Position numbers and translations under genes: made by a program
The notes under the pieces: model-generated
Seen by the model: only the letters and a program-made list of their open reading frames with translations
The model's database searches: none
Told to the model about the DNA's origin: nothing
Origin: a virus
UHGV virus genome: UHGV-0236300
Direction: 5' to 3' (one strand)
Length of the DNA stretch: 64,000 nucleotides
Shown here: one piece after another, positions 1 to 64,000 of the stretch
Layout: each line of letters begins with the position of its first letter
Numbering within the stretch: the stretch's first letter is position 1

Positions 1-60
1 AAAGGGATCTTTATGTTCGACATGAAAGATTCTATCGTTGTTGATGTCTGGAGGTATTAA
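1..60 (+). CDS. 3' end of upstream gene (partial, runs off window start)
   Basis: Frame open from nt 1 to TAA at 58-60; stop overlaps ATG of next gene (TAATG). Confidence 0.3.
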   Translation, partial: KGIFMFDMKDSIVVDVWRY

Positions 61-3000
61 TGCCAATTGCAATGATTGATAACATCGTTGCTTCTGCAAG
101 ATCTTCGAGCTATGACTGGAACGCATCCAAGGCAGCTCTGGCTGACAGCCTGAACACTGTTACCACCAGAACCCTGGATAAGATTTTCGAAGGAAACAAA
201 TCTTACAGGAGTCAGCAAGATAGACAAAAACTTCTCAGATCTTCTGCTGCACCTTGCTCTGTAGTGTATGGGAAGACACGCACATCTGGGTTGCTTGCGT
301 TTTTGGAGCAGGACAGGGACAGAACCCTTCATTGTGCTATTGTTCTTGCCAATCATCCCTTGGAAGGTATAGAAGATATACTTATCGACGGTAATCCTAT
401 TTCCTCGTATGGGGATTTGGTATCGTGGGAGTTACATAACGACAGGAAAACCTCTGATCCTTTCATGGGAACACACTGCCCTTCGTGGTCACCAGACATG
501 ATAGGTAGAGGTATCAGTTGGCTACGTGCCAGCTTTAAGTTTGACCCTAACAAGTTTCCTTTTGGGTTGCCAAACGTTACACTTGTCAAGGTTGGTAAAA
601 AATGTTATGATCCTCGTATCAGTAAAGAGGTGTATACCAATAACGCTGCCTTGGTGATTCTGGACTATCTAAGAACGTACCTTAAATGTCCTGACGAAAC
701 CATCAACTGGGAGTCCTTCAAGGAAGCTGCCAACATATGCGACGAGGCTGTAAAAAACGCGGACGGAACCAGTGAGCGCCGTTACACCATTAATGGCGAG
801 TTCGACATGGACGAAGCACCAGCAAGTATTATGGCAGAGATGCTGAAGGCTTGTGGTGCAGACCTTAGCTATGTGGCTGGCAAATATGGTCTACTGGTAG
901 GTGCATACTATGGCCCGGCAACAATGACACTGAGTGAGGACTGTGTTTGCGGTGAGGTTAAGATCTATCCTGAAGCCTCCTTCGACAAAAGATCAAACAC
1001 AATAACCGGAAGATTCACCAGTCCAACCAAAGGGTATTCTGAAACAGACTTCCCGTCGGTGTTCGTACCTGAATGGGTAGAGAAGGACGGAGAAAGAAAG
1101 ATAATTGATATAGATTATCGTTTTGTTACCAGTCCTTATCAGGCTCAGCGTGTTTCCGCAATATTCTTAAGACGTGCCAGAGCTGGCAGGATTATTGAAG
1201 TAACCTGCAATATGCGGGGTTTTAAATTTAAGCCTGGGCGTTACGTTACGATGGACCTTCCAAGTATTGGTATAGTGGGCCAAGAAATGAGGGTTCTTGA
1301 ATGGGAGTTCACCAAAAAGGGCGGTGTCAAGGTAAAACTCCGTCAAGATGCTAAAGAGTGGAATGATGCCACAGGGCAACTTCCGGATTCTGGAGATGTG
1401 GATATTCCGATATCCCCGTCCGGCGTAGCTCAACCGCAAAACTTCAGATACTCTGTTCTTCAAGCTGGGGAAGTAACTCATGGTGTTTTGGCTTGGGACA
1501 ACGTTGGAACTTATGCTCAAAATATTGTGCAGGTAAGAAAGAACGGAGAGATTATTTGGACAGCACAAACAGTCGAGCAGTTTGTCCGCGTAGAAGGATT
1601 GACCAAAGGGTCATACACAGCAACCGTGGTTGCAACATCTTATAAAGGTGGTGTATCTCCAGAAGCCTACTGCGAGTTCAACATTCAAGCACCTGAAGCT
1701 CCTGTTTCTGTAGAAGTTAAGCAGGGATACTTTGCTATCACCTTGATTCCGCACAGCAGGGACTTAGCAAGTGTAAGCACCCAGTATGATTTTTGGACAT
1801 CTGGTATGACAAGGTTGCCGGACACAAGTGATGCAACCGTTACTTCAAAAGCCACCCGTATGGGTGTTGGTTCAACTTGGACATCTGAAGGTCTGCAGAA
1901 CGATAAGATTTATTATTGGTATATTCGAACCACAAACGCTTTTGGTAGTTCTCAGTTTGTAGAATGCGCTGCACGCTGCTACACCTCTATTGAAGATTTG
2001 ATGCCTCAGATAGATGCTGAATTTAAAAAGACAGAAACTTATAAAGAGTTGATGAGCACTTTAGATTCCTCTATCGAGGAGGTTGAAAATCGTGTCACAG
2101 AGCTTAACAAGTACATGGACGGAAGGGTAGATGAGGCATTCCAACAACTTGGAGATAGGATAGGTGCGGTAGTTACAGAGACAACTCAGAAGTTTGAGGA
2201 TGTCAATGGAAATATCACAGCTCTGGATAGGAAACTTGTTGCTGCACAGAACAAGTTCACCAACGATCTGAACACTGAAAGTGGAAGACTGGCATCCCTG
2301 ATCGAGACAACCAATAAAGCAACCACTGATCTTCTGAACAAAAAGACAGAGGCTTTAGACGAGAAATTGGTTGCAGCCAAAGGGGAGTTGGTAGAACAAA
2401 TAGATGGTGTGGAGAGCGGATACCTTGCCGGAGATAAAACTCTGGATGGCAAGATCAACACCCAGAGAACGGAACTTGATGCAAGCATCCTGAGCACCAA
2501 CAAAGCGACAGTGGATCTTTTGAACAAGACCTCTGAGACCCTGGATCAAAAGATTAGTCAGACAAACGCGACGGTATCTAAAAACTATACCACCCTTGAT
2601 GGTAAGATAACTACCGCAAAAACTGATCTCAATACCTTGATTGCCAATACCAACAAGGCCACCACCGATTTGTTGAATCAGAAAACCTCTGCACTGTCAG
2701 AGCAGATAACCTCTGCACGTGGGGAGATTTCTACCAACAAACAGGCGATTAAGGATTTAGATGGTAAACTGACCTCCACAAAGACAGCTCTGGATGCTAC
2801 AATTTCCGATACCAACAAAGCAACCGTGGATCTTATTAACGGCACAGCGTCAGCTATTCGTCAAGAACTTGCTGTTGCTAAGCAGGAGATCATTGATGAT
2901 GTTGGGGATGTGTCAGAGCTCAGAGCTGCAGTGGCTACAACATCTAAGGCTGTGACCGACTTAGAGGGCAAAGTAAATGCTCAATGGGGCACAAAAATAC

Positions 3001-3899
3001 AGGTAGACTCCGCAGGGAATAAGTATGTGGCAGGTATCCAGTTAGGCATGGAAGGCTCTGGAGGCCAAGTTCAGTCATATTTCATGGTTAGCGCAAACAA
3101 CTTTGCGGTATACAACCCAGGCAATGGGACAGCAACCCTTGCTTTCGCAATCAAGAACAACCAAGCGTTCTTGAAAGACGCTTTTATAGAGAACGGCACG
3201 ATCTCTTCTGCCAAGATCGCGCAAGAAATTTCGTCAAACAACTACGATGGCAATGGGTACCACAAATACGGTTGGTATATTAACAAGAACGGGCACGCCC
3301 AGTTTATGGATGTGTGGGTGAAAGGTAACATTAACGCTAGTGCAGGTAACTTCACAGGGGCAGTTAACGCCACCAGTGGTACCTTCCGTGGGGATGTTTA
3401 TGCCAACAATGGTAGCTTTAGAGGGACCATAGATGCAACAGGAGGTACATTCCGTGGACGTGTAGAAGCTTCCGTTATCCGTGCTAACCAGTTCGAAGGT
3501 GCAATCGTTGCACACAGGACTTACGGAGATTGTGCTCCAGTATATAACTCCCAGCAAAGGGTTTGCCGTTGGAGGTGGAGATACGTAGATAACGTTTCAG
3601 GTCAGGGTAAGAACGTAACATTCTTCTTTAAACTGAATGGTACTCTTGCCAGCTCCCAGCTGAATGCATGGATAGCTGGTCATCAGATCCTTGCTGGCAA
3701 GAAGTATTTTAACGACAACAACGGCATGTGTGCGGTAGGGATAACAGGTCTGGGTGAACAAACTATAGACATTGTTATCGAGATTTACACACCGTGGTCA
3801 ACGTCTAGCGTGACAGGTGTCACAATCTCCTGTCCCACTGTGATCGTTAGTCGTTCTAACTCAAGCTTCCAGGGACCTTGGAACGAGTCTCACGACTAA
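60..3899 (+). CDS. tail tip / central fiber protein, lambda J-like host specificity protein with coiled-coil repeat insert
   Basis: RBS GGAGG upstream of ATG; segments PEAPVSVEVKQGYFAITLIPH and YYWYIRTTNAFGSSQFVE resemble lambda J FN3 region as I recall it; C-terminal GxFRG repeats; terminator follows. Confidence 0.8.
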   Translation: MPIAMIDNIVASARSSSYDWNASKAALADSLNTVTTRTLDKIFEGNKSYRSQQDRQKLLRSSAAPCSVVYGKTRTSGLLAFLEQDRDRTLHCAIVLANHPLEGIEDILIDGNPISSYGDLVSWELHNDRKTSDPFMGTHCPSWSPDMIGRGISWLRASFKFDPNKFPFGLPNVTLVKVGKKCYDPRISKEVYTNNAALVILDYLRTYLKCPDETINWESFKEAANICDEAVKNADGTSERRYTINGEFDMDEAPASIMAEMLKACGADLSYVAGKYGLLVGAYYGPATMTLSEDCVCGEVKIYPEASFDKRSNTITGRFTSPTKGYSETDFPSVFVPEWVEKDGERKIIDIDYRFVTSPYQAQRVSAIFLRRARAGRIIEVTCNMRGFKFKPGRYVTMDLPSIGIVGQEMRVLEWEFTKKGGVKVKLRQDAKEWNDATGQLPDSGDVDIPISPSGVAQPQNFRYSVLQAGEVTHGVLAWDNVGTYAQNIVQVRKNGEIIWTAQTVEQFVRVEGLTKGSYTATVVATSYKGGVSPEAYCEFNIQAPEAPVSVEVKQGYFAITLIPHSRDLASVSTQYDFWTSGMTRLPDTSDATVTSKATRMGVGSTWTSEGLQNDKIYYWYIRTTNAFGSSQFVECAARCYTSIEDLMPQIDAEFKKTETYKELMSTLDSSIEEVENRVTELNKYMDGRVDEAFQQLGDRIGAVVTETTQKFEDVNGNITALDRKLVAAQNKFTNDLNTESGRLASLIETTNKATTDLLNKKTEALDEKLVAAKGELVEQIDGVESGYLAGDKTLDGKINTQRTELDASILSTNKATVDLLNKTSETLDQKISQTNATVSKNYTTLDGKITTAKTDLNTLIANTNKATTDLLNQKTSALSEQITSARGEISTNKQAIKDLDGKLTSTKTALDATISDTNKATVDLINGTASAIRQELAVAKQEIIDDVGDVSELRAAVATTSKAVTDLEGKVNAQWGTKIQVDSAGNKYVAGIQLGMEGSGGQVQSYFMVSANNFAVYNPGNGTATLAFAIKNNQAFLKDAFIENGTISSAKIAQEISSNNYDGNGYHKYGWYINKNGHAQFMDVWVKGNINASAGNFTGAVNATSGTFRGDVYANNGSFRGTIDATGGTFRGRVEASVIRANQFEGAIVAHRTYGDCAPVYNSQQRVCRWRWRYVDNVSGQGKNVTFFFKLNGTLASSQLNAWIAGHQILAGKKYFNDNNGMCAVGITGLGEQTIDIVIEIYTPWSTSSVTGVTISCPTVIVSRSNSSFQGPWNESHD
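2310..2880 (+). repeat. four in-frame tandem repeats (about 155-185 nt) encoding TNKATxDLLNxKT coiled-coil units
   Basis: ACCAA(T/C)AAAGC units at about 2310, 2496, 2649 and 2811. Confidence 0.7.
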
Positions 3900-3904
3900 C
3901 CTTT

Positions 3905-3935
3905 AAAGCCCCGCTTCGGCGGGGTTTATTTTTAT
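3905..3935 (+). terminator. rho-independent terminator
   Basis: GCCCCGC-TTCG-GCGGGG hairpin followed by T-run. Confidence 0.75.
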
Positions 3936-4004
3936 GCTCAGATTGACTATTGTTACAAAATTTGGTAAAATACCTTGTAGAGATTTTCATACCGGAGGAG
4001 TGAC

Positions 4005-5495
4005 GTGGCTAAGTATGGATTGACAGAGGCTGGTTTCGTTATACCAACCCTAAATGACCTAATCGTTGAAACTAAGCAAAGCCTGATCCGTGCTTTTGGC
4101 GAAAACTTCAACGTACAAAGTAACTCAGTTGCAGATAAGCTGACCACTATTTTCAACGAGCGAGAATATCAACTTATTCTTATGGCAGCATCTGTATACG
4201 CATCACAGACGCTATATGGGGCAGAAGGTATTTACCTGGATGAGCTTCTTGGAAGACAGGGTATTTACCGAAGAGGCCGTTCTAAATCATCAGGCACCTG
4301 CCAGTTGACAATCAATACAACTGTGCCGTACAATATGATTTATGATTCCAAAACTTATACGCTGGACAGTGGCAACTTTGTTCTTAGCAACGATGTGCAG
4401 GTGGCGGGAAATCTTATTGCTCACAGAATAAACGCTCCAGACCTAAGAATTGGGAAATACAACTTTCAAATTACCAACCAGACAGACGGAAGTATCAAAA
4501 CAAAAAGTCTGGTTTTAACAGATAAGGCTCTGGACTCTTCTGATTTGCCAAGCTTTTACGGCGAGATTAAGCAATTCATTGTCGATAATACAACCCTGCT
4601 GAATGATGATTTAATTCAGATAGATATGTTGACAGGGACGTTGTGGATAGGGTACAATTCGAATCTTGATCAAGTTGGACTTAATAGCAGGGTAGATTTC
4701 AGAGTATCCCCGATTGTAGGGGAAAGAACTATCACCCTAGATGTTATCGCTAACGAGGCGGGTGAGCTGTCAAGAGAGGCAGAAACCGTGACAACAATGT
4801 CACCTACTCCCAGTGGATTTATCAAGCTTACCAACCGAGAAAGATTCAATGAGGGCAGGGATGTTGAGAAAGACTCTGAGTATCGCCTAAGAGCTTCCAG
4901 CACTAAACAGTTGACATCTAAAGCTACCCGTCCTGCAATCCTTAGCGCTGTAAGCGAGGTGAAGGGTGTTGAGAAAGTAAGAGTGTTCTCTAACAACACC
5001 GATAAAACGGATGCGAAAGGTATACCACCTTATAAGTTTCAAGTGGTGGTGTTTGGTGGTGCAACAGAGGATATCTGTCAGGCGCTGTATCAAACCATAG
5101 CTTGCACAAACAGAACTTATGGGAATATCTTCTACGATATTACCACATCAGACGGTCAGACTGAAAGGATTTATTACTCCAAGGCAAATACCTACCGCCT
5201 AGATGTAAGAATTACCTACTCAGGTGCTGCGCTTTCTACAACCGAAAAAGATGCCATTGTAGAGGCTCTTTTGCAGGTTGTTAACGGACTGGATGTTGCA
5301 GATACATTGTACAATATCCAATTGGTTGGTGCTGCATCGGCTGCTGTGTCAATAGGCAGATTTAACAGACTTGTAATTCAAGTCAAACCTGTGGGGGCCT
5401 CTGATGAAGCTTACACCACAAACGATATTGTTGCAAACATGACTGAGGTGTTTGATCTAGACGAAAGTAATATAACTTTCCAACAAACTATTTAA
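4005..5495 (+). CDS. baseplate J-like (gpJ/gp47 family) protein
   Basis: GTG start 4 nt after GGAGGAG; N-terminal pattern typical of baseplate J family; position in tail module. Confidence 0.55.
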   Translation: MAKYGLTEAGFVIPTLNDLIVETKQSLIRAFGENFNVQSNSVADKLTTIFNEREYQLILMAASVYASQTLYGAEGIYLDELLGRQGIYRRGRSKSSGTCQLTINTTVPYNMIYDSKTYTLDSGNFVLSNDVQVAGNLIAHRINAPDLRIGKYNFQITNQTDGSIKTKSLVLTDKALDSSDLPSFYGEIKQFIVDNTTLLNDDLIQIDMLTGTLWIGYNSNLDQVGLNSRVDFRVSPIVGERTITLDVIANEAGELSREAETVTTMSPTPSGFIKLTNRERFNEGRDVEKDSEYRLRASSTKQLTSKATRPAILSAVSEVKGVEKVRVFSNNTDKTDAKGIPPYKFQVVVFGGATEDICQALYQTIACTNRTYGNIFYDITTSDGQTERIYYSKANTYRLDVRITYSGAALSTTEKDAIVEALLQVVNGLDVADTLYNIQLVGAASAAVSIGRFNRLVIQVKPVGASDEAYTTNDIVANMTEVFDLDESNITFQQTI

Positions 5496-5506
5496 GGCGG
5501 TGAGAT

Positions 5507-6193
5507 ATGGCAGAGATTAAGTCGGATGTCAACCACATCCACACTCTGCCAGATTTTGTTCAGGGAGGTCTTGATTACCTCCCTGGGGATTTTCTGGCTG
5601 AGAAGGTTAATTTAGTCACATTCTTAACCGTGTACCTTAAAAGGTTGGAGAATGTTGATAAAATGCTGGTAGGCTTGGCTGAAGGAAGATTGCTTAACAA
5701 TGCCAGCGGGAGATACCTTGACGAAGTTGGTAATCAACTTGGTATTCTTAGGAATGGTCTTTCAGACGCGGATTTTCGTGCTACGCTGATTATTCAGCAG
5801 GCAGCATCATCAAGAGGTGGTACTCGCGAAGATGTCATCTCCACCTTACGACAGTTGTTCGGAAGAGATAATTTCGATACGTGGAAAGGTGACAATTTCA
5901 GGTTTGACATAAACATTAGAAAAACTTGCTTTGACATATTGCAGTCTATCGACCAAATCTTAGATATGCTGCCATTGCCTTGTCATTTGCGTCTTACGGA
6001 GTCGCAAGGACAAGCTTTTGGTTTTGAAGGGGACTCTACAGCTCTCGGCTTTGGATCAGTGTGGGAAGAAAATCAGTTCGGGGTTGGTGGGCTGGCTACT
6101 TTGTTATATGTTCCTGACGTAAGACCTGATTGGGACACTACAACCATTTATTGTGAAAGTATTACAGTAAACGCAACTAGACAGGAGGGTTAA
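5507..6193 (+). CDS. hypothetical baseplate/tail-associated protein
   Basis: Tightly packed after baseplate J-like gene; stop overlaps next start. Confidence 0.55.
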   Translation: MAEIKSDVNHIHTLPDFVQGGLDYLPGDFLAEKVNLVTFLTVYLKRLENVDKMLVGLAEGRLLNNASGRYLDEVGNQLGILRNGLSDADFRATLIIQQAASSRGGTREDVISTLRQLFGRDNFDTWKGDNFRFDINIRKTCFDILQSIDQILDMLPLPCHLRLTESQGQAFGFEGDSTALGFGSVWEENQFGVGGLATLLYVPDVRPDWDTTTIYCESITVNATRQEG

Positions 6194-8265
6194 TGGCAAC
6201 AGCTGTTTTTAAACCTTACCGTGATTACTCTACAATGGCTGCACGGTTTCATTACCGCACAGTTCAGGATACTGCAGTTCCGGGTAGGGATTATGATCAT
6301 GTTGAGGGCGATGTAACTATCCCGGTTGGGGCAACCAGTATCGAGATCCCTGTAGAAATTGTTGACAAATTGCCAAACAGGTTGCCAAGGAGCTTCTTTA
6401 TGGAGTTTTCATCAAACTCCCAAGGGGTTATGATTGGAACACAAAGAGCGAAATGTACAATAGTTTCAGATGAGAATCTTGACAGAATATCTTGGGATAC
6501 AGTTGAGGAGAGAATGTTTCACCCAAGATACTGGGTTACAACCACACAGCAGACTGAAAGCACCTGTATTGTTGCGGATAATAACTGCTGTATTAACCGT
6601 TTAGTGTCAAGAACATATGGGGGCATGGCTGGGTGCATTTGGGAAACAGTTGACAAGTATGACCATTTCGGCATTGGATTTGATGATCACTACGAGATGA
6701 GAAACACCAAGCTTTGGTTCAGAATGTCAATAACCAATGCCAGCAACTTCTCCACCCCTGAAAAGATGATTATGACTGTAGACCTTGTTGATGGTACAAT
6801 CATCTATGTTCCTTTAGCTCAATATGCTGTCAGCATCTCAGAGGATAAGAATGTTGCAGAAATTCATATTGATTTCGAGGACTGCGTCGGGATGGACCAG
6901 AACAACAACATGATGGGTGTTGATCCTCGGCAGGTGAGAAGGATTCTAATACCACTTATGCCTAAAGATTGGGTAGGTAATAGCACAGACCCGAGAACGG
7001 AAAATGTAGAGTGTGAGTTGCGTCTAGATCTTCTTCAGCCGGACACAGGCTGGAAAATGATGCAACTTAACAATATTCAGGTGAAAGAACACGATGTTGG
7101 GATCTGCACAGCATATGACGATATGTGGAACGTATCCCCTTTAAGGGTGTTGAGCAATATCAAGCGTCTGGGCTATACAGGAACCATAAACCATTATGTT
7201 GGTATGAGCCATTATTATGACTACACATGGTCAGGAACCCAATGGTCTATAAACAAAACAGGAGCTCTAAACGCTGCAGCTTATAAATGGCATGATGATT
7301 TTATGTACAATGCCAAACGACATGACTTCGACGTTATGCAGTCTGTAAGCTTTGAGCTTTATAGCGATGCCTGTCCGTTGGAATGGACCCAGAGAGACTG
7401 GAACGATAACTATGCTAAAACAGGCTATACGCCTTGTAGTTACCTCCTGTCTCCAACCATTGAAGAGGGCATGAATTTCCTTACTGCAGTATTTAAGAAT
7501 TTTGCATCAGCCGCTATGAGAAACAACCTGCCAGTGATTATGCAGATTGGTGAACCGTGGTGGTGGTTCAATACCGATACTCGTAAGCCTTGTATTTATG
7601 ACTACCCTACAAAGCAGGCGTTTTATGATGAGACTGGTGAATATGCACTAGACATTGGGACTATTGACGATCCTAAAACTGGCGGTGTTTATGACAAGTA
7701 TGTAGCATTTTGTCGTGGTAAGCTTGGCGCTCGTATTGCAGCCATTTCAAAGGCAATAAAAGCACACGCTGCATCGGCTCAGATGACAGCTTTACTGTTT
7801 TTCCCCACTATTATGGAAACCGAGCTTACGCAAAAACTGAACCTTGCTGACCAATATAAAAAGGAAGCAGGTGCTCTTGATTTCTTCTGCACTGAGTGCT
7901 ACGATTGGGTGATGCAGGGAGGTATTGAAAAGGCAAAAGAGTCTGTAAACATACCTATCGTTAAGTTAGGTTGGAAACCGTCTGAAATACAATACCTTGC
8001 AGGGTTCGTTCCTAGCAAAGAGCTTGCTCCGGTATATGGCTACGACCCAACCAGGAATTACCAAGAATTTTTATGGAGATGTATTTGCGGAAACATGGCA
8101 ACCATAGAGTATAGATACCCTGAGGTAAAACAGTATGTGTGGGCATACCCGCAAGTAATGTCTGACAGCATCACTGTTACCGCCAGAGATTCTACTGTTC
8201 TGCATATGGGGCAGGTTGCTCTGAAAGGGTATGTAGAAGATGTTGTTCCGCCAGACTTCTCATAA
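6193..8265 (+). CDS. putative tail fiber / baseplate structural protein
   Basis: 690-aa ORF, ATG overlapping upstream stop (TAATG), RBS AGGAGGG. Confidence 0.6.
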   Translation: MATAVFKPYRDYSTMAARFHYRTVQDTAVPGRDYDHVEGDVTIPVGATSIEIPVEIVDKLPNRLPRSFFMEFSSNSQGVMIGTQRAKCTIVSDENLDRISWDTVEERMFHPRYWVTTTQQTESTCIVADNNCCINRLVSRTYGGMAGCIWETVDKYDHFGIGFDDHYEMRNTKLWFRMSITNASNFSTPEKMIMTVDLVDGTIIYVPLAQYAVSISEDKNVAEIHIDFEDCVGMDQNNNMMGVDPRQVRRILIPLMPKDWVGNSTDPRTENVECELRLDLLQPDTGWKMMQLNNIQVKEHDVGICTAYDDMWNVSPLRVLSNIKRLGYTGTINHYVGMSHYYDYTWSGTQWSINKTGALNAAAYKWHDDFMYNAKRHDFDVMQSVSFELYSDACPLEWTQRDWNDNYAKTGYTPCSYLLSPTIEEGMNFLTAVFKNFASAAMRNNLPVIMQIGEPWWWFNTDTRKPCIYDYPTKQAFYDETGEYALDIGTIDDPKTGGVYDKYVAFCRGKLGARIAAISKAIKAHAASAQMTALLFFPTIMETELTQKLNLADQYKKEAGALDFFCTECYDWVMQGGIEKAKESVNIPIVKLGWKPSEIQYLAGFVPSKELAPVYGYDPTRNYQEFLWRCICGNMATIEYRYPEVKQYVWAYPQVMSDSITVTARDSTVLHMGQVALKGYVEDVVPPDFS

Positions 8266-8277
8266 TCAGGAGATAAA

Positions 8278-9318
8278 ATGTCAAAACCTAGTTTTCCATT
8301 AGAGATTTGGGCAGAGGAGGATCAGGTTCTGCCTAACACCCACAGACAGAACAGGCTACGCCCGATTGATGATTTGTGGAGAAAAGGTTGGGATCTTGGT
8401 CAAAAGCCGTCATGTGAAGAACTTAACTATATTTTCAATATGCTCGGGACTTGGGCAAAATATATTGCTGACGAGCAGATCCCTGCCCAAGAGGGCCGTT
8501 ATCTGGTACGTGATAATAACCTGAGCGATCTTTTGAACATTCCTGTTGCCCGTAGAAACCTTGGGATTATCACTAAGGAAGAGGCAGACGCCAGGTATGT
8601 AAAAGTTACAGGCGATACAATGACAGGCCCCTTAGGTTTGCAGCGTATCAACTTTAAAGCTGCCGAGACAGATAAGGCTTGGATAGAGACAACTATTGGT
8701 CCAGATAAGACAACTCTCGACTTTGGGTTAAGTGATAACACTGGGGCGTTTGATGATGGTGGCACATCTACAGTAGATGCGTTTCGTTGGAGATTCCAGC
8801 CAACTCAGCCAGACATTAATCCAGAGTTCACTTTGATGTACCTGAACGCGATCACGGCTAACCGTGCGCTGTTGAAAGTGGTAGGTAATGTTGAAGTTGT
8901 CGATAACATGCGGTGTAACAACCTTACCATCAGCAGCACAGCAACATTCACCAACTGTAATGTGGCTAGTCAGTTGACAGCTGGGTCCGTATATGTTAAT
9001 GGCGGTGCAAGTTGTGACAGTATGGTTGTAAGAAGCCAGCATTGTGTTGTCGGTAACAGAAATGTGGTGCGCTCTGTGAATGGAGTGACGGCTAACGGTA
9101 ACGGAGATGTAACGATCACCATCCCGCAGACAGGGGTACAGGATATCAGAATCGGTGCAAGACTTGTTGATGGTGTTTCTGAATCTCCAGTTCGCAACGG
9201 CTACGTTGTCACAGGTTGGCATTTTGGTGATAAAAAAGAGATGCGTGGTTCAACCTACTGGGCAGGACCTTTACAAAAACTTGTAAATGGTCAATGGATC
9301 ACTGTTAATTATGCGTAG
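8278..9318 (+). CDS. tail fiber protein (paralog A)
   Basis: RBS AGGAG; N-terminus and C-terminus (LVNGQWITVNYA) shared with 10334-11377, central part divergent; followed by Tfa-like chaperone. Confidence 0.65.
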   Translation: MSKPSFPLEIWAEEDQVLPNTHRQNRLRPIDDLWRKGWDLGQKPSCEELNYIFNMLGTWAKYIADEQIPAQEGRYLVRDNNLSDLLNIPVARRNLGIITKEEADARYVKVTGDTMTGPLGLQRINFKAAETDKAWIETTIGPDKTTLDFGLSDNTGAFDDGGTSTVDAFRWRFQPTQPDINPEFTLMYLNAITANRALLKVVGNVEVVDNMRCNNLTISSTATFTNCNVASQLTAGSVYVNGGASCDSMVVRSQHCVVGNRNVVRSVNGVTANGNGDVTITIPQTGVQDIRIGARLVDGVSESPVRNGYVVTGWHFGDKKEMRGSTYWAGPLQKLVNGQWITVNYA

Positions 9319-9332
9319 ATCGGAGGACTAGC

Positions 9333-9917
9333 ATGAAAATACTTCAAGAGTTTAAACTTTACCAACCGGGATCTGGCGAATACTACACCAACAAGGAGAC
9401 CAAGGAGCTGACTCCTCAGGAGGTTGAGGATTACACAGCATACACTGGATATTTTTTACGTAATGATGATGGCGATTGGTATGTGCAATCACGAACACTG
9501 CGACAAGAAAATCCCGGCTGTATCTTCTTACTTGTTGACGAGAAGGGTATTCTTAAGACATCTACAGAAGAACCTGATGCCTTGTGGCCTGCTCCAGGTC
9601 TTCGTGTGGTTATCGCCAAAAAAGAAGAGGTACCAGAAAACATTATGCTCCACCACGACGCTTTGCGTTTAGTTGGTGATGAATTTGTCACAGACAATGA
9701 ATTCTTTGTTCAACAGGCAGAGGGTGTCATAGAGACAGAACTTGCTTGGGCTACTGCTAGAATTGGTGCCTATCAAGACATGATTGACCTTGAATACGAT
9801 CTTACTGATGACCAAAAACGCAACATCAGAGATTTGAAAATGTACAGGGTAAAACTTCTTGAAATAGATACATCTAAAGCCCCTGACATTTTCTTCCCGG
9901 AACGACCTACCCTCTAA
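9333..9917 (+). CDS. tail fiber assembly chaperone (Tfa-like)
   Basis: C-terminal LKMYRVKLLEIDTSKAPDIFFPERP matches the conserved Tfa C-terminal signature; immediately downstream of fiber gene. Confidence 0.6.
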   Translation: MKILQEFKLYQPGSGEYYTNKETKELTPQEVEDYTAYTGYFLRNDDGDWYVQSRTLRQENPGCIFLLVDEKGILKTSTEEPDALWPAPGLRVVIAKKEEVPENIMLHHDALRLVGDEFVTDNEFFVQQAEGVIETELAWATARIGAYQDMIDLEYDLTDDQKRNIRDLKMYRVKLLEIDTSKAPDIFFPERPTL

Positions 9918-9928
9918 GAGGAGGTGTT

Positions 9929-10243
9929 GTGGAGTTGGATTTGGCGGCATTGTACGGTATCTGCATGGGTACCGTTGTCCCGATCTGTGTATGGGCTTTC
10001 AACCAGTGGCACACCAAATGGAAAGGCATTTCCAAGAGGTTGGATGAGCTGGAGAAAGACCTCATTTTAGTGAAAAATAGCATGGTTACAAAAGATAGAC
10101 TTGATTCCATTATCGAGACCCGGTTAAGTAAGCTAGAGGCCGATATTAACGACCTTAAGCAAGATGTCAGGACAGATGTCTCCGGTATCCGAGCTGATGT
10201 ACAAAAGATTTTGCACATGCTTGTAGAGCATAGTAAAAGGTAA
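9929..10243 (+). CDS. hypothetical protein with N-terminal hydrophobic segment and coiled coil
   Basis: GTG start after AGAGGAGG; hydrophobic N-terminus then heptad-like region. Confidence 0.5.
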   Translation: MELDLAALYGICMGTVVPICVWAFNQWHTKWKGISKRLDELEKDLILVKNSMVTKDRLDSIIETRLSKLEADINDLKQDVRTDVSGIRADVQKILHMLVEHSKR

Positions 10244-10333
10244 ACAAAGGTAAGAACGGTAAGGATGCCGTTCTTGCATTTTGTTCTCTAAAGTGTTAAA
10301 ATAGTCCTTAAGGAATTTTCTCAGGAGAATGTG

Positions 10334-11377
10334 ATGACTAAACCAGTTATCCCTCTCGATATTTGGGCCAATCAGGATGTTGTGCTTGAAAATACAGGAG
10401 AGTTGAACAAGTCTCAACCGAACAAAGAAGAGAGATTGAAAGGTTGGGATATGACACAAAGGATAGCATGTGAAGTTGTTAACTTTGAACTCCACATGCT
10501 CTCTGCGTGGCTAAAGCATTTAACAGAAGATGTTGTCCCTGGATGGGATAATAGATTCTTAAGGGTCACTAATAATCTGGCAGACGTTCCAGACAAAGCT
10601 GCTGCACGTAAAGTCCTCAATGTATACTCGCCTGAAGAAATGGATGACCTGTATGTTGACAAGACTGGGGACACAATGACCCAGACTCAAACTTTGGGTC
10701 TTCAAAGAATCGAGTTTGCATCCGCGTCAACAGACAATGCAGCGATATACACCACCATAACTCCAGACAAAACGATGATGGATTTCTGGATTATGGACAA
10801 CATCGGCGGCGCTGACGGCACAGACCTTGATGATCCTTCTCACCAAATAGACGGTTTCCGTTGGAGATTTCAACCTTCTGGTGGGCAGCCTGTGTTTTCG
10901 GCTATGAAGCTTAATGCTATAACTGCCAACCGTGCAAGACTGGCTATCCAAGGGAATCTTGAATGCAATGATGCAAAAAGCTCCTCTGCAAATGCTAATG
11001 CGGTAACGATACCAAGAGCCACTGTTAATGGACAACAATCCTGCGGCAGCGCTCAAATAGGTGGAAGAGTGGATTGTAACGATAACACCGCCAGGGGTCA
11101 ATATGCAACAGTTGGTGGGAGAAACGTGGTCCGCAGGGTAAATGGTAGTAGCGCAGATAGCAGTGGTAACCTTACTATTCCTATGCCTAGTAGGGGTGTT
11201 GAAGATGTAAGGATAGCAAACCGTTTCAGAACCACCTACAGAGAATCAAGAGTATACCCTGGGCATGTAATGTGCTCCGGCAATTACGCCTATAAACACC
11301 CGTATCAAGGCGACTATTGGACTGGTGCCATTCAAAAATTTGTAAACGGTCAATGGATCACTATATCTTATGCTTAA
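10334..11377 (+). CDS. tail fiber protein (paralog B)
   Basis: ATG 6 nt after AGGAG (in-frame GTG at 10331 is too close to RBS); paralog of 8278-9318. Confidence 0.65.
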   Translation: MTKPVIPLDIWANQDVVLENTGELNKSQPNKEERLKGWDMTQRIACEVVNFELHMLSAWLKHLTEDVVPGWDNRFLRVTNNLADVPDKAAARKVLNVYSPEEMDDLYVDKTGDTMTQTQTLGLQRIEFASASTDNAAIYTTITPDKTMMDFWIMDNIGGADGTDLDDPSHQIDGFRWRFQPSGGQPVFSAMKLNAITANRARLAIQGNLECNDAKSSSANANAVTIPRATVNGQQSCGSAQIGGRVDCNDNTARGQYATVGGRNVVRRVNGSSADSSGNLTIPMPSRGVEDVRIANRFRTTYRESRVYPGHVMCSGNYAYKHPYQGDYWTGAIQKFVNGQWITISYA

Positions 11378-11386
11378 AGAGGGTAA

Positions 11387-11653
11387 ATGAAATTAACTCA
11401 GTTTTTATGGGGGTTGGTTGCGGCATCGGATGACCCTACGAAAGTGTCCCAATCTAAGCTATGGTCAAACATAGGCATGGCAGTGATGACTGGGGTGTTT
11501 ATTCATATGGGGTACAATGATACGCTTCCTGAATGGTATGCGTGGATATACGCACCTTCAGTAGCCTGCCCCCAGCTTATTAGCAAATTCATCTCGCTCC
11601 GGTGGGGTTGCCAGCACCCTGACCACGTTAAAAACGAAGAGCAAAAAGCTTAA
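11387..11653 (+). CDS. hypothetical protein
   Basis: RBS AGAGGG; co-directional packing between fiber genes. Confidence 0.5.
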   Translation: MKLTQFLWGLVAASDDPTKVSQSKLWSNIGMAVMTGVFIHMGYNDTLPEWYAWIYAPSVACPQLISKFISLRWGCQHPDHVKNEEQKA

Positions 11654-11662
11654 GGAGAAATC

Positions 11663-13408
11663 ATGGCGCAAGACATGACAAGCTTCGAGCAGGCGGTAGA
11701 TCAAGTAATTGTTGATTCTGAACGTTTGCACTTGGTTGTCAACGGTAACGCTGTGGATGAAGTTGTCGTAGAGGATGGGACCACTATCCCTACGGTACGA
11801 AAAGCCATGCTTGACAACCTTTATTTTAAAACGCCACCGATCCCTTGGGCGTATGGTGCATCCACAACAGTTTTTAACCAGCTGTATGAGTTTAAAGGAG
11901 ATACAGGCCCTCAGTGGTGGTACGCTCCAGCAGCGTCAAAATCTAACCCGGTTAGGATGCCAGCAGATCCTTCACAATCTCCGAACTGGAGATTATACAC
12001 CGACTCTGCAGTAATGGCAAAATACTACGCAAAACTTAACAGCCCAAGGTTCGAAGGTGACCCGAGAGTACCTACACCTCCAATGGATGATAAGTCCGAG
12101 TCTATAGCAAACACAGAGTTTGTTGTTGACTATGTGGATAGCATATTTAAAGCCATAGAGGGGATGAAAGTTACTGTAGGATCTTTGGTGGTAAAAGGTC
12201 TTACAGAACTTGCTAACACTATAGTTGGGGGTACCCTTACCTTACACGGACCTGTTAATGGAGCAGATTCTACTGCACGCTTCAGGAACCTAATCCTTAC
12301 GGCAAATACTTCTACACTGACTTTTGCGTGGAGCGATCCTAAGCATGCAGACTGGAGGAGCACAGAGCTGCAACCTCATGAAGTATCAACTCACAGAGTT
12401 ATAGCTGACACTATAACTTCTGGGAAACCAGTGGCTAATAACAACGATGTGCATTTTGATGGTCTAGGTAATAACTTTTTTGACTACGTGTACATTCGCG
12501 GTAATGCCATGAAGGCAGCCACCGAACCGACATTGCAGGTTGATGGGACCACTAGGGTTAAGAACCTTGAGGTGACAGGCACCGTTACAGGGATAACCTA
12601 CTCTGTAGATGGCACCATGATCTACCCTAGCTATATTGAAAGCACGGGAGATGCACTGATCAATGGAGATTTAGAGGTTGGAGGATCTATAGTCATTCGT
12701 GGCACAGCATCTGTCCAGAACATATCTTTAAATACTCTGAGGGTGAATGAGCGTGCCACTTTTGAAGGAGAAGGACTTACAGCCAACAAAGGTGTAATTA
12801 CCGAGCTGACAACCACCACTTTAACTGCAACAACTGCAAACTCTGAAAACTGCAACGTTACCAGAAACTTGCAGGTAAATGGAGATGTTAGTTTAAACGC
12901 AGCAGGGACTGGCACCACCCACCTTCACAACCTTGAAATATCAGGTACAGTGACTGGGTGGCTGCCAGACTTCTCTAATGTCAACTTTGTCTGTAATGGC
13001 ATTAACTCTAGTGGCAAGATAACCACCTCTCAAGAAATTGAAGCTGGTAAAACTATTACTGCCCCTGCTTTCCATGCAGGGAAGGTGGAGTTTGACTTAG
13101 AGGAGGCTGACGCATCTAGTGGGACATGGACACCTAACGGGCAGGCCAATATGTATGTTGTCCACGCGAAAGGGGATTTTACAATAGGGCAATGGCCTGG
13201 AACATCGGCTGAAGATAAACCTTACCCGTTCACTGCAATCATCTATGTCATTCAGGATGCTGTAGGCCACAACGTGACTTTACACGATAAATATGCCATA
13301 CTGTCGGCTACTCCTGTTATTAACAACAAAGCCAACAGTGTCACCTTGCTACAATTGACATATTGTGGTGTTGGTGATATTGTGGATGTGGTTATTGCAC
13401 AACGTTAA
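11663..13408 (+). CDS. tail fiber / virion structural protein
   Basis: RBS AAGGAG; Thr/Gly/Asn-rich beta-type composition typical of fibers; terminator follows. Confidence 0.6.
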   Translation: MAQDMTSFEQAVDQVIVDSERLHLVVNGNAVDEVVVEDGTTIPTVRKAMLDNLYFKTPPIPWAYGASTTVFNQLYEFKGDTGPQWWYAPAASKSNPVRMPADPSQSPNWRLYTDSAVMAKYYAKLNSPRFEGDPRVPTPPMDDKSESIANTEFVVDYVDSIFKAIEGMKVTVGSLVVKGLTELANTIVGGTLTLHGPVNGADSTARFRNLILTANTSTLTFAWSDPKHADWRSTELQPHEVSTHRVIADTITSGKPVANNNDVHFDGLGNNFFDYVYIRGNAMKAATEPTLQVDGTTRVKNLEVTGTVTGITYSVDGTMIYPSYIESTGDALINGDLEVGGSIVIRGTASVQNISLNTLRVNERATFEGEGLTANKGVITELTTTTLTATTANSENCNVTRNLQVNGDVSLNAAGTGTTHLHNLEISGTVTGWLPDFSNVNFVCNGINSSGKITTSQEIEAGKTITAPAFHAGKVEFDLEEADASSGTWTPNGQANMYVVHAKGDFTIGQWPGTSAEDKPYPFTAIIYVIQDAVGHNVTLHDKYAILSATPVINNKANSVTLLQLTYCGVGDIVDVVIAQR

Positions 13409-13413
13409 TATAT

Positions 13414-13445
13414 CTGACCGCTCCTGACGGGGCGGTTTTCTTATC
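13414..13445 (+). terminator. rho-independent terminator
   Basis: ACCGCTCC-TGAC-GGGGCGGT hairpin followed by TTTTCTT. Confidence 0.7.
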
Positions 13446-13456
13446 TGGAGAACACA

Positions 13457-16400
13457 ATGCTTCCAATCCCTTTGCTAAAACTTGGTCGTCATTTCCTCGA
13501 TAAGAGGGGTGGAGTTAAGGAACTTGCTGTTCTGTCATACCCAATAGACAACAGTGACGGTACAAGCACTACAGTAGCTTATGTAAATAGCTTAGCTATA
13601 CTTTTTGACGATGGTCAGCTTAATATTACTGGCTATAACAAGTTCGGGGAGTGTCGCACTGGGGATCGTAACCCTATAAACTACCCGAGCGAGACGGCCT
13701 GGAATGTTGATCATGTGTGGAGAGCAGACCGTGCGTTTGTGATCCGGACTTTTGATAACCAGTTTTTCTACATCGGCTGCACTGCAGGTCTTATCGGATC
13801 CACTGCGGCAGGTGGTAACGATGTTTGCGTAAACGAGTGGACACCTCTTCCGGAACAGATTGTTCAAGGATTGCACCTTGACACCCACCCAGAGCGCCTT
13901 ATCGAGGTAATGGGCGGTATTAACAACACTGTTTGGGTTATGGCAGAGGCTGAGGGTGACGGCATTTTACACCTGTACGGGTCTGGTAACAACACCTACG
14001 GATCTTTACATGTAGATAAGAACCAGCATGCAACCCCTGTAAAGATTGGTGAAACATCGGAAAATCCTGAAACAGGCCCTTGGAAAAACCCAAGTATCAA
14101 CTGCGAGGTGCATGACAACTCTGTTATTTTCGGTGGGCCCAGAGGTTTTTGGATTGCTGGATACGACTTTCTGAGAAACAACAGTAGAAACGACCTTGTT
14201 TGGCCCCCTGCTCAGATTACTCGCAACGATTTGAAAGGCATTCCTGCAGATGAGGAGTGGAAAGGATTCATGTGTGGTCCGAACGGGGCGATAATTGCAA
14301 CGCAGAGGATGCACAAGCCTAATGATCAGCAGCTTGTTAACGTATTCTACGGGCAAGATGTCTGGGGAGATGATACATGGCGTTCCTTAAATATTACCTA
14401 CACCCATGAAGTAATAATGGCTCGTGGGTACGGAACAAGTGGCATTTTCTTCAATAATGGCACTAAGCAGTATCGCGGATTCTCTCGCAACTTATGTAAT
14501 GATATTGGCGCACAATCTGCAAACAATAACCCTAGGGCCAATTTTATCCACTATCAAGCTCTTGCCACAGCCAAATACGTTGAGCAACGCCTCCCAGTTA
14601 GCTGGACAGAGAGTGTTTATTTCCAGGGCATTCACAGAGAAGGTTTTTTAGGTACCTTTACTGTTGTTAATGGTAAACTTTGGTGGTCAGGCATCCCAAG
14701 GGGAAGTTTTGCAGGCTCTAACAACCTGTTTGGCGGCAGACTTAATAGTCAGGGGTTCACAGAGGTTCCTGAGAATTGGTATAAAAATGTCCCAGTAGAC
14801 AGTTGGGGTGTTGATGATATTTTTGACGTTAACGGTGTTAGCAGTGTTAGCAATATTTACATTGGTGACACGGTCAAGATGAAATTGAAGCCTCAGCCAG
14901 AGGGGGCTACGTTCATTATTGACAAGATTGAACTGGTAAATGCTGCGGGTACGGTTGTTACAGATGCAAATTACCAATTCTCCACCAACTGGAACCACGG
15001 CGGGGCCAACGAAGTTGTTGTTACTCAGTATAACAGGAATGTTAACAGACGTGGCCTGTACTCTGTAAAAATAACCTATCATGACAAACATGGCACAGGA
15101 AGAACTCACACGACAAGGACTTTGAACTGGAACACCATAGTTCCTGCGTATCCTTCTGACGGTAAGTGGCATACCGTTGGTAGAAACAAGCAGTTCCATG
15201 TTAACGATACTGTATACTTCGGGCTGAATGGGACTCAGCCTGCGGTAGAAGGAGATACATCGTATATGGTCCGACTCCACAGAATGGATGCTGGATCAGT
15301 CACCTATGATGTTACCCAAGAGATTTATGATCAGAGACGAAATACCTACAACAACTTAGTGCAGACACAGGCCGTATGGGAGTTCAACCCTAACGGCAGA
15401 GGCGGTAAAATGTTGCAGGTTAACGAGCAAAACGGAACGTCGTTGACTGTCCACGAACACCCAGACCCTTGGCCTGATCCTGGAAAACCTCACCCAGGTG
15501 CTCGTACACTGAAAATTGTCAGCCATGATGCAGGATATTTCGGAATACGCTGGGAAGCCACAGTAAGATATGCCGACGGGACAACAAACAACATAGGGAT
15601 TACACTTGGAGGCACCAGTGAAGATAGCTCTCTGAAAATTGCCTACACCCCTAGGGGCATCTCTATTGATAATATGGATGTTGTTCGCAATGGTTACGGC
15701 GATGTGAATGTCAAAGTTACTCTTGGCGAACATCTTGGTGGGGAAAGGATCATCATGTATGCCTTTGATCATGACCCGCGAACCAATGGAACTTATGCAA
15801 ATCAGGCATGGAGTTACCTGATAAATGCACCTGAGCCGAATACTAAAGAATTCTACTACGGTATGAAGCGAGATGTATGCAAGAAAACAGGAACACATGA
15901 CTGGATTGCTATCTGCGTTAAAGATGAGCGCACAGCTTGGGATGAGCCTGTTAATAGATGGTTCATAGGTATTCCTACCAGAAGCGATAAGTATATCGCA
16001 GAATACATTGTGTGCATGGGCGGTACCAACCTAAATATGTGTTGGAACGAAGATGCAAACAAATACTCTGATTATGACTATATGAGAGATTACTCTTGTA
16101 ATCAGTGGTTTAACCAATCGACAGGGTACCCTCCACGTCAGGCGAGAGTAAATCCTGCAATCTTTACAGATACGCAGGTTTTCTTGACAAAACAGGCTAA
16201 CGAGGTTCAGACCTTCAAGAACAAATACGACCCTAACAAGTGGTTTTATAACTGTTATGGCGCATTTTTCTGGGGTCCTGGCGAACTGCCTAATGGAGGA
16301 TCTTGCTTTGAGGCTGCAACTTACGCCAGTGACAGGTTCATGGGGCAGGTTAAGAAGTACAAGATAATCCCAGGGCCTGAAACTTTAGGCAACGCTGTTG

Positions 16401-19093
16401 ACCCATATATCATCATGACAGCACTGAGATCGAACATGGACGGAACATCCATATCTATGCAAGTTCCAGTAACAAACGGGTACAAACGTGTTGTGATGAT
16501 CATTAAGTGCGACTTAATAGGTAAGCAAGTTCTTGCAGAAAACGGAACCTCAACACATCTATTCGAGACTGCTCTGCATTATCAGTTTGCTGATTCACCT
16601 TTTGCAGGGGATAAGAGAATATCTGATACAGACAATACTCGATGCAAGAAATTTATGCTTGGTGGTGGATGGTGGTGGTATGAATTTGATTTAACAGACA
16701 AATTCACTGACACGTCTAAAGTGGTGACAGGGCTTCGTCTAGATCTTGGCGAAAACATGCACAAAAGTGTTTGTGATGGCACCTACGGTGACCCAACAAT
16801 CTACTTAAAGTATGTCTCTTTTGAGCATCCGGAAGATGTTGTTTACGGTCCAAAACTGAGATTGTTTGGCAGTTGGATTGCAAAAGACAGGGTAGGCATG
16901 GGTAAAAAGGTAAGAGGGTTCTTGGTTGATGCAGGAACAGAAGACATGCTGGTTAATGCAGTGTGGCCTGAATTACCTGGGACTCAGTGGGATAACTCAG
17001 CCAAGTCCATAAACTGGTTCAACATTCACAGAGCTATGTGGACAACTAACTGCTACCTGTGGAAAGAGTTGAATGACGGCGCTTTCGGGTTTACAGGTGG
17101 CAGAAGAATGGCAATCATTTGCTGGACAACGCTGCAAAGATGTTATGACCATGACTACGAGATTGGGGGTAGGGCATGGAAAAATATTAGGGATAGAATC
17201 ATAACTAACTTCGCAGACCCTAATGGTGGTGGAGCGTATGGCTTCGACTGCAGCAGGCTCATCCATTTGAACGGGTCCTCTGCATATAAGAAAGAGGGTT
17301 ACTCTGGATCTATGATTGAGTGGGGCCTGGTGAAAGATGCTCGCGTATTGATGGGTCAACAACTTGCTGCTGCAATAGGACCTAACGCAGTGCAGTCTGT
17401 TAAACCAGCGTGGTTCGATATCCCAATATGGTCATCTGGAACACCAGGAACTGCGGCAATCAACCCTACCACTGGGGATCTGGAAATCTCTTGGGAGGAC
17501 TTGAAGCAGGTTGGTGGCTGGGATAAGACAGGCTACCAGGTACAATGGTGGAGATCTGACGGATCGTTAGCGGCTGATGAGTTTGTTAAGGACAATTTCT
17601 ACACTATGTCCTCTGCAAAAGCACAGCAATTGTTTGGTCAGGCAACTCCGTCAACGATCACCATGTCCATGTGCTGTAAAGACAACAGGACTGGAGCCCT
17701 GGGACCAAGGGTTGCTAAAGTTTTCTCAGGTATTAAATGGAATCTCCCTGTTCAAAGTGTTTCATGGAAGCAAATAGGTGATAACAAGCTGCTGGTTACC
17801 CCTGCTTGTCAGTTCAACGCAACTCTTAACGTTGATCCTGCTGTTGCGGCAAACTCAGCTAAAGCTTCTGACTTCTCTGTGTCTAACACTGCTATGGCAG
17901 ATGTGAGGAAGATTGACACACTGAACGCCAGAATTACCTGTAAAAACACTTATGGCACATTCCAGATCATCAACAACTTCACAGATGCTGATTCTAAGGT
18001 AGTGAGGACAGCAAGCCAGACTATGCAGTTGGGCACTCTGGCATACTCTGCCCTGATCACTGAACAATCTCCTACTCTTCAGGGTGGGGGTGTTGGTAAG
18101 TTGATCACAACACCTGTGTGGAAGCCAAATGAGTGGGTTGTGTTTGATTTGACCGTAGACTTCTCCAGTGACAATAACTGGACATGGGTAAGGAATTGCT
18201 TGTCACAACTGATGGGTGGTCCAAGCTCCGTTAGTGATAGCCACGACTCCACTGACCCGAGTGTGTTCCAGGTAGGTAAAACTCACCCAGAGACTGGAGA
18301 AACGTTGCCTGACAGGAAGTATGCTTTGGTTTGCATCTCTTACGGAAAAGCAGATGTCACCTTCTCAGGGACACACGCTTATAACGGAACTTACAACTTC
18401 TCAAGGAAGTACAGTCTCAAGGCAGGTAACATTATAGATGAAGTTGGTGCGTTGTATAACCCAGGTAACGGCATAGGGATTGTGGGTGGTAAACTGCAGA
18501 TGCAGGAACCTTCTATTACCCCTTCCAATGTGTCTGGGATTAGAAAGACTTGGGAAAGCAGTAATACCAACATTGCAACAGTGGATGCTACCACAGGGCT
18601 GGTAACATTTAAAGCTCCTGGTAATGTCACTATAAAGTTTGTAGCTACTGATGATGCAGGTCGCAAAACGTCTTCAACATCTTTTACTGTCAAACAGATG
18701 ACACCACAGTGGAGAATGTGGATAGGTACAGCAACAAACGGGGCATACCCTAATCCGGCAGGGACTTCTGGTATGAAGACTTTTGCTACAAGCAAGCCGA
18801 TGGAGTACGGCAGCGGTCCTAAGGTAGGGCAGATGGTGTACTTTGGTGCATATATTCCTGAAATTATAGGGCTTCCGAGAAGTCAGCTTCAGTTGCTGTT
18901 TGGGGCTGGTGTTGACGATCTTGCCACTTTCGGGTATAGCGACAACATCGATGCTGCAAGGAGTTCAGGATGGGTAGGGTTCAGAATGGAGTCTGGAAAG
19001 GAAGGCAGGATTCTAGGGACAGCCTCTATAGGTGTTATGTTCCCTGGTGACCAGCAGTATCGTCTGGGAGCCTACGCGACTTTCTCTCTTTAA
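13457..19093 (+). CDS. giant virion structural protein (1878 aa) with C-terminal Ig-like (Big_2-like) domain
   Basis: Single uninterrupted ORF; C-terminal segment NIATVDATTGLVTFKAPGNVTIKFVATDDAGRKTSSTSFTV resembles bacterial Ig-like group 2 domains; last gene of late module. Confidence 0.7.
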   Translation: MLPIPLLKLGRHFLDKRGGVKELAVLSYPIDNSDGTSTTVAYVNSLAILFDDGQLNITGYNKFGECRTGDRNPINYPSETAWNVDHVWRADRAFVIRTFDNQFFYIGCTAGLIGSTAAGGNDVCVNEWTPLPEQIVQGLHLDTHPERLIEVMGGINNTVWVMAEAEGDGILHLYGSGNNTYGSLHVDKNQHATPVKIGETSENPETGPWKNPSINCEVHDNSVIFGGPRGFWIAGYDFLRNNSRNDLVWPPAQITRNDLKGIPADEEWKGFMCGPNGAIIATQRMHKPNDQQLVNVFYGQDVWGDDTWRSLNITYTHEVIMARGYGTSGIFFNNGTKQYRGFSRNLCNDIGAQSANNNPRANFIHYQALATAKYVEQRLPVSWTESVYFQGIHREGFLGTFTVVNGKLWWSGIPRGSFAGSNNLFGGRLNSQGFTEVPENWYKNVPVDSWGVDDIFDVNGVSSVSNIYIGDTVKMKLKPQPEGATFIIDKIELVNAAGTVVTDANYQFSTNWNHGGANEVVVTQYNRNVNRRGLYSVKITYHDKHGTGRTHTTRTLNWNTIVPAYPSDGKWHTVGRNKQFHVNDTVYFGLNGTQPAVEGDTSYMVRLHRMDAGSVTYDVTQEIYDQRRNTYNNLVQTQAVWEFNPNGRGGKMLQVNEQNGTSLTVHEHPDPWPDPGKPHPGARTLKIVSHDAGYFGIRWEATVRYADGTTNNIGITLGGTSEDSSLKIAYTPRGISIDNMDVVRNGYGDVNVKVTLGEHLGGERIIMYAFDHDPRTNGTYANQAWSYLINAPEPNTKEFYYGMKRDVCKKTGTHDWIAICVKDERTAWDEPVNRWFIGIPTRSDKYIAEYIVCMGGTNLNMCWNEDANKYSDYDYMRDYSCNQWFNQSTGYPPRQARVNPAIFTDTQVFLTKQANEVQTFKNKYDPNKWFYNCYGAFFWGPGELPNGGSCFEAATYASDRFMGQVKKYKIIPGPETLGNAVDPYIIMTALRSNMDGTSISMQVPVTNGYKRVVMIIKCDLIGKQVLAENGTSTHLFETALHYQFADSPFAGDKRISDTDNTRCKKFMLGGGWWWYEFDLTDKFTDTSKVVTGLRLDLGENMHKSVCDGTYGDPTIYLKYVSFEHPEDVVYGPKLRLFGSWIAKDRVGMGKKVRGFLVDAGTEDMLVNAVWPELPGTQWDNSAKSINWFNIHRAMWTTNCYLWKELNDGAFGFTGGRRMAIICWTTLQRCYDHDYEIGGRAWKNIRDRIITNFADPNGGGAYGFDCSRLIHLNGSSAYKKEGYSGSMIEWGLVKDARVLMGQQLAAAIGPNAVQSVKPAWFDIPIWSSGTPGTAAINPTTGDLEISWEDLKQVGGWDKTGYQVQWWRSDGSLAADEFVKDNFYTMSSAKAQQLFGQATPSTITMSMCCKDNRTGALGPRVAKVFSGIKWNLPVQSVSWKQIGDNKLLVTPACQFNATLNVDPAVAANSAKASDFSVSNTAMADVRKIDTLNARITCKNTYGTFQIINNFTDADSKVVRTASQTMQLGTLAYSALITEQSPTLQGGGVGKLITTPVWKPNEWVVFDLTVDFSSDNNWTWVRNCLSQLMGGPSSVSDSHDSTDPSVFQVGKTHPETGETLPDRKYALVCISYGKADVTFSGTHAYNGTYNFSRKYSLKAGNIIDEVGALYNPGNGIGIVGGKLQMQEPSITPSNVSGIRKTWESSNTNIATVDATTGLVTFKAPGNVTIKFVATDDAGRKTSSTSFTVKQMTPQWRMWIGTATNGAYPNPAGTSGMKTFATSKPMEYGSGPKVGQMVYFGAYIPEIIGLPRSQLQLLFGAGVDDLATFGYSDNIDAARSSGWVGFRMESGKEGRILGTASIGVMFPGDQQYRLGAYATFSL

Positions 19094-19104
19094 CAAGTAG
19101 TAGA

Positions 19105-19139
19105 TAAAAAAGGGGGGCCAAATGGCCCCTTTCTTTTTA
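19105..19139. terminator. bidirectional rho-independent terminator between convergent gene blocks
   Basis: A-run, GGGGCC-AAAT-GGCCCC hairpin, T-run; sits between + gene ending 19093 and - gene ending 19143. Confidence 0.8.
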
Positions 19140-19142
19140 TAG

Positions 19143-19343
19143 TTAGTAATACTCCCAACATGCCCCATCTTCAGACGGCTTGACGCGCTTACCTTTATGG
19201 TCAACATAGGTATAGCCACAACCTTCACAAATAACAGGTGCTGCATAGCCTTCCTTCCACTGATCCTCAGTGATCAGACCTTCCAAATCTTTGCAGTCAA
19301 AGCCAAACAACTCTTCAGAGCAATCTTTACAAAAATCAGCCAT
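19143..19343 (-). CDS. small zinc-ribbon protein
   Basis: CxxC...CxxC pattern (CKDC...CEGC). Confidence 0.5.
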   Translation of the reverse strand: MADFCKDCSEELFGFDCKDLEGLITEDQWKEGYAAPVICEGCGYTYVDHKGKRVKPSEDGACWEYY

Positions 19344-19346
19344 TTC

Positions 19347-19829
19347 TCAGTCCTCGCATTTAACAAATTTTTCTACAGATCCACCAAGCACAGCTTGTTG
19401 TTTGATGGCACTTTCTTCTTCATAGTGGATAGACTTATGTTCCGTACCTCCGAACTTACCTGTGTGGAAGGTGTGCACCCAAATCTCTTTGGGAAGGGAT
19501 TTATTCTCTTCTTCCACCAATTCCCACATACCCCACAAGTGATCTGTGATATCTTTGATGAAATACCCCTCGCCGAGGTTTGTATTCACACTATAGGCCG
19601 ATTCGTGATCTCCACAAATATAACGGAAGGCAGTGTACTCTTTCCCAGGTGTGAAGTGGGTATCCATCAGTATAGCTGTTAGAGAATTAGGGTCTCGAAA
19701 GCCCAAGAACTTTAGTTTAACAATTTCGACGTTCACACTTGCAAGATTATCCATGACAATCTCCTCTGCTTGGTTGATGAGATAATCATATATAAATCTG
19801 GTGTTGATGTCAAGCTTAATTTTAAGCAA
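19347..19829 (-). CDS. hypothetical protein
   Basis: 160-aa ORF in co-directional minus-strand array. Confidence 0.55.
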   Translation of the reverse strand: MLKIKLDINTRFIYDYLINQAEEIVMDNLASVNVEIVKLKFLGFRDPNSLTAILMDTHFTPGKEYTAFRYICGDHESAYSVNTNLGEGYFIKDITDHLWGMWELVEEENKSLPKEIWVHTFHTGKFGGTEHKSIHYEEESAIKQQAVLGGSVEKFVKCED

Positions 19830-19917
19830 TTTGAGAGGGTATTTTATTTAGAGAGGTAATCACACAGAGGTAGGCAGTTTATGAAGGCACAGGCCTCGTT
19901 TGAGGCCTTAAAACAGA

Positions 19918-20298
19918 TTATGACGATTTGACGTAGCGCTCTGACAAAGCTGGGAAGCCAAAAGCAGCACCTACACTACCGTACGCTATCCACCATTGAA
20001 GTTCATCGTGACACCATTTTCCGATCAGAAAGGTGCTGGGGTAGCGAGTCAGTATTTTGGCATAAGCTTTAGGGTCTGCATCCTCTGGGATAATGATGCT
20101 TGGAACATCTTTGTTATGACCACAGCAGCAGTTTAGAGTTTTCAATCCTGCCGCCCATAGACTCATGATAGGTTTAGCCATGCACTTATCAAGGCACACA
20201 CGTTTTTTGCCGTCACGGAGCTTTTTAGGCACATCAACGATAACATTTGGATGCTTGGCACCTTTCACTTTCCAATTATAAGATTTACACTTGCACAT
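19918..20298 (-). CDS. hypothetical Cys-rich protein
   Basis: 126-aa ORF, multiple Cys/His (CKCK, CLDKC, CCCGH). Confidence 0.5.
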   Translation of the reverse strand: MCKCKSYNWKVKGAKHPNVIVDVPKKLRDGKKRVCLDKCMAKPIMSLWAAGLKTLNCCCGHNKDVPSIIIPEDADPKAYAKILTRYPSTFLIGKWCHDELQWWIAYGSVGAAFGFPALSERYVKSS

Positions 20299-20328
20299 TT
20301 AGTCAGTCTCCATCTAGAAAGCCATACT

Positions 20329-20499
20329 TTACTTAAAGTCTTTGTCACCTATTACGATTTCACGAATCCACTCATTGTGATGCTCAATGGATGTAAGGTG
20401 TAACATAATGCAGTGATTGTCATTACCAAACACGGCTCGATAAGCCTTAGCAGCACCATGATATAACTTCCACATCACGTAATGGTATCTTCGTTTCAT
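20329..20499 (-). CDS. small hypothetical protein (56 aa)
   Basis: Not in ORF track (below 60 aa); ATG overlaps stop of upstream gene (ATGA), suggesting translational coupling. Confidence 0.4.
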   Translation of the reverse strand: MKRRYHYVMWKLYHGAAKAYRAVFGNDNHCIMLHLTSIEHHNEWIREIVIGDKDFK

Positions 20500-20975
20500 G
20501 GTTCTTTCTCCGGTTCAGGATCTGGGTAATCTTCAATAATAAAGGGCCATCCGTTACGCTTAGCGTCAGACTTATACTCAATCTCCTTCATTGCAAACTC
20601 TAACTGATTCTTAGCCGGAATGCAAGCTGGAGAATCATCAACCCAGATGTCTGGGTAGATATCAAACTGCGCCAGATAAGCGGCCTTCTGAACGCCTCCA
20701 GTATAAAACACTCCAACATCGAGCTCCTTGCGCCAGTATTCGATGTCCACGTTGTCTTGAGTGATGAATCGGAAAGTCACAAGATAGACTGTCCACCCCT
20801 CCTTCTTCAGGTCCTTAATAAGGCGGGAGAAGATGAAAGGGCTCGCATTAAACGTTCCATCAAAGTCAATAGCAATGATATGCGTGCCGTGACGAGTCTC
20901 ATATGGATTGCTCGTGGTGAGATTGCTGTAGTTAAAAGGTACTTCTTCTCCGCAGTAGCTGTAGTCCATATTCAC
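20496..20975 (-). CDS. HAD-superfamily phosphatase-like protein
   Basis: Motif IAIDFDGTF (DxDGT) and later DIWVDD. Confidence 0.5.
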   Translation of the reverse strand: MNMDYSYCGEEVPFNYSNLTTSNPYETRHGTHIIAIDFDGTFNASPFIFSRLIKDLKKEGWTVYLVTFRFITQDNVDIEYWRKELDVGVFYTGGVQKAAYLAQFDIYPDIWVDDSPACIPAKNQLEFAMKEIEYKSDAKRNGWPFIIEDYPDPEPEKEP

Positions 20976-21247
20976 ACCTTCTCGTTGATAAATTTACGGG
21001 CGGTTTGGTGAGTTGTTTCTGCTGTCTTCAGAATGATATTAATTTTATTGTCAAGATCATTCATCTCAGCAGTTAATTCAGGAATCTCTCCAGCATGCAT
21101 GGTGAAATCATACATAGACATACCCAGGATCTCATTGATTCGGCGGTTGCATTCTGCAGCACGTTGGTTCATTTTCCAAGCTAACACTAGAGCCTCTTGC
21201 GTAGCCTCTAGTGCAAAGTCTAATACGTCAGCTTCTTCTTTCGTCAT
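20972..21247 (-). CDS. hypothetical protein
   Basis: Overlapping stop/start with neighbours. Confidence 0.5.
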   Translation of the reverse strand: MTKEEADVLDFALEATQEALVLAWKMNQRAAECNRRINEILGMSMYDFTMHAGEIPELTAEMNDLDNKINIILKTAETTHQTARKFINEKV

Positions 21248-21303
21248 CTCAGTCTCTCTTGTTGTATTGTTGATAGGTGTATGAATGCTTTATAACTCAC
21301 CTT

Positions 21304-21870
21304 TTATTCAAACTGCAATAGCAAATCCACCACCGCGCTAGGTCTGTCAACAAACTCACCGGGTCCACATGCCCACAGAGGGTATCCGTCTACATACCGC
21401 CAAATCCAACCTGCAGTGTGGAGTTCTAGCAGGGCAGTACCGTCCTTACTGTCAACCACTCTTTCCCACAGTGTTGGGCAGCGAAGCTTGAGGATCGGAT
21501 CCCCTCCCTTATACCCATCCATGTAGATACCCATTGCAAAGTTCAGCATCATCTTTTTGTGCACTGACCTCTTACTGAGGGTGCTCATCACTTCCTCTTT
21601 GTGGATGTTTGTAAGCTTCTCCTTGGCTACCTGCAGATCGTTGCAGCCATTGTTCAGAAGATCTTCCAGACACTTGACCCGAAGGTCGTGAATATCTTTG
21701 TCGTGCACCGTTGGTACAGGGTCGTAGCGATATAGCACTGTTGATACAAGGTTGCTCGGGTGTGGGTCTGACAGCAACCCATAACCCCAATACTCCTCTG
21801 TATCTGAAAGGACAAGACACCCAATGTCTCTGTCAAGCTTTCCTGTGTTGTAAGCCACATTGACCGCCAT
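21304..21870 (-). CDS. hypothetical protein
   Basis: 188-aa ORF in minus-strand array. Confidence 0.55.
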   Translation of the reverse strand: MAVNVAYNTGKLDRDIGCLVLSDTEEYWGYGLLSDPHPSNLVSTVLYRYDPVPTVHDKDIHDLRVKCLEDLLNNGCNDLQVAKEKLTNIHKEEVMSTLSKRSVHKKMMLNFAMGIYMDGYKGGDPILKLRCPTLWERVVDSKDGTALLELHTAGWIWRYVDGYPLWACGPGEFVDRPSAVVDLLLQFE

Positions 21871-21872
21871 AA

Positions 21873-22118
21873 TTATAGCTCCACTAGCAAAGTGCTCTCA
21901 AAATGCCTCTCATGCAGACCACTATAAGGAACCACTTCCACAACACCGTCGCGGATGTATGGAGTCATCATGGTGACATAATCACCGAACGGGTTGGCAT
22001 TATCACTAACCACGACCACATGCTGCCCCTCCTTGGCAGAGTGCCAGATAGATCTGCACTTCATCATGTGTTCGAGAGCGCCAGGTAAAATCTTGTTACG
22101 TTCTTTACGGGTCTTCAT
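21873..22118 (-). CDS. hypothetical protein
   Basis: Packed minus-strand ORF. Confidence 0.5.
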   Translation of the reverse strand: MKTRKERNKILPGALEHMMKCRSIWHSAKEGQHVVVVSDNANPFGDYVTMMTPYIRDGVVEVVPYSGLHERHFESTLLVEL

Positions 22119-22564
22119 AACAGATATAGCTCCTTATGAAAGTGGGCTTTCAATTTCTCACCGAGAAACTTCTTGATACCTTCCTCTAAAGTGTTTTCGA
22201 TGTAGTCCAGCTTAACTGCTTCGATAGACATATCATAGATCGCCAGCTCTAAGCTGTCAAGTCCCATCATAGCATGAACCATAAGATTTTCATCTTCAGA
22301 TACATTCAGGGGACTTCCTATAACATCTGGAGGCAGAATAGTTTCCCAATTATTCTGGGCGGTAGATCTCCCGCCATCCACCTTACGTCTCAGCTCGAAT
22401 GTATTCTTAGTGTAGAACACTTCATAAGAAACGATACGACTGTCACTCTCATAATAGACGAAGTTCAAGTAGGAGCCCAGCCGTAGTCGGCAAACTTCTA
22501 CCCCAAACCATTGTTTCTTATAAGAATTCAGGCTAATGCTGTCGCATTCACGTTTGCTCAACAC
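22115..22564 (-). CDS. hypothetical protein
   Basis: 149-aa ORF, stop overlaps downstream start. Confidence 0.55.
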   Translation of the reverse strand: MLSKRECDSISLNSYKKQWFGVEVCRLRLGSYLNFVYYESDSRIVSYEVFYTKNTFELRRKVDGGRSTAQNNWETILPPDVIGSPLNVSEDENLMVHAMMGLDSLELAIYDMSIEAVKLDYIENTLEEGIKKFLGEKLKAHFHKELYLL

Positions 22565-22580
22565 GGCCCTCTCCTTCTTG

Positions 22581-22814
22581 TTAATCTTCGTAAATAATGA
22601 TTTCTGCTTTAGGTTTTCGTGCTTTCAGGTCCAGCTCTATCCAGTGCACCATCGCTGTTTCAAGAAAAACAGCCTGGATGCATCCGTCTTCAGCGTGCCC
22701 TACCAGCATAACAAGATCTTCACATTCATCATCTGCATCACGGACATACAAGATCTCTCCAGATTCAAAGTCTTTCACAACCTGATTGCTGGATAATTTA
22801 CGAATTTTTGCCAT
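22581..22814 (-). CDS. small protein, member 4 of tandem paralog family
   Basis: 77 aa; shares MAK...GxxxxV...FxxxxxxL pattern with the three 87-aa genes upstream. Confidence 0.5.
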   Translation of the reverse strand: MAKIRKLSSNQVVKDFESGEILYVRDADDECEDLVMLVGHAEDGCIQAVFLETAMVHWIELDLKARKPKAEIIIYED

Positions 22815-22815
22815 A

Positions 22816-23079
22816 TCAGAAACCCTCTAAAAAGCTCTTGTAGAAAATAATCTCAGTATCCACACCAGTCACGATCTTGTCGTTCCTGATTTCATCTGTA
22901 AGATAGGTGTCAAAACGCAGCACCTGTGTGGTATTGTCACACATCCACTCGGCTGTTACCATGGCAAAAATCTTAGCATCTTCATTATCTGGTGTAAATG
23001 TTACCACCTCACCGCATTTAAACTTTTCGATAGGTTGCGTGTTAGCTTTTGGTTCTGCAATGGTGATTTTCGTGGTCAT
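22816..23079 (-). CDS. small protein, member 3 of tandem paralog family
   Basis: 87 aa; abuts neighbours with 1-nt overlaps. Confidence 0.55.
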   Translation of the reverse strand: MTTKITIAEPKANTQPIEKFKCGEVVTFTPDNEDAKIFAMVTAEWMCDNTTQVLRFDTYLTDEIRNDKIVTGVDTEIIFYKSFLEGF

Positions 23080-23342
23080 TATTCTCCTCCTTCTTTTGAA
23101 TAGCTTGTCTCTCCAAGGATGGTAATTTTGGTGTCAAGCTCTGTAACTTTCATGTTTGGTGGCAGATCGTACAACTCATTATTTTCTAAATCGAACCCCC
23201 ATACACAATGTTCCCCTGTTTTGACAATCATAACTATGTTTTGAATGCCGTCTCCGTCACAACTTACCACGGTCCCACATGGAAAACTGTCTGCACGCTT
23301 TTTGTTCTTCACTTTAGAATTGAATACAATGCTAGTAGCCAT
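23079..23342 (-). CDS. small protein, member 2 of tandem paralog family
   Basis: 87 aa; MATSIVF...GTVV...FDL motif shared. Confidence 0.55.
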   Translation of the reverse strand: MATSIVFNSKVKNKKRADSFPCGTVVSCDGDGIQNIVMIVKTGEHCVWGFDLENNELYDLPPNMKVTELDTKITILGETSYSKEGGE

Positions 23343-23605
23343 TATTGTTCCTCCACCATAACTTCGCCAAGAATTTCTATGCAGGCATCCATTTCTGTAA
23401 CAACCAAGGTGTGAGGTAGTTCTGCAAACACCTTTCTGAACAGGTCAAATACCCCAACATATATGTTTGCAGGATGTGATCTCACAACAAGTGCTGTATT
23501 CACATCTCCAAGTTCATCAACAAACATCACCACAGTACCTGGAGCTACTGAAGACAGATACTTCTTAGTTTTACGGTTGGATGCAAATTTTAACTCTGTT
23601 GCCAT
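23342..23605 (-). CDS. small protein, member 1 of tandem paralog family
   Basis: 87 aa; MATELKF...GTVV...FDLF motif shared. Confidence 0.55.
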   Translation of the reverse strand: MATELKFASNRKTKKYLSSVAPGTVVMFVDELGDVNTALVVRSHPANIYVGVFDLFRKVFAELPHTLVVTEMDACIEILGEVMVEEQ

Positions 23606-23620
23606 AAATAATCTCCTCCT

Positions 23621-25102
23621 TTATTTAACGTACTCGATTAATTCCACAGTTTTCCCAAAGCTCGGGATATAATTTTTATTATACCCTTCAGTGAGAACCC
23701 ATAAAGTATCGTACTTTTTCCACTTGTTGTCAACAGCCTTTTGTTCAAAGTTATGCTCAAAGTAGAGATCGGTAAGGACGATGACATCTTTTGCATTCGG
23801 TATGTTAGCATCCAGATACTCGAACACGCAGGCGGCTGTTGTGCCCCATGTTGAGTGGACCTCATAGTTGATCATCTCATCGATGTTACCGCGAGTGTAT
23901 ACTTTAACCTCTCCAACCTCGGTTGACCAACAGAACATCGTAACCTTAAACTCTTTATACAAATTGCACAACCCGGTGATCTCATTGAACATTTTCTTTA
24001 AAGTTCTTTGTGAGATCGATCCAGAAACGTCTAAAGCCACTACAATATCTATAGTGTTTTCCGGATTACGACCAGGAACAATAACGTGTTGATTCTTGTT
24101 TATAGCTCCAACTTTTCGCATTGTGGTGGTCAAAGACCCAGATCGGCGACCAGGTTTTCTGTAGGTTAACTCAGCCTTTCTTTTAGATAACATACGTTGC
24201 TTAATAATATCTATATAATTGATTACAGGCTTGCCTCTGTTTTTGACAAACTCGCGCACCGCCTCGGGGCAACGACCTCCTGAAGCTTGCATTGCTGCTT
24301 CCAACATGTCACCAGAGTCCTGCATGGCCTGATCTTTATCAGATTGACTGATTACTGGTTGCGGCTGATCATACCCCATAGCCTTTCCAAGATCATCACT
24401 GGTGCCACCGTTCCCACTCATGTGATCATCGGTTTGTCGTTTATCTCCTTGGGAGTTCTCACCTTTACCGTTCTTACTTTTACCGCTATTCTGATCTCTT
24501 TGTTTATCAAGAACTGCATAGACGTTCTCAGCAATCCATCCATGAAACTCCATGTCGCAGTAGCAACTGGCTAAGAAGCCAAAAGGCTTACCTTTTACGA
24601 ACTCAGTGCTTTTCCCCTTCGGGAAGAAAACACAAGGAGGCTTGCTAAAGTCAACCACAAGACCTGTGTTGATAACGTGATCACAAGCAATATTGAACAG
24701 TTCCGGCTCAAAGCTTTTACCACGGACCAGATGATCACAGATAATATGCCCCACCTCATGTGACAGAAGAAAGGCCACCTCTTTCACAGATTTTGGGGAA
24801 TAGAAAACTTCAGCCATCTCAAACTGCTTGTCAGTCAGAGATGCTTTAAGAATGGTTTTACGCTCATCTGCCAACCCCATAATGAACTCAGGACTGTAGT
24901 AGATGCGTTTATGGTCTGTTGCCATAGTGGAGCACCATGTGTGGTTTTCTACGAACTGCAACCCTGACAACAGTGTGCCATAAAACGGCAGCTTTTCAAG
25001 AAGGTACATGCGAGCGGCCTGCAGCATTCGCAAGGCATCATCTTTTTGTGCGGTAATGATTTCTGAACTTCTGCTATCCATTAAAACTCCAGAAGGGGCC
25101 AT
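23621..25102 (-). CDS. VWA-domain protein with N-terminal HExxH metallopeptidase-like domain
   Basis: HEVGH zinc-binding motif; VWA MIDAS-like DVSGSIS; alternative start at 25081 if hairpin 25095-25109 is terminator of upstream gene. Confidence 0.75.
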   Translation of the reverse strand: MAPSGVLMDSRSSEIITAQKDDALRMLQAARMYLLEKLPFYGTLLSGLQFVENHTWCSTMATDHKRIYYSPEFIMGLADERKTILKASLTDKQFEMAEVFYSPKSVKEVAFLLSHEVGHIICDHLVRGKSFEPELFNIACDHVINTGLVVDFSKPPCVFFPKGKSTEFVKGKPFGFLASCYCDMEFHGWIAENVYAVLDKQRDQNSGKSKNGKGENSQGDKRQTDDHMSGNGGTSDDLGKAMGYDQPQPVISQSDKDQAMQDSGDMLEAAMQASGGRCPEAVREFVKNRGKPVINYIDIIKQRMLSKRKAELTYRKPGRRSGSLTTTMRKVGAINKNQHVIVPGRNPENTIDIVVALDVSGSISQRTLKKMFNEITGLCNLYKEFKVTMFCWSTEVGEVKVYTRGNIDEMINYEVHSTWGTTAACVFEYLDANIPNAKDVIVLTDLYFEHNFEQKAVDNKWKKYDTLWVLTEGYNKNYIPSFGKTVELIEYVK

Positions 25103-25109
25103 TGGCCCC
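25083..25109 (-). terminator. putative terminator hairpin
   Basis: GGGGCC-ATT-GGCCCC hairpin followed on minus strand by U-rich tract; overlaps first codons of longest ORF. Confidence 0.45.
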
Positions 25110-25114
25110 TGTCA

Positions 25115-26164
25115 TTATTTAACGTGCTTGAAAATACCAGCCAACTCGGTCATTGTCATGCGAGTGGTCTTCATAAGGTCTGTCATAGCCTTCTCCATGA
25201 TTGGAGATACTACCATGAAGTTACCTTTGGTGAAACCTTTGTTCCAGTCGGTAACTAATAGGGGTTTAAGTCCGGCACCGAGACGTTCACCAGTTAAAGC
25301 ACAACATTTTCGAATGTATGTGCTCTTAAACTGGCTGAATGACAGATCAACTTTCATACCTGCATCGTAGAACGTCTGGCAATAGAAAGTGTAAGCTTTG
25401 GCAATCTCAACATCGTCAGGCAGTGCAGGAACCTCTTCTGTAAGCTCTTCTTCGACCCCTTGAGGCTCTTTTTCCTCTTCGTAAGCCTGTTGCGTCATCT
25501 CTTCAATCTCCTCTACTACAGGCTCGTTTACAATGTCAGAAATGTGCTTGTTGGCTCCACGATTAGCCATGAAGTTTTTAAAATCCTGCATTGGTGACAT
25601 ATCTTCCTCCCATTCTTCGTCAAAGAGTGCTAGTTTATCCTCTTCCGTTCCATATTGCAAGATGAAATCTTCAAAAGTGTAATCACCTTTCAATTTCTCC
25701 ATACGCTCTTCGCTCAGGTGGAGCATCATCTGCTGGACAATTTTTCGATCAGTTTTGTCTTTAATCAAGACTGCGGTCTTTTTATCTACCAGACAGTCCT
25801 TTAGAGAGTTGCATCTCAATCCTACCACACAACAGTTATCAACCGCATAAGGACCTTCATCATCTATCCGCTCTAGAGATGGGTAGAAAGGATTTCCCAG
25901 TCCGTTTTCATCTGTGTGCATGTCGAAAGGTATAAGGGTATAGTCGCATACTCCCTCTCCTAAAAGTTTTTTACCAAATAGGAGATATTCTTCCCATGAC
26001 AGGTTGAACTCTATATCCCGTTTCCGTGCGTTATTCTGTTTGCGTCTGTATTTTTTGAGCAAGCGCTCTAACTCTTCTGGTGTATAATATTTTTCAAGAT
26101 TCATGAGTTGTCTCTTGTTCTCTGTGGGTGGAGAAATCTTACCAAGTGCCTGAGAAGATGTCAA
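25115..26164 (-). CDS. hypothetical acidic protein, possible degenerate HNH/Zn-finger-like N-terminus
   Basis: 349-aa ORF; N-terminal ERIDDEGPY...NCCVVGLRCNSLK loosely HNH-like; Glu-rich C-terminal half. Confidence 0.55.
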   Translation of the reverse strand: MTSSQALGKISPPTENKRQLMNLEKYYTPEELERLLKKYRRKQNNARKRDIEFNLSWEEYLLFGKKLLGEGVCDYTLIPFDMHTDENGLGNPFYPSLERIDDEGPYAVDNCCVVGLRCNSLKDCLVDKKTAVLIKDKTDRKIVQQMMLHLSEERMEKLKGDYTFEDFILQYGTEEDKLALFDEEWEEDMSPMQDFKNFMANRGANKHISDIVNEPVVEEIEEMTQQAYEEEKEPQGVEEELTEEVPALPDDVEIAKAYTFYCQTFYDAGMKVDLSFSQFKSTYIRKCCALTGERLGAGLKPLLVTDWNKGFTKGNFMVVSPIMEKAMTDLMKTTRMTMTELAGIFKHVK

Positions 26165-26177
26165 CCTGAAAAACGTA

Positions 26178-26206
26178 TTGACTTTACTCTAAATCCACGA
26201 TATAGT
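26178..26206 (+). promoter_or_regulatory. sigma70-like promoter
   Basis: TTGACT-17-TATAGT upstream of 26247 in divergent intergenic region. Confidence 0.55.
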
Positions 26207-26246
26207 GCACCCATTCAAAAGAAAACTAACATAGGAGCACTTACTC

Positions 26247-27146
26247 ATGGCAAATCTTAACAGTTTTAGCACCAGGTGGAAACAAGATATCACAACCAAT
26301 CTCTCAGCAGGTGATATCCTTTCTGCAATTTACGAGGCTTTGGATGATAAAGCTACTTCAAAATCGGTTTGTACTAATCCGCTAATCCCTGTAGTGATGA
26401 AGGTAATTGAGCGGAGGTTGGTATCTGGGTCAGATAAGTGGACATACCTTGATAATGGAGGGCATACTTACTCCAACGGATATGTTGATATAAAAGTGGA
26501 ATACGCAGTATCATACCGCCGGAGCGGTTCTGTAACTTTCAACTTCTCTGGAGGTTTCCGATCTCTGGCAACTTCACCTTTTGTTTCCTCAGAGGAGAAG
26601 TATGAGCTGCCATTTCTTTGGATGATGGCTAACGCGACAGGAAAAACCCCCGTTAGCATCCGAGTAAAATACAACTACAACGGATCTAGTAAGATCTATG
26701 CCGAGAGTGTCTCAGCAAGTTTTTATTTTGTGATGGGGGATGGAATCCTCAAACATATAAAGATGTGCGATATGCATGATGTTATAAATGAAGTGACTGA
26801 TAAGAATGTCCTAGTGAAAGACCTCAATAATTTTTATACACCTGGAGACTATTACGTCAACCGCCCACTGTGCATCTTTAATGCCGCACACCCTTTAGGT
26901 GAGTATTTGATCGCCAATAGCGATATTGCCAATAATCGCTTCGAGGTAGCAAGAGTACAGAATGAGGTGTTGACATCTTGCAAGAGCGGTGATAAGTTTA
27001 CCGAAGAAGAGATGGGTGTTTTAGAGATGATGGGATATAAGTGTAGCCTTTGGGTAGATGAGGTGTTTAATGACGGCATCTATGGACAGGATATTTACCC
27101 ACTAAAGAAGTATACTGATTCCAGTTTAATTTACGCGGAGATTTGA
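26247..27146 (+). CDS. hypothetical protein
   Basis: RBS AGGAG; first gene of plus-strand block. Confidence 0.6.
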   Translation: MANLNSFSTRWKQDITTNLSAGDILSAIYEALDDKATSKSVCTNPLIPVVMKVIERRLVSGSDKWTYLDNGGHTYSNGYVDIKVEYAVSYRRSGSVTFNFSGGFRSLATSPFVSSEEKYELPFLWMMANATGKTPVSIRVKYNYNGSSKIYAESVSASFYFVMGDGILKHIKMCDMHDVINEVTDKNVLVKDLNNFYTPGDYYVNRPLCIFNAAHPLGEYLIANSDIANNRFEVARVQNEVLTSCKSGDKFTEEEMGVLEMMGYKCSLWVDEVFNDGIYGQDIYPLKKYTDSSLIYAEI

Positions 27147-27148
27147 CT

Positions 27149-27421
27149 ATGATGAAGTCATGTGGTAGTGTATATTATGTTGGTGAGAATGTTCAGGCAG
27201 ATAGTGTGTGGAAATCCATTAAGTCCACCACCGATGATGCCTTCTTGAGCGGGTTATGTTTCCCCAATCCTGGGGACATTCTCCCTCACCCTGGGGATTT
27301 TGTTGTCAACAAGACAGACGGTTATACCGTGTGCCTGATGGTTGAAAAAATCTTTTTAGACACTAGACACAATCACCGTCTTGTGCTAAAATTTCAAGAA
27401 TGTAAAATGACAGTTGCCTAA
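27149..27421 (+). CDS. hypothetical protein
   Basis: ATG at 27149 preferred over in-frame TTG at 27143. Confidence 0.5.
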   Translation: MMKSCGSVYYVGENVQADSVWKSIKSTTDDAFLSGLCFPNPGDILPHPGDFVVNKTDGYTVCLMVEKIFLDTRHNHRLVLKFQECKMTVA

Positions 27422-27433
27422 GGAGGCCTATCA

Positions 27434-27790
27434 ATGTCTAAAGTTACTTATCGTGCAGCTATTTACTGCAATGAGCAACCAATCAATAGTGATGGTCACT
27501 GCTTTTTTAAAGAAAATCAGTTGGGCTGTATTGCCCTCCCTGATGAAGGGGAAGGTTATATGATTGCATTGACAGGGTTTGAGCCTGAAGCCTTGGAAGC
27601 CAATCTGGACTACCTGGTAGAGAAGGGTGCTGCAGACTTGGTTGCCAATGGCCTCTCCATAAGCCTTGAAGAAGTGGAGCGCTTCATGGGCAATTACCGT
27701 GTAGTGCGTGAGTTTACTGTCGAGGTGGAAACTCCAGAGTGGGGTGGTACTGAAACTAATGCTGAAGAAAAAGAAGAGGAGGCAGAATAA
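27434..27790 (+). CDS. hypothetical protein
   Basis: RBS AAGGAGG; acidic C-terminus. Confidence 0.55.
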   Translation: MSKVTYRAAIYCNEQPINSDGHCFFKENQLGCIALPDEGEGYMIALTGFEPEALEANLDYLVEKGAADLVANGLSISLEEVERFMGNYRVVREFTVEVETPEWGGTETNAEEKEEEAE

Positions 27791-28047
27791 TGAAAGTGCA
27801 AATCTTAACTAATGCCGAGAAGATGTTTATCGAAGATACGCCTTTTGAAACTGGTGAGCTACAGTTTGTATATTTTGTTGACTTAGATAAGGTTTTTCCT
27901 GCGCTGAATCTGGGTTTGGAGAAAGTACCTTATAAAACTCTATGCCAGGTTGTCCGTGCCTTAGCGGCAGATGGAGAGTTCCACACCTTTGAAGATATCC
28001 AGACCTATGGGTATCTTGAACTGCAACGAGAAGAAGAGGTAGACTGA
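27790..28047 (+). CDS. hypothetical protein
   Basis: TAATG overlap with upstream gene. Confidence 0.5.
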   Translation: MKVQILTNAEKMFIEDTPFETGELQFVYFVDLDKVFPALNLGLEKVPYKTLCQVVRALAADGEFHTFEDIQTYGYLELQREEEVD

Positions 28048-28049
28048 TA

Positions 28050-28430
28050 ATGGCCCAGTGGAAGACAACAGTTGACCTTCATGATCAGTGGTTAGGACGC
28101 ATAACTGAAGACGGGAAACTGGTAGAGTGGGACAACAAACATGTTAGCGAGTTGGCAAGTATTGTGGCTGGCAAGTTACGCTCCAAGTTCCCTGAACGGC
28201 TGGATCCTGATAGTTCAAAGTTCGATCCTGAGTTGGAGGATGTTGTATACTACTTCGATACCGTTGATGACTACGACGCGTGGTTTGCAGCACGGGAGCT
28301 TTACCCACAAGGCTCTGCTATGCGCAAGATGGAAGAAGATTATCCTCCGTGTGAGCAATTCAATAGTGCAATGACTTGCCTCTATGATTGGGCAGATAAG
28401 AACCTTGTCTGGATTCGGACTGCATTTTAG
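28050..28430 (+). CDS. hypothetical protein
   Basis: 126-aa ORF tightly following. Confidence 0.55.
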   Translation: MAQWKTTVDLHDQWLGRITEDGKLVEWDNKHVSELASIVAGKLRSKFPERLDPDSSKFDPELEDVVYYFDTVDDYDAWFAARELYPQGSAMRKMEEDYPPCEQFNSAMTCLYDWADKNLVWIRTAF

Positions 28431-28474
28431 TGGGTAGGGATGGCGGCAAGGATGCTGCTTAAGGAGCAGTAGAG

Positions 28475-28744
28475 ATGTTATACCAGCAGTACGAACTTCG
28501 TGCAGAAAAAGAATTAAATTTTGACAAAGATATCCACAGATATTATTATGGGAAAGTTAGAGGGCAAGCAAGAAAGTGTACTCCAACACTCTTTTATGCC
28601 AGCAGACGACTAGCGCCAGAAGAGGCAACAGCAGAAAGGGTTGCATATGGCTGGAGAGTTGCGTATGATATTGACAGATCCGATGTGATGTCTGTTTTGG
28701 AAAACTTTGAAAACACTTACACACAAGTAGAGGACTTTTACTAA
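28475..28744 (+). CDS. hypothetical protein
   Basis: RBS AAGGAG; stop overlaps next start. Confidence 0.5.
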   Translation: MLYQQYELRAEKELNFDKDIHRYYYGKVRGQARKCTPTLFYASRRLAPEEATAERVAYGWRVAYDIDRSDVMSVLENFENTYTQVEDFY

Positions 28745-29928
28745 TGTCAAGAAACGTATTCGAAAGTGGTCAAATCACTGTCCGCGAGTTGCCAGCTATT
28801 ATTCAATTTGCCCAGCGTCATAACCGATCTGTCCTGATTTTAGGACCGATGGGCGTGGGGAAGAGCCAGGTGATGAAGCAGATTGCTGATAATATGTTCG
28901 GTGAGCGAGATGACAACCTGGTTGACGTGCGGTTGTCAGATAAAGATCCTGCTGACTTATCTGGGCTACCTATCCCTGTAGAGTCGGATGGGACTACACG
29001 CACAGTGTTTGCAATTCCAGAATTTTGGCCTGCAGATCCGGACTGGAGCGGAATTATCTTTCTAGATGAGCTTACTCATGCAGATAACTACCTGCAGAAG
29101 GTTGCAATGCAAATTATGCTCGACCACAAGTGCGGCACCTATGCATTTCCTAAGGGCTCTGTTTTTGTAGCTGCAGGTAACCGTGCTACAGACGGTGCTG
29201 TTCTTTCGGCGCTCGAAGCTCCTCTAGCTAACCGCTTTATCATTGTAGAAGTTACAAGCAGTGCAGAGGTGTTTATTGAGGACTATGCATTCCTTAATGG
29301 GGTGCACTCCTCGGTAATTGGATATCTGAAAAGAGTCCCATCAGCCATCGATAATTATGAGGCCATGGCTGAGATTAATTGTCCATCTTTTGCTACACCG
29401 CGATCTTGGGTTGCTGCATCTGACATCCTGCACGATTTTGACAGCGGTATTATTTCTGACGCTATGGCCCGTGTCCTTCTACAAGGTGCAATTGGTCACA
29501 CTGCAGCGGTAGAAATTTGGACCTACCACACCAAGAAACGAAACTTGCCAGAAATCGGTCGGATTATGGCAGGAGGCTGCAAAGAATATGTAGGTCCTAA
29601 GCAGCCAGACATCTTGTGGATTCTGGGGTCTGAAGGTTGTATCGCTATTCGTAATATGATGGAAAATGCAAGTATCTCCGACGAAGATCTCGTCAGCTGT
29701 GTGGCAAACTTCCTTGATTTCCTTTGGGAAAATTTCAAGGATGAGAACCGAGACTTTGTATTCTCAGTCTTTATGGCGATGATGAAACCTAACGCCTTAG
29801 GAAATGCCTTACTTATTGGTAAAGGCAGGGACAAGATCGTTGCTCAGCTGATCAAAGCATACCCAAACCTGATGAAGATTGTAAAAGAGTTTGGTGAAGA
29901 GTTTAGCGCCATTTTAGCTAAAGCTTGA
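28744..29928 (+). CDS. AAA+ ATPase, MoxR/CobS-like (AAA_5 type)
   Basis: Walker A GPMGVGKS, Walker B IIFLDELTHA, sensor region FVAAGNRATDG. Confidence 0.8.
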   Translation: MSRNVFESGQITVRELPAIIQFAQRHNRSVLILGPMGVGKSQVMKQIADNMFGERDDNLVDVRLSDKDPADLSGLPIPVESDGTTRTVFAIPEFWPADPDWSGIIFLDELTHADNYLQKVAMQIMLDHKCGTYAFPKGSVFVAAGNRATDGAVLSALEAPLANRFIIVEVTSSAEVFIEDYAFLNGVHSSVIGYLKRVPSAIDNYEAMAEINCPSFATPRSWVAASDILHDFDSGIISDAMARVLLQGAIGHTAAVEIWTYHTKKRNLPEIGRIMAGGCKEYVGPKQPDILWILGSEGCIAIRNMMENASISDEDLVSCVANFLDFLWENFKDENRDFVFSVFMAMMKPNALGNALLIGKGRDKIVAQLIKAYPNLMKIVKEFGEEFSAILAKA

Positions 29929-29937
29929 GGAGGTTGT

Positions 29938-30318
29938 ATGGCTAAAGTAGGTAAGCGGGGAAACTACCTAGTGGTATTGACCGAGGAGCCGGAGAAGGAG
30001 TACGAATGCAGCTCCACTTGTGTGATCGATATCCGAGAAAAAGATGTGGATGAAATCTGGTTTAAAATACTGGACGCTTGCGACAGCAGTGACTATTTCT
30101 TCATCTATGTCAACGATAAAGCGGGGTTCTTCCATGACGATGGGGAATTACCGTATGAAATCTATGAACTTGTAGAGGCTTGCCATCGTGGAGATGCGGA
30201 GTTGTTTGGTCTACGGCTGAAAAGCGGTAAATTCTTCTATCAAGATGAATGCATGAATCTTCACAACTTCGTAGAGGGGACTTGCAACGATGGAGAGATT
30301 TTGGCACACTACGATTAA
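29938..30318 (+). CDS. hypothetical protein
   Basis: RBS GAGGAGG; terminator follows. Confidence 0.55.
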   Translation: MAKVGKRGNYLVVLTEEPEKEYECSSTCVIDIREKDVDEIWFKILDACDSSDYFFIYVNDKAGFFHDDGELPYEIYELVEACHRGDAELFGLRLKSGKFFYQDECMNLHNFVEGTCNDGEILAHYD

Positions 30319-30329
30319 TTTCTAAGACA

Positions 30330-30358
30330 CACCCCGCTTCGGCGGGGATTTTCTATTT
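30330..30358 (+). terminator. rho-independent terminator
   Basis: CCCCGC-TTCG-GCGGGG hairpin (same 16-mer as at 3909-3924) followed by T-run. Confidence 0.75.
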
Positions 30359-30367
30359 GGAGCTATT

Positions 30368-30868
30368 GTGAAAATTAAAATCTTTGCTATTATTTTGAGC
30401 GCATTTTTATCGCTGCCTGTTGTTGCAGCACCAAAACAAAAAGTATATCACACTTGCAAGCCGTCGGATACTAAGGAAAACATTCTAGCATGCAATATCT
30501 ACAGGGAGGCTAGAGGGGATGGCACGATGGGGATGCTGGCATCCGGATTTGCCACACTAAACAGGAAATCTCACCCCAAATACCCAGACACTATAAGAAA
30601 GATTGTCTACCAACCTAACCAGTTTTCGTGGACAAACCACGGCAAAACTTTTAAGGTGACAGAAAAAGATTCATGGGATCACGCTAAAAGTCTTGCAAAG
30701 ATGCTTCTAAAGGTCTATAATAACAACCATGTTGCATACATGGCTATGGATATAACAGGTGGAGCAACACACTACCATACAACAAAAGTACGACCGAAAT
30801 GGGCAAAAAAGATGCAGAGGACAGCTCAATTCGGGAGTCATATCTACTACAAGGAGCGCAATAAATGA
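30368..30868 (+). CDS. secreted cell wall hydrolase, SleB-like
   Basis: GTG start; N-terminal signal peptide MKIKIFAIILSAFLSLPVVAAP; motif YREARGDG...ATLNRKSHPKYPDTIRKIVYQPNQFSW. Confidence 0.7.
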   Translation: MKIKIFAIILSAFLSLPVVAAPKQKVYHTCKPSDTKENILACNIYREARGDGTMGMLASGFATLNRKSHPKYPDTIRKIVYQPNQFSWTNHGKTFKVTEKDSWDHAKSLAKMLLKVYNNNHVAYMAMDITGGATHYHTTKVRPKWAKKMQRTAQFGSHIYYKERNK

Positions 30869-32847
30869 TTGTAAACAGCAATGAAACTAAAGCGGTGCTA
30901 ACTGGGAATATGGAGGTAACCAGGGGATCAATTTCTCTGAACAAAGAGACTTTTGGGCTAATCATCAAAGGGATTTATGAAGATAAGGTACTGGCAAGCT
31001 GCCGTGAACCGATCTTCAATGCTGTGGACTCCCATGTTGAGTCTGGACGGGGTGATGTTCCGATCATCATTCACTCTCCTACAGACCTTGAACCATACTT
31101 CTTTGTGCAGGACGTTGGATTAGGCATGTCAGAAGAGATGGTCCGTAACACTTTCATGAACCTCGGTGAGTCGACCAAGCGCAACAGCAACGCTCTGGTA
31201 GGCAATAAAGGTGTTGGTTCAAAGGCCCCGTTCAGCATGGTGGACACTTTCGATGTAATCAGTGTGCACAACGGTGTGGAAAGCACATACCTATTGTTCT
31301 TGGACCAGGGTATCCCAAATGTCACCAAGATCCGTGAGCGGAAGACTGAAGAGCACAACGGGGTAAAAGTTCAGTTTCATGTTAAGAAAGAGCATGTTCT
31401 GAAATATCGCACCGCTATTGCATCATGCCTGCGCTATGCAAAATTTCCGTTCACTGTCACCGACCCGATGACGAGCAAGATGCTGGAGGGAGACAAAGTA
31501 GAGGCGCAGTATTATTATGAAAAAGATGGTTGGAAGATGACCATCCTGAAGGGTTATACCAGCTCTGACGAGAGTCGTGTGGTAATGGGTCACCAACCTT
31601 ACCGTTCTAAGTTCCTGGAGACACTAATAGATTATCCTGCAATTTGTGTAGAGATCCCTATCGGAGATTGCAATATTAACCCAGGGCGTGAATGGACCAT
31701 AGAAGGTCACGACGATGGTGGATTCCAAGAGCGTTTGGAAGCTTTTGTCAAAGAAGGCATTCGCCTTCGTGGAGCAGAAGTTGTTGCAGAACTGGAGACA
31801 GCAAAAACATCCTCAGAAGCACGCGAGATGATGAAGAACAGTGGAGTGTTCGGGCACATCTTCGGTAAGAATTTTATGTATGACCGCTGGGAAGAAACAG
31901 GGCTAGGAAATTTGGGGGACTGCGAGATCTTCGCTGGCGGCTTAAATAAAGGCCGCATAGGTTACGCCTGCTACGGAAAGGTAGAATTCTTACGGGGAGT
32001 TTATTTAGTATTTAACGACGGAGACGGCAAATATAACCGGAATAAGTGTAACTACTTAAGCGAGATTACCGGACGCAACGTTTTCTATTGCCGTAACACG
32101 GATCTGGTGAAAGAGTTTAAAGAGGCGGCACACCATCCGTTTTTTGCAGATACGGTCAAATTGTTATCGGAGCTTCCACGCCGACCTACGAAGAAAGGTG
32201 AAACCAAAACCCGTTACGAACCAGGCTATTGGGTTAAAAAACTTGAGAAGGATGGTTACTTCCGGCGTGAGCGTATTACTAAGGCAGAGTTCAGGAAGAT
32301 TAAGCACTGCATACCGTATGAGGGGGATATCCAACGCGGAAGTTGTTGGCTAGGGCAGATGAGCAACATCTACCAGCAAGATTATGACCGTGTGCGTGCG
32401 GCACTCCAGATTCCTGAAGGGGAAGATCTGTACCTGGTGTCGGAATCTCGTCTGCTTTGGACTGATCCTGATTGCCAATATGTTACAGAGAAGAATGTGG
32501 AACATTTGTTGAAAGAGGATGCTTGGAAATTCTTACTAACTCGCGCAGCAAATGAAACTTCATATGACAGCCTGTACAGACAGTTAGGTAAAATTATCCC
32601 CATGCAGGATTTTGGAAGTTATCGGCCACATTTCCACAAGTGGGAAGGTAGCACCACGTGGAAGTACGGTGAGCTAAATCATCGTGCCAAAATCTTAATC
32701 GCCAACCGGGTTAAGTGCGGGAAGGCCTATATTGCAAGATTGGAAAAGAAATATCCACTTTTGAAGCATGTAGGCTTGAAATATTGGGATACTCCTGCTA
32801 TGATTGAATACCGTGAACTGATTGATACAAAGAATAACATCAAATAA
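30865..32847 (+). CDS. GHKL (Bergerat-fold) ATPase-domain protein, Hsp90/HtpG-like N-terminal domain
   Basis: N-box IFNAVDS, G1 box QDVGLGM, G2 box GNKGVGSKAPF with NLGESTKRN between, Hsp90-like; ATGA overlap with upstream gene. Confidence 0.7.
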   Translation: MIVNSNETKAVLTGNMEVTRGSISLNKETFGLIIKGIYEDKVLASCREPIFNAVDSHVESGRGDVPIIIHSPTDLEPYFFVQDVGLGMSEEMVRNTFMNLGESTKRNSNALVGNKGVGSKAPFSMVDTFDVISVHNGVESTYLLFLDQGIPNVTKIRERKTEEHNGVKVQFHVKKEHVLKYRTAIASCLRYAKFPFTVTDPMTSKMLEGDKVEAQYYYEKDGWKMTILKGYTSSDESRVVMGHQPYRSKFLETLIDYPAICVEIPIGDCNINPGREWTIEGHDDGGFQERLEAFVKEGIRLRGAEVVAELETAKTSSEAREMMKNSGVFGHIFGKNFMYDRWEETGLGNLGDCEIFAGGLNKGRIGYACYGKVEFLRGVYLVFNDGDGKYNRNKCNYLSEITGRNVFYCRNTDLVKEFKEAAHHPFFADTVKLLSELPRRPTKKGETKTRYEPGYWVKKLEKDGYFRRERITKAEFRKIKHCIPYEGDIQRGSCWLGQMSNIYQQDYDRVRAALQIPEGEDLYLVSESRLLWTDPDCQYVTEKNVEHLLKEDAWKFLLTRAANETSYDSLYRQLGKIIPMQDFGSYRPHFHKWEGSTTWKYGELNHRAKILIANRVKCGKAYIARLEKKYPLLKHVGLKYWDTPAMIEYRELIDTKNNIK

Positions 32848-32857
32848 GGAGACCAAG

Positions 32858-34063
32858 ATGATTTTCATCTACGAACATTTCAAAACTCGTAAAGAAGCAC
32901 GTGACCGCCGTGCAGAGCTTGAGAAGAAGGGTTTCACATGCGCTATTGAGAAAGGTAACACAACCTGGACACTGGCAGTAGGTGCCCCAGAGTTGTTCGA
33001 TCCTGACCGTGACAGCGTCTGCTACACCCGTGAGGATTTTGAAACCCGTGAAGAGGCCCGTTTATTTCGATATGGGCTGGAAGATAACGGTAAGTACGCC
33101 ATGATCTTAGACTTAGGCGAAGGTTCCGTTAAACGTTGGGGCGTGGTATATCCGCTGTGTGTTGTTCACGGTGTAGGGTTCACTGGGGTAGCAATCAAGT
33201 CAGAAGAACCTTTAGTAGAAGTCAAAGACCCGGTGCTGGAGGTGGTGAGCAGTGTGTCTCAGCAACAGACCCGAAGCATCGAGCCTTTGGTGGTTATTTG
33301 CGGGGAACTCCTCCAGATCACCTGCAACGAAGGTATTTTTGAAATTCGCCGCAGTGAAAGTGAGGAAGTTTACCAGAAAGTCTTCGACCATATCTCTGTT
33401 CAGGAATATGACGAGGCAATTGGTGAAATCCTTGTCTGGCTGGAACGCAAGAATGAGTTCACCACACTTGCAGACAACCTGATCATGAAAGATGGTAAGC
33501 TCTACTACTACGGTGTAGAGATGCGATCCACCATTGCAAAGAAAATTGAGAAAGATTATGCAGACGGAACACTGGATGACCGCTATGTGAAATTCCTCGT
33601 TCGCCTGCTACGCAATCCTTCTGCAAAATCTGTAAACATGCTCTACGATTTTATGCAGGCAAACGACATTCAGATTGCAGAAGATGGTCGAATCATTTGC
33701 TACAAAGGGGTTCAGTTTAACGGCGACAAGTGGGTGGATTGGCACAGTGGTAAAGTCCCACAATACCAGGGGGCTTTTGTATCCATGCCTCGTAACTTTG
33801 TAGAGGATGATCCGGAAGCTGCATGCTCTTATGGCCTGCACTGTGCCAGCAAAGAGTATGCAAAGAGCTACGGAACTGTGATGACGGTTATGGTTGACCC
33901 TGCTGATGTAGTTAGTGTACCTTACCGACACAACAGCGCCAAGTGCCGTGCATGCCGCTACGAAATCGTAGTAGCTCCAGAATCGCGCAAAGATGGCGAC
34001 CCAATTGAGTACGTGGTTGACCGCGACGGTAATACTATCGACATTATCTACGAGGAGGCGTAA
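32858..34063 (+). CDS. hypothetical protein
   Basis: ATG preceded by AAGGAG (track start 32822 overlaps upstream gene without RBS); Cys cluster CRACRYE near C-terminus. Confidence 0.6.
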   Translation: MIFIYEHFKTRKEARDRRAELEKKGFTCAIEKGNTTWTLAVGAPELFDPDRDSVCYTREDFETREEARLFRYGLEDNGKYAMILDLGEGSVKRWGVVYPLCVVHGVGFTGVAIKSEEPLVEVKDPVLEVVSSVSQQQTRSIEPLVVICGELLQITCNEGIFEIRRSESEEVYQKVFDHISVQEYDEAIGEILVWLERKNEFTTLADNLIMKDGKLYYYGVEMRSTIAKKIEKDYADGTLDDRYVKFLVRLLRNPSAKSVNMLYDFMQANDIQIAEDGRIICYKGVQFNGDKWVDWHSGKVPQYQGAFVSMPRNFVEDDPEAACSYGLHCASKEYAKSYGTVMTVMVDPADVVSVPYRHNSAKCRACRYEIVVAPESRKDGDPIEYVVDRDGNTIDIIYEEA

Positions 34064-35433
34064 TGGAAAAAGGGCAGTACGATGTAGGCACAGATGCTGC
34101 CCTTGTTGCAATCATGAGCGGTGAGAATGTCTTCGTAAGTGGACCTGGTGGAACCGGGAAGACATATCTTATCAACATGATCCAGTCCATGTATGGAGAC
34201 TCTTGCATAACGGTTGCCCCGACAGGGGTAGCCGCTTTAAACGTTAATGGAGCAACAGCGCACCGAACTTTCGATCTTGCCGCAGGTGTGAGCATGGAGT
34301 CAGACTGGACAGCAATAAGGGCAAAAACAGCAAAGCCTCTGAAAAGCAAGGCATTTACCATCCTGATTATCGATGAAATCTCTATGATCCGTGCTGACAA
34401 GTTCATAGAGATGGATAGAAAACTCCGCTTTCTTCGGAAAAATGACAAACCTTTCGGAGGCATTCAGGTGTTATTGTTTGGAGATTTCTACCAAGCACCT
34501 CCAGTTGTCTCTTCTATGGAGAAAGAAGCCTACTTCAACTTCTACCACACAGATCTGTGTTGCTATACAGAATCTTGGGAGGATCTTAATCTTCACAACA
34601 TAGCCTTGGTAGACCAGTTCCGTCAGGAATCTGTTCGCTTCGCCACAATGTTGAACTGTGTTCGTGAAGGTCGTCGCATAAAAGAGGTTGTAGCAGAGCT
34701 TAACACTCGTTGCTATCATGGTGGTGTCCCAACAGATGCCTTGACCATCTGTGCCACCAATAAGCAAGCAGAGGAGGTGAACAGACGTTTCTATGATGCC
34801 ATCAAGGCCCCAGAGAAGACCTACATTGGTAAAATGAAAGGTAAGTTCCCTTCCACACTACCTGTGGAGCAGGAAATGAGGCTGAAGATAGGGATGAAGG
34901 TTATGATAACCTCAAACGATGTTGACCCTACTCACAAAGTTCCGTATTATGTTAACGGGACACGTGCCACAGTGGTAAAATTCAAGACCAAATCCGTAGT
35001 AGTTGAGCTAGAAGACGGAACACAGGTTGAAATTGAGCCGAGATTGTGGGAGAATAACGAGTACAAACCTTCCCAGAGGTACAATATTGCCGAAAGGAAG
35101 ATGGAGAAGTTCATAGAGAGGGTTGTGATCGGGTCTTATGAGCAACTTCCTTTGAAATCTGGGTACGCAGTAACATCGCATAAAAGTCAAGGACTTACGT
35201 TAGATTGTTACAACCTAGACCTCGGAAAGAACGGAGCTTTCTCTCCCGGAATGACGTATGTTGCCTTGAGTCGGGTTAAGACGATACAAGGAATAAACTT
35301 GTTGCGTCCATTAAGAGAGGTGGATATTATTGTTGACCCGAGAGTCGTAGAGTTTTATAATACAACTTTCCCTGGCTTAGACGAGAAAGTCAGGAAAGAT
35401 TTTGAAACTAGAGCAGAAAAGGGGGACGTATGA
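34063..35433 (+). CDS. SF1 DNA helicase, RecD/Pif1/Dda-like
   Basis: Walker A GPGGTGKT, Walker B LIIDEISM, C-terminal TSHKSQGLT...YVALSRVK. Confidence 0.85.
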   Translation: MEKGQYDVGTDAALVAIMSGENVFVSGPGGTGKTYLINMIQSMYGDSCITVAPTGVAALNVNGATAHRTFDLAAGVSMESDWTAIRAKTAKPLKSKAFTILIIDEISMIRADKFIEMDRKLRFLRKNDKPFGGIQVLLFGDFYQAPPVVSSMEKEAYFNFYHTDLCCYTESWEDLNLHNIALVDQFRQESVRFATMLNCVREGRRIKEVVAELNTRCYHGGVPTDALTICATNKQAEEVNRRFYDAIKAPEKTYIGKMKGKFPSTLPVEQEMRLKIGMKVMITSNDVDPTHKVPYYVNGTRATVVKFKTKSVVVELEDGTQVEIEPRLWENNEYKPSQRYNIAERKMEKFIERVVIGSYEQLPLKSGYAVTSHKSQGLTLDCYNLDLGKNGAFSPGMTYVALSRVKTIQGINLLRPLREVDIIVDPRVVEFYNTTFPGLDEKVRKDFETRAEKGDV

Positions 35434-35771
35434 GTTTGTGGAGAAATATCGTTAACTACGTGTGTGGCAATCCGACTCCTGAAGAGAAGGATGTTGTGAT
35501 TCACGATTTTACTAAAAGATCTCGTGAAAAAGATCTACTGCTAACAAAGGTGACTGATAAAGATCCTGCAGTAGGGGACTGGGCAGGTTTTGCGTTTACA
35601 TCGGACAAATACACCTTTAACAAAGGTGACTACCTTGTTGTGGATTTTAACGAAGATATTGAGGGTGCTGAACCTTACTATCAAACCCTTATTGTTGCAG
35701 GGTGTGTTGATCTCTCTGCAGGCATGCACAGTTTGATTCTTTTTGAGCTTGACTCTGAAGACCTTGAGTAG
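35430..35771 (+). CDS. hypothetical protein
   Basis: ATGA overlap with helicase gene. Confidence 0.55.
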   Translation: MSLWRNIVNYVCGNPTPEEKDVVIHDFTKRSREKDLLLTKVTDKDPAVGDWAGFAFTSDKYTFNKGDYLVVDFNEDIEGAEPYYQTLIVAGCVDLSAGMHSLILFELDSEDLE

Positions 35772-35788
35772 TAAGATGTGAGTATAAA

Positions 35789-35806
35789 GGGGAGGCACTC
35801 CTCCCC
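35789..35806 (+). other. strong intergenic hairpin (GGGGAGG-CACT-CCTCCCC)
   Basis: Perfect 7-bp GC stem with tetraloop; no downstream T-run, so probably not a plus-strand intrinsic terminator. Confidence 0.5.
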
Positions 35807-35832
35807 ACAAAAACTAAGGAGAGCACCAAACG

Positions 35833-37176
35833 ATGAGTAAAACCAAATTAGAACTTACCTGGATAGGTAAGAACGAGCGCAAAAAGCTAGAGCCTCACAT
35901 TTTGTTAGAAGATTCGAGCAAGTCTTATTACGCCAGTAAAAAGGTGACCGAAAACGATATTTTTGATAATAAACTGATTTTTGGAGATAACTTACTGGCA
36001 TTGAAGGCACTAGAGCAAGAGTATGCAGGCAAAGTGAAGTGTGTTTACATAGACCCGCCATTCAATACCGGAAGGGATTTTGAGCACTACGATGATAGCC
36101 TGGAGCACTCCATTTGGCTGGGCTTAATGCGGGACAGATTAGAAATAATTCGTAATCTGCTAAGCGATGATGGAGTGATATTCGTTCACTTAGATGACTG
36201 CGAAATGGCTTATTTAAAAGTCTTGATGGACGAGATTTTTGGTCGTGCAAATCAGTTAAATACCATATCGATGACTACAAATTGCCCTTCAGGCTTTAAG
36301 GCAACAGGAACTACAGTTTTCTCCACAGCAAACTTTTTGCTTGTATATGCAAAAGATCGTACCAAGAAACCACTTAACAAAATCTATATACCTAAAGAGT
36401 ATGATACGGGATATAACAAATATCTATTAAACCCAGATGACCATTATAAAAGTTGGACGTGGTGCGGTATTGCCGATGCGTTTGCAAAGGCCAATGGCTA
36501 TAAAGATACAAAAGAAGCCAAGAAAAAACTGCCTGATACATTTGATGATGAATTAGCACAATTTGCAATTGATAATGCAGAACGTGTATTTCAATCCGTT
36601 GCAATTGGCGGTGGTGCCAAAATAAAGAGAAAAGAAACTATCGAGAAGTCAAAGAAAGATAGGGATAAGGTTTATGTACATCCAAATGAGGATGTCGAAG
36701 GCTTTTATATCGCAAATGGTAGGCAAATGGTCTTTTATTCCAATAGGCTTTTGGAAATTGACGGCAAGATGCAGCCTGCTGAACTAATAACTGATGTTTG
36801 GACTGACATTAGTTGGAATGGAATAGCAAATGAAGGCGGCGTTAGTTTCAAAAATGGAAAAAAGCCCGAAGCGCTTTTGAAGCGAATTTTCGAAATGTGT
36901 ACGCGAGAAGGAGATTTAGTCTTGGATTCATTCGGCGGTTCAGGAACTACTGCTGCCGTAGCTCACAAGATGAAAAGACGTTGGATCTCTGTCGAGTTAG
37001 GTGATCATTGTCATACCCATATCATCCCGCGCTTGCAAAAAGTGATCGATGGCAAAGATCAAAGTGGTATTTCTAAATCTGTAAACTGGCAAGGTGGCGG
37101 GGGCTTTCGCTATTACAAACTTGCCCCGAACTTAGTTATGAAAGATAAGCTTGACTCAGAAGAAGATTTAGAGTAA
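35833..37176 (+). CDS. DNA methyltransferase, N6-adenine/N4-cytosine class (DPPF motif)
   Basis: Motif IV VYIDPPFNTG; SAM-binding LDSFGGSGTTAAVA; RBS AAGGAGA. Confidence 0.85.
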   Translation: MSKTKLELTWIGKNERKKLEPHILLEDSSKSYYASKKVTENDIFDNKLIFGDNLLALKALEQEYAGKVKCVYIDPPFNTGRDFEHYDDSLEHSIWLGLMRDRLEIIRNLLSDDGVIFVHLDDCEMAYLKVLMDEIFGRANQLNTISMTTNCPSGFKATGTTVFSTANFLLVYAKDRTKKPLNKIYIPKEYDTGYNKYLLNPDDHYKSWTWCGIADAFAKANGYKDTKEAKKKLPDTFDDELAQFAIDNAERVFQSVAIGGGAKIKRKETIEKSKKDRDKVYVHPNEDVEGFYIANGRQMVFYSNRLLEIDGKMQPAELITDVWTDISWNGIANEGGVSFKNGKKPEALLKRIFEMCTREGDLVLDSFGGSGTTAAVAHKMKRRWISVELGDHCHTHIIPRLQKVIDGKDQSGISKSVNWQGGGGFRYYKLAPNLVMKDKLDSEEDLE

Positions 37177-37235
37177 TATTTAAAATATCTAAGGGTAGGT
37201 CTACTCTTCACACAAGATAAGGAGAACACCAAACG

Positions 37236-37478
37236 ATGAAGCGTTATAAACCATACACTTTTGAAATCGATTTCGAACTTGACGATATGCTCACTGTAGA
37301 AGCTCAGGCAGTTGTCCAGTTGCCAGATCCGGAGTGCCGTGATTCTGATGTTGATTATTATGGATTTAGACAGATTACTGATGTGCATGTTTACCACACA
37401 ACGGAGAAGAGGTGGATTTTCACCAGTTACCAAACGATCTGCGCCACTCGATTTACAAACGTGCAGCACGTGAACTAG
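37236..37478 (+). CDS. hypothetical protein
   Basis: 5' leader nearly identical to leader of methyltransferase gene. Confidence 0.5.
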   Translation: MKRYKPYTFEIDFELDDMLTVEAQAVVQLPDPECRDSDVDYYGFRQITDVHVYHTTEKRWIFTSYQTICATRFTNVQHVN

Positions 37479-37539
37479 AGTCCTATCTGGATGCAGCGAC
37501 GACAGCGGCAGCATTTGCTGAAGAAGTAGGAGGCTTCTA

Positions 37540-37938
37540 ATGATTACAGATGTGAAGATTATCCAATACCACCTAACCAAATTAGAAGATGCTGAAAAAG
37601 AGCTTGCAGAAGTTCTGAACAGTGGGTATACTTTACTGACATGCTCCTGCTCAGACACATACATTGTGTGGACACTTGCTAAGAAGGAAGAGCCTGCATG
37701 GATCTTGGTGCCAAACCCAGAGATCGCTAGTGAAGTTGATGGCTACTCCCAAGATAACGGCTTGCCAGAAGGTTGGGAAGTGTGGGAAGGTGGTGAAAAC
37801 CCTGCACCAGGTAAGTGGGTAAAATACAAACTACGTAGCGGTGCACAGTATGCTGACTACTCTGATGACCTAGACTGGAGTCACTCTTCACCAGGATCAT
37901 CTGCAAGTGCATATGATATTGTTGCTTTTCAGGAATAA
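37540..37938 (+). CDS. hypothetical protein
   Basis: RBS GGAGG; 132 aa. Confidence 0.55.
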   Translation: MITDVKIIQYHLTKLEDAEKELAEVLNSGYTLLTCSCSDTYIVWTLAKKEEPAWILVPNPEIASEVDGYSQDNGLPEGWEVWEGGENPAPGKWVKYKLRSGAQYADYSDDLDWSHSSPGSSASAYDIVAFQE

Positions 37939-37950
37939 GGAGAGGGTGTT

Positions 37951-38433
37951 ATGTCAGATTTTATGTGGAAGGTAGGTTATGCCTCTCCTGAAATGTGTGA
38001 GGCTTGTTTTGTGAAAATAGGCCGCGAGGATATTGACAAAGTGATCCTTAAGTTTCGTGATGTGTCTGTAATCGGCAACCGAGTTCTTAAGCACTTAAAG
38101 AATCTGAAGCTCACCAAGAAGAAGTTCTTCGGACTTTTCGAAGAGAAAGTTGATGCTTGGACCCATTGCATTCAGGAAGCTAAATCTCACTACAGTGCTA
38201 TCGTTACTCCGGAACGGGTAGCCAAGATGGAAGGATTCATCAACAGCACGGAGTTTGAGTGCCTAAAGGCTGCCCTTGATAGCTATCCAAAGTGCCTCAA
38301 ACACCTTGACAAGTATGTAGAAAAGGATGGTGAAATGTATCTCACCCTGGACGCATACTATGAGATGCAAGAAATTTTAAATTTAGATTTGACATTGGTA
38401 TCCACCGAGTATACAATAGGTATCCGGGTTTAA
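37951..38433 (+). CDS. hypothetical protein
   Basis: RBS AGGAGAGGG; terminator follows. Confidence 0.55.
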   Translation: MSDFMWKVGYASPEMCEACFVKIGREDIDKVILKFRDVSVIGNRVLKHLKNLKLTKKKFFGLFEEKVDAWTHCIQEAKSHYSAIVTPERVAKMEGFINSTEFECLKAALDSYPKCLKHLDKYVEKDGEMYLTLDAYYEMQEILNLDLTLVSTEYTIGIRV

Positions 38434-38439
38434 CACTAT

Positions 38440-38468
38440 GCCCTGCCCGAAAGGGTGGGGCTTTTTGC
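38440..38468 (+). terminator. rho-independent terminator
   Basis: GCCCTGCCC-GAAA-GGGTGGGGC hairpin plus T-run; near-identical copy at 49441. Confidence 0.7.
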
Positions 38469-38484
38469 ATTAGGAGACAGCAAA

Positions 38485-39249
38485 TTGAAATTTATCTACA
38501 AAGAACACTACCACAAAGGTGTCGTGTGGAGTCTATTTGACGGGTCTGGTGGTGCAGTTATTGACTGGGCAAAAGCTGGGTACCTGTGCCTGTGCTTTAA
38601 TGCAGAAGGTGCTGACCACGGTAGTTATGCAGAGGTGATAACCGATCATCCTAACATTCACTATGTGGATTATTGGATTGATCCATGGTTCCCTCAAGAA
38701 ACTTTTTGCATGTATCCAGCTCCAGACTTTATTCTTGCATTTCCTCCGTGCACGCATTTAGCAGTATCCGGAGCTGCACACTTTAAGAAAAAGCTGGCTA
38801 AGGACCCACTGATCCAAATTAATGCTGTGAAAGATGCTCGGGTTGCAGAAGAGTTGGGAGAGATTTATGATTGCCCGTGGCATGTAGAGAACCCTGTAGG
38901 AGTTATGTCAACACTGTGGCGAAAACCTGATTACCGTTTTCATCCTTCGGATTATGGTGGGTATCTACCAGAGGACGATGTAAACCCATGGTTTCCTGAA
39001 TTTATAGCTCCACGTGATGCCTACCCAAAAATAACTTGCGGTTGGATAGGCAATGGATTTATAATCCCCGCCACAAAACCTGTCCCGCAAATAGTTGATG
39101 TGGTTAGTGGTTATTCCATGCAACACGCTAAGCTAGGTGGAAAGAGTGCAAGGACGAAGATGATTCGAAGCCTTACACCACGTGGCTGGGCAAGAGCTGT
39201 ATTCTTAGCAAACGAGCCTGCAGTAAGGAGAAGAATTAATGGGCAGTAA
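38485..39249 (+). CDS. putative C5-cytosine DNA methyltransferase-like protein
   Basis: Motif I LFDGSGG, PC-type motif FPPCTH, ENV-like HVENPVG; TTG start 8 nt after AGGAG (track GTG 38455 lies inside terminator hairpin). Confidence 0.45.
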   Translation: MKFIYKEHYHKGVVWSLFDGSGGAVIDWAKAGYLCLCFNAEGADHGSYAEVITDHPNIHYVDYWIDPWFPQETFCMYPAPDFILAFPPCTHLAVSGAAHFKKKLAKDPLIQINAVKDARVAEELGEIYDCPWHVENPVGVMSTLWRKPDYRFHPSDYGGYLPEDDVNPWFPEFIAPRDAYPKITCGWIGNGFIIPATKPVPQIVDVVSGYSMQHAKLGGKSARTKMIRSLTPRGWARAVFLANEPAVRRRINGQ

Positions 39250-41317
39250 ATTCATGGCATCTGCATACAACCGTTTCGGTGAGCCAAACCCGAAAGCAAC
39301 TAAGTATAAAAGTGGGGGAAGTGTGAAACGAGACTATCGTGATGAAAAAGAAGTTGAAACTGTAGAGACTGTTTTAGAAAATACTAAAATTGTCCCTGTT
39401 CCACAACAAAATATTGGACTGATGGCTGCACAATATTTTGGTGTACGATCATCGCTATCCCAAGAGGATGGTGTAACTGTTACTGCCACCTACTTTCCGT
39501 ATTATGACCGCTACGGTAATCTATCTGGCTTTAAAAAGCGGGACTGGACAATCCCTAAAGAGCAAAGGGGCCATTTCTCGGTTGTTGGCATAGTAAAGGC
39601 CAACTCCCAGATGTTTGGTCAAAAGCTGTGTGCATCCTCCAACAACCGCAAGCAGATTAACGTTTGTGAGGGGGAAGGAGATGTTATTGCAGCGTGGCAG
39701 GCTGCATATCAGGTACAAGTAAAAGGAATTCTCACCAATACTAAAGCCCCGGCGAAGGTGAAGCAGTGGGCTAAAGAAGTCCAGGATGGGATTGATGCAG
39801 TTATCAACGGCGGTGATCTGGCAGGAAAACCATGCCTGCCTTTTGTCGGAATTAACTGCGGGTGTGCAAACGCCGTAGACACTTTTGCGAACAATGAGAA
39901 ATTTATCCGTAGCTACGGAACAGTAGTCCTTGCAATGGACAACGATGCAGCTAACGAGGTAGAGAAGCAAAAACACGTTATCAAAGGTGTTGAAGCTACG
40001 CATAATATCGCAGCATTTTTGATGGCTGACAACGTTTACCACGTGGAATACCCAGGTGAGGTAAACGACCCTGATGGTGTAAAAGATATTCGTGACATGC
40101 TGAAGGCTAAAAAGCTGGAAGATATTGTCAACATGTTCCGTCACCCAGTCAAATATGTGCCTGATGCTGTATCTGATTTAGAAGACTTCTCCATTGAATC
40201 TCTTCGTAAGAAGACTTCCAATGGCGTGGATATCAGTGCAGAGTTCCCTAAACTGCAGAAGATGCTGAAAGGACTCCACAAAGGCACCTTGATGATGCTG
40301 ACAGGCCCGTCTGGCGGTGGTAAAACAACTGTAGCCAAGAAGCTGGAACATTGCATTGCAAGATACTTGATGGACCCAACATGCCCTAAAGCTGATGATT
40401 ATGAAGAGGATGATCGCCTGTGCCTGATTCACCTTGAAGAGGATCCTGAGGAAGCAATCAACTCTCTGTACGCTAACCAGCTGGGGTTTGATGTTAAAGA
40501 GTTTGTTGAAGACCCCAGTCAGTTCCTGACCGATCAGGAGCACGCTGAGATTCATCAATCTTGGGCCAAGGCCGGAAAAATCAAAGTGTTCAAGCATTTC
40601 GGCTCCATCCCTGTAGATGAGCTGATCACTAAGCTTAAACAAATGGTGTGCCTGTATCACTGCCGTTACATTGTGCTGGATCACTTGTCTATGGTGATTT
40701 CAGGGCTTAATGTTAAGGATGAGCGTAAAGAGCTTGACATGGCTATGACTCAACTAGCCGCGTTCTGTAAGCAGTTTAATGTGTTTATCTTGGTGATTGC
40801 TCACCTGAAGCGCACAGAGATTGTACCTCCGAAGGATAAGGATGGAAATCCGTTACCTTTCTGGTACCCTGTACGAAAAGAGAACCTTCGCGGTAGTGCC
40901 GGATTGGAGCAACTTAGCTGGGTGGTTGTCGGGGTAGAGGCAGAGGAGATGGTGGATCGTTCCCGTGGGCGTGTCCGGCTGGTAGGTCTTAAAAACCGCC
41001 CAGCAAAAACCTTAGGTATTGCGGACACTCTAGTTATGGATCCCCACACAGGCAAGTTCCACGATGCCAGCAATTGGTATTGGGATAAAGAGATGCAGAT
41101 GTTTACAGACGGGGAAGGTGGAGAGGTTGTTTGGAGACCTCAAGCTATGTTTGAGGATCAGGAGCATGCAGTTGTAGAAACACCTGTGGGCAAGGTTGTG
41201 GCTGATAAGGTTATAACTCCTGCTGTTAACCCTGTTGACACACAGGAAGATCTTCAGTATGATGATCCGTCCTCTAACCACGTTCCTGGTTTTGAAGACG
41301 ACGAAACACCTTTTTAA
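39239..41317 (+). CDS. bifunctional primase-helicase (TOPRIM plus DnaB-like helicase, T7 gp4-like)
   Basis: TOPRIM-like EGEGD and VLAMDNDAANE; Walker A LTGPSGGGKTT; acidic C-terminal tail FEDDETPF. Confidence 0.85.
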   Translation: MGSKFMASAYNRFGEPNPKATKYKSGGSVKRDYRDEKEVETVETVLENTKIVPVPQQNIGLMAAQYFGVRSSLSQEDGVTVTATYFPYYDRYGNLSGFKKRDWTIPKEQRGHFSVVGIVKANSQMFGQKLCASSNNRKQINVCEGEGDVIAAWQAAYQVQVKGILTNTKAPAKVKQWAKEVQDGIDAVINGGDLAGKPCLPFVGINCGCANAVDTFANNEKFIRSYGTVVLAMDNDAANEVEKQKHVIKGVEATHNIAAFLMADNVYHVEYPGEVNDPDGVKDIRDMLKAKKLEDIVNMFRHPVKYVPDAVSDLEDFSIESLRKKTSNGVDISAEFPKLQKMLKGLHKGTLMMLTGPSGGGKTTVAKKLEHCIARYLMDPTCPKADDYEEDDRLCLIHLEEDPEEAINSLYANQLGFDVKEFVEDPSQFLTDQEHAEIHQSWAKAGKIKVFKHFGSIPVDELITKLKQMVCLYHCRYIVLDHLSMVISGLNVKDERKELDMAMTQLAAFCKQFNVFILVIAHLKRTEIVPPKDKDGNPLPFWYPVRKENLRGSAGLEQLSWVVVGVEAEEMVDRSRGRVRLVGLKNRPAKTLGIADTLVMDPHTGKFHDASNWYWDKEMQMFTDGEGGEVVWRPQAMFEDQEHAVVETPVGKVVADKVITPAVNPVDTQEDLQYDDPSSNHVPGFEDDETPF

Positions 41318-41332
41318 TGTTTAACCAAGAGT

Positions 41333-41360
41333 GGGAGGGGTAGTACAACCGCCTCCCCTT
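41333..41360 (+). terminator. weak stem-loop after primase-helicase gene
   Basis: GGGAGGGG...CCTCCCC imperfect hairpin followed by TTTAAGG. Confidence 0.3.
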
Positions 41361-41375
41361 TAAGGAGAACTGTAT

Positions 41376-43766
41376 ATGAGCATGTGGTCGTTCGATTTTG
41401 AGGCCTCTGGCTTGCTGGAAGACCCAGATCTTTATTATCACTGCGGTTTGTTTAAAGAGCTGAATAAGAACCGTTTTATGCTGTTCCTTCCCCTAAATGA
41501 CCGCACACACTACTCTGAAGAGGATGTGGAGAAAGCTAAGAACTTCATTCTGGCAAAGAAGACCCTTTATACAGATTTTGAGGCTCGCATAGCAGATTTT
41601 TCAGAGTTGGAAGGCTGGCTTACAGGCAATTCAGACTGGTCACCTACGGCTTTGAACTGTCATAACTGCTACAGTTACGACTTTATGCTGATGGAAAGAT
41701 TATCCGGTATTCATTTTGATATGTTCCGTGATCCTAAATGCATGGGAACTATCAACGACCACCAGGTTAATCTGTTTGATACGTTAGCGATGAGTCGAAT
41801 CTTGTGGCCTGACCGCCCTTTGCCAAAAGGTTGTCCAGACGCAGTATTCAATCCAGTTACCAAGAAAATGCAGCCTGTTGGACCTCATGGTCTTATGGCA
41901 TGGGGCTATGCCCTTGGTAACCAGAAAGTTCAAATCGATGACTGGCGGGAGCTTCCGCTGTGGAAGTATGTGGATCGTGTGTTCGAGGACGTTATCATTC
42001 AGGAGTTGCTCTGGAAGGAGTTGGTAGCGGAATCAAAAGGTGTATTCTACGGCAAATCTGACATGCAGAACTTTATGTACGATCCTGCCAAAGAGAAGCC
42101 GAAAGGCTTCAAGAAGATCACCTGGAAGAACGCATTACGCCGAGGCATGTTACAGCACTTCCTGATGGAGCTGCAGGCTCGACAGGGGGTGTATTTCGAC
42201 ATAGATGGGGCTATTGCTTTACGTGATCGTTGCGATGCGTGGATGAAAGAGATCGCTGATCGTGTTGAACCACAGCTTCCTTTAAAAGAGTTATCAATGT
42301 CTCAGCGGCCTAAGTTCCCTGAAAAGCCGTTTAACCAGGATGGGACAATCTCCAATAATGGTTGGAAATGGTTAAAAGACAAGCTTGGCTATCCTGTGGA
42401 CATGAGTGCTTTAGAATTTAAAGCCCCTCCTAAGCGAGCATTTACCTCCACAGGGGATGTAAGTAAGATGGGGATAAAATGGTGTGAAGAGATGGGCTGT
42501 AAAGACCCCGATAAGATGGCTGATTTCTTGAGGGGGTATATCAAAGGAACTTCTACACCACACCCTTTACCTAAAGAGCTGATGGATCAGGCGATAAGTG
42601 ACCTACAGCAGAAGCGAATGCCTGACTGCAAGATACCCATGAAAATCAGCAATCAGGACGACATCAAGCGATACCTGATCAGTGCTGGTTGGCTCCCAAC
42701 AATGTGGAGAACTAAGGATGTAACTAAGGATAGCAAGAAGAAAGCTTTACCTGATGCAGATGTTGATGCACGAGTATATGCATATATGGACGAGCTTTTG
42801 GAGTCAGAGTATTGTGACCTAATTATCAACTTCTGGAACAAAACTGATGCTAAGTTCCAGACAACTGTACATAAGTTCAGAAGCTTCCCTAACTCTGAAA
42901 GAATTAAAAAGGAAGTGTTCGGGAAAATACGTAGAAAAGCCAGAGCGCTTATTACTTCTCCGCAACTGAAAGATACGTTTGGGCACCTGTGCCCGAATCT
43001 TGAAAAATTGAACGGAGAGATGGCTAAAGATATCGTTTTGTGGTTATCATTGCGAAACCGTAGATCGGTCCTTGATCCAATCAAGGAAGATAAGGTTGAT
43101 ACTGGTCTTCTTAATCATCCACGTTTGAAGATTGACCACAAACTTCCTGCTAAAAGTTCTGGATTAACAAACACTTCCAGACAGAAACATAGTATTTGTG
43201 CAAACATGCCTAAACCATCTCCTAAAGTGGTTATGGGTAAAGAGATGCGTAGTCTGTGGGGTGTTCCTCCGGGATACTTTGAGATCGGTATTGACGGGTC
43301 CAACTTAGAGCAGCTCATCGGGGCCTGGGGTGCCTTTGAGTTTGACAACGGTCTGTATTATGATGTTGTAAGTAACGGGGACGCGCACCAAAACAATGCT
43401 GAGGCATATACAAAAGTAGCAGGTAGAGAGGTGTCCCGTAACGATGGTAAACCTATCACGTATGGGGTTATGTATGGGGCACAAAAAGATAAAGTTGCAG
43501 ATATGCTGGATATCTCTCCCGAACTGGGGCAGAGAGTAATCGATGCTCTCTGGGATGCCAACCCAGGTCTTAAGGGGCGCAAAGAGGATCTGGAGAAATT
43601 CTGGGAAGCAACAGGTAAGAAATTTATCTACTCTTTTGACGGGCATGCTATTTGGACACGCTCTAAACACTCTTTGCTTAATGCATATCAGCAAAATGGC
43701 GGTGCATCACTGTGTGACCTAGTTGGGATACTCATGCACCACCAGATGGTGAAGCGTGGATGGTAT
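41376..43766 (+). CDS. DNA polymerase, family A (exon 1, through motif C region)
   Basis: Motif A GIDGSNLEQL, motif B REVSRNDGKPITYGVMYG, pre-motif C YQQNGGASLCDL; contiguous ORF stops at 43805 shortly after WYDE, but splice donor proposed after 43766. Confidence 0.8.
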
Positions 43767-44641
43767 GATGAGGGTGTTCGTCGTATTATTTATTACCATA
43801 AATAACATTGTGGCTTCGTGCAGTGATGCACGTCGAAAACCTCTTTAATTGACGGGAAGGCTAAGTTGACTTTTACGCCTAAACATGGTAAAAGCTCAAT
43901 ATGCTAATCCGCAGCGAAGACTAAAGGGGTGTAGTTAAAATGGCTAGATCAGTTGATTATCACGGATATACCGTGTTTGATGATGGAACAATACCTTTAT
44001 CGAAACGTGATCATACAACAATGTTTTGTTTTGATAATGGTAGAGGTTACCTTTGCGTAACCATGCTCATCGAGGGGAAGCAGTGCACAAAAGGTGTCCA
44101 CCACTTGGTTGCTGAATGCTTTGTACCGAACCCTGATCCTGAAAAGCTCACATGGGTGAACCATAAGGATGGAAATAAGTACAACAATGCATACTGGAAC
44201 TTGGAATGGACTACCCCTGGCGGAAATATCAAACACGCCTACGATAATGAACTCAGAGTAAGGCCAGTCGGTGAGTATAATGCCAACGCTGTACTGACCG
44301 AGGATGAGGTAACGGAGATTTGTGAACTGTTGCAGAGTGGTCTACGACAATGCGAGATTAGGGATCTTGGGTATCCTTATGAGACGGTTAGGGCCATAAA
44401 GCAAAGAAGACAGTGGAAACATATCTCTAAAAACTACACCTGGTAGTAACGTTCAGAGACTATCGAAAGCATAGCTCCAACATAGTTTGGTGTGAAGAAG
44501 CGAGTAGAGTAGGCCAGCAAGTGCGGTCGAAATGAGAGGTGCCTTGGTGACAAGGCAGTGAGATAGTCCGATCCATACAGGAAACCGTATGGCTGTGCAC
44601 GTAATGGTGCGGGGTAGCTTAACGACCTACCTGAACTATTG
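43767..44641 (+). mobile_element. putative group I intron carrying HNH homing endonuclease ORF
   Basis: Core elements in canonical order: P-like AATTGACGGGAAGG (43847-43860), Q AATCCGCAGC (43906-43915), R GTTCAGAGACTATCG (44451-44465), S GAGATAGTCC (44560-44570); exon 1 ends in T, intron ends in G. Confidence 0.6.
43940..44446 (+). CDS. HNH homing endonuclease
   Basis: Motif VHHLVAECF...VNHKDGNKYNNAYWNLEWTT; RBS AAGGGG; located between intron Q and R elements. Confidence 0.85.
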   Translation: MARSVDYHGYTVFDDGTIPLSKRDHTTMFCFDNGRGYLCVTMLIEGKQCTKGVHHLVAECFVPNPDPEKLTWVNHKDGNKYNNAYWNLEWTTPGGNIKHAYDNELRVRPVGEYNANAVLTEDEVTEICELLQSGLRQCEIRDLGYPYETVRAIKQRRQWKHISKNYTW

Positions 44642-44995
44642 GATGAGTACCAACTTCAAGTGCCTGACACACCTAAGTATAAAACTGTATACACCTTCGA
44701 CACAATTGAAGAGCTGGAAACATTTAAAGCCCAACAAGAGGCTAAACTTCATGTGTTCGACGGTCATAAGTACAAAAAGGCACGCAAAGATGAGGACGGA
44801 AACGAAGTGGTTGACAAGGACGGAAATACGGTATACGATCCTATCTTGAACGATGACGGAAAGCTTGAACTTATCTGGAGCCCTGTGGGCGAAATGGTGG
44901 TGCATTGCTTCTGGCAGGCTTCTAAAATGATGGGCGTTCCGTTCCAGATCACAGGTGAATACTTGTGCGGTCGTAACTGGGGCGATTGTCACTAA
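44642..44995 (+). CDS. DNA polymerase, family A (exon 2, C-terminal segment)
   Basis: In-frame ORF ends GEYLCGRNWGDCH, resembling the conserved Pol A C-terminus; begins DEYQLQV, motif C-like when joined to exon 1; no RBS of its own. Confidence 0.6.
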   Translation, partial: DEYQLQVPDTPKYKTVYTFDTIEELETFKAQQEAKLHVFDGHKYKKARKDEDGNEVVDKDGNTVYDPILNDDGKLELIWSPVGEMVVHCFWQASKMMGVPFQITGEYLCGRNWGDCH

Positions 44996-45046
44996 TGTAA
45001 ACTATCAACACACGGAAGTGTTGTTAGACAAAGAGAGGAGACTTTT

Positions 45047-45331
45047 ATGGTAGTAGAACCAACAAAAACATTTACCTCCATGACTATCCCTGTCATTATG
45101 CAGGTAGAGTGCGTTCAGGTGTCCCAAGTGTGGCCCGGTACTAAAATTCCAACAGGGCCTGATTTCTTTCAGGTCGGCAAAGTGTATAATGTCTGGAAGG
45201 CACCGGATTGTTACCCTTTCATTAAAGATGACCGTGGAATGTTATGGTATCTGGGGAATGATTTGACACTGCATCTTGGAAATGCTATTATTGCAGTGTT
45301 CCGGCTCAACAAGAAGGAGACAGATCAATGA
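45047..45331 (+). CDS. small protein, paralog family B member 1
   Basis: RBS GAGAGGAG; shares FxxGKVY...DDxGxxWY core with next two genes. Confidence 0.55.
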   Translation: MVVEPTKTFTSMTIPVIMQVECVQVSQVWPGTKIPTGPDFFQVGKVYNVWKAPDCYPFIKDDRGMLWYLGNDLTLHLGNAIIAVFRLNKKETDQ

Positions 45332-45555
45332 CAACTTTGGTTAAAGCTACGTTTGTAGAAGAAAAGATGACAGACCTGTCATTCTTTGAAGAAGGTAAGG
45401 TCTACAAGGTTTATTACGATAAGGATCGCAGGAACAATATGATCGAAGACGAGGACGGTATCTCCTGGTATATCTCCCATCTGTCAAATGGTGAGTATCA
45501 TATCTATGGGACCACCCTACTTGCCAAGTTTGCAGTTGTTGAAGAGGATCTATGA
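45328..45555 (+). CDS. small protein, paralog family B member 2
   Basis: ATGA overlap; FFEEGKVYKVYYDKD...DEDGISWYI. Confidence 0.55.
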   Translation: MTTLVKATFVEEKMTDLSFFEEGKVYKVYYDKDRRNNMIEDEDGISWYISHLSNGEYHIYGTTLLAKFAVVEEDL

Positions 45556-45746
45556 AAGTAAAGTATCTGGCTGAAGGTATGAGTAGGTATTTTACCCTTG
45601 GGGAAGAGTATTGGCCCTTCACGGAAAATGGAGATGTATACGTGAAGGATGACCAAGGTGTGCCGTGGTTTCTGCACCCTAATGGGTTGGGATATTCCAT
45701 CTACTGCGGTGCGGTGAACAACACAACCCTTGCAGAGTTTGTATAG
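45552..45746 (+). CDS. small protein, paralog family B member 3
   Basis: ATGA overlap; FTLGEEYWPF...DDQGVPWFL. Confidence 0.5.
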   Translation: MKVKYLAEGMSRYFTLGEEYWPFTENGDVYVKDDQGVPWFLHPNGLGYSIYCGAVNNTTLAEFV

Positions 45747-45756
45747 AGGAGGTAGA

Positions 45757-46128
45757 ATGTTAGTAAAAGGTACCCACACAGTCAAGCAACGTATTGAAGT
45801 TGAGATTGATGATTGTGAGCTGAAGCATATTTTACGGTCATGCTCCAACGTTTTGCTCCTTAGTATTCTTCAGGAGCGAGCGGAGAACGAGTTCTTAAAT
45901 GCACTGGCAGGCCGTCCTGGGGACTTCTGTGTGCGTAAGCGTGAAGATCGTAAGTCATGGTTGTGGGAAATCGATGCCGACTGGGATTACCACAAAAATG
46001 AGGGTATAGATGAGCCTATTCGTGAATTGACAGACAAAGAGATTCAGATGTACAATGAAGTTTGTCATTGGGCAAAACGCCAACAAATTTACCTCGACCC
46101 TGTGTGGATGATTGAAAATAGTCATTGA
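45757..46128 (+). CDS. hypothetical protein
   Basis: ATG 6 nt after AGAGGAGG (track TTG 45730 overlaps upstream gene). Confidence 0.55.
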   Translation: MLVKGTHTVKQRIEVEIDDCELKHILRSCSNVLLLSILQERAENEFLNALAGRPGDFCVRKREDRKSWLWEIDADWDYHKNEGIDEPIRELTDKEIQMYNEVCHWAKRQQIYLDPVWMIENSH

Positions 46129-46204
46129 CAAGAGGTAAGATTGGATATAAGATTCTTCACACAAACAGAGATTTGATTTTTAAATAATTGAGGAGACTGC
46201 TAAG

Positions 46205-46459
46205 ATGCAAATCACTTTGAAGCCAGAATGCGTTGCAAATGACCGAGCTTTTAAAGATTGCACACTCGGTGCAATTTATGAAGCAGAATTTTGTGAGAAC
46301 CCTCTGGTAAAAGCCCTTCTGGAAGAAGGAACCTATTTATCACAAGAAGAGCTTGATGAGTTGGAAAACTCGGCCCAGTGTCTTACCTTTAAAGATGATG
46401 AAGGGGATTCTGTCTGGTGCACTGTTAACGAAGTAGTTTTTGTAAAACCTGAGCATTAA
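46205..46459 (+). CDS. small protein, paralog family C member 1
   Basis: RBS GAGGAG; KPECVANDRAFKDCT...FKDDEGDSVWCT. Confidence 0.55.
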   Translation: MQITLKPECVANDRAFKDCTLGAIYEAEFCENPLVKALLEEGTYLSQEELDELENSAQCLTFKDDEGDSVWCTVNEVVFVKPEH

Positions 46460-46463
46460 TACT

Positions 46464-46491
46464 TGACAATAGAGATGGGGTCTAATATAAT
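46464..46491 (+). promoter_or_regulatory. sigma70-like promoter
   Basis: TTGACA-16-TATAAT. Confidence 0.55.
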
Positions 46492-46522
46492 GGCCCTATC
46501 AAAACGAAAGGAGACCACAGCA

Positions 46523-46795
46523 ATGACCAAACAATATCAACGAATTAAAGCCAAGGTTAAGCCAGACTATCTGGAGAAGGACTCTGCTTTTCGGGACTGC
46601 ACAGCAGACAAAATTTACACAGGGGCCGTCCTGCTAAACGATGAATTTGAAGTGGATGTGCTAGGTAAGGAGGCTACTATCAAGGATGACCAGGGGGATT
46701 ATGTTTGTTGCACCACCAGAGAGCTGGAGGTATTAGAATACTTCGGTGAAATCTTCACCTCTCTTGATGATTACTTAGATGACGAGGAAGCGTGA
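46523..46795 (+). CDS. small protein, paralog family C member 2
   Basis: ATG after AAAGGAG; KPDYLEKDSAFRDCT...IKDDQGDYVCCT paralogous to 46205-46459. Confidence 0.55.
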   Translation: MTKQYQRIKAKVKPDYLEKDSAFRDCTADKIYTGAVLLNDEFEVDVLGKEATIKDDQGDYVCCTTRELEVLEYFGEIFTSLDDYLDDEEA

Positions 46796-47196
46796 TGAAA
46801 AACATTTGGGATATTAATATCTTTGAAGCCTCTGAGCTTGACGGTGCCGATGGAGTTATTATAGTCTCTGATGGAAAGGTAACATTGACCTCTGGACTGA
46901 CCTATGAGGACACTACCTACGCACTGGGAGATCTTGCCTTGTTGAAATCAACAGGTGACTCTCTGGAAGAACGTCTGCAAGGATTTGCCTTTAAAGAAGG
47001 CACAAGCACCACACTGATGTGCACTACACGCACTGTTCAGTTGGGCAACGGGGTCTATATGGTCATTGCAGTGTGCCCCAAATTCAGCAACATCAATAAA
47101 GATGATGCTGACGCTGTCAACGACGTGGTTGTCCTCTTCGTTGGTGACGCTATGGCAGATCTGATGAATGCAGGAGAAGCAGCAAATGAAGACTGA
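46792..47196 (+). CDS. hypothetical protein
   Basis: ATGA overlap with upstream gene. Confidence 0.55.
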   Translation: MMKNIWDINIFEASELDGADGVIIVSDGKVTLTSGLTYEDTTYALGDLALLKSTGDSLEERLQGFAFKEGTSTTLMCTTRTVQLGNGVYMVIAVCPKFSNINKDDADAVNDVVVLFVGDAMADLMNAGEAANED

Positions 47197-47488
47197 AAAC
47201 ATCAACCCAACAGGATTCTTGAAAGTATACCGTGAACTGCTATATACTACAGAGGACAGTGTTCTAGAGTACCCAGAATACCTTTTGCTGTATAAGTATC
47301 TACAAGAAGCTGGTGAAAATCTACCAGTTAGTGCAGAAGGCGGTCCGAACTGGATATACAGCGCATGGAGAAAGGTTGACATTCTCCCAGATCCAGGAAA
47401 AGATATGGTAGTTTGGCAGCTTATCAACAACATCGGGATTCCAATCTTTGATGAAGCTGTTAAAATCTATTTTGAACTTGACGATTAA
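47186..47488 (+). CDS. hypothetical protein
   Basis: ATG 9 nt after AGGAG; short overlap with upstream gene; track start 47168 lacks RBS. Confidence 0.5.
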   Translation: MKTENINPTGFLKVYRELLYTTEDSVLEYPEYLLLYKYLQEAGENLPVSAEGGPNWIYSAWRKVDILPDPGKDMVVWQLINNIGIPIFDEAVKIYFELDD

Positions 47489-47505
47489 TATCAGGAGACC
47501 TTAAG

Positions 47506-47751
47506 ATGGCTGGAGTAGTTGCTCGCGCAGGACAGAAAGTACGTTGTGTTGAAGTTGGTTTCGGCGGCAAAGGTTGCCAGAACCTAACACAAGGTAAGGA
47601 ATACGCTGTTATTTCTGGTGGTGGAGATAAGAGCATTGTGTTCGATGATCATATTCTGGATGCTGAAAACTTTGAAATATTTGACGATGATGGCGATCCG
47701 ATCACCTGCCTGCTGAACGGAAGCTGGGGCACTTTCGAAGTAATTGGCTAA
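47506..47751 (+). CDS. hypothetical protein
   Basis: RBS AGGAGA. Confidence 0.5.
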   Translation: MAGVVARAGQKVRCVEVGFGGKGCQNLTQGKEYAVISGGGDKSIVFDDHILDAENFEIFDDDGDPITCLLNGSWGTFEVIG

Positions 47752-47788
47752 CAAATAGCTGTTGTAATTTACAGAAGGAGATGCTAAA

Positions 47789-48199
47789 ATGGTGTCTCCT
47801 TTATGTTGTTCAAATAAAATCGGAGATTCCACAATGGAACAAATGAACGATCAAGCGTCGGTTGCGATGAACGAGCAAGAACAACCTCAAGAATTTTTCT
47901 TAGGGTTAAGCAAAGATCAAGTGTCTCTTCTGCTGGTACTTTCTTCTTTCATGGGGAGACTTCAGGAGCTCACACAACAACCAGAGGCTGAACAGTTATT
48001 CCAGGCTCTGCGAGAAGAAGAGAAATATCGTCGTTTGGATTATGCCTTAGGTTGGGTAGCTCAACAACGAGATATGCTAATGGCCCTTTCTGGGACGACG
48101 AGTTTTGCAATGGGCCTGTTAGCTCAAGTCCAGGACAAATTAATTCAAGCAGGGTTTGCACATACATCAACCACTAACGAAGAACAAGGAGATAAATAA
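47789..48199 (+). CDS. hypothetical protein
   Basis: RBS AAGGAG; stop overlaps next start. Confidence 0.55.
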   Translation: MVSPLCCSNKIGDSTMEQMNDQASVAMNEQEQPQEFFLGLSKDQVSLLLVLSSFMGRLQELTQQPEAEQLFQALREEEKYRRLDYALGWVAQQRDMLMALSGTTSFAMGLLAQVQDKLIQAGFAHTSTTNEEQGDK

Positions 48200-49425
48200 T
48201 GAGCGTTATCCAACAATTTGCTAACCCGATGAATCCGCGTGAAACTGTTTTACTGGCTCACGGTATGATTAAACGTGTCAGCATCAAGCCCATTAAAGGT
48301 GCTGATCCTACAACAGGTATTAAAACCACTGTGTGGCAAGGTAAGAAAATTGAATCCAGCCACACCATCTCTTTACTGATTTCTGAACTGGACTCCTCTG
48401 ATAACCTGCTCCAAGGTGGTGAAGAAGTTTGGATCAGCATGGGTGATAAGCTGCTTAAGCCTGGTCATCAAGACTCCGTCTCTGTTAAAATTGATGACAA
48501 GTGGGAAACAGTAACGCCAGGATGGATCGTAAATATCCCTTTAAAGGCAAATGAGCATAACGGTAAGACCTACTACAAAGGCTCACTGGCTAAAATGGTT
48601 AAGTTGGGGGCAGGAGAGGCTCCATCAGCTCCACAGCAACAAAAACAGCAACAAGGCACACAATCACAAGGCCAGAAGCAGAAACCTCAGCAGAATGCCA
48701 ATCAGGACGTTTTACGCATCTATGGTGATGTGACTCAGATTGTTGGTAACGTGGTTACTGTCAATGACCACAAGATTGGCGAAGGTGCTATGGTTGTCTC
48801 CGATGAGCAGCTTAAAGACCTGGTGGTTGGCGGTCGTGTTGCAGCTATTGTTGACAAAGACACCGGGAATATTATCAGCGGCTTCAAGGCCTACCCGCCT
48901 AAAGCAGAGAACGGTACACAAGGTTCTGGTGGTAAGCGTAAATCCTCTTACGACCCCATCGGTGTAGAGACAGGGCACAGTATCAATGCATTGCAGATCA
49001 TCCTGGATCGCGGGTTTAAGATTGACAGCCCTTTAGATGTGGCTAAAACACTGCACGTGGTCACCATCGAGCTTAAGAAAGAGTACGCTCAAGCCACTAA
49101 CCGAACTGAAGATGAAGTAGGTGCCAGTGTTGGTAATGCGGTATTGAACGCTTGTCGCCGTATTGACAAGAAAACGAAAGTTGATGATTTTGCAGTAGCA
49201 ATTACTGCAGAGGCAAAAGATGTCTTGACTAATCTTGCTGAACCGTTGTATGATTGGATCAAGAACGGTGCTGGAGCCACTGACCATCAAGAGCCTCAAG
49301 CTGCCAAACAGGAAGCCGCCCCACAGCAAAACACTGTAGACGCTCCTCCTGTAGATGATGCGGAAGACGACCCGATGGATCAGAATCCGGCACAGTACGC
49401 CTTTGATGATGACATACCTTTTTAA
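48199..49425 (+). CDS. SSB-like single-stranded DNA-binding protein with acidic C-terminal tail
   Basis: C-terminus ends DDDIPF (canonical SSB partner-binding tip); Q/G-rich linker; terminator follows. Confidence 0.5.
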   Translation: MSVIQQFANPMNPRETVLLAHGMIKRVSIKPIKGADPTTGIKTTVWQGKKIESSHTISLLISELDSSDNLLQGGEEVWISMGDKLLKPGHQDSVSVKIDDKWETVTPGWIVNIPLKANEHNGKTYYKGSLAKMVKLGAGEAPSAPQQQKQQQGTQSQGQKQKPQQNANQDVLRIYGDVTQIVGNVVTVNDHKIGEGAMVVSDEQLKDLVVGGRVAAIVDKDTGNIISGFKAYPPKAENGTQGSGGKRKSSYDPIGVETGHSINALQIILDRGFKIDSPLDVAKTLHVVTIELKKEYAQATNRTEDEVGASVGNAVLNACRRIDKKTKVDDFAVAITAEAKDVLTNLAEPLYDWIKNGAGATDHQEPQAAKQEAAPQQNTVDAPPVDDAEDDPMDQNPAQYAFDDDIPF

Positions 49426-49440
49426 CATCTAGTTAACATA

Positions 49441-49470
49441 GCCCTACCCGAAAGGGTGGGGCATTTTTGT
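49441..49470 (+). terminator. rho-independent terminator
   Basis: GCCCTACCC-GAAA-GGGTGGGGC hairpin plus T-run. Confidence 0.7.
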
Positions 49471-49487
49471 ATAGAGAGGACTGAAAA

Positions 49488-49904
49488 ATGACATTAGAAG
49501 ATATCATTGTTAAACCTGAGAACTATGACCAATACAATCTATCAACCCAATCTGTGGACCTTGGATGCGCCACTGTCAGTGCGTGGCTGGTTAACGGAAA
49601 AGAGTTGGATAAATGCTTAGAAGCTCACATGACTGTGAACAAGTTCCTTGATGAAAATACTCACTGGCTGGAAGGTGCAGGTGTATACGCTTCGTGGCTA
49701 GAGAGTATGGGATTTGACTACCAATCTGAAGAGGGGTGGTGGAGCTATCTGGCTATCTGTCCAGAGACATTGCAATGCTTCATGAAATATTCTGAAGATT
49801 TGGAGTACCGGGCGGTGGTTGACAGTGCTATTGCTCGTTATAGCCGTAAACCTTTTTCCCACGACATTAAAACTGTGGAAGAATTTGTTGAAGTTTTCTG
49901 TTGA
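49488..49904 (+). CDS. hypothetical protein
   Basis: RBS GAGAGGA. Confidence 0.55.
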   Translation: MTLEDIIVKPENYDQYNLSTQSVDLGCATVSAWLVNGKELDKCLEAHMTVNKFLDENTHWLEGAGVYASWLESMGFDYQSEEGWWSYLAICPETLQCFMKYSEDLEYRAVVDSAIARYSRKPFSHDIKTVEEFVEVFC

Positions 49905-50000
49905 CACAGGTTGTAAGGTGTGCAATTATAACCTTGTAGAGCTGGAGGATGTGATGAACGAAGAAAACTGGGATGTGTAACTAACAGGAGGCCACTGCCC

Positions 50001-50198
50001 ATGATTTATCGAATCCGTGTGAGAGAAGATGCACCAGGTTGTTACTTTGACTGGCGTGGGTGGTGGTTTCTCCACCCAATGGATGGACTCACAGATAGAA
50101 TGCTGGATGCTGCCCTTTACACAGATACCGACATAGAGTATAATCTTTACTTGAAAGATGGTATCGATAACGGCCTGTTTGAAGCAATTCCTGCGTAA
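50001..50198 (+). CDS. hypothetical small protein
   Basis: RBS CAGGAGG. Confidence 0.5.
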   Translation: MIYRIRVREDAPGCYFDWRGWWFLHPMDGLTDRMLDAALYTDTDIEYNLYLKDGIDNGLFEAIPA

Positions 50199-50263
50199 GA
50201 GAATGTGATCGCCATGTTTTATGATCTTCCTGTAGCACCACCTATTGATCCTGGAGAACTACG

Positions 50264-50689
50264 ATGATTTATGAAATGCCAAAACTGATTCGTGACGATG
50301 CACGAAACGCCCACACCTTTATTATGGGCAAGCGCATGGATATTATTTGTCACAAAGACTTCTGGGAAGGGAGCTACTTCACAGAATATTTTGGAAAAAT
50401 GGATGATGGCCTACTGATCCAGTTTTACACCGATGCGGAAAACAACATTAGTTGGGAGTTCGAGACCGAAGATATCCATAAACTTTTCACCTTCCTTGGT
50501 ATTAAGATTAAGGCCAAGTTTGAAGAGGGAGAGTGCGACGATTGTGGATTTTATGAGGTAACAGATTTCTATCTTCCGAGCGGTAAAAACCTTTACTATG
50601 AAAGCCACTTCGGTAACTCCAATATGCCACAGTGCTGGACTGAGTTTTTTGAAATTGTGGAAGAGGAGCTGGAATATCGTGATTATTGA
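50264..50689 (+). CDS. hypothetical protein, translationally coupled to macro-domain gene
   Basis: RBS GGAGAA; stop overlaps GTG start of next gene. Confidence 0.55.
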   Translation: MIYEMPKLIRDDARNAHTFIMGKRMDIICHKDFWEGSYFTEYFGKMDDGLLIQFYTDAENNISWEFETEDIHKLFTFLGIKIKAKFEEGECDDCGFYEVTDFYLPSGKNLYYESHFGNSNMPQCWTEFFEIVEEELEYRDY

Positions 50690-51137
50690 TACTGTAGAGG
50701 GAGATTTAATCTCCCTTTTTAAGAGCGGTGCTGGTCACCTGATCCACGGTTGTAACTGCTTCCACACAATGGGTAAGGGTGTAGCAAAACAGATTGCCCG
50801 TGAGTTCCCTCAAGCATTGGAAGCTGATAAAATGACTATGCACGGTTGCCTAAGTAAACTGGGCGCGTTCTCCCGCTGGGAGCACTTATCTCCGAGAGGT
50901 ATTGTCTACGGAATAAATCTGTATACTCAGTTCTACCCAGGGCCTAATGCTGAATATTTCTCAATACTGAAAGGATTTGAGCGAGTCAATGAAGTATTTG
51001 AGGGGTCGATTTTACCATTCTACATCCCTAAGATCGGGTGCGGCATAGGCGGTTTGAAGTGGGAACATGTAGAGGACATTATTAACCTTGCCACTTTTGA
51101 TATAGATATTATCGTGGTGGAGTACAAAGAGTGTTGA
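50679..51137 (+). CDS. macro-domain protein (Poa1p-like ADP-ribose processing family)
   Basis: Motif LIHGCNCFHTMGKGVAKQIAREFP resembles Poa1p-type macro domains as I recall them; GTG start 10 nt after GAGGAG. Confidence 0.5.
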   Translation: MIIDTVEGDLISLFKSGAGHLIHGCNCFHTMGKGVAKQIAREFPQALEADKMTMHGCLSKLGAFSRWEHLSPRGIVYGINLYTQFYPGPNAEYFSILKGFERVNEVFEGSILPFYIPKIGCGIGGLKWEHVEDIINLATFDIDIIVVEYKEC

Positions 51138-51162
51138 CAGCTATATTTTAAGGTGGTATAGT
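51134..51162 (+). promoter_or_regulatory. sigma70-like promoter
   Basis: TTGACA-17-TATAGT. Confidence 0.55.
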
Positions 51163-51191
51163 CACCACAACGATTAAGACAGGGGAGCACT

Positions 51192-51386
51192 ATGGAGACT
51201 AAAATCTTAATTCTAGCTGTGATAGATACAACAGAAGGAGCCATGTTTGAATCTGCAGGAGGGTATTTCTACCTGCCCTACGGAAAAAGAACTTCCGAGC
51301 CGAGTAAAGATTCAATCCTCAAAGTGTTCCCGTGTGCTTTCTGGCTGGAGATTCTGGTAGAAGATTGCAGAGGCTTGGGGAGATAA
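51192..51386 (+). CDS. hypothetical small protein
   Basis: RBS AGGGGAG. Confidence 0.5.
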   Translation: METKILILAVIDTTEGAMFESAGGYFYLPYGKRTSEPSKDSILKVFPCAFWLEILVEDCRGLGR

Positions 51387-51388
51387 TT

Positions 51389-51583
51389 ATGAGAAACAAG
51401 AAAGAGCTTTACTCTGGCGAGTGGATAAACGATCAACAGGTAGGAGAGGTAACCTGCTTCCGTTGCTTTACTCGGTACAATCTTAAAACTGCACCAAAAA
51501 GTGTTCCAAAGACTGACGGTTATTACATAAAAGAACCTCATTGCCCGAAGTGTAAATGCCGAGTATACTGGAGTAACCTGTAA
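51389..51583 (+). CDS. small zinc-ribbon protein
   Basis: ATG after GGGGAG; CFRC...CPKCKC. Confidence 0.5.
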   Translation: MRNKKELYSGEWINDQQVGEVTCFRCFTRYNLKTAPKSVPKTDGYYIKEPHCPKCKCRVYWSNL

Positions 51584-51587
51584 AAGG

Positions 51588-51615
51588 TTGACATCTGAAA
51601 ACTGCGGTATATAAT
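51588..51615 (+). promoter_or_regulatory. sigma70-like promoter
   Basis: TTGACA-16-TATAAT. Confidence 0.55.
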
Positions 51616-51646
51616 ATAAACATAAACTAGCAGAGAGGGATAAATT

Positions 51647-51838
51647 ATGGTAATTTTTAATCGAGACGGTATCATAGTTAGACAGCACCCATTCCTTGAA
51701 TACTATCAGGTTGAGCAATGGTGTTACGGTGATTGCAGTCATTCCTATGGGCAAAGTTGGGGATATCGCACAGTTTTTGAATCAACAGATCTTGATAAAG
51801 TAAAACAGAAAGTCTTAGAACTTCTTAACAACAAGTGA
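51647..51838 (+). CDS. hypothetical small protein
   Basis: RBS GAGAGGGA. Confidence 0.5.
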   Translation: MVIFNRDGIIVRQHPFLEYYQVEQWCYGDCSHSYGQSWGYRTVFESTDLDKVKQKVLELLNNK

Positions 51839-51848
51839 GTATTATACT

Positions 51849-52181
51849 ATGGTAACATTAGAAAGACGTAAAGCTATCGCCGCCACACTGGCAGACATCT
51901 TTTGGGATTGCAATTTAAAAGATACCCGATATTGCGGCGCATCTGTAGATGTATTATTCCCACGGCCCACCATTGTTGCAATGGGTAGCCTGCTGGGTGT
52001 AGTTGCAGGTGCATGGGATAAGGAAGGTGGTTTCTATATCTGGCAGCCTGACTACGGGACCTGGAAAGAAGTAAGGGGTGCTGATGACTTTGGGCCTGCA
52101 GTTGCTAAGATGGATGGCTGGGAAATTTATGTTGGAAACGACATGAAGCTGAAAGGTGAGATTGTTTACTGGTTACCTTAA
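51849..52181 (+). CDS. hypothetical protein
   Basis: 110-aa ORF in co-directional array. Confidence 0.5.
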   Translation: MVTLERRKAIAATLADIFWDCNLKDTRYCGASVDVLFPRPTIVAMGSLLGVVAGAWDKEGGFYIWQPDYGTWKEVRGADDFGPAVAKMDGWEIYVGNDMKLKGEIVYWLP

Positions 52182-52201
52182 TAAAACGCAGGAGATAAAG
52201 T

Positions 52202-52447
52202 ATGAACAAAGGGTGGACATTTGTAGACGGCGTTAAAAACATGCCTCTAGGAAAGTATATTGTAGCCATGGCAGATGAGAATGGCAAGGTGGATTTCGGA
52301 GTTTGCGAGATTGTTCTTGCAGGATCTGGTGACTATGCCCACAAAACTGGGATAATTAACGGTCATTTCTACTTTGATTACAACCCTGTTGTGGCGTATA
52401 TGGCTATGCCAGAGTTAGAGCTCCCAAAGGAGGGTGCAGATGTTTAA
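52202..52447 (+). CDS. hypothetical protein
   Basis: RBS AGGAGA. Confidence 0.5.
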   Translation: MNKGWTFVDGVKNMPLGKYIVAMADENGKVDFGVCEIVLAGSGDYAHKTGIINGHFYFDYNPVVAYMAMPELELPKEGADV

Positions 52448-52637
52448 GCTTAAATCTGCATGGAACATTGCTGTGGGTGATGAGATCCGCATCCCTGGTG
52501 GGAAGACCGTTATGAAGATATCTCGTATTGAATACGAAGGCGACCGTGTATTCCACATCTTTGCAGAAGATGGTCGGGAAATTTATGTACAAGCGGGCTC
52601 TCACATCTATATCCGTAAGAAAGGGGATGACAAATGA
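52434..52637 (+). CDS. hypothetical protein
   Basis: RBS AAGGAGGG; short overlap with upstream gene. Confidence 0.5.
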   Translation: MQMFKLKSAWNIAVGDEIRIPGGKTVMKISRIEYEGDRVFHIFAEDGREIYVQAGSHIYIRKKGDDK

Positions 52638-52963
52638 CAGAGATCATTATTTCAACTGCAGGGTATGTATTCCTGACAATCATTGCTCTGACCATTTTGG
52701 TGGCGGTATATGGATTTGTTATTCTACCTATTCTTGAGACAATTAGTTTGTGTCGGTGTTGGAGAAAGGCTTACGGTCCACAGCCGTGGAGGGACTGGCC
52801 CCACCTGGTTCGCATAGCGTTCTCTTATGCTTATGATCACGCCAGCAGTGCATGCATAACCGGGTATCACGCTCACAATTGGAACTGGGAGGGGTTGGGT
52901 AGATGGAATGTTATAAAGACCATACCTCTACGTATGCACAAGCCTAAAAACAAAGACAGTTGA
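52634..52963 (+). CDS. hypothetical membrane protein
   Basis: ATGA overlap; hydrophobic N-terminal segment. Confidence 0.5.
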   Translation: MTEIIISTAGYVFLTIIALTILVAVYGFVILPILETISLCRCWRKAYGPQPWRDWPHLVRIAFSYAYDHASSACITGYHAHNWNWEGLGRWNVIKTIPLRMHKPKNKDS

Positions 52964-53008
52964 TACTTGAAAATCCCTGGCACATCAAGTATAAGGAGGA
53001 TTTCTAAA

Positions 53009-53116
53009 ATGGACTTCCTCCTTTTGATATTTTACCTGGCCGGATATTTTAAAATTCTTAGAAAATCAGAAAATGGATCGAAAACTAAAATGGATTTTTC
53101 AAGACAGGCGCGATAA
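53009..53116 (+). CDS. small hydrophobic peptide (35 aa)
   Basis: Not in ORF track; ATG 7 nt after AAGGAGGA; RBS lies in GGAGGA...TCCTCC inverted repeat. Confidence 0.35.
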   Translation: MDFLLLIFYLAGYFKILRKSENGSKTKMDFSRQAR

Positions 53117-53274
53117 GATGTGCTGCTCATTCTATCGTTCGCACCGTACTTTAAGTTACTATTCCAGATTTTCCGCACATACTCTCACCCTTCTACCAGA
53201 ACTTTCCCAGCTTACCTTTGACCCTTTATAACAATAAACCCATTATTCTCAGTAGGTTTTGATACATCTCTCTC

Positions 53275-53440
53275 AGTACTCGATCTGTTTTTCGTTTCAA
53301 AGATTGAATTTTCTGAAAATTTTTCTCGATAAATTTCTTAGTACTCGATCTGTTTTTCGTTTTCTGAATCAGATTTTCTGGAAATCGTTCCGGAGCTCGA
53401 CCTGAAATTTTTGGGGACGAAATCGATTTTTCGTTTTCGG
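53275..53440. repeat. direct repeats (23-bp iterons, each with a GATC site) in non-coding DNA
   Basis: AGTACTCGATCTGTTTTTCGTTT at 53275 and 53340; degenerate copies at 53392-53440. Confidence 0.6.
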
Positions 53441-53565
53441 AAATGGATTTTTAAAATTTGTATATGGAAATACTTAAGGAGGTATTATTTTATATAGAAT
53501 TGTCACGGTAGGTAATTAGCATGCTAACTAAATTTATGAAATGCGAAAAGTTCTCATTTAGAATT

Positions 53566-53584
53566 TTGAATGATAATCATTCTC
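53566..53584 (+). promoter_or_regulatory. Fur-box-like operator (copy 1)
   Basis: TTGAATGATAATCATTCTC matches 16 of 19 positions of Fur consensus GATAATGATAATCATTATC. Confidence 0.45.
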
Positions 53585-53698
53585 GTTTGCAGAATAACGG
53601 GCACCCCCGGTGATTGTCTCCCGGCCCCTGTTGCCCCGGCTTGTTATTATAGTATCACACAGGACAAAGAAAGCAAGGATTTTTTGCATAAATTTTTA

Positions 53699-53720
53699 AA
53701 TGATAATGATAACCGTTCTC
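53699..53720 (+). promoter_or_regulatory. Fur-box-like operator (copy 2)
   Basis: GATAATGATAACCGTTCTC matches 16 of 19 Fur consensus positions. Confidence 0.4.
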
Positions 53721-53941
53721 ATTTTATGCAGCGCCCATCCCCGGTGGTTGTCTCCCCCGTCACCGGTGCCTGCCGTCCTTTCGATAGGTATATTGTGCCA
53801 CCTGGCGGGGCCGCTGTCAACACTTTTCAAAAAAATTCTAACCTGATGCGCTAACCGTTGCAACCTGGCGGGGCCAGCCTGGCAGGGCTATGCTATAGGG
53901 TAGGCAACAACTGAAGAGGAGGTACAAAAATAAAAGGTAAT

Positions 53942-54103
53942 ATGATCCCTGGAAATGTAGCGATTAATGACGCTGAGGCTATCGCCCTGGTTGAAAAGGC
54001 TATGGCGGGAGCGTTGGAACATAAAGAAGAGTACGAAAAAATGATGGTTAACCTGGCAGGGGCGGCGGCTGGAGAATTCTGCCCAAAAAATAATTCTAAC
54101 TAA
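53942..54103 (+). CDS. small hypothetical protein (53 aa)
   Basis: Not in ORF track; ATG after GAAGAGGAGG. Confidence 0.45.
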   Translation: MIPGNVAINDAEAIALVEKAMAGALEHKEEYEKMMVNLAGAAAGEFCPKNNSN

Positions 54104-54186
54104 TGGTTGACAGCTCGGATAGTTCTGTTATTCTTATCCTCGCAAGGTGAACAACACCACACTAATTAACAGAGAGGATAAAAATC

Positions 54187-54384
54187 ATGAACGCCTACGG
54201 AATTAAAGTACGTCGCAACACTCGCCAGGCCGTCACCGATCAAATGATTTGCCAGGTGGACGTAACCATCAACAACGGGCAAGGCCTTTATAAATTCCGT
54301 CGCGGTCAGAGCTACACCCGGCAACAGCTTAATCGTTGCGCCCTGACAAAAGGCCAGATCAACCACTGGTTTAATAAAAAATAA
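54187..54384 (+). CDS. hypothetical small basic protein
   Basis: RBS GAGAGGA. Confidence 0.5.
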   Translation: MNAYGIKVRRNTRQAVTDQMICQVDVTINNGQGLYKFRRGQSYTRQQLNRCALTKGQINHWFNKK

Positions 54385-54387
54385 GTA

Positions 54388-54416
54388 TTGACATACAGTC
54401 TGACACCAAATACACT
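54388..54416 (+). promoter_or_regulatory. sigma70-like promoter
   Basis: TTGACA-17-TACACT. Confidence 0.45.
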
Positions 54417-54448
54417 AAAAGCACAAAAGACACTAAGAGGATAAAATC

Positions 54449-54847
54449 ATGAAAACCACTACCTTTAATTTTGATAATGCGGACTTTTCTTTTTCTGATG
54501 TCAAGAACTGCCGCCGTGATCGTGGATTTTACAAGGCCTATAATCTGGTGGGCCTGGACGATGACAATAATTTGCACGAAGTAGCTGAGATCCGGTATTA
54601 TGCCGCCGCCAGCGGGAACACTCAATACTGCGTTTTTTGGATTCACGACAACAAGAACAATAAGTACGGTTATACTGGCGGGAAGGCGAGCGGTCACGGT
54701 TACGATAAAGCTAATGCAGCACTTGAGAGCGCATTAAATGCTATGGGGATCACTGCCAACGGCTGGATCTATGAAGAAGAGTTTTTGTCGGCACTTGCTA
54801 ACCACCTGGGCTATAAAAAGCACATTGTAACATGCGCCCACGAATAA
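54449..54847 (+). CDS. hypothetical protein
   Basis: RBS AAGAGGA. Confidence 0.55.
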   Translation: MKTTTFNFDNADFSFSDVKNCRRDRGFYKAYNLVGLDDDNNLHEVAEIRYYAAASGNTQYCVFWIHDNKNNKYGYTGGKASGHGYDKANAALESALNAMGITANGWIYEEEFLSALANHLGYKKHIVTCAHE

Positions 54848-54853
54848 AAATTG

Positions 54854-54881
54854 TTGACACGCTGCAAAATTCAAGTAAACT
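54854..54881 (+). promoter_or_regulatory. sigma70-like promoter
   Basis: TTGACA-16-TAAACT. Confidence 0.45.
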
Positions 54882-54929
54882 AATCACAAAAGGCGGGAAT
54901 GTTTCCCGCCAACACAAAGGAAAAAGATC

Positions 54930-55334
54930 ATGAATAAGAACGTACGCCGCATCATGAATGAACTGGCAAACGATGAAAAAATTATTGATATGCATTTGGT
55001 GAACATTTGCCGCCGTTGTGTAACATATAACAACCGCGCCGCAAAAGCGCGTGAGATGAACGCAAAAGGCACCTTAAAGCCCTTCCAGGTGGTGGTAAAG
55101 GCCATCAAAGATGTAACTAATACGGCAAACCAGGTACAGGGGAACACCAACGAGAGTACCGATATTGATCCGGCTTACATCATGAAACGGATCCGGACCT
55201 GCAAGAACAAAGAGCAAGTGTATAACGTCATAGACTGGTTGGATTCTATGGGCGACGTGGTGTACAATAGGTTTTCTGCAGCTATCGAGATCCAGCTTGA
55301 CAGGTTGGACGGGAAAGTACTGAAAACTTATTAA
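54930..55334 (+). CDS. hypothetical protein
   Basis: RBS AAGGAAA. Confidence 0.55.
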   Translation: MNKNVRRIMNELANDEKIIDMHLVNICRRCVTYNNRAAKAREMNAKGTLKPFQVVVKAIKDVTNTANQVQGNTNESTDIDPAYIMKRIRTCKNKEQVYNVIDWLDSMGDVVYNRFSAAIEIQLDRLDGKVLKTY

Positions 55335-55335
55335 G

Positions 55336-55381
55336 TTTATTTTTAGATGGCCTTGACTCCAGGGCCATCAATAAAGTAAAC
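55336..55381 (+). repeat. conserved intergenic cassette copy 1 (T-run plus GATGGCC...GGCCATC hairpin with embedded TTGACT)
   Basis: 46-bp sequence identical to 55957-56002. Confidence 0.7.
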
Positions 55382-55414
55382 TAGTCTCAACTAAGCGAAA
55401 AAGGGGGCTTTAAG

Positions 55415-55534
55415 ATGAGCACTACACGCCAATACACAAAGGTAACTATTATCGTTTGCGTTGTCGGTTACATCCTGGCGCAAATGTTAATGAGTAGCGC
55501 CAACAGTTTTGCAAAATTTTTCTTAAATTTTTAA
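55415..55534 (+). CDS. small hydrophobic peptide (39 aa)
   Basis: Not in ORF track; ATG after AAGGGGG. Confidence 0.35.
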   Translation: MSTTRQYTKVTIIVCVVGYILAQMLMSSANSFAKFFLNF

Positions 55535-55562
55535 TTGACAAGCTAACCCAAATCAGTATACT
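55535..55562 (+). promoter_or_regulatory. sigma70-like promoter followed by conserved ACGTAAACGGGAAAACTTCCC element
   Basis: TTGACA-16-TATACT; downstream 22-bp element 55567-55588 duplicated at 57426-57447. Confidence 0.6.
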
Positions 55563-55613
55563 TAAGCACGTAAACGGGAAAACTTCCCAGAACACACAAA
55601 AGGAGAAAACACC

Positions 55614-55946
55614 ATGACTACTATGACCGCCGCAGAAAAAGCTATTCAGGTTGCCGCACTGAAAAAACAGATCGCAGACCTTGAGAACAAGATCGATAAC
55701 TTTGAAATCGACGAGGACAAGTACGACGAAAACTATGATGAATGGTTAGACGAGGTCTACGGCGAAATCATGATCGGAAACATTTCTTTTCTTCCGTCGC
55801 GTATCCTCAAGGAGCTAGATCCTATCGCTTACCGCTGCGGATTTAGCGACTACATCGACAGCCTGGATATTGAGGACGATGAAGAGTACCAAGAATTGCA
55901 AACAGAGTTGGAAGAAGCAAAAGAAGAGCTTGCAGAACTGGAATAA
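55614..55946 (+). CDS. hypothetical acidic coiled-coil protein
   Basis: RBS AAGGAGAA. Confidence 0.55.
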   Translation: MTTMTAAEKAIQVAALKKQIADLENKIDNFEIDEDKYDENYDEWLDEVYGEIMIGNISFLPSRILKELDPIAYRCGFSDYIDSLDIEDDEEYQELQTELEEAKEELAELE

Positions 55947-55956
55947 AACGAGTAAA

Positions 55957-56002
55957 TTTATTTTTAGATGGCCTTGACTCCAGGGCCATCAATAAAGTAA
56001 AC
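55957..56002 (+). repeat. conserved intergenic cassette copy 2
   Basis: Identical to 55336-55381. Confidence 0.7.
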
Positions 56003-56041
56003 TTTACACTGTTAACACTGAACTAATGAGGAGTTAAAACC

Positions 56042-56287
56042 ATGGCAGCACTAATCACCAAATATTATGCGCCTACCAACACCAAAAGCGCCCGTATCAT
56101 GGTAAAAGGCTTCGGACGTAAAAAGGTCTACACCTGGGATTATGCCTTAGATATGGAAGACAACTACACCAACGCAATGACCGATTTTATTAATGATCTG
56201 AATAAACAGATCTTAACCGACTACAAAGTGACCGATATTGCCTACGTCGGGGAAGGCGGGATCTGTTTTGTGGGCATTGTGAAATAG
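56042..56287 (+). CDS. hypothetical protein
   Basis: RBS GAGGAG. Confidence 0.5.
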   Translation: MAALITKYYAPTNTKSARIMVKGFGRKKVYTWDYALDMEDNYTNAMTDFINDLNKQILTDYKVTDIAYVGEGGICFVGIVK

Positions 56288-56330
56288 TTATTTTTTCGGT
56301 GGTCCTGGCTGCAGGGCCATCTATAAAGAT
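56288..56330 (+). repeat. conserved intergenic cassette copy 3 (diverged)
   Basis: TTATTTTTTCGGTGGTCCTGGCTGCAGGGCCATCTATAAAG, variant of the 55336 and 55957 cassette. Confidence 0.55.
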
Positions 56331-56362
56331 AATTTATTAACACCATGAAAGGAGAAAGTAAC

Positions 56363-56716
56363 ATGATCAGCGGTGCAAGTTTTATCATTGGCGCTATTGC
56401 TACGGCTTTAATTGTAAACAAGATCCAGGATAAAAAGGAAAGAGGAAGCACCGCCCTTGCAGAATATCCATTTTGGGCATTCAACGATAACGAAGATTAT
56501 ATTATAAAGTATAAAAATAAAGAAGGTGACCAAGTAACACCGCGACCGATCCCGGCTTACAAGATGCAGGAAACACTATACCGCCTGGAGGCGGGGGGCG
56601 CAAAAATTGTGGACTTTTGGGGATACGATCACACAGATCAGGAAGTTATAAAGCGCCGTATCCGGGCTATTCAGGCCAATATTGAAGTTAGCAAGGGGGG
56701 AATATATGAAGATTAA
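56363..56716 (+). CDS. hypothetical protein
   Basis: ATG after AAAGGAGAA (track start 56345 contains the RBS). Confidence 0.5.
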   Translation: MISGASFIIGAIATALIVNKIQDKKERGSTALAEYPFWAFNDNEDYIIKYKNKEGDQVTPRPIPAYKMQETLYRLEAGGAKIVDFWGYDHTDQEVIKRRIRAIQANIEVSKGGIYED

Positions 56717-56903
56717 TTTTGAGAAGATTGTAAAGCGATCTCATGATTCCGAAGAGTTGCCGGAACGCCGCCAGCGTAACAATAAACTGAATAAGCCAAA
56801 AAGATTTGGAAAGATCTGGCGAAATCATTATGATCGTAAATTGCCTGGCCTACTTTTGGAACGTGAACGACAGGCAGAACGATACCGCCATAAAGACAAA
56901 TAA
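56706..56903 (+). CDS. hypothetical small basic protein
   Basis: ATG after AAGGGGGG; overlaps upstream stop; terminator follows. Confidence 0.5.
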   Translation: MKINFEKIVKRSHDSEELPERRQRNNKLNKPKRFGKIWRNHYDRKLPGLLLERERQAERYRHKDK

Positions 56904-56911
56904 CAACCAAC

Positions 56912-56940
56912 GCCCCGCCATTGTGCGGGGCTTTTTATTT
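56912..56940 (+). terminator. rho-independent terminator
   Basis: GCCCCGC-CATTGT-GCGGGGC hairpin plus TTTTTATTT. Confidence 0.75.
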
Positions 56941-57083
56941 CTATTCTACGAATAGCGCCCCTGGTTGGCCCTGTAAGCGCCAAAAAGGCCCCCACCTATG
57001 CAATCGCCCCTTTAACCTGAAAACATCGCCCAGGGCCGTTTTATGGCGTTAAAAATATTATTGGCAGTGATTTTATTTAAAGC

Positions 57084-57111
57084 TTGACATCTTAAACAGG
57101 TTAGCTATACT
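57084..57111 (+). promoter_or_regulatory. sigma70-like promoter
   Basis: TTGACA-16-TATACT. Confidence 0.6.
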
Positions 57112-57143
57112 AACCACATCAAAGAGAGAAAGGAGTAAACGCC

Positions 57144-57404
57144 ATGCGTAAATTAAAAAATTTTGATAAAGTTGATGTTATCCTGAATAATTTTTACTAC
57201 TGCAACAACAAGGCCATTTGGTGGCGTGATAGTTCCACCGATAAAGTCAAGGCGCGCTTTCTCCAGGGGCACTGGCAAGGCCGTCCAGTGATTAAAATCA
57301 TGGGGCAATTGGTAGCGTTTAAAAATTGCCGCCGTGTTGATGACGTTGAAGAGATTTTAAACATTTTGCGCCACAATAATTTAAAAAATAGTGTTGACAA
57401 GTAA
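57144..57404 (+). CDS. hypothetical protein
   Basis: RBS AAAGGAG. Confidence 0.55.
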   Translation: MRKLKNFDKVDVILNNFYYCNNKAIWWRDSSTDKVKARFLQGHWQGRPVIKIMGQLVAFKNCRRVDDVEEILNILRHNNLKNSVDK

Positions 57405-57421
57405 ATCTCGATAAGTATACT
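57394..57421 (+). promoter_or_regulatory. sigma70-like promoter followed by conserved ACGTAAACGGGAAAACTTCCC element
   Basis: TTGACA-16-TATACT overlapping end of upstream gene; element at 57426-57447. Confidence 0.6.
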
Positions 57422-57478
57422 TAAACACGTAAACGGGAAAACTTCCCGCCACTAACAAAGAAAATAGGAGAAAATATC

Positions 57479-58102
57479 ATGACCACCGTTAACATTACCA
57501 CAGGTTGCAATTTATCTTTCGACGTGCTGACCGACGAACAAAAAGAAAAAGCTATTGAAATGGTCCGCGAAAGAGAAGAACACAGCGGAGAGGATTTTTT
57601 CGCAGAAAGTGTAATTGAATATTATAAAGAACAAGTTTTTCCAGAGTACGGCCTTGAAGATACCGAAGTACATTGGTCCGGCTTTTGGTGCCAGGGTGAC
57701 GGCGCGTCAATCAGTGCTGAAAACGTGGATTTAGAAAAATTCTTGCGTAAAGTAAAGGCCCTGACCAAGTTCCGATCAATTCGTCACTTGTTCGGCACAA
57801 TGCACGATGGCGAGTTATCAGCCAGTATTGAACGCGACAAGTACAGCCATTACAGCCATGAAAACACTGTAAGCGGATACATTGATACCACCTGGCTAGA
57901 TCTGACCGCCAAACAAGAAAACAAAGTGGAAGACCTGGAAGAGCTGATCACCGAGACGGTACGGGAGCTATCCCGCAAGGTTTATGTAGACCTGGAGGAG
58001 TCCTATCTTGAACAGTTTACTACCGAAAACCTGATCGGCCTTATTGAAGCCAATGATTGGCGGTTTGATGTGGATGAATATGGTGAGATGAGTTTTTCAT
58101 AA
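57479..58102 (+). CDS. hypothetical protein
   Basis: RBS AATAGGAGAAAA. Confidence 0.55.
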   Translation: MTTVNITTGCNLSFDVLTDEQKEKAIEMVREREEHSGEDFFAESVIEYYKEQVFPEYGLEDTEVHWSGFWCQGDGASISAENVDLEKFLRKVKALTKFRSIRHLFGTMHDGELSASIERDKYSHYSHENTVSGYIDTTWLDLTAKQENKVEDLEELITETVRELSRKVYVDLEESYLEQFTTENLIGLIEANDWRFDVDEYGEMSFS

Positions 58103-58110
58103 ATAAAGTG

Positions 58111-58138
58111 TTGCAATAATCTAAAAACCTGCTATATT
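58111..58138 (+). promoter_or_regulatory. sigma70-like promoter
   Basis: TTGCAA-16-TATATT. Confidence 0.4.
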
Positions 58139-58157
58139 TAAAACTCAAGGGGGTGAG

Positions 58158-58457
58158 ATGACTTGCCTCCCACAAAACAAAGAGGAAAACATCATGAAAC
58201 GTCTTGACCAGCTCAAACTAGTTCAGTACATGGCTTACAGAATTCTTGAAGTCCAAAAAGGTAGCAAAAAAGAAGTTTGCGAGAAAGCGTACAAGATCTT
58301 TACTCGCAAAAAAGACGATTGGATGTTACGCCAGACCAAAAAAGCCGATATCTTGGGGTACCTGGAAGAAGAGATCCGGCTTGAAGAACAAGAAGAGATC
58401 CGCCGTAGTGAGGCAGATTATCAGGCAGCTTGGGAAAACTGGATGAGCAACAAATAA
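58158..58457 (+). CDS. hypothetical protein
   Basis: ATG after AGGGGGTGAG; alternative in-frame start at 58194 after AGAGGAAAA. Confidence 0.5.
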   Translation: MTCLPQNKEENIMKRLDQLKLVQYMAYRILEVQKGSKKEVCEKAYKIFTRKKDDWMLRQTKKADILGYLEEEIRLEEQEEIRRSEADYQAAWENWMSNK

Positions 58458-58522
58458 TACAACAGGTTGCATGGTCAGGGGCGATAAAGCCCCTTGATCA
58501 CATAAAAATTATGCTATCCCTT

Positions 58523-58551
58523 GTTGACAGGGATCGGCAGTTTTGCTATAT
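58523..58551 (+). promoter_or_regulatory. sigma70-like promoter
   Basis: TTGACA-17-TATATT. Confidence 0.55.
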
Positions 58552-58601
58552 TCTTTTTTGAAGGGAAGTTGTAAGAAAATTAACTAAGAGGTAAAAACAC
58601 C

Positions 58602-59021
58602 ATGAACATTAAATCTGATAATCCGGCATATAGCTTTGATAACGCTTTTTGTCACGGTCCGGCGGCGAAAGGATTCGAAATCGATGGTAAACTAATTATT
58701 GTCAATGTTGACGGGGAAGAGGTTGCAGTATATCCGGTGGCAGACGTTAAAAGCCGTCTACAATGCCGCATAGATGTTACCGCCTATCAGCTTGATCCGG
58801 TCCGGGTAGTTGCCCTGGTCCTGGAAGAAGAAATTAAAGCAATGCACCACAGCAACAAGTTTATTGGTGACGCTCAAGATAATATGCAGGTATGCCGCTA
58901 TAAAGTTAATGAAGTGCTTAAAGAGTACGGCTATAAGGATTTAATGATCAAGCGCGATGAAAAATTCCGCTACCGTAACGACCTGGCAAATCGGATTTTT
59001 GAAATATACGAATCATTATAA
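58602..59021 (+). CDS. hypothetical protein
   Basis: RBS AAGAGGTAAAAA; terminator follows. Confidence 0.55.
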   Translation: MNIKSDNPAYSFDNAFCHGPAAKGFEIDGKLIIVNVDGEEVAVYPVADVKSRLQCRIDVTAYQLDPVRVVALVLEEEIKAMHHSNKFIGDAQDNMQVCRYKVNEVLKEYGYKDLMIKRDEKFRYRNDLANRIFEIYESL

Positions 59022-59040
59022 TTTCTTAACTGAATTATCA

Positions 59041-59067
59041 AGGGGCTTAAAGGCCCCTTTCTTTTTG
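59041..59067 (+). terminator. rho-independent terminator
   Basis: AGGGGC-TTAAAG-GCCCCT hairpin plus TTCTTTTTG. Confidence 0.75.
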
Positions 59068-59929
59068 TCTGCTCTTCTCCTACCATAAACGGCCCTACCT
59101 GGCAAGTGGAATAATTGACTAGCCATCAATCCCACATACTGTACAAATATACATGGAAAATAACTATTGCATAATCTTTCATTGTGTGGTAGCAGGGCCA
59201 TTTTTACCCGTTTTCTCTCCCAAAAGTGCACGTAATGCCGCTATTGCACAAATTTTAACCTGATGCACATCTCCAATATCTTGTCAACAACTAAAAATCT
59301 TTATAAGTCATACACTTACACAGCATCGAAAGCGTGTTCTACGCGAAAAATCGAGTATAACTATAGCCGCCAGATCTCAGAATTCACGTACGCACGCCAT
59401 TCTATAGTCTGCAAAGTATTTATTCCAACCACAGAATAACGGAATAGTCAATACCTGCATAAAATAATTATTCGTGTAAACTGCATAACATAAATCAGCT
59501 CAGGTGTCAACATTTTTCGTAAACAGTTCGAAATTGTCACGATAAGTTATTATACACAGAGAAATCTTTAGTCGTCTAATGTTTACTGTACATTACTATA
59601 CTGACTGGAATCATTAGATGACTAAGAGAAAGATAAGAAATAATTAATAATGTAATTGTTTTACCTGTAACAATAAGGCAACTATGCAAACGAATGGCAT
59701 GGCGCGACGGAGTCGCGACATAATATAAAAGCAGTAACAATCACCCCCGTGATAGTTTTTCTGCAATCTATTATTCAGATCATAGTTGCCTTGTATTTAG
59801 TTAATCATGACATAACAAGCAAGGCAACTATAGATCTTCTAATAGTTGCCCTGCTTTTATATTATGTCATAGATTGTTATCTTGTTAATTGTTTTCATGC
59901 AAACGAATGTCATGGCTTATCATCTCTGT

Positions 59930-60100
59930 GTAAACAATTTGGGCGTAAACTATTCAGATGAAAACTATTCAGGCGTAAACAGTCTATGCGTAAACAGTGA
60001 GATATGGAATAGTAACAGCCGTTATTGTGTCATATTGTGTCATTGTGTCAAAGGTAAAAGTGTCAAAAGTGACAATTTTGTCACATTGTGTCAGACAAGT
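59930..60100. repeat. iteron array: GCGTAAAC direct repeats, then TGTCA/TGACA repeat cluster
   Basis: GCGTAAAC at 59943, 59973, 59988 (and 60310); AAACTATTCAG x2; ATTGTGTCA x3 and TGTCAAAAGTGACAATTTTGTCACATTGTGTCA at 60024-60096. Confidence 0.65.
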
Positions 60101-60622
60101 TTTTCTCCTCTTTGTCAAGTGCCGCATGAAAAATTTACAAACTGGTATGGTAGCATTTTTGCGGCCCTGTTTACATTCAGGAATGTATGTATAATCCTTG
60201 CTGTGTGGGCGTTTAGACGTCTGGACGGTCAGAAGTCAGCAGGTCAATATCTAATCTATTGGTTGCTAACTATATCCCACACAAATAGTAAGAAATATAA
60301 TTGTTATGTGCGTAAACAGTAACTCATGTTATCAATCCCTGTATGTATCGCCAGTGGTGCGCATAATGGGTATTATGTTAAATTGCCCGTAATGATAACC
60401 ATTCTCACAATGATAGGTATTCTCATTCATCCCCACAAGATAGATTGCAAATGTTGTGCCACTGTGTGAACGGCCTCACCTATTAATTTGCCTCACTGCC
60501 TCGATATTTGAGAATTATTATAAAAAATGAGAAGTATTCCCATTCCGTCCGCCTGGCAGCACTCCTGTAGGACAAGCACAACATCGGGGTATAACTGGAC
60601 CTGTTCAGATATTTCTGGCTGA

Positions 60623-61163
60623 CTCTTCAGGCCTGTGTGGGAAAAGCCAACCTCTCCGGCGGCGGGGAGGGGGGTCAATTAAAAAATTTACGTGGTGTAT
60701 GAAGCGCTCTTCAGGCAAGGTGTGTATTATGGGATGAAACCCTCTTCAGGTGATGATATTTGTGGGGGGATATTTGCTGGAAAGCCAGATATGACGGGGC
60801 TCCCGGCGGGGATGGGGTAGTACAGACAGGGAAAATGTGGGGATGTGGTGGGAGTAAATTGATCAAGTAGGTAGGATATGGAATATGTTACAAGTATGTT
60901 AAATATAGAGGTAGGATATTTGTGAGATTTGTGTGTAAAATCAAAGACTTAGGTGGTGTTGTGGTATTTTCTATAAATAATTCAAGTTTAATAGGTGATA
61001 TTTGTCTCCATCCACTTTGTGTGGTAAACAGCTCCTAATTGAATTGGTTTACAAGTGTATATAAAGTATACAAATTAAAGATATAAGAAACCCCCCTCCC
61101 CCTTCGGCTACCATTCACCTTTTCCTCTGACTGGTACTTAAACACTTATTCAGACTCTTCAGG
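60623..61163. repeat. dispersed CTCTTCAGG motif copies in G/T-rich non-coding DNA
   Basis: CTCTTCAGG at 60623, 60708, 60742 and 61155 (fifth at 61815), each followed by GT-rich tract. Confidence 0.55.
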
Positions 61164-61526
61164 TTATCACCCCTATACTATATGGCAGTGACTGGTGTCC
61201 TCCGGCCCCTCTTTCGCCACCCGTCCGCTTCGCCATGCTAATGCCATAGCCAAAGGTTCGGTTGTTCACCCTGTTCACTCAGGTGTATCTCCATACCCCT
61301 TCAAACCGAAGAGAACAGAAAACCCGAATTACTCGGTAAAAGAAAAGAGAAGAACTTAATTTTATCAAGATAGGCAAGAATGTCAAGGGATGACTGCTCA
61401 CTAAACAAGCAAACAGTCATGTGTGGTAGGTAAGTAACTGGGTTGGTAGGAAATTTAGTTGGAAGATGTTATAGGTGCCTCCAGAACCTTAGCTGGGCAG
61501 CTAAACCTGCAAAGCAGACTTGTGTG

Positions 61527-61742
61527 TCAGTCCAAAGGTTCATCTACTACTTCACTGAAATCAATGTTCAGGGTCTCTTCCCAACCATCAATCTCAGCAC
61601 CAGAGTAGAGATCTTTAGGGTCTACATCAAGGGCTTCCGCAACAGCATCTATATTTAACACTTCTGGCAGGTAAGATTCATCGAATTCAAGGTAAATCAG
61701 GCCACGAGTGTTGTCAGTCCCACCAAATATTTCTATTTTCAT
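61527..61742 (-). CDS. hypothetical small acidic protein
   Basis: ATG 5 nt after AGAGGAG (track start 61808 lacks RBS). Confidence 0.5.
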   Translation of the reverse strand: MKIEIFGGTDNTRGLIYLEFDESYLPEVLNIDAVAEALDVDPKDLYSGAEIDGWEETLNIDFSEVVDEPLD

Positions 61743-61862
61743 GAAATCTCCTCTGGAAATGAGAGTGTGAACAGGGTTTATACGTTCCAATACGCTGGAA
61801 TTATGCACGTTTGCCTCTTCAGGCCATGCTTTAGCATGATAAACTTATGTGGGCTCGGTGCT

Positions 61863-62048
61863 TCATAGTCTCCCACCTCTGAACTCTTCGTGCTCGGGCA
61901 TAATAGAGAACCAGATGGCTATGATATCTTCCCACGTTAGGTCATCAGCCTCAGGATCCACCTGGGACGGAGATAGAGAATCCTCAGAATTGAAGTTTTC
62001 CTCTATCACTCCTTCAGATGTCTCTGTAGATGCATGTGTGTTGGTCAT
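61863..62048 (-). CDS. hypothetical small acidic protein
   Basis: Minus-strand ORF consistent with neighbours. Confidence 0.35.
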   Translation of the reverse strand: MTNTHASTETSEGVIEENFNSEDSLSPSQVDPEADDLTWEDIIAIWFSIMPEHEEFRGGRL

Positions 62049-62546
62049 GTTCCACCCGTGAGTATTCCGGCAACATGTTTAAAAAATAAGACTTTATCAA
62101 CATATGGCCGGAACGTGTCGATGCCATAAGCATATTCCTGCAACAGCCGCTATGGACGTAATGATCATCAGGATCACCACTAAAACCTCTGACAATGTTT
62201 TCATTGTGTATTCCATATTATCCAAACAATGTGTGGATACTATCACAGGGGCGGTAATGTGTCAACAGAAGCGCCGCGAGGGTTTGGTTAAAATCCGAGC
62301 GTATGGTGATTTGGGTCAAAACGGGCGTGCGTTCTCGCTACGCTCGAAATAGAGAGTTGTTTGTAGGATGACTTTAAACGCTCTGTAAGGAGATTAATTG
62401 TCTAAGGTATGGAATCGTGCACCAGATAAAGAAAAGGACGCCACAGAGCGTCCTAGGTGCCTTAAATTTGATATTTTGCTATACCCATGAGGGCTTGTCT
62501 AGGTTGGAGTAACTGAAGGGGGTCAAAAGGTGACTGTCAAAATCTT

Positions 62547-62789
62547 TCAAACTGTCCAAGTCTTTTCCTCGTCCTGACACCATCTGTGCCTGCATTTATT
62601 GTTGTAGTGCATGGAATGCATAGCGTTCTGCAACTTAATAGGTACAAGTGATTCAGGAGTAGATAGAATTGTTGGGTATGCCAGGACTATCTCGAACAAT
62701 GGAAACACATCGAAACTGAAGTCTATTTCTGCTGAGGTTGCTGGCATATAGGAGTATTTAGCTGTCGTTGTAGACATAATCCACCTCAC
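62547..62789 (-). CDS. hypothetical protein
   Basis: GTG start overlapping stop of upstream gene (GTGA); alternative ATG at 62777. Confidence 0.45.
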   Translation of the reverse strand: MRWIMSTTTAKYSYMPATSAEIDFSFDVFPLFEIVLAYPTILSTPESLVPIKLQNAMHSMHYNNKCRHRWCQDEEKTWTV

Positions 62790-63112
62790 ACAGGCTTGAT
62801 AATACCTTCACCGAATAACTCTTCATATTTAATCTTATCAGGATCCCACTCCTGGATAATTTCGAAGACAATATCCAGCCCAGGGATAATCACTTCTCCG
62901 GTATCAAGTCTGGCAAGAACAAAACCGGAAGGTTGAATGGTTTCCCAGTTGCGACGATTAGAATAGAGAACTTCGAAAATATCGCCAACCGCAATCTGCT
63001 GATCAAGGTGCTCAAGATTCTCTTTCATATAAACGCAGCGTATTTTCCGTGCAGGCCACAGGCCCCCTGCATCACGTTCATTTAGCTCTTTTACAGTAAT
63101 CGGCATTAGCAT
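62786..63112 (-). CDS. hypothetical protein
   Basis: 108-aa minus-strand ORF. Confidence 0.5.
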   Translation of the reverse strand: MLMPITVKELNERDAGGLWPARKIRCVYMKENLEHLDQQIAVGDIFEVLYSNRRNWETIQPSGFVLARLDTGEVIIPGLDIVFEIIQEWDPDKIKYEELFGEGIIKPV

Positions 63113-63165
63113 TTCTGATCTTCTCCATAGATAGTAAAAAGAGGGGCCAAGACCCCTCCTCGTTG

Positions 63166-63471
63166 TTATTCTGCAGAGCGTTTGAACAGAATGTCTGCTT
63201 CAGACATGTGCTCAACCTCTTCTTCGATTTTAGCTCGACGTTTTTCAGCTTCGTAGCGGATATCGAATTCGGTAGCCACCAATGACTTGATAAACTTAGG
63301 AGAATACAGGTGATCCTGTTTCTCGACAAGAATAATATCCTTGATAGCGTCTTTCAGATCTTTAATCTGAAGCTGAAGTTCCACCAGCTCTTCAATTGTT
63401 TTACGGAGGCGATCACGCTCTGCAGTGTCAGAAGGCAGAGAGGTGAACAGTTCAACTTTAGATTTAGCCAT
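63166..63471 (-). CDS. hypothetical coiled-coil protein
   Basis: ATG after AAGGAGAC; charged heptad-like sequence. Confidence 0.55.
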   Translation of the reverse strand: MAKSKVELFTSLPSDTAERDRLRKTIEELVELQLQIKDLKDAIKDIILVEKQDHLYSPKFIKSLVATEFDIRYEAEKRRAKIEEEVEHMSEADILFKRSAE

Positions 63472-63499
63472 AGTAAGAGTCTCCTTATATTGTTTTAAA

Positions 63500-63751
63500 T
63501 TAACGTTCTACAAAAATACCGTTCAGTTCAATAACCAGGAATTTCTGGTCTTCACTATCGTCACGTGCCAGCACCTCACAGACGTAACGGTCATCTCCGT
63601 CATCATCACAGTCAAACACAAGGCTGAGGACTTTATCATGATAAACCTTCGCCACTACCGCCTCGTAAGTGTTGCCGATTGTGAATCCAAGATAATCCCC
63701 GATGCATTTGACAACAACATGGTCGCCAGCATTTAAGTCAATCTTCGTCAT
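63500..63751 (-). CDS. hypothetical protein
   Basis: ATG 8 nt after AAGGAG (track start 63817 lacks RBS). Confidence 0.5.
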   Translation of the reverse strand: MTKIDLNAGDHVVVKCIGDYLGFTIGNTYEAVVAKVYHDKVLSLVFDCDDDGDDRYVCEVLARDDSEDQKFLVIELNGIFVER

Positions 63752-63878
63752 TACTGTGCTCCTTGGGTGATAATACGGTATGTAAAACTCTAACCAGAGA
63801 TGTGAATAACGCCCCAAAACACACCGATAGCGCTAAAACAGATAAGGCCATCATTAAAGCTTCAGTAAAATCAGTCAT
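63738..63878 (-). CDS. small hydrophobic protein (46 aa)
   Basis: Not in ORF track; ATG after AAGAGGTGAGGA; single hydrophobic helix; stop overlaps downstream start. Confidence 0.4.
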   Translation of the reverse strand: MTDFTEALMMALSVLALSVCFGALFTSLVRVLHTVLSPKEHSNDED

Positions 63879-64000
63879 TCCTCACCTCTTGTTAGTCACT
63901 ATACTATTATTTATCTTTGCCGTCAAGAACTTTTTTAAATCTCTCAGGAATATCTCCTGTTCTTAGATAGTTCATGACCTCACAAGGTTCCCACTTAAAC

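Follow-up and report, generated by a model that had tools for sequence, protein, structure and literature searches.

A 50-bp intergenic element that recurs three times among small early genes of an rV5-like phage is rather likely to be a composite cassette of the promoter-early stem-loop (PeSL) type, combining an RNA hairpin, a promoter, and a site of recombination in a hyperplastic early-gene region. The window, the whole 64,000-nucleotide stretch of DNA analysed, comes from a Vequintavirus (rV5/FV3-like; an E. coli phage). In the proposed mechanism, the sense transcript of each copy would form a 20-bp bipartite hairpin that starts at the upstream ORFan's stop codon and may serve as an intercistronic processing or 3′-end-protecting structure. 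Such processing would most likely take the form of an RNase III cut in one strand of the central internal loop; the cistron upstream would then end in a hairpin cap, as happens at the early RNase III sites of T7. At the DNA level, TTGACT and TAAACT, 18 bp apart and preceded by a T-rich stretch, would make up a moderate sigma-70-type promoter that feeds the downstream ORFan and has decayed in copy 3. The 50-bp copies, together with their promoter hexamers, would provide the homology for recombination events that delete, insert, and move promoter–ORF–hairpin cassettes, also between phage subfamilies.

Element Copies and Their Genomic Setting

A repeat search returns a three-member family at 55332-55382, 55953-56003 (98%), and 56284-56334 (73%), and a covariance model of the element, run over all 64 kb with filters off, finds the same three copies only (Table 1). 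The next-best match on the + strand scores 16.4 bits (E 0.88). A 16-bit match at 59782-59833 was rejected as a further copy and is an unrelated inverted repeat.

The preliminary description of this region reported an identical element after the stop codons of two consecutive genes and a diverged third copy after the next gene. The coordinates are right and the third copy is confirmed by both searches, the quoted string being one leading base too long. As 47 nt, this string matches exactly at 55335-55381 and with one mismatch, at its first base (G vs A), at 55956-56002, against 0 matches expected in shuffles; the run identical between the copies is 55336-55382 = 55957-56003. The two genes are not strictly adjacent, as a 39-aa ORF and a strong promoter lie between them.

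Throughout the copies and their orthologues, the stop codon either overlaps the start of the stem or lies directly next to it. The stem of copy 1 begins with the final A of the TAA that terminates the 134-aa gene. In the window phage, copy 2 starts 8 nt past the stop codon because of a premature TAA at 55944-55946, and in its relatives the stop codon abuts the element. A Shine–Dalgarno sequence and ATG follow 33-39 nt downstream of copies 1 and 2 and 29 nt downstream of copy 3. ORFs of 29 and 49 aa are present on the minus strand across copies 1 and 2; these merely translate the repeat, and coding on that strand was rejected.

All ten neighboring proteins fall into PHROGs of unknown function, and distant homologues of the 81-aa and 110-aa ORFans occur in phages that are unrelated (Seuratvirus, Pseudomonas, and Vibrio phages). 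A strong promoter is located upstream of copy 1 at 54854. Downstream of the 117-aa ORFan come a T7 gp1.1-like ORF and, at 56912-56931 plus a T-run, the unit's first site resembling an intrinsic terminator. Several indels distinguish close relatives in the region.

Table 1. Coordinates of the element copies, their parts, and the surrounding features in the window
Feature	Position	Strand	Basis or remark
134-aa early ORFan, phrog_13245	54930..55334	+	stop codon runs into copy 1
Element copy 1	55334..55382	+	repeat search, fold, covariance model (82.8 bits)
Copy 1, predicted lower stem	55334-55343 / 55373-55382	+	predicted fold
T-rich stretch upstream of copy 1 hexamers	55337-55344	+	sequence
Copy 1, predicted internal loop	55344-55345 and 55370-55372	+	predicted fold
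Copy 1, predicted upper stem	55346-55355 / 55360-55369	+	predicted fold
Copy 1, promoter-like hexamers	TTGACT 55353-55358, 18-bp spacer, TAAACT 55377-55382	+	9/12 consensus matches
Copy 1, predicted loop ACUC	55356-55359	+	predicted fold
39-aa hydrophobic ORF, phrog_16391	55415..55534	+	conserved; downstream of copy 1
Mobile cassette	55534..56001	+	468 bp also in Justusliebigvirus KKE7M, 94.7% identity
Strong promoter TTGACA-N16-TATACT	55535-55562	+	between copy 1 and 110-aa gene
110-aa ORF	55614-55946	+	within mobile cassette, before copy 2
Element copy 2	55955..56003	+	copy 1 anatomy shifted by +621; covariance model (81.7 bits)
Copy 2, promoter-like hexamers	TTGACT 55974-55979, TAAACT 55998-56003	+	sequence
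81-aa ORFan, phrog_3199	56042..56287	+	copies 2 and 3 on either side
Element copy 3, diverged	56286..56334	+	repeat search, fold, covariance model (71.0 bits)
Copy 3, predicted lower stem	56286-56295 / 56325-56334	+	predicted fold
Copy 3, predicted upper stem	56298-56307 / 56312-56321	+	predicted fold; loop GCUG
Copy 3, -10-like GATAAT	56328-56333	+	sequence; -35 degenerated to CTGGCT
117-aa ORFan, phrog_12734	56363..56716	+	downstream of copy 3

RNA Fold and Selection on Base Pairing

In the predicted sense-strand fold of every copy, an A/U-rich lower stem of 10 bp is separated by a 2x3 internal loop from a G/C-rich upper stem, likewise of 10 bp, which a tetraloop closes. The GATGGCC/GGCCATC inverted repeat noticed previously is real and forms part of a longer, 10-bp stem, GAUGGCCUUG/CAGGGCCAUC. 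The T-run reported to precede the hairpin is likewise present, but it is paired with the downstream AAAGUAAACU to form the second 10-bp stem. TTGACT, formerly assigned to the loop, is split: its TTG is in the upper stem and its ACT in the loop, which is ACUC alone. In copy 2, the lower stem can be lengthened by 5 further pairs (GUAAA/UUUAC) if one C is bulged out. The + strand folds of copies 1, 2, and 3 have predicted energies of −25.0, −24.8, and −24.6 kcal/mol (z −6.2, −6.6, and −4.5), compared with −17.2, −17.0, and −10.4 kcal/mol (z −2.3, −2.9, and −0.5) for the antisense folds, and the three hairpins are the most stable local folds across 53.8-59.2 kb. The Rfam 15 covariance models gave no match in 52000-64000 at E up to 1.

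Pairing was assessed in 21 distinct copies from 10 genomes, with 500 shuffles and slid registers as controls. On the + strand, 98.1% of cells are paired versus 94.5 ± 0.6% in the shuffles, none of which reaches the observed value; slid registers give 35-56%, and the same structure read on the − strand gives 86.7%. Pairing is kept on the + strand only, and therefore the RNA structure is under selection. The hairpin is in this respect better supported than at its first description, through compensatory and wobble-preserving substitutions confined to the sense strand.

Copy 3 and its orthologues keep the fold through such changes. Both partners have changed in four pairs of the lower stem (G-C/A-U, U-A/C-G, U-A/A-U, and A-U/U-A), and three upper-stem pairs show one-sided changes in which pairing is kept as G.U; overall, G.U pairs occupy two to four positions of the stems. 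Four double-change pairs are also attained by 33 of the 500 shuffles, which makes them suggestive rather than overwhelming, and the covariation stems from few independent lineages, mainly copy 3 versus copies 1, 2, and 4. The loop letters are free (ACUC, ACUU, ACAC, ACCC, ACGC, GCUG, GUUG, GUAG, and GUAA). Variable columns amount to 13.6% in the elements, 15.9% in the neighboring coding sequences, and 21.8% in other intergenic DNA, so that conservation exceeds that of coding sequence only slightly.

The hairpin is probably an intercistronic processing or stabilizing site, with a geometry like that of the T7 RNase III sites. Substrates of RNase III span about two helical turns with a loop of irrelevant sequence, and internal loops confine cleavage to one strand, leaving a protective 3′ hairpin (PMC1540722). 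Within transcripts, RNase III sites are over-represented between genes (PMC6212723). The element has this layout of approximately two turns, with 10 + 10 bp around the 2x3 internal loop, and the lower stem beside the internal loop is composed entirely of U-A/U-G pairs, which is favorable for RNase III. The upper stem begins with a G-C pair at the internal loop, an antideterminant position in the minimal R1.1-derived substrate, in which a G-C beside the scissile bond suppresses cleavage (PMC1540722). Because of this loop-adjacent pair, RNase III might bind the element without cutting it, or might cut elsewhere.

Recombination and Distribution

Three natural recombinants have their junctions inside the element, and the copies are crossover points for the gain and loss of small genes. 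In L006, a chimera carries the left flank of copy 1 and the right flank of copy 2, and the intervening 621 bp are absent. In 241Ecol014PP, a copy 2/copy 3 chimera stands in place of the 81-aa gene, which is absent. The third case is the mobile cassette shared with KKE7M, which comprises the strong promoter at 55535-55562, a 5′UTR hairpin GGGAAAACUUCCC, the 110-aa ORF, and element copy 2. Its junctions in KKE7M lie in the spacer of the resident promoter on the left and in the -10 on the right. When KKE7M is compared with muut, TTGACT-N18-TAAATT of the element replaces the resident TTGACA-N16-TAAACT in exact register, and the swapped hexamers stand before the same 5′UTR hairpin and gene as the resident promoter. 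In addition, rare loop variants are common to different copies inside one genome. This role as a recombination junction, the best documented property of the element, is absent from the preliminary description. MITE-like transposition was considered and rejected, as target-site duplications are lacking at the element ends.

There are 3-4 copies per genome, all within about 4.5 kb, and the elements are retained in 121 genomes. In 86 kb of the closest relative, B9-1, the covariance model (filters off) finds only the 3-4 copies of the region. BLAST with the element returns matches only in Vequintavirus genomes and KKE7M, and exact-pattern scans of IMG/VR and JGI metagenomes return only Vequintavirus-like contigs; four other IMG/VR matches of a looser first pattern, without flanking stems, were dismissed as chance. 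The element is absent from 5,426 complete E. coli genomes, for which reason a host origin or a REP-like family was rejected. A single “plasmid” match is a 137.6-kb Vequintavirus genome. Neither the publication of the rV5 genome nor the GenBank record of rV5 annotates the element, and the literature searched contained no paper connecting PeSLs with rV5-like phages and no transcriptome or end-mapping data set for a Vequintavirus.

The Proposed Embedded Promoter and Alternative Readings

That the element carries a sigma-70-type promoter is plausible but unproven on the basis of its sequence. In copies 1 and 2, the candidate promoter overlaps the hairpin. All other gene starts in 54.1-58.6 kb have promoters matching 10-11 of 12 consensus positions, and the elements fill the same slot at 9/12; in the neighboring intergenic regions, strong TTGACA-N16-TATACT promoters occupy the slot that corresponds to the position of the element. 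Matches of 9/12 quality are commonplace in this A/T-rich region (52 found vs 28 expected), and the 18-bp spacer is suboptimal. TTGAC and T-A-A-A-y-T are nevertheless invariant in copies 1, 2, and 4 (about 24 distinct variants), whereas the two loop bases after TTGAC take all four letters, as would be expected for a -35 hexamer. The positional swap with a resident promoter in KKE7M likewise speaks for equivalence. The Gotham record labels copy 2 as a PhagePromoter prediction. In copy 3 and its orthologues, the -35 is poor (CTGGCT, CTGGTT, or CTGGTA) and the hairpin is kept; therefore, the function of the hairpin appears to be independent of the promoter.

The same observation invites the reading that the element is only an RNA hairpin, i.e., an RNase III site or exonuclease barrier in a polycistronic early mRNA, devoid of promoter activity. 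TTGAC and TAAACT would then be by-products of the stem, and the downstream genes would be read through from the promoters at 54854 and 55535. The selection seen on base pairing, the weak promoter match, and a geometry akin to that of the T7 RNase III sites all agree with this reading, and read-through is feasible because no terminator-like site precedes 56912 in the unit. However, it does not account for invariant hexamers next to freely varying loop bases, for the replacement of a resident promoter in exact register in KKE7M, or for the placement of the element in a slot otherwise held by promoters. A hairpin without a promoter is consequently regarded as possible but rather unlikely.

An attenuator had been suggested as one function of the hairpin. 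As a terminator, it would limit read-through from the upstream early promoters, an effect both proposed and measured for the PeSL stem-loops of RB49/phi1. Like intrinsic terminators, the element offers a stable G/C-rich hairpin in intergenic DNA directly past a stop codon, and the drop in lacZ expression caused by a PeSL stem-loop was comparable to that caused by rrnB T1 (PMC2839356). Unlike them, it has its T-run on the 5′ side, paired with the 3′ A-rich run, and it has no U-tract after the stem on either strand: on the + strand, the upper stem is followed by AAUAAAG and the full stem by AGUCUC, UUACAC, or UAUUAA, and on the − strand the stem is followed by an A-run. A terminator scan called none of the three elements while calling 56912-56931 and 59040-59059. 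Moreover, the genes after copies 1 and 3 appear to need read-through because they have no good promoter of their own, the 39-aa ORF being without a canonical strong one. Intrinsic termination is thus not supported by the sequence, and attenuation of this kind is considered improbable.

The suggestion that the inverted repeat is a binding site fares worse. The palindrome would in that case be a DNA operator bound by a dimeric regulator, of phage or host origin, that represses or activates the embedded promoter. A 47-bp near-palindrome centered on the -35 and the identity of sequence at several promoter-like sites would suit such an operator. Yet every departure from symmetry is G.U or U.G on the + strand and a C.A mismatch on the − strand, including one invariant U.G and three variable positions, which is to be expected of RNA pairing rather than of a symmetric protein site. 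Compensatory double substitutions alter both half-sites while preserving pairing, and the center, i.e., the loop, varies freely. A symmetric DNA site is therefore disfavored and has very little probability.

Equally far-fetched is the view that the copies are functionless remnants of a segmental duplication or scars of illegitimate recombination: the region is highly plastic and the 3-4 copies are clustered, but no relationship exists among the flanking genes, so a larger duplication is not the source of the copies, and compensatory change keeps the fold in elements that vary less than other intergenic DNA and are retained in 121 genomes.

A Possible Self-Contained Cassette and Its Implications

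The composite PeSL-type reading has a more far-reaching and distinctly tentative extension, in which the element would be the 3′ boundary of a self-contained exchangeable cassette that moves as a small circle and is insulated by its RNA hairpin. Such a cassette would begin with a strong promoter and a 5′UTR hairpin, continue with an ORFan, and end in a 3′ hairpin of the RNase III type that contains a promoter. One crossover would suffice to integrate the circle into whichever early promoter is resident, allowing transfer even across subfamilies (Vequintavirinae to Stephanstirmvirinae), and the hairpin would insulate post-transcriptionally, so that insertion spares the neighbors. If this is true, the cassette would be comparable to an integron cassette, but would target promoters and do without an integrase.

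To our knowledge, PeSL cassettes have so far been described only in T4-like phages. PeSL architecture and recombination in rV5-like phages suggest a general device for ORFan shuffling in large virulent phages, and a transfer into a phi92-like phage is seen for one cassette. Many anti-defense and host-takeover genes are found among small early ORFans, whose exchange therefore bears on host range and phage engineering; rV5-like phages are widely used among therapeutic phages. Copies 1 and 2 (promoter-like hexamers plus hairpin) and copy 3 (hairpin only) represent naturally occurring mutants in which the two functions are uncoupled. Because its geometry is T7-like, the element also allows one to ask whether processing of early mRNA by host RNase III reaches beyond the T7 group.

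Comparison with Known Systems

E. coli REP/BIME and Neisseria Correia elements are small palindromic intergenic repeats that shape mRNA fate, and the latter contain promoter hexamers and are cut by RNase III. The phage element resembles both in being a short imperfect palindrome at gene 3′ ends, with hexamers within, and a potential exonuclease barrier or RNase III substrate. It differs in that REP/BIME and Correia elements are host-chromosome families of hundreds of copies. Correia elements are in addition MITEs with target-site duplications, none of which is visible at the phage element ends.

A closer resemblance is found to the early-region RNase III sites of T7 (R0.3, R0.5, R1, R1.1, and R1.3). 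Folded with the same tool, the T7 early intergenic hairpins have a lower stem of 8 bp and an upper stem of 9-10 bp, with an internal loop in between. Common to both are an intercistronic A/U-rich lower stem, an internal loop, a G/C-rich upper stem of 10 bp, a small loop of no fixed sequence, and a length of about two helical turns, and promoters adjoin hairpins in T7 too. There is no sequence homology, and the internal loop of the element is smaller (2x3). The R1.1 model favors a weak pair at the loop, where the element, a putative substrate, has G-C.

PeSLs were defined, and their role in gene shuffling described, in the T4-like phages RB49/phi1, T4/PST, and KVP40/nt-1 (Arbiol et al. 2010, PMC2839356; Comeau et al. 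2014, PMC4122927). Their stem-loops occur in five described classes of position, one of which overlaps the -35, and are reported as strong terminators, with the motif serving as a strong promoter in reporter assays (PMC2839356, PMC4122927). This earlier description of such an architecture was missed in the preliminary description. The phage hosting the element belongs to the Vequintavirinae rather than the T4-like group. PeSL promoters match the consensus, whereas that of the element falls below it and below its neighbors (9/12 with a suboptimal spacer vs 10-11/12; CTGGCT in copy 3). The PeSL stem is of the poly-G/poly-C kind, and that of the element is a bipartite 20-bp helix recruiting its A/T-rich flanks, with no sign of terminator activity in the sequence. 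The element has only 3-4 copies per genome, and mini-circles have been described for PeSLs. Shared with PeSLs are an intergenic motif in several copies, running from the upstream stop codon in an A/T-rich stretch to a Shine–Dalgarno sequence and start codon, candidate sigma-70-like -35/-10 boxes, a stem-loop at the -35 with G.T pairs, and a hyperplastic region of small ORFans. Recombination between copies likewise gives rise to insertions, deletions, and chimeric motifs, as in L006, 241Ecol014PP, and KKE7M. On this comparison, membership in the already described PeSL cassette type appears to be the best reading of the element.

Identity and Setting of the Element

The repeated element reported in the preliminary description is real: the string match locates two copies, and repeat search and covariance model agree on three. 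The 47-nt string quoted there is exact at 55335-55381, has one mismatch (first base) at 55956-56002, and is matched 0 times in 100 shuffles. A repeat search of the window gives a single three-member family at 55332-55382, 55953-56003 (98%), and 56284-56334 (73%). The proposed search for further copies, made with a covariance model run filters off over all 64 kb, returns three + strand copies only (82.8, 81.7, and 71.0 bits). Read on the reverse strand, these loci give 30-38 bits, and no other match exceeds 16.4 bits (E 0.88). The finding is non-random, and the function of the element is interpretable.

The window is the genome of a Vequintavirus (an rV5/FV3-like E. coli myophage). Phage records matching the 4 kb around the elements number 123, at 90-97% identity; for 112 the match covers most of the length. 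The elements sit in a stretch of small + strand genes running from ~53.9 to 59.1 kb, in which ten of ten proteins tested fall into PHROG families of unknown function. Near-consensus sigma-70 promoters (TTGACA-N16/17-TATACT) precede nearly all genes of the run, with a short 5′UTR hairpin after several of the seven, and the three elements fill those intergenic slots that have no such promoter. The genes preceding copies 1 and 2 had been called consecutive; copy 1 is separated from the second of them by a strong promoter as well as a conserved ORF of 39 aa. A premature TAA (GAA to TAA) ends the 110-aa ORF 9 nt before the stop of its relatives, so that copy 2 does not abut the stop codon in this phage.

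Coordinates of the elements and of features in and around the early gene run
Feature	Position	Strand	Basis or remark
Element copy 1	55334-55382	+	
Element copy 2	55955-56003	+	
Element copy 3	56286-56334	+	diverged
65-aa ORF, T7 gp1.1-like	56706-56900	+	PF08200, E 2e-11; early operon of the elements
Near-consensus sigma-70 promoters	54107, 54388, 54854, 55535, 57084, 57394, 58524	+	motif
Terminator-like sites of the early run	56912-56931, 59040-59059		only these
Premature TAA of 110-aa ORF	55944-55946		
Second repeated module	55535-55600, 57394-57459; also 54854-54910		two main copies 80% identical
Junction of the 3.8-4.9 kb gap relative to FV3, rV5, L006, and 241Ecol014PP	58179-58199		20-nt SD-ATG microhomology (CAAAGAGGAAAACATCATGA)
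Hairpin directly 3′ of a stop codon	58472-58500		GGUCAGGGGC...GCCCCUUGAUC; no U-tract
Region without convincing ORF	52950-53900		~1 kb
Imperfect 65-74-nt direct repeats in that region	53266-53312, 53331-53377, 53405-53451		several copies in relatives
Repeat-rich non-coding region	59100-60100		several GCGTAAAC and several ATTGTGTCA repeats
ATAGTTGCC(y)TG in that region	59675, 59782, 59821, 59842		both orientations
18-nt perfect inverted repeat in that region	59717-59734 / 59851-59868		

RNA Fold and Selection on the Sense Strand

All three copies share the same fold as + strand RNA. An A/U-rich lower stem of 10 bp, whose first base lies within or adjoins the upstream stop codon, is joined through a 2x3 internal loop (UA/AAU; UC/UAU in copy 3) to a G/C-rich upper stem of 10 bp (GAUGGCCUUG/CAGGGCCAUC) capped by a tetraloop. 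The energies for copies 1-3 are -25.0, -24.8, and -24.6 kcal/mol (z against dinucleotide shuffles -6.2, -6.6, and -4.5), and no other local fold in 53.8-59.2 kb is as stable; the reverse strand is much weaker (-17.2, -17.0, and -10.4 kcal/mol; z -2.3, -2.9, and -0.5). The T-run described earlier is present, not as a free run but as one strand of the lower stem, and of the TTGACT placed in the loop, TTG belongs to the upper stem, the loop being ACUC only.

Nine annotated relatives, together with several metagenomic contigs, supplied 31 distinct 55-mers; the metagenome search pattern had the upper stem fixed by design, and a model search on whole loci gave the same set. Standard pairs fill 98.1% of the pair cells in a set of 21 distinct copies, compared with 94.5 +/- 0.6 in column shuffles (0/500 reach 98.1%) and 35-56% in slid registers. 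Double changes occur at four pairs of the lower stem (G-C/A-U/G-U, U-A/C-G, U-A/A-U, and A-U/U-A), a count equalled in 33/500 shuffles and drawn from few independent lineages, mainly copy 3 versus copies 1, 2, and 4 (the last a downstream copy in relatives). Three upper-stem pairs change on one side with pairing kept as G.U or U.G, and one U.G pair is invariant across copies. On the - strand, G.U positions become C.A mismatches and pairing falls to 86.7%, while the loop letters drift (ACUC, ACUU, ACAC, ACCC, ACGC, GCUG, GUUG, GUAG, and GUAA); the loop sequence does not matter. Because double and G.U changes keep + strand pairing, - strand pairing is lower, and the loop drifts, comparison of the copies shows that an RNA helix is under selection in the sense transcript. 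A symmetric DNA site for a protein, the binding-site option raised earlier, does not have this signature, as the G.U departures are C.A mismatches on the - strand.

Over nine genomes, 13.6% of columns vary in the elements, 15.9% in neighboring coding sequence, and 21.8% in other intergenic DNA; the elements are thus slightly more conserved than the former and clearly more than the latter.

Function at the RNA Level

The element has a 10-bp helix on either side of a small central internal loop, spanning ~two helical turns, at intercistronic positions in early transcripts. The early intergenic regions of T7, folded with the same tool, have the same layout; the 0.4/0.5 spacer, for instance, folds at -24.4 kcal/mol into a lower A/U stem of 8 bp and an upper stem of 9-10 bp, separated by an internal loop and closed by a loop of 5 nt. 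These T7 hairpins are the well-established RNase III sites. By this analogy, the RNA-level function is most likely that of a processing or stabilizing hairpin, probably for RNase III, although RNase III specifically as the actor is given slightly less than an even chance. The T7 R1.1 sequence agrees with PMC1540722, in which a G-C pair at the loop-bordering position suppresses catalysis of the R1.1 minimal substrate. In the element, a G-C pair borders the internal loop on the upper-stem side, the lower-stem side being all U-A/U-G, and this one feature would not fit an RNase III site; a plain exonuclease barrier is the fallback. The attenuator proposed earlier, taken as an intrinsic terminator, is rejected, since no U-tract comes after either stem (AAUAAAG follows the G/C stem, and what follows the full stem is not rich in U) and read-through seems to be required for the genes behind copies 1 and 3.

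The Candidate Promoter

The motif TTGACT-N18-TAAACT, with a T-rich stretch upstream, matches the consensus at 9/12 positions. By itself this is weak evidence for a promoter because 52 matches of that quality occur in the region versus 28 expected. In ~24 distinct variants of copies 1, 2, and 4, TTGAC and TAAAyT are constant, and all four letters occur at the two loop positions after TTGAC; the constancy of TTGAC would fit a -35 hexamer whose sixth position is least constrained, and the stem alone accounts for part of it. The best evidence for a putative promoter comes from comparing two phages. In muut, a phi92-like phage, a conserved gene stands behind its resident promoter, TTGACA-agataactaaaatcag-TAAACT-atattcattaaGGCGGTGG... 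In KKE7M, a Justusliebigvirus, the element precedes the same gene and 5′UTR, and the junction falls exactly in the -10 (...TTGACT-ccagggccatcaataaag-TAAATT-atattcattaaGGCGGTGG); the element hexamers are therefore in register with the resident promoter.

In copy 3 the hairpin is kept and the -35 is gone (CTGGCT, CTGGTT, or CTGGTA), so hairpin and putative promoter functions are separable. Copy 1 of phage Gotham (L001, 2383-2432) carries a natural 5-bp deletion (GGGCC) that takes away the upper stem's 3′ arm and leaves a promoter spacer of 13 bp, destroying both hairpin and promoter-like motif; this natural knock-out could serve for phenotype comparison. The sole kind of annotation is computational, a PhagePromoter call on copy 2 in Gotham, and the element is not annotated in the rV5 record or the rV5 paper.

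Recombination and Distribution

Recombination is the best-documented property of the element, with four lines of evidence. First, only one element is present in the IMG/VR contig L006, flanked on the left as copy 1 is and on the right as copy 2 is; the contig's alignments to the window (26-264 to 55144-55382 and 218-2457 to 55957-58199) overlap by exactly the element, and the contig lacks the 621 bp comprising the 39-aa ORF, promoter, and 110-aa ORF. Second, 241Ecol014PP carries a chimera that follows copy 2 as far as CAATAAAG and, from ATAATTTATT on, copy 3; it lacks the 81-aa gene, and has two mismatches in the chimeric lower stem, exactly at covarying pairs. Third, KKE7M, of another subfamily (Stephanstirmvirinae), contains 468 bp 94.7% identical to window 55534-56001, a cassette of strong promoter, 5′UTR hairpin, 110-aa ORF, and element 2. 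Its left junction lies in the spacer and its right junction in the -10 of the resident promoter; a single crossover between a postulated circular cassette and the resident promoter would give exactly the pair of hybrid promoters in KKE7M. Fourth, rare loop variants are shared within genomes (ACAC by two copies in 241Ecol014PP and in contig Ga0129313, ACUU by two in rV5 and in UADI01000001), which suggests gene conversion between copies. A 50-bp module is repeated at gene boundaries, and gene gain and loss junctions fall inside it. The cross-subfamily cassette transfer, with both junctions in promoter hexamers, and the clean covariation of a T7-like intercistronic hairpin lift the finding above routine.

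BLAST with the 56-nt element, which misses the diverged copy 3, matches 121 phage records, typically at three places each. All are Vequintavirus except KKE7M, and 17 were deposited in GenBank as 'Campylobacter phage'. These 17 and CP057073.1, a 137.6-kb E. coli 'plasmid', are near-identical to Vequintavirus genomes and are probably mislabelled, or co-isolated coliphage. FV3, rV5, B9-1, and others have a fourth copy 3.4-3.7 kb downstream. It is absent from the window because, relative to FV3, rV5, L006, and 241Ecol014PP, 3.8-4.9 kb is missing at one junction, a gap that also takes out several ORFans. B9-1 has no further copy in its remaining 86 kb by a model scan with filters off, and searches of 5,426 complete E. 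coli genomes and of Rfam gave no match to the element.

Neighboring Features

The second repeated module consists of a strong promoter (TTGACA-N16-TATACT), a 5′UTR hairpin (GGGAAAACUUCCC or GGCGGGAAUGUUUCCCGCC), and an SD; it is another PeSL-like class (see below) with the stem-loop 3′ of the -10, and the left junction of the KKE7M cassette falls in a promoter of this type. The hairpin at 58472-58500 lies immediately upstream of the 58524 promoter, a stem-loop upstream of the -35. The ORF-poor region, which corresponds to the 'non-coding' box of the rV5 genome paper, could be an origin or regulatory region, and the repeat-rich region separating the + strand early unit from - strand genes may be an operator or origin cluster.

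Comparison with Known Systems

A literature search found no description of PeSL-type cassettes in this phage group. REP and Correia-type repeats resemble the element by functional analogy alone, and the element lacks the U-tract that defines intrinsic terminators. The closest described kind is the PeSL (promoter-early stem-loop) of T4-like phages (PMC2839356, PMC4122927), and the element is best read as a PeSL-type promoter/stem-loop shuffling cassette. As in PeSLs, it starts at a stop codon in an A/T-rich stretch, has a stem-loop that contains G.T pairs and overlaps the -35-like hexamer, ends with an SD and ATG on the 3′ side, and occupies a hyperplastic ORFan region, and recombination between copies yields chimeric motifs. 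Unlike PeSLs, which have poly-G/poly-C stems, it has a long bipartite A/U and G/C helix and a sub-consensus candidate promoter; it also lacks terminator features, is present in few copies, and belongs to another phage lineage.

Follow-up and report, generated by a model that had tools for sequence, protein, structure and literature searches.

Promoter/leader cassettes with a recurrent GGGAA/TTCCC hairpin in the early region of an rV5-like Escherichia coli phage

RESULTS

Organization of the promoter/leader cassettes

The analyzed stretch of DNA (the window; 64,000 nucleotides of the UHGV virus genome UHGV-0236300) belongs to an E. coli phage of the rV5-like type (Vequintavirus) and is its early region, which is made up of small genes. 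Analysis of this region revealed three promoter/leader cassettes on the plus strand, with hairpins at positions 54892, 55576, and 57435. Each cassette opens with an AT-rich tract and a sigma70 promoter close to consensus; after some nucleotides that surround the start site come a hairpin, a leader, an SD sequence, and an ATG, in this order. The A/T-rich upstream tract and a promoter of the form TTGACA-16-TATACT or TTGACA-16-TAAACT were found at all three sites. The hairpins are short and G-rich/C-rich; they share the core GGGAA-N3-TTCCC, which is mostly lengthened to 6 to 9 bp. The leader between hairpin and SD sequence is A/C-rich, unstructured, and 10 to 25 nt long. The GGGAA arm starts 14 nt past the -10 at all three leaders, and the SD sequence and ATG follow 25 to 32 nt past the hairpin, which lies 15 to 30 nt upstream of the SD sequence and does not cover it. 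The sequence GGGAANNNTTCCC was counted three times in the window, compared to an expected 0.08.

At site C, the early sigma70-type promoter (54854 to 54881; TTGACA-16-TAAACT) is positioned directly past the stop codon of a 132-amino-acid ORF and is kept in all relatives. It is followed by the hairpin GGCGGGAA-TGT-TTCCCGCC (54892 to 54910), which has an 8-bp stem and begins 11 nt past the -10, at about +4/+5 of the predicted transcript. The loop of this hairpin reads ACA in the relatives L003 and phita32. Of the three hairpins, only C looks terminator-like as its reverse complement; minus-strand genes are absent there. Downstream lies an early gene for a 134-amino-acid protein (54930 to 55334) of the family phrog_13245. 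It is followed by the first copy of a 47-bp promoter block (55336 to 55382; TTGACT-18-TAAACT), in which an ATGGCC/GGCCAT inverted repeat spans the -35. This copy forms the left edge of a 621-bp module; an identical copy at 55957 to 56003 forms the right edge.

Site A lies inside this module. Early promoter A (55535 to 55562; TTGACA-16-TATACT), annotated as P192 in rV5, precedes hairpin A (GGGAA-AAC-TTCCC; 55576 to 55588), with a 5-bp stem, and an early gene for a 110-amino-acid protein (55614 to 55946; phrog_9294). At site B, the TTGACA-16-TATACT promoter (57394 to 57421) overlaps the 3' end of an 86-amino-acid ORF and is a predicted promoter in the Gotham annotation. Hairpin B (CGGGAA-AAC-TTCCCG; 57434 to 57448) has a 6-bp stem and includes the same inverted repeat at 57435 to 57447. 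The early gene past it (57479 to 58102; phrog_5162) encodes a 207-amino-acid protein with homologues in Av-05 and in 121Q/RaK2-type jumbo phages. Pfam and PHROG scans of the adjoining genes returned families of unknown function only. The three downstream genes belong to different PHROG families, and a leader shared through paralogy of these genes was therefore rejected.

A 22-mer shared by sites A and B

The initial annotation had described promoters A and B as two early promoters followed by one 22-bp sequence, and both were found at the positions given above. The 22-mer CACGTAAACGGGAAAACTTCCC is present exactly twice, at 55567 to 55588 and 57426 to 57447, and begins 4 nt past the promoter at both sites. 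No further copy was detected in the window even when three mismatches were allowed, and none of 100 shuffled sequences gave a match. The wider block, previously given as 31 of 32 identical positions, agrees with the 33 of 34 measured here (55555 to 55588 versus 57414 to 57447). The inverted repeat is likewise present; its predicted location is about +8 to +20 (start taken approximately 7 nt past the -10) rather than +5 to +25. Two promoters with the element was an undercount, as the window holds three such leaders and the design is widespread.

The initial annotation had further placed the core of the element, ACGTAAAC, in repeats at 59943 to 60317. This core is absent there; its sole positions are 55568 and 57427. 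The sequence repeated at 59943, 59973, 59988, and 60310 is GCGTAAAC, not ACGTAAAC, and therefore has only the 7-mer CGTAAAC in common with the promoter sites. CGTAAAC is not kept at the promoter sites of the relatives. A promoter element tied to the "iterons" at 59.9 to 60.3 kb was rejected.

Conservation among rV5-like relatives

For comparison, relatives were taken from the GenBank phage set. In rV5 (137,947 bp), the GGGAA-N3-TTCCC palindrome occurs exactly three times, always at the same three leaders. The -35, the -10, the arms, and the SD sequence are fixed across 11 to 13 relatives. Fixed arms alone are weak evidence because these relatives are only 4 to 10% diverged. The loops differ (AAC, GTT, and CAA; TGT and ACA) and include the flips AAC to GTT and TGT to ACA. 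The most variable segment of the leaders is the part ahead of the hairpin (the ACGTAAAC/CACGTAAAC part). At site A, CACGTAAAC is replaced by CACATAAAC, CACATAGAC, or CACATCAAC, and the arms are kept. A role of the full 22 bp as the element is not supported, since its CACGTAAAC half is what varies most in relatives.

Three changes were seen in the core arms (L003 at site A, L002 at site B, and L281), each of which breaks a pair, and no compensatory change in the core arms was seen among the relatives. A metagenome scan anchored on the SD-ATG 18-mer of site B, which is too generic an anchor, returned three rV5-like leaders without compensatory changes; an IMG/VR search with the 207-amino-acid protein returned two close relatives only. 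The weak-stem form of site A is retained across all relatives, and this suggests that the GGGAA/TTCCC sequence itself, not just stability, matters.

Origin of the 22-bp identity and shuffling of modules

At site B, 11 relatives carry cacacaGGC, cacataGGC, or cacgcaGGC, and most read GGCGGGAA-AAC-TTCCCGCC, an 8-bp stem of -14.6 kcal/mol. The version cacgtaaac of site A was found at site B in the window and in ECP26 only, where the stem has 6 bp and -7.5 kcal/mol. The 22-bp identity of sites A and B is unique to the window, as ECP26 has this version of site B and lacks site A. The identity would have arisen when a short tract of site A was copied into site B by gene conversion or recombination. 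It looks like a recent micro-conversion, because the version of site A stands at site B only in the window and ECP26, and the 8-bp stem of site B would have been shortened to 6 bp by this event.

ECP26 lacks exactly 621 bp between the two identical 47-bp promoter blocks and retains one copy of the block. The gene for the 110-amino-acid protein belongs to this missing module. The block is present in three copies in rV5, and approximately 4.9 kb of rV5 are missing from the window, with an overlap of approximately 21 bp at the junction. The end-points of the deletions lie at neighboring promoter blocks; none was seen at the promoter A and B cassettes themselves.

Hairpin stability and structure

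Folding was compared with that of shuffled sequences. Hairpin C (-14.6 kcal/mol; z = -4.9; 0 of 200 shuffles) and site B of rV5 (-14.6 kcal/mol; z = -5.1) are stable, and the copies at sites A (-5.5 kcal/mol; z = -1.5) and B (-7.5 kcal/mol; z = -2.4) of the window are the weakest hairpins. With a start 7 nt past the -10, the predicted number of unpaired 5' nucleotides is approximately 3 to 5 for site C and for the site B of most relatives; it is approximately 6 to 8 for site A as well as for the window's site B.

Among distinct examples from viral contigs, 29 of 48 have a Watson-Crick pair immediately flanking the fixed core (expected, 0.26; p = 5e-7), and in 18 of 48 the two pairs beyond it are Watson-Crick as well (p = 8e-10). 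The sequences of these stem extensions vary, and slid registers fall to background. The numbers of G.U and A.C mismatches are alike (19 versus 18), so that no preference for RNA over DNA is indicated. Rfam 15 covariance models gave no match at E <= 1 on either strand of positions 53500 to 61500. Leader hairpins are missing from the rV5 genome paper, in which promoters and terminators are listed; a literature search for published transcription start mapping in Vequintavirus found nothing.

Occurrence in other phages

A promoter followed by GGGAA-N3-TTCCC was found at 60 loci (49 distinct) in public viral contigs. The control counts were 11 loci for GAGAG/CTCTC arms, 11 for GGGTT/AACCC arms, 7 for a scrambled -35, and 12 for a hairpin upstream of the -35; in those controls that were de-duplicated, 4 to 10 loci remained versus the 49. 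The GGGAA/TTCCC arms are thus enriched approximately 5-fold over composition-matched palindromes past consensus promoters. In the viral loci, the stem mostly starts 9 to 11 nt past the -10, which leaves a predicted 3 to 5 unpaired 5' nucleotides. The same arrangement also occurs in phi92/phAPEC8-like and 121Q phages. In bacterial genomes, at least 120 loci with a promoter ahead of GGGAA-N3-TTCCC were counted in scattered taxa, a number that is uninterpretable as it has no control count.

Stable leader hairpins of any arm sequence exceed those of shuffled sequences in three phage groups by 2.5- to 11-fold: 6 of 20 leaders in rV5 (0.55 in shuffles), 6 of 8 121Q loci (0.52), and 10 of 19 phi92/phAPEC8-like loci (4.0). 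Different arm sequences were found among the leader hairpins within a single genome. Of the initial proposal of an operator or 5' RNA stem-loop controlling a regulon, these comparisons uphold a GGGAA/TTCCC hairpin that is conserved and confined to leaders; they do not uphold the 22-bp element or the link to the iterons.

DISCUSSION

A probable 5'-proximal stem-loop in early leaders

The reading that we prefer, at a probability of roughly 0.5, is that the 22-mers belong to two early promoter/leader cassettes that are paralogous, of which they form the leader part next to the -10, and that the hairpin of these cassettes protects or insulates the mRNA leader. We infer that a 5'-proximal mRNA stem-loop with such an effect is its likeliest role. 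The hairpin would fold in the nascent mRNA near the 5' end and would hinder 5'-end-dependent decay by RppH and RNase E. Another possible effect is insulation of the ribosome-binding region, in read-through transcripts as well as in those that start at the promoter of the cassette. Repeated copies would double as homology patches for module shuffling, as promoter-early stem-loop (PeSL) cassettes do in T4-like phages. In E. coli, mRNA is stabilized by secondary structure at the 5' end, as both RppH and RNase E require this end to be single stranded (PMC3997798). Several observations sit less well with this reading. The low stability of hairpins A and B and the lack of compensatory changes in the core arms count against it. 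The 6 to 8 unpaired 5' nucleotides predicted at sites A and B of the window are a poor fit to a classical 5'-terminal protector, and the arm excess over matched palindromes is not predicted by a purely structural role.

Alternative explanations

The arm preference is what a DNA operator would explain, in which a dimeric repressor of the phage or the host binds the double-stranded 5-3-5 site GGGAA-N3-TTCCC and tunes or shuts off some early promoters. Arms and 3-bp spacing are alike at the three sites and in nearly all relatives, even at the weak-stem site A, and the approximately 5-fold arm excess is in line with it. The loops flip alone, as expected if only symmetric half-sites matter, and the palindrome lies within the RNA polymerase footprint. 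However, its distance from the -10 ranges from 9 to 17 nt without helical phasing, with a 3-nt shift at site A among close relatives, and the stems are lengthened by variable paired flanks that a site for a protein of fixed size does not need. In other leaders of one genome, the hairpin at this position has arms of unrelated sequence, the palindrome upstream of the -35 is at background level (only 12 loci), and the spread from rV5-like to 121Q phages would need a shared binding protein, none of which was identified in the Pfam and PHROG scans of the adjoining genes. We regard an operator as unlikely. IclR/AllR-type sites read GGAA-N5-TTCC, and PurR/LacI-type sites read ACGCAAACG; neither type of host site seems to match, either because its spacing is another one or because the part in agreement is not kept. 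A wider reading, in which GGGAA-N3-TTCCC in the first approximately 25 nt is a sequence-specific cis-element read by a common factor across several unrelated groups of virulent enterobacterial phages (rV5-like, phi92/phAPEC8-like, and 121Q-like jumbo phages), is proposed because of the arm excess and the retention of the core at the weak, 5'-distant site A. We hold it to be quite unlikely. The factor would most simply be a host protein or RNase, and early mRNAs with the element would, if this reading is true, be singled out to be protected, translated preferentially, or shut off at a set time.

It is very unlikely that the hairpin acts as a sequence-specific RNA signal that loads an elongation or translation factor, such as a nut/boxB-like antitermination site or a translational operator. 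The loop, which is the usual recognition surface of boxB, varies and even flips, a boxA-like CGCTCTTA is absent nearby, no Rfam family matches, and the hairpin stands clear of the SD sequence instead of over it. These points weigh against the leader-specific position, the conserved arms, and the intrinsic terminators inside early units (56912 to 56931 and 59040 to 59059), which would suit such a signal. A similar C(C/T)AACAAAG segment follows the hairpin at site B and in several 121Q leaders, but it is not general across the examples. That the palindrome has no function of its own, and reflects ancestry or recombination between promoter regions while hitch-hiking with strong promoters, is highly improbable. 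Conversion best accounts for the 22-bp identity, the cassettes are demonstrably recombination substrates, and the close relatives are too alike for conservation to prove selection. Yet 49 distinct and otherwise dissimilar viral leaders carry the arrangement, the stem is extended by variable sequence well over chance, the hairpin is kept while neighboring bases diverge, and the excess of stable leader hairpins extends over three phage groups. Still more improbable is the classical PeSL role, in which the stem-loop terminates or attenuates incoming upstream transcription and each small gene is placed on its own promoter. The cassettes sit directly behind upstream stops, and read-through transcripts must cross the hairpins; in RB49/phi1, the PeSL stem-loops lowered read-through as a strong terminator does (PMC2839356). 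On the plus strand of the window, however, AACACAAAGG, AGAACACACA, and CCACTAACAA come next after the three hairpins, and none of these is a U-tract; the proposed terminator role misfits because of this. A plus-strand terminator scan called none of the three hairpins, and an intrinsic terminator or attenuator was rejected because no T-run follows on this strand. Hairpins A and B are also weak, and a hairpin past its own start site would end its own transcript as well.

Implications

The PeSL idea, of small promoter/stem-loop cassettes that both express and shuffle small accessory genes, would reach past the T4-like phages to the rV5/phi92/phAPEC8 supergroup and the 121Q jumbo phages. These groups are in wide use for therapy and biocontrol. 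A strong promoter, a 13- to 21-nt hairpin, and an open A/C-rich leader make up a compact, portable leader design that may account for high early expression. Comparative support is needed before repeated promoter-leader blocks are annotated as operators or as partners of origin-like repeats. Of all points, only the unexplained bias toward GGGAA/TTCCC arms could open something new.

Comparison with known systems

Operators of the lac O1 type likewise have a palindromic 5-3-5 site in the polymerase footprint and the same half-sites at several promoters. In contrast to these, the spacing to the promoter varies here, and paired flanks of variable sequence lengthen the palindrome. The lambdoid nut sites, like the cassettes, place a small hairpin of 5 bp in the leader of an early transcript. 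However, boxB has a GNRA-like pentaloop instead of a variable 3-nt loop (AAC, GTT, CAA, TGT, ACA, TGG, and others), and nut sites lie tens to hundreds of nucleotides downstream together with boxA, whereas the hairpin here is predicted at the 5' end, without boxA.

The leader hairpin of T7 gene 10, GGGAGACC...GGUUUCCC, is a 5'-terminal stabilizer stem-loop of phage mRNA. The 5' hairpins of ompA and papA are named as E. coli mRNA stabilizers among the work cited in PMC3997798 (its references 92 to 95). The cassettes share with these stabilizers a short G/C-closed hairpin in the first approximately 25 nt (predicted here), and a block of RppH/RNase E access to the 5' end would be expected here as well. 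The known stabilizers occur in highly expressed mRNAs, and between them and a strong SD sequence lies a leader without structure, as here. The cassettes differ in that hairpins A and B of the window are weak and probably lie 6 to 8 nt from the 5' end, and in that one arm sequence is common to many phages, which is not so in the known stabilizers.

PeSL cassettes are found in the T4-like phages RB49/phi1, PST/T4, and nt-1/KVP40 (Arbiol et al. 2010, PMC2839356; Comeau et al. 2014, PMC4122927). The host group here is rV5-like (Vequintavirinae), not T4-like. The PeSL stem-loop is located upstream of or within the promoter; here it lies 10 to 14 nt past the -10, in the transcribed leader. Its arms are the specific GGGAA/TTCCC core rather than G(n)/C(n), and a terminator U-tract is missing. 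The likeness to PeSLs lies in repeated intergenic cassettes amid small genes of unknown function, each with an AT-rich tract, a near-consensus sigma70 early promoter, a stem-loop of a G-run and a C-run, an SD sequence, and an ATG. Near-identical copies are 0.6 to 2 kb apart, and modules are gained or lost between copies, as is the case for the 621-bp module absent in ECP26. The 47-bp block (55336 and 55957), with its inverted repeat across the -35, resembles the PeSLs of RB49. The leader-hairpin cassettes most likely represent a variant of phage promoter/stem-loop cassettes already known, rather than a dedicated operator that belongs with the nearby repeats.

Three early leaders carry the same promoter-proximal hairpin

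The window belongs to an rV5-like E. coli myovirus (Vequintavirus); positions 54500-58500 match 123 phage records at 90 to 96% identity, in an orientation reversed relative to rV5 (NC_011041). Small plus-strand early genes without a known function follow one another in this region, and a near-consensus sigma70 promoter stands ahead of most. The 22-mer CACGTAAACGGGAAAACTTCCC occurs exactly twice in the window (55567-55588 and 57426-57447), each copy starting 4 nt past a TTGACA-16-TATACT promoter, as the initial annotation had described. These promoters are located at 55535-55562 (site A) and 57394-57421 (site B). The blocks at 55555-55588 and 57414-57447, -10 included, are identical at 33 of 34 positions. 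No third copy of the 22-mer was found in the window with up to 3 mismatches, and 100 shuffles gave 0 matches.

A search for the palindrome itself, GGGAANNNTTCCC, revealed 3 copies in the window versus 0.08 expected, with GGGAA beginning 14 nt past the -10 in all three. The additional copy (site C) lies in a leader with a TTGACA-16-TAAACT promoter at 54854-54881 and the hairpin GGCGGGAA-TGT-TTCCCGCC at 54892-54910. The unit is the hairpin cassette rather than the 22-mer, whose ACGTAAAC half is not conserved in relatives, and it is present in three copies, not at two promoters as had been proposed. Read in the minus-strand direction, hairpin C with the TTTTGTGATT that follows it is scored as an intrinsic terminator, which could stop antisense transcription; there are no minus-strand genes near it.

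The 207-aa early protein downstream of site B (57479-58102) corresponds to phrog_5162 and has no Pfam match. Its homologues are 57 to 60% identical in 121Q/PBECO4-type jumbo phages. More distantly related proteins are encoded by RaK2-like, Erwinia, Xanthomonas, Caulobacter, Acinetobacter, and Bacillus phages, in several cases within terminal-repeat regions. One record labels a homologue "YeeU-like antitoxin" and another "LTXXQ motif-containing."

The suggested link between the 22-mer and the iterons at 59943-60317 fails: ACGTAAAC is found in the window only at the two promoter sites, the repeats are four copies of GCGTAAAC (59943, 59973, 59988, and 60310), and the common part is just a 7-mer. 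Four copies of TTGTGTCA (60025, 60035, 60043, and 60086) and inverted GTGTCA/TGACA copies are also present. The stretch with these repeats (59943-60317, with the TTGTGTCA copies at 60025-60093) is noncoding and lies between convergent early units, where the rV5 paper has a box labeled "non-coding." It looks origin-like or resembles a protein-binding array.

Conservation among Vequintavirus relatives

In the complete rV5 genome (137,947 bp), the exact palindrome occurs only three times, at the homologues of the same three leaders. Alignments of each leader from 13 Vequintavirus genomes or contigs revealed fixed -35, -10, hairpin arms, and Shine-Dalgarno (SD) sequence, and variation in the promoter spacer, the loop, and, to the greatest extent, the stretch that separates the hairpin from the -10. 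At site A this segment reads cacGtaaac, cacAtaaac, cacAtaGac, or cacAtCaac. At site B of 11 relatives it reads cacacaGGC, cacataGGC, cacataGGT, or cacgcaGGC and pairs with a downstream GCC, giving the 8-bp stem GGCGGGAA/TTCCCGCC (-14.6 kcal/mol, z = -5.1). The 22-bp identity is, judging from these alignments, specific to the lineage of the window, because only the window and the close relative ECP26 carry the cacgtaaac of site A at site B, where the stem is 6 bp (-7.5 kcal/mol). The best explanation is a recent short conversion tract between the site A and site B cassettes, which are 1.86 kb apart.

Loops at site B are AAC, GTT, or CAA, and those at site C are TGT or ACA. In some relatives the loop is the exact reverse complement with unchanged arms (AAC to GTT at site B of APECc02; TGT to ACA at site C of phita32 and L003, another relative), so the palindrome center has been inverted, an outcome expected from template switching mediated by the hairpin or from recombination inside the arms. 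No compensatory change was found in the core arms; all three core variants seen break pairs.

Distribution of the leader hairpin in viral contigs

IMG/VR viral contigs were scanned with the pattern TTGACA-N16-18-TANNNT-N9-17-GGGAANNNTTCCC. The scan yielded 60 loci (49 distinct), versus 11 (10 distinct) with GAGAG/CTCTC arms, 11 (9 distinct) with GGGTT/AACCC arms, 7 (4 distinct) with a scrambled -35, and 12 with the hairpin placed 9 to 17 nt upstream of the -35. Because the controls gave only 7 to 12 loci, the motif is linked to both the leader position and a consensus promoter, with a preference for these particular arms. An AT-rich tract lies upstream in many of the 49 distinct loci, and in 30 of them an SD and start codon lie no more than 60 nt from the hairpin.

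Directly flanking the fixed core, the first pair was Watson-Crick in 29 of 48 loci (expected fraction 0.26, p = 5e-7), and in 18 of 48 the same held for each of the next two pairs (p = 8e-10). These stem extensions differ in sequence, pairing was at background in slid registers, and the stem most commonly starts 9 to 11 nt past the -10. Contigs with several such leaders belong to Phapecoctavirus, Justusliebigvirus (phi92-like), and Klebsiella rV5-like phages; such leaders also occur in jumbo phage 121Q. Within a single genome, further early leaders have hairpins with other arms at this position, such as GGGGAGAA/TTCTCCCC, GGGCGGCA/TGCCGCTC, and GGGGGGC/GCCCCAC. Stable leader hairpins were more frequent than in shuffles: 6 of 20 versus 0.55 in rV5, 6 of 8 versus 0.52 for the 121Q loci, and 10 of 19 versus 4.0 for the phi92/phAPEC8-like loci.

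Two further promoters of the window are followed by hairpins. At 35749-35806, TTGACT-17-TAAGAT precedes GGGGAGG-CACT-CCTCCCC (35789-35806), an A/C-rich leader, an SD, and ATG, the design of sites A to C with a different arm sequence. At 38389-38417, TTGACA-17-TACAAT is followed about 22 nt on by the strong terminator-like hairpin GCCCTGCCCGAAAGGGTGGGGCTTTTT (38440-38466; T-run, -18.8 kcal/mol), which could yield a very short transcript or act as an attenuator.

RNA stem-loop or sequence-specific site

Comparative analysis showed that the palindrome is conserved in the predicted transcribed leader and that its pairing is under selection. The feature had been interpreted as an operator or a 5' RNA stem-loop; the feature is real, and the stem-loop is the better half of that interpretation. 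The three hairpins have no terminator signature on the plus strand and matched no Rfam family. Formed in the mRNA close to the 5' end, the hairpin would make the transcript less accessible to RppH and RNase E, enzymes that require single-stranded 5' termini (PMC3997798). A further possible effect is insulation of the open A/C-rich ribosome-binding region, read-through transcripts included. Such 5' protection fits site C well, as it does site B in most relatives; there the stems are stable and about 3 to 5 nt would be unpaired if transcription starts 7 nt past the -10. It is a poor fit for sites A and B of the window, with weak stems and about 6 to 8 unpaired nt from the predicted start. Because of this poor fit, and because protection by a hairpin leaves the preference for GGGAA/TTCCC arms unexplained, sequence-specific recognition, either of a DNA operator or of an RNA site bound by a protein, is a possible alternative. 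Mismatch types do not separate RNA from DNA roles (19 G.U versus 18 A.C).

Modularity and relation to known cassettes

A 47-bp promoter block, TTGACT-18-TAAACT with an inverted repeat (ATGGCC/GGCCAT) spanning the -35, occurs in two perfectly matching copies (55336-55382 and 55957-56003). They flank a 621-bp module that includes a 39-aa open reading frame, promoter A, hairpin A, and a 110-aa gene. ECP26 has a single block and is missing precisely this module; in rV5 the block is present three times. About 4.9 kb found in rV5 (107,461-112,360) is also absent from the window, with an overlap of about 21 bp at the junction, which suggests recombination between short similar leaders. The missing segment comprises around 20 small open reading frames (rV5 gp160 to gp179) and in rV5 separates the 207-aa gene from the gp159 homologue, and the overlap of the flanking alignments (58179-58199) falls in a leader/start region.

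The rV5 paper lists only promoters and terminators (PMC3606486). In T4-like phages, promoter-early stem-loop (PeSL) cassettes combine strong early promoters with a stem-loop and mediate module shuffling (PMC2839356, PMC4122927). The presence or absence of modules between repeated promoter blocks in the rV5-like region matches the behavior described for these PeSLs. In a phage group without an earlier description of such cassettes, the hairpin cassette is a variant of the PeSL and 5'-stabilizer themes.

Follow-up and report, generated by a model that had tools for sequence, protein, structure and literature searches.

Short repeat arrays abut one cut of the probable genome-end region in a Vequintavirus

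Introduction

At the concatemer junction of phages T7 and T3, a short direct terminal repeat is reportedly flanked by arrays of short repeats. Beside the cleavage site, P1 (pac), lambda (cosB/cosQ) and SPP1 (pacL/pacR) carry short repeated motifs that the small terminase subunit binds, and hexamer repeats surround the cut in P1 pac. The general scheme is that a terminase binding site adjoins the cut site (PMC3896407).

Among the relatives of the phage studied here, a defined terminal repeat has been published for Gotham (459 bp), and repeats of 458 bp have been published for EdH4 and HdK5. The relative KPP-1 (Mydovirus), classed as T7-type by PhageTerm, has an equivalent convergent gap free of genes, and in it lies a repeat of 514 bp that is covered twofold by reads (PMC9862379). 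Contrary to such fixed ends, the rV5 genome has been described as circularly permuted (PMC3606486), and PhageTerm has called the genomes of BpE1AUH and the bov phages permuted or headful; in their later version, the bov records nonetheless begin at a boundary of the direct terminal repeat (DTR) described below. The rV5 genome paper draws the gap that we analyze here (59070-61526) as a grey box labelled "non-coding", and its skew analysis reports no origin, with skew shifts only where the transcription direction changes (PMC3606486). Below we describe this gap in a 64,000-nucleotide stretch of UHGV virus genome UHGV-0236300, referred to as the window, whose numbering is used throughout.

Results

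Comparison of the interval 59070-61500 with phage records identifies the window phage as a Vequintavirus, an rV5-like E. coli myovirus. The interval matches 122 phage records at 85-97% identity, nearly all of them Vequintavirus; at least 80% of it is covered in 98-102 of these records, and in most it is unannotated. The gap (59070-61526) lies between convergent transcription units: the left gene block is on the plus strand and ends at 59021 with a 139-aa ORF (58602-59021), and the right block is on the minus strand and ends at about 61527. An intrinsic terminator closes the rightward block (59040-59067, plus strand). Such a terminator had been placed ahead of the gap in the preliminary description of this DNA, and a terminator scan recovers it (59040-59059 plus a T-run). 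The same terminator is annotated in Murica, and nucleotide homology with Phapecoctavirus breaks off at this point.

From left to right, the gap consists of a conserved non-coding left flank (59070-59924), a GTRAAC-type array (59925-60000, plus strand), a TGTCA-type array (60024-60093, plus strand), the DTR (60094-60553) and a conserved non-coding right flank (60554-61526). In an alignment of ten genomes most of the gap is 0.9-1.0 identical and no less conserved than the flanking genes, with the left flank at 0.8-1.0 and the right flank at 0.9-1.0. Identity falls to 0.23-0.64 at 59925-60075, a segment that corresponds exactly to the two arrays, and the GTRAAC array belongs to the least conserved part of the gap. 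The left flank includes an AT-rich stretch at 59450-59650 (27-31% GC in the GC profile), about 300 bp from the array, as well as two 20-bp direct repeats, ATGCAAACGAATGNCATGGC, at 59684 and 59897. FV3 lacks the 213 bp between these two copies, which indicates that this part is dispensable. The right flank is marked by a G-rich, C-poor block (60700-61000), a C-rich block (61050-61300) and a 12-nt perfect inverted repeat, GGGGAGGGGGGT/ACCCCCCTCCCC, at 60664 and 61090.

The preliminary description had found no credible ORF in the non-coding interval, and comparison with relatives bears this out. The three ORFs that it listed (59749-59961, 59882-60322 and 59997-60194) are uninterrupted in the window alone: frameshifts or stops disrupt them in nine of nine aligned relatives, in agreement with the "non-coding" label of the rV5 paper. 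When all 26 gap ORFs of at least 30 aa were examined in nine relatives, no conserved ORF was found within 59070-60350; conserved translated ORFs had been named beforehand as evidence that would count against the preliminary reading. ORFs at 61159-61420 are intact in relatives, but they are uninformative, since they stay intact because that block is about 100% identical. A 47-aa ORF inside the DTR has a positional counterpart in KPP-1, but the two proteins are not convincingly similar. Products of eight neighbouring ORFs gave sub-threshold Pfam hits and no match above threshold, and the 'FtsK' label that some records attach to a neighbouring small protein is unsupported by Pfam. At the RNA level, an Rfam scan of 58800-61800 returned no match at E<=1, and both strands of 60560-61360 fold less stably than shuffled sequences (z = +2.4); on these results we reject a structured non-coding RNA locus. 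Chi sites are not enriched.

The ends of database records point to the nature of the gap. At least eight relatives have GenBank records, coming from different laboratories and countries, with a terminus exactly at window position 60094 or 60553. The Pr121LW record starts at 60094, the ECP2309 record starts at 60553 (reverse strand) and ends at 60094, and the bov11CS3, bov25_3 and EcoIv14a_Aya records each begin at one of the two DTR boundaries. ECP2309, EdH4, Gotham and HdK5 carry a segment homologous to 60094-60553 at both record ends, and in Gotham this segment is annotated as a repeat_region at 1..459 and 136567..137025, with two identical copies. The window itself is the single-copy junction, for which the presence of the same sequence at both ends holds by homology to these four relatives, at 94-98% identity. 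The DTR measures 460 bp here and 459 bp in relatives, and is 93-98% identical between the window and relatives; Gotham, EdH4 and HdK5, at 94-96%, have identical boundaries. Its left cut (60093/60094) has ATTGTGTCA before it and GACAAGTTTTTCTCC after it, and its right cut (60553/60554) has CCGTCCGCC before it and TGGCAGCAC after it. The boundary sequences common to eight records are TGTCA followed by GACAAG at the left cut, and CCGTCCGCC followed by TGGCAG at the right cut. Inside the DTR lie GTAAACA at 60168 (minus strand) and 60312 (plus strand) and one GATATTTG at 60503. An IMG/VR scan for the start of the repeat returned one contig only.

The record ends of relatives and the published repeats therefore place the genome-end (concatemer-junction) region in this gap. 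Judging from this homology, the virion DNA is very probably a linear molecule whose fixed ends carry a direct terminal repeat of 459/460 bp, here at 60094-60553, and the gap at 59070-61526 would in all likelihood be the junction between successive genomes in replicating concatemers. Terminus analysis of virion DNA had been the first check suggested in the preliminary description; the answer comes from the record ends of relatives, which place fixed ends at 60094 and 60553.

In each of the 16 genomes compared, the last unit of the TGTCA array stops precisely at the left cut, and the copy number ranges from one to seven. In the window, seven copies of TGTCA/TGACA fall within 73 nt (60024-60093) against 0.25 expected from the window density, and this is the maximum of the whole window. 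The cluster had been noticed from the first reading, which counted ATTGTGTCA three times; its position at 60024-60093 holds, and the actual count is four (60024, 60034, 60042 and 60085). TGTCA units are mostly spaced 8-11 bp apart, about one helical turn. Array units degenerate with distance from the cut. FV3, isim, Pr121LW and ECP2309 share the same GTRAAC array but differ in their TGTCA arrays, which indicates that the segment nearest the cut changes fastest. The right DTR boundary has no comparable array. Indel hot spots lie outside the DTR at 59925-60093 and, in some relatives, at 60569, 16 nt beyond the right boundary.

The second array contains the iterons of the preliminary description, whose direct repeats and duplication are confirmed: GCGTAAAC occurs at 59943, 59973, 59988 and 60310, and AAACTATTCAG is duplicated. 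The four copies of CGTAAACAGT (59518, 59974, 59989 and 60311) are all that the 64-kb window contains. CGTAAAC occurs 10 times in the window, compared with 4.7 +/- 2.1 in shuffled sequences, and five of these ten copies lie within 59518-60317. At 59930-59980, Tandem Repeats Finder detects 3.4 copies of a 15-bp period. The array unit is a degenerate 15-16 bp sequence with the core GTRAAY(A/T)(G/A)T, of which the window has four clear units. Iteron number, whose comparison across relatives had been proposed as a further check, is unstable: every genome retains at least some units, and their count ranges from one to ten at spacings of 15-16 bp or multiples thereof (about ten in rV5, one clear unit each in phiWec189 and C9). 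In most relatives the units read TGTAAAC, TGTGAAC or CGTGAAC, not CGTAAAC.

Copies of the GTRAAC core are also dispersed outside the array. Counting both strands, 59400-61300 holds 10 copies of GTRAACA where the rest of the window would predict 0.58. They lie on both flanks and inside the DTR, and the single copies are conserved in nearly all relatives. Dispersed GTRAAC sites lie at 59476 and 59519 (plus) and 59580 (minus) on the left flank, and GTRAACA sites at 61024 (plus), 61263 and 61272 (both minus) on the right. Other motifs recur in the same region. The left flank holds four AAGGCAACTAT/ATAGTTGCC sites in alternating orientation (59674-59853), and the right flank holds four copies of CTCTTCAGG (60623, 60707, 60742 and 61155) and four of GATATTTG (60755, 60769, 60915 and 60997), the fifth GATATTTG being the one in the DTR. 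The CTCTTCAGG and GATATTTG clusters are conserved in relatives, mainly on the right flank. In the 137-kb genome of Gotham, which has verified ends, GTRAACA occurs seven times in the first and five times in the last 1.5 kb, compared with 0.48 expected, and no other 1-kb window has more than two copies. The terminal 1.5 kb of Gotham also holds four of nine copies of CTCTTCAGG, five of seven of GATATTTG and all three of AAGGCAACTAT. This clustering at the Gotham ends indicates that GTRAACA, CTCTTCAGG, GATATTTG and AAGGCAACTAT are specific to genome ends.

The preliminary description had further suggested that one DNA-binding protein recognizes all of these sites, including elements downstream of two early promoters. 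The enrichment and conservation of the dispersed GTRAACA copies support a shared binding protein in this one respect, but the arrays are only weakly linked to the two early promoters, because only seven bases are common to both and the units of most relatives lack CGTAAAC. At the promoters, ACGTAAAC (55568 and 57427) lies within a 33-nt element, GTATACTTAARCACGTAAACGGGAAAACTTCCC, which is present exactly twice in the window and can be read as -10 box, start region and leader hairpin (GGGAA-AAC-TTCCC). On this reading CGTAAAC sits in the transcribed leader beside the hairpin, and the element has only those 7 nt in common with the array units.

Discussion

The junction of the window phage resembles that of T7 and T3 in having fixed ends and a terminal repeat of a few hundred base pairs, present once per concatemer junction, and in having gene-free DNA with short repeat arrays directly outside the terminal repeat. 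The two differ in several respects. T7 and T3 are 40-kb podoviruses, whereas the window phage is a 137-kb myovirus; their terminal repeats measure 160-230 bp, compared with 459 bp here. Unlike T7/T3, the window phage has a clear tandem array on one side only, and its junction lacks a phage RNA polymerase promoter or pause site. Its flanking genes converge on the junction, whereas in T7 all genes read the same way. P1, lambda and SPP1 offer a second parallel, in that a cluster of short motifs in roughly helical phase, which in the window are putative recognition motifs, abuts a sequence-specific cut. The motif sequences of these phages are unrelated to those of the window; moreover, P1 and SPP1 package by the headful mechanism, and the ends of lambda are cohesive, with no duplicated terminal repeat.

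Closer to the genus, KPP-1 is like the window phage in carrying its repeat in a convergent gene-free gap, and the two have GATATTT, CTCTTCAGG and the G-rich GGGNAGGG in common on the corresponding flank, in DNA that does not otherwise align. In the Phapecoctavirus Mt1B1_P17, both record ends carry a repeat of 328 bp, which follows the same last gene; the repeat of Schickermooser is also 328 bp, and that of KPP-1 514 bp. Unlike the window, both KPP-1 and Mt1B1_P17 lack a tandem array of TGTCA or GTRAAC units at the cut, and the genes beyond the repeat in Mt1B1_P17 read away from it. By blastn, the window has only a 37-nt match with KPP-1 and only the 139-aa gene cassette with Mt1B1_P17; comparison beyond the genus therefore rests on motifs and layout.

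The interval had been put forward as a candidate origin or regulatory hub. Instead, it very probably holds the physical ends, with the DTR at 60094-60553, and the TGTCA array abuts one of the cuts. A role in cutting and packaging the DNA is more likely for the repeat clusters than one in starting replication or controlling genes. As the best overall explanation we lean, by a modest measure, towards a genome-end region of a Vequintavirus whose arrays serve end formation. That the clusters act in cis as end-recognition or end-processing signals for the terminase is, in our assessment, about evenly poised. In such a mechanism the helically phased TGTCA array would position the terminase through its small subunit or an accessory protein, and the nuclease would then nick at the last unit of the array, making the left cut. 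The GTRAAC array, together with the single GTRAACA sites on the flanks and in the DTR, could assemble a larger nucleoprotein complex over the junction, and this complex may mark packaging initiation or termination as well as duplication of the DTR. The model for such a scheme is the T7/T3 concatemer junction, P1 pac or lambda cosQ-cosN-cosB. As at pac and cos sites, repeated short motifs adjoin the cleavage site, here at the left cut of 16 out of 16 genomes. Against this overall explanation stand the low conservation of the array segment, the lowest in the gap, and the relatives that retain one clear GTRAAY unit or one to two TGTCA units, which imply that a fixed unit number is not required. 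KPP-1, with no tandem array at its cut, the right boundary, with no comparable array, and the papers that call rV5, the bov phages and BpE1AUH circularly permuted or headful also count against it.

The same instability could mean that the arrays are a mutational by-product: repeated rounds of nicking, fill-in and strand displacement at the DTR boundary, or slippage and recombination at the ends, would create and wear away short tandem duplications with little function of their own. Both segments just outside the DTR are indel hot spots, copy number varies between close relatives whose gaps otherwise agree, genomes with one and the same GTRAAC array have different TGTCA arrays, units degenerate away from the cut, and FV3 is viable despite its 213-bp loss between the 20-bp repeats. 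Such an origin of the arrays would leave unexplained why single GTRAACA sites of both orientations are conserved on either flank, at distances of up to about 1 kb, and why every genome retains at least some units and an invariant terminal unit; we regard it as fairly unlikely. Those dispersed sites, at least 10 conserved around the DTR, enriched more than 15-fold and clustered nowhere else in the genome, raise the speculative idea that one sequence-specific protein on GTRAACA builds a telomere-like complex, which would couple end-initiated replication or concatemer formation with terminase cutting, the fast-evolving arrays tuning its strength. We consider this idea quite unlikely.

A replication origin at or near the genome end, with the GTRAAC units as iterons for a phage initiator and the AT-rich stretch at 59450-59650 as the site of unwinding, appears improbable. 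Like lambda ori, plasmid iterons and P4 ori/crr, the locus repeats one short motif directly, has further copies of it nearby and includes an AT-rich stretch, and the array with its conserved dispersed copies is unique to this locus in the genome. The array units presumably resemble the P4 alpha-protein iteron, TGTTCACC/GGTGAACA, and an exact TGTTCACC lies at 61266-61273. In addition, DNA synthesis in N4, another phage with short terminal repeats, begins at the genome ends (PMC3896407). Most features of an origin are absent, however. Iteron origins have well-conserved units, typically of 17-22 bp and in helical phase, with a stable copy number, whereas the units here are degenerate, measure and are spaced 15-16 bp, and number one to ten among close relatives. 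They also have a cognate initiator gene beside the repeats. No initiator-like gene is found near the gap, where the eight neighbouring proteins have no significant Pfam match, and the replication genes are more than 20 kb away in Gotham. Unlike at iteron origins, DnaA boxes are not enriched (4 in the window compared with 8.4 expected, 2 of them in the gap). The flanking gene blocks of about 37 kb are both transcribed toward the gap, and forks leaving it would run head-on into transcription. The skew shifts of rV5, seen only at changes of transcription direction, also argue against an origin. The same converging gene blocks weaken the case for a transcriptional hub, in which one regulator would use the repeats as operators and also act on the early promoters at 55.5 and 57.4 kb, since they leave no downstream genes to regulate. 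CGTAAAC is indeed common to the arrays and the two promoter-proximal elements, and the gap has a few sigma-70-like sites, the best on the minus strand at 61386-61359. Promoter-like sites are nevertheless not above shuffled sequences (12 compared with 9.5 +/- 2.8), the promoter element is a separate 33-nt unit, the array units of relatives mostly lack CGTAAAC, and the RNA searches gave neither an Rfam match nor an unusually stable fold. Such a hub is very improbable.

The terminal repeat and its position are already known from GenBank and two papers. Literature searches returned no account of the end-specific motif set, or of arrays next to the cut and the variation in their copy number. The arrays at the cut are thus what is new here, a modest detail that would not surprise a specialist. 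The genome-end reading explains the 2.4-kb gene-free box that was left unexplained in the rV5 paper, which called the genome circularly permuted. Many database records of the genus are cut at arbitrary points, and the exact end sequences and candidate recognition motifs are usable for re-orienting vequintavirus genomes and for testing terminase specificity. They may also find use in packaging-competent vectors and in engineered therapeutic phages of this widely used group.

Left flank of the gene-free gap

At the left edge of the gene-free gap (59070-61526), the rightward gene block closes with a cassette (58513-59067) that comprises a 139-aa gene (58602-59021, plus strand), its upstream region and the terminator. 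This cassette is shared with Phapecoctavirus phages of another subfamily (Mt1B1_P17, L019/L020), at 79.5% DNA and 89% protein identity, and the terminator marks the limit of the homology. In the Phapecoctavirus phages, too, this gene is the final one ahead of roughly 0.9 kb of gene-free DNA and a terminal repeat of 328 bp. The gene product matches no domain in Pfam, and the gene is absent from phage Gotham.

The window holds exactly two copies of a 33-nt element, GTATACTTAARCACGTAAACGGGAAAACTTCCC, both upstream of the gap (55556-55588 and 57415-57447), each with a TTGACA box upstream and a gene start downstream. The element resembles a −10 box common to early promoters, followed by a leader hairpin.

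Within the left flank, two 20-bp direct repeats, ATGCAAACGAATG(G/T)CATGGC, lie at 59684-59703 and 59897-59916. The 213 bp between them, including four AAGGCAACTAT/ATAGTTGCC sites, are missing from the related phage FV3, and this segment is therefore dispensable. Most relatives carry an additional 45-60 bp inserted at about 59873, with a GC-rich hairpin (AAACACCCGAAGGGGTGACCAAAGGTCACC) that is given as a terminator in the Murica annotation; the insertion is absent from the window phage, pangalan and Gotham.

Across the gap region, some 19 records named 'UNVERIFIED Campylobacter phage' are E. coli-type vequintaviruses, with 85-95% identity, which suggests that the phages are mislabelled or contaminating.

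Terminal repeat and its right boundary

The direct terminal repeat (60094-60553) contains on its plus strand an ORF for a hydrophobic 47-aa product (60326-60469), which is unbroken in eight of ten genomes and labelled as a membrane protein in one record. No Shine-Dalgarno sequence accompanies this ORF, and its protein similarity to the ORF at the equivalent place in KPP-1, a Mydovirus with a 514-bp terminal repeat, is not convincing.

JEP1, phita32 and C9 carry an insertion of 33-66 bp at 60569, duplicating GCACTCCTGTA, 16 nt outside the right boundary of the repeat. Position 60569 is a second indel hot spot adjoining a cut site. In the record of phage I29 (ON286975.1), about 545 bp matching window 60336-60880 and spanning the right repeat boundary are duplicated in tandem; this duplication may be genuine or may be an assembly artefact due to the terminal repeat.

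Right flank of the gap

Strand composition is extreme at 60650-61300, where the plus strand is G-rich and nearly C-free at 60700-61000, with a GC skew of up to +0.74, and C-rich at 61050-61300. The arms of a perfect 12-nt inverted repeat (GGGGAGGGGGGT/ACCCCCCTCCCC) lie at 60664 and 61090. Each arm holds the KOPS-like GGGNAGGG, such that the two copies face each other; the window contains 12 copies of GGGNAGGG against 5.3 expected.

The block 61075-61425 is 94-100% identical across all relatives. It contains a minus-strand sigma-70-like site, the best one in the gap, together with a hairpin (61324-61386). The site (TTGACA-16-TAAAAT) has 11 of 12 matches and a TG preceding the −10 box; the hairpin, which resembles a terminator, lies no more than about 20 nt beyond it. 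The site could give rise to a very short RNA or serve as an activating promoter.
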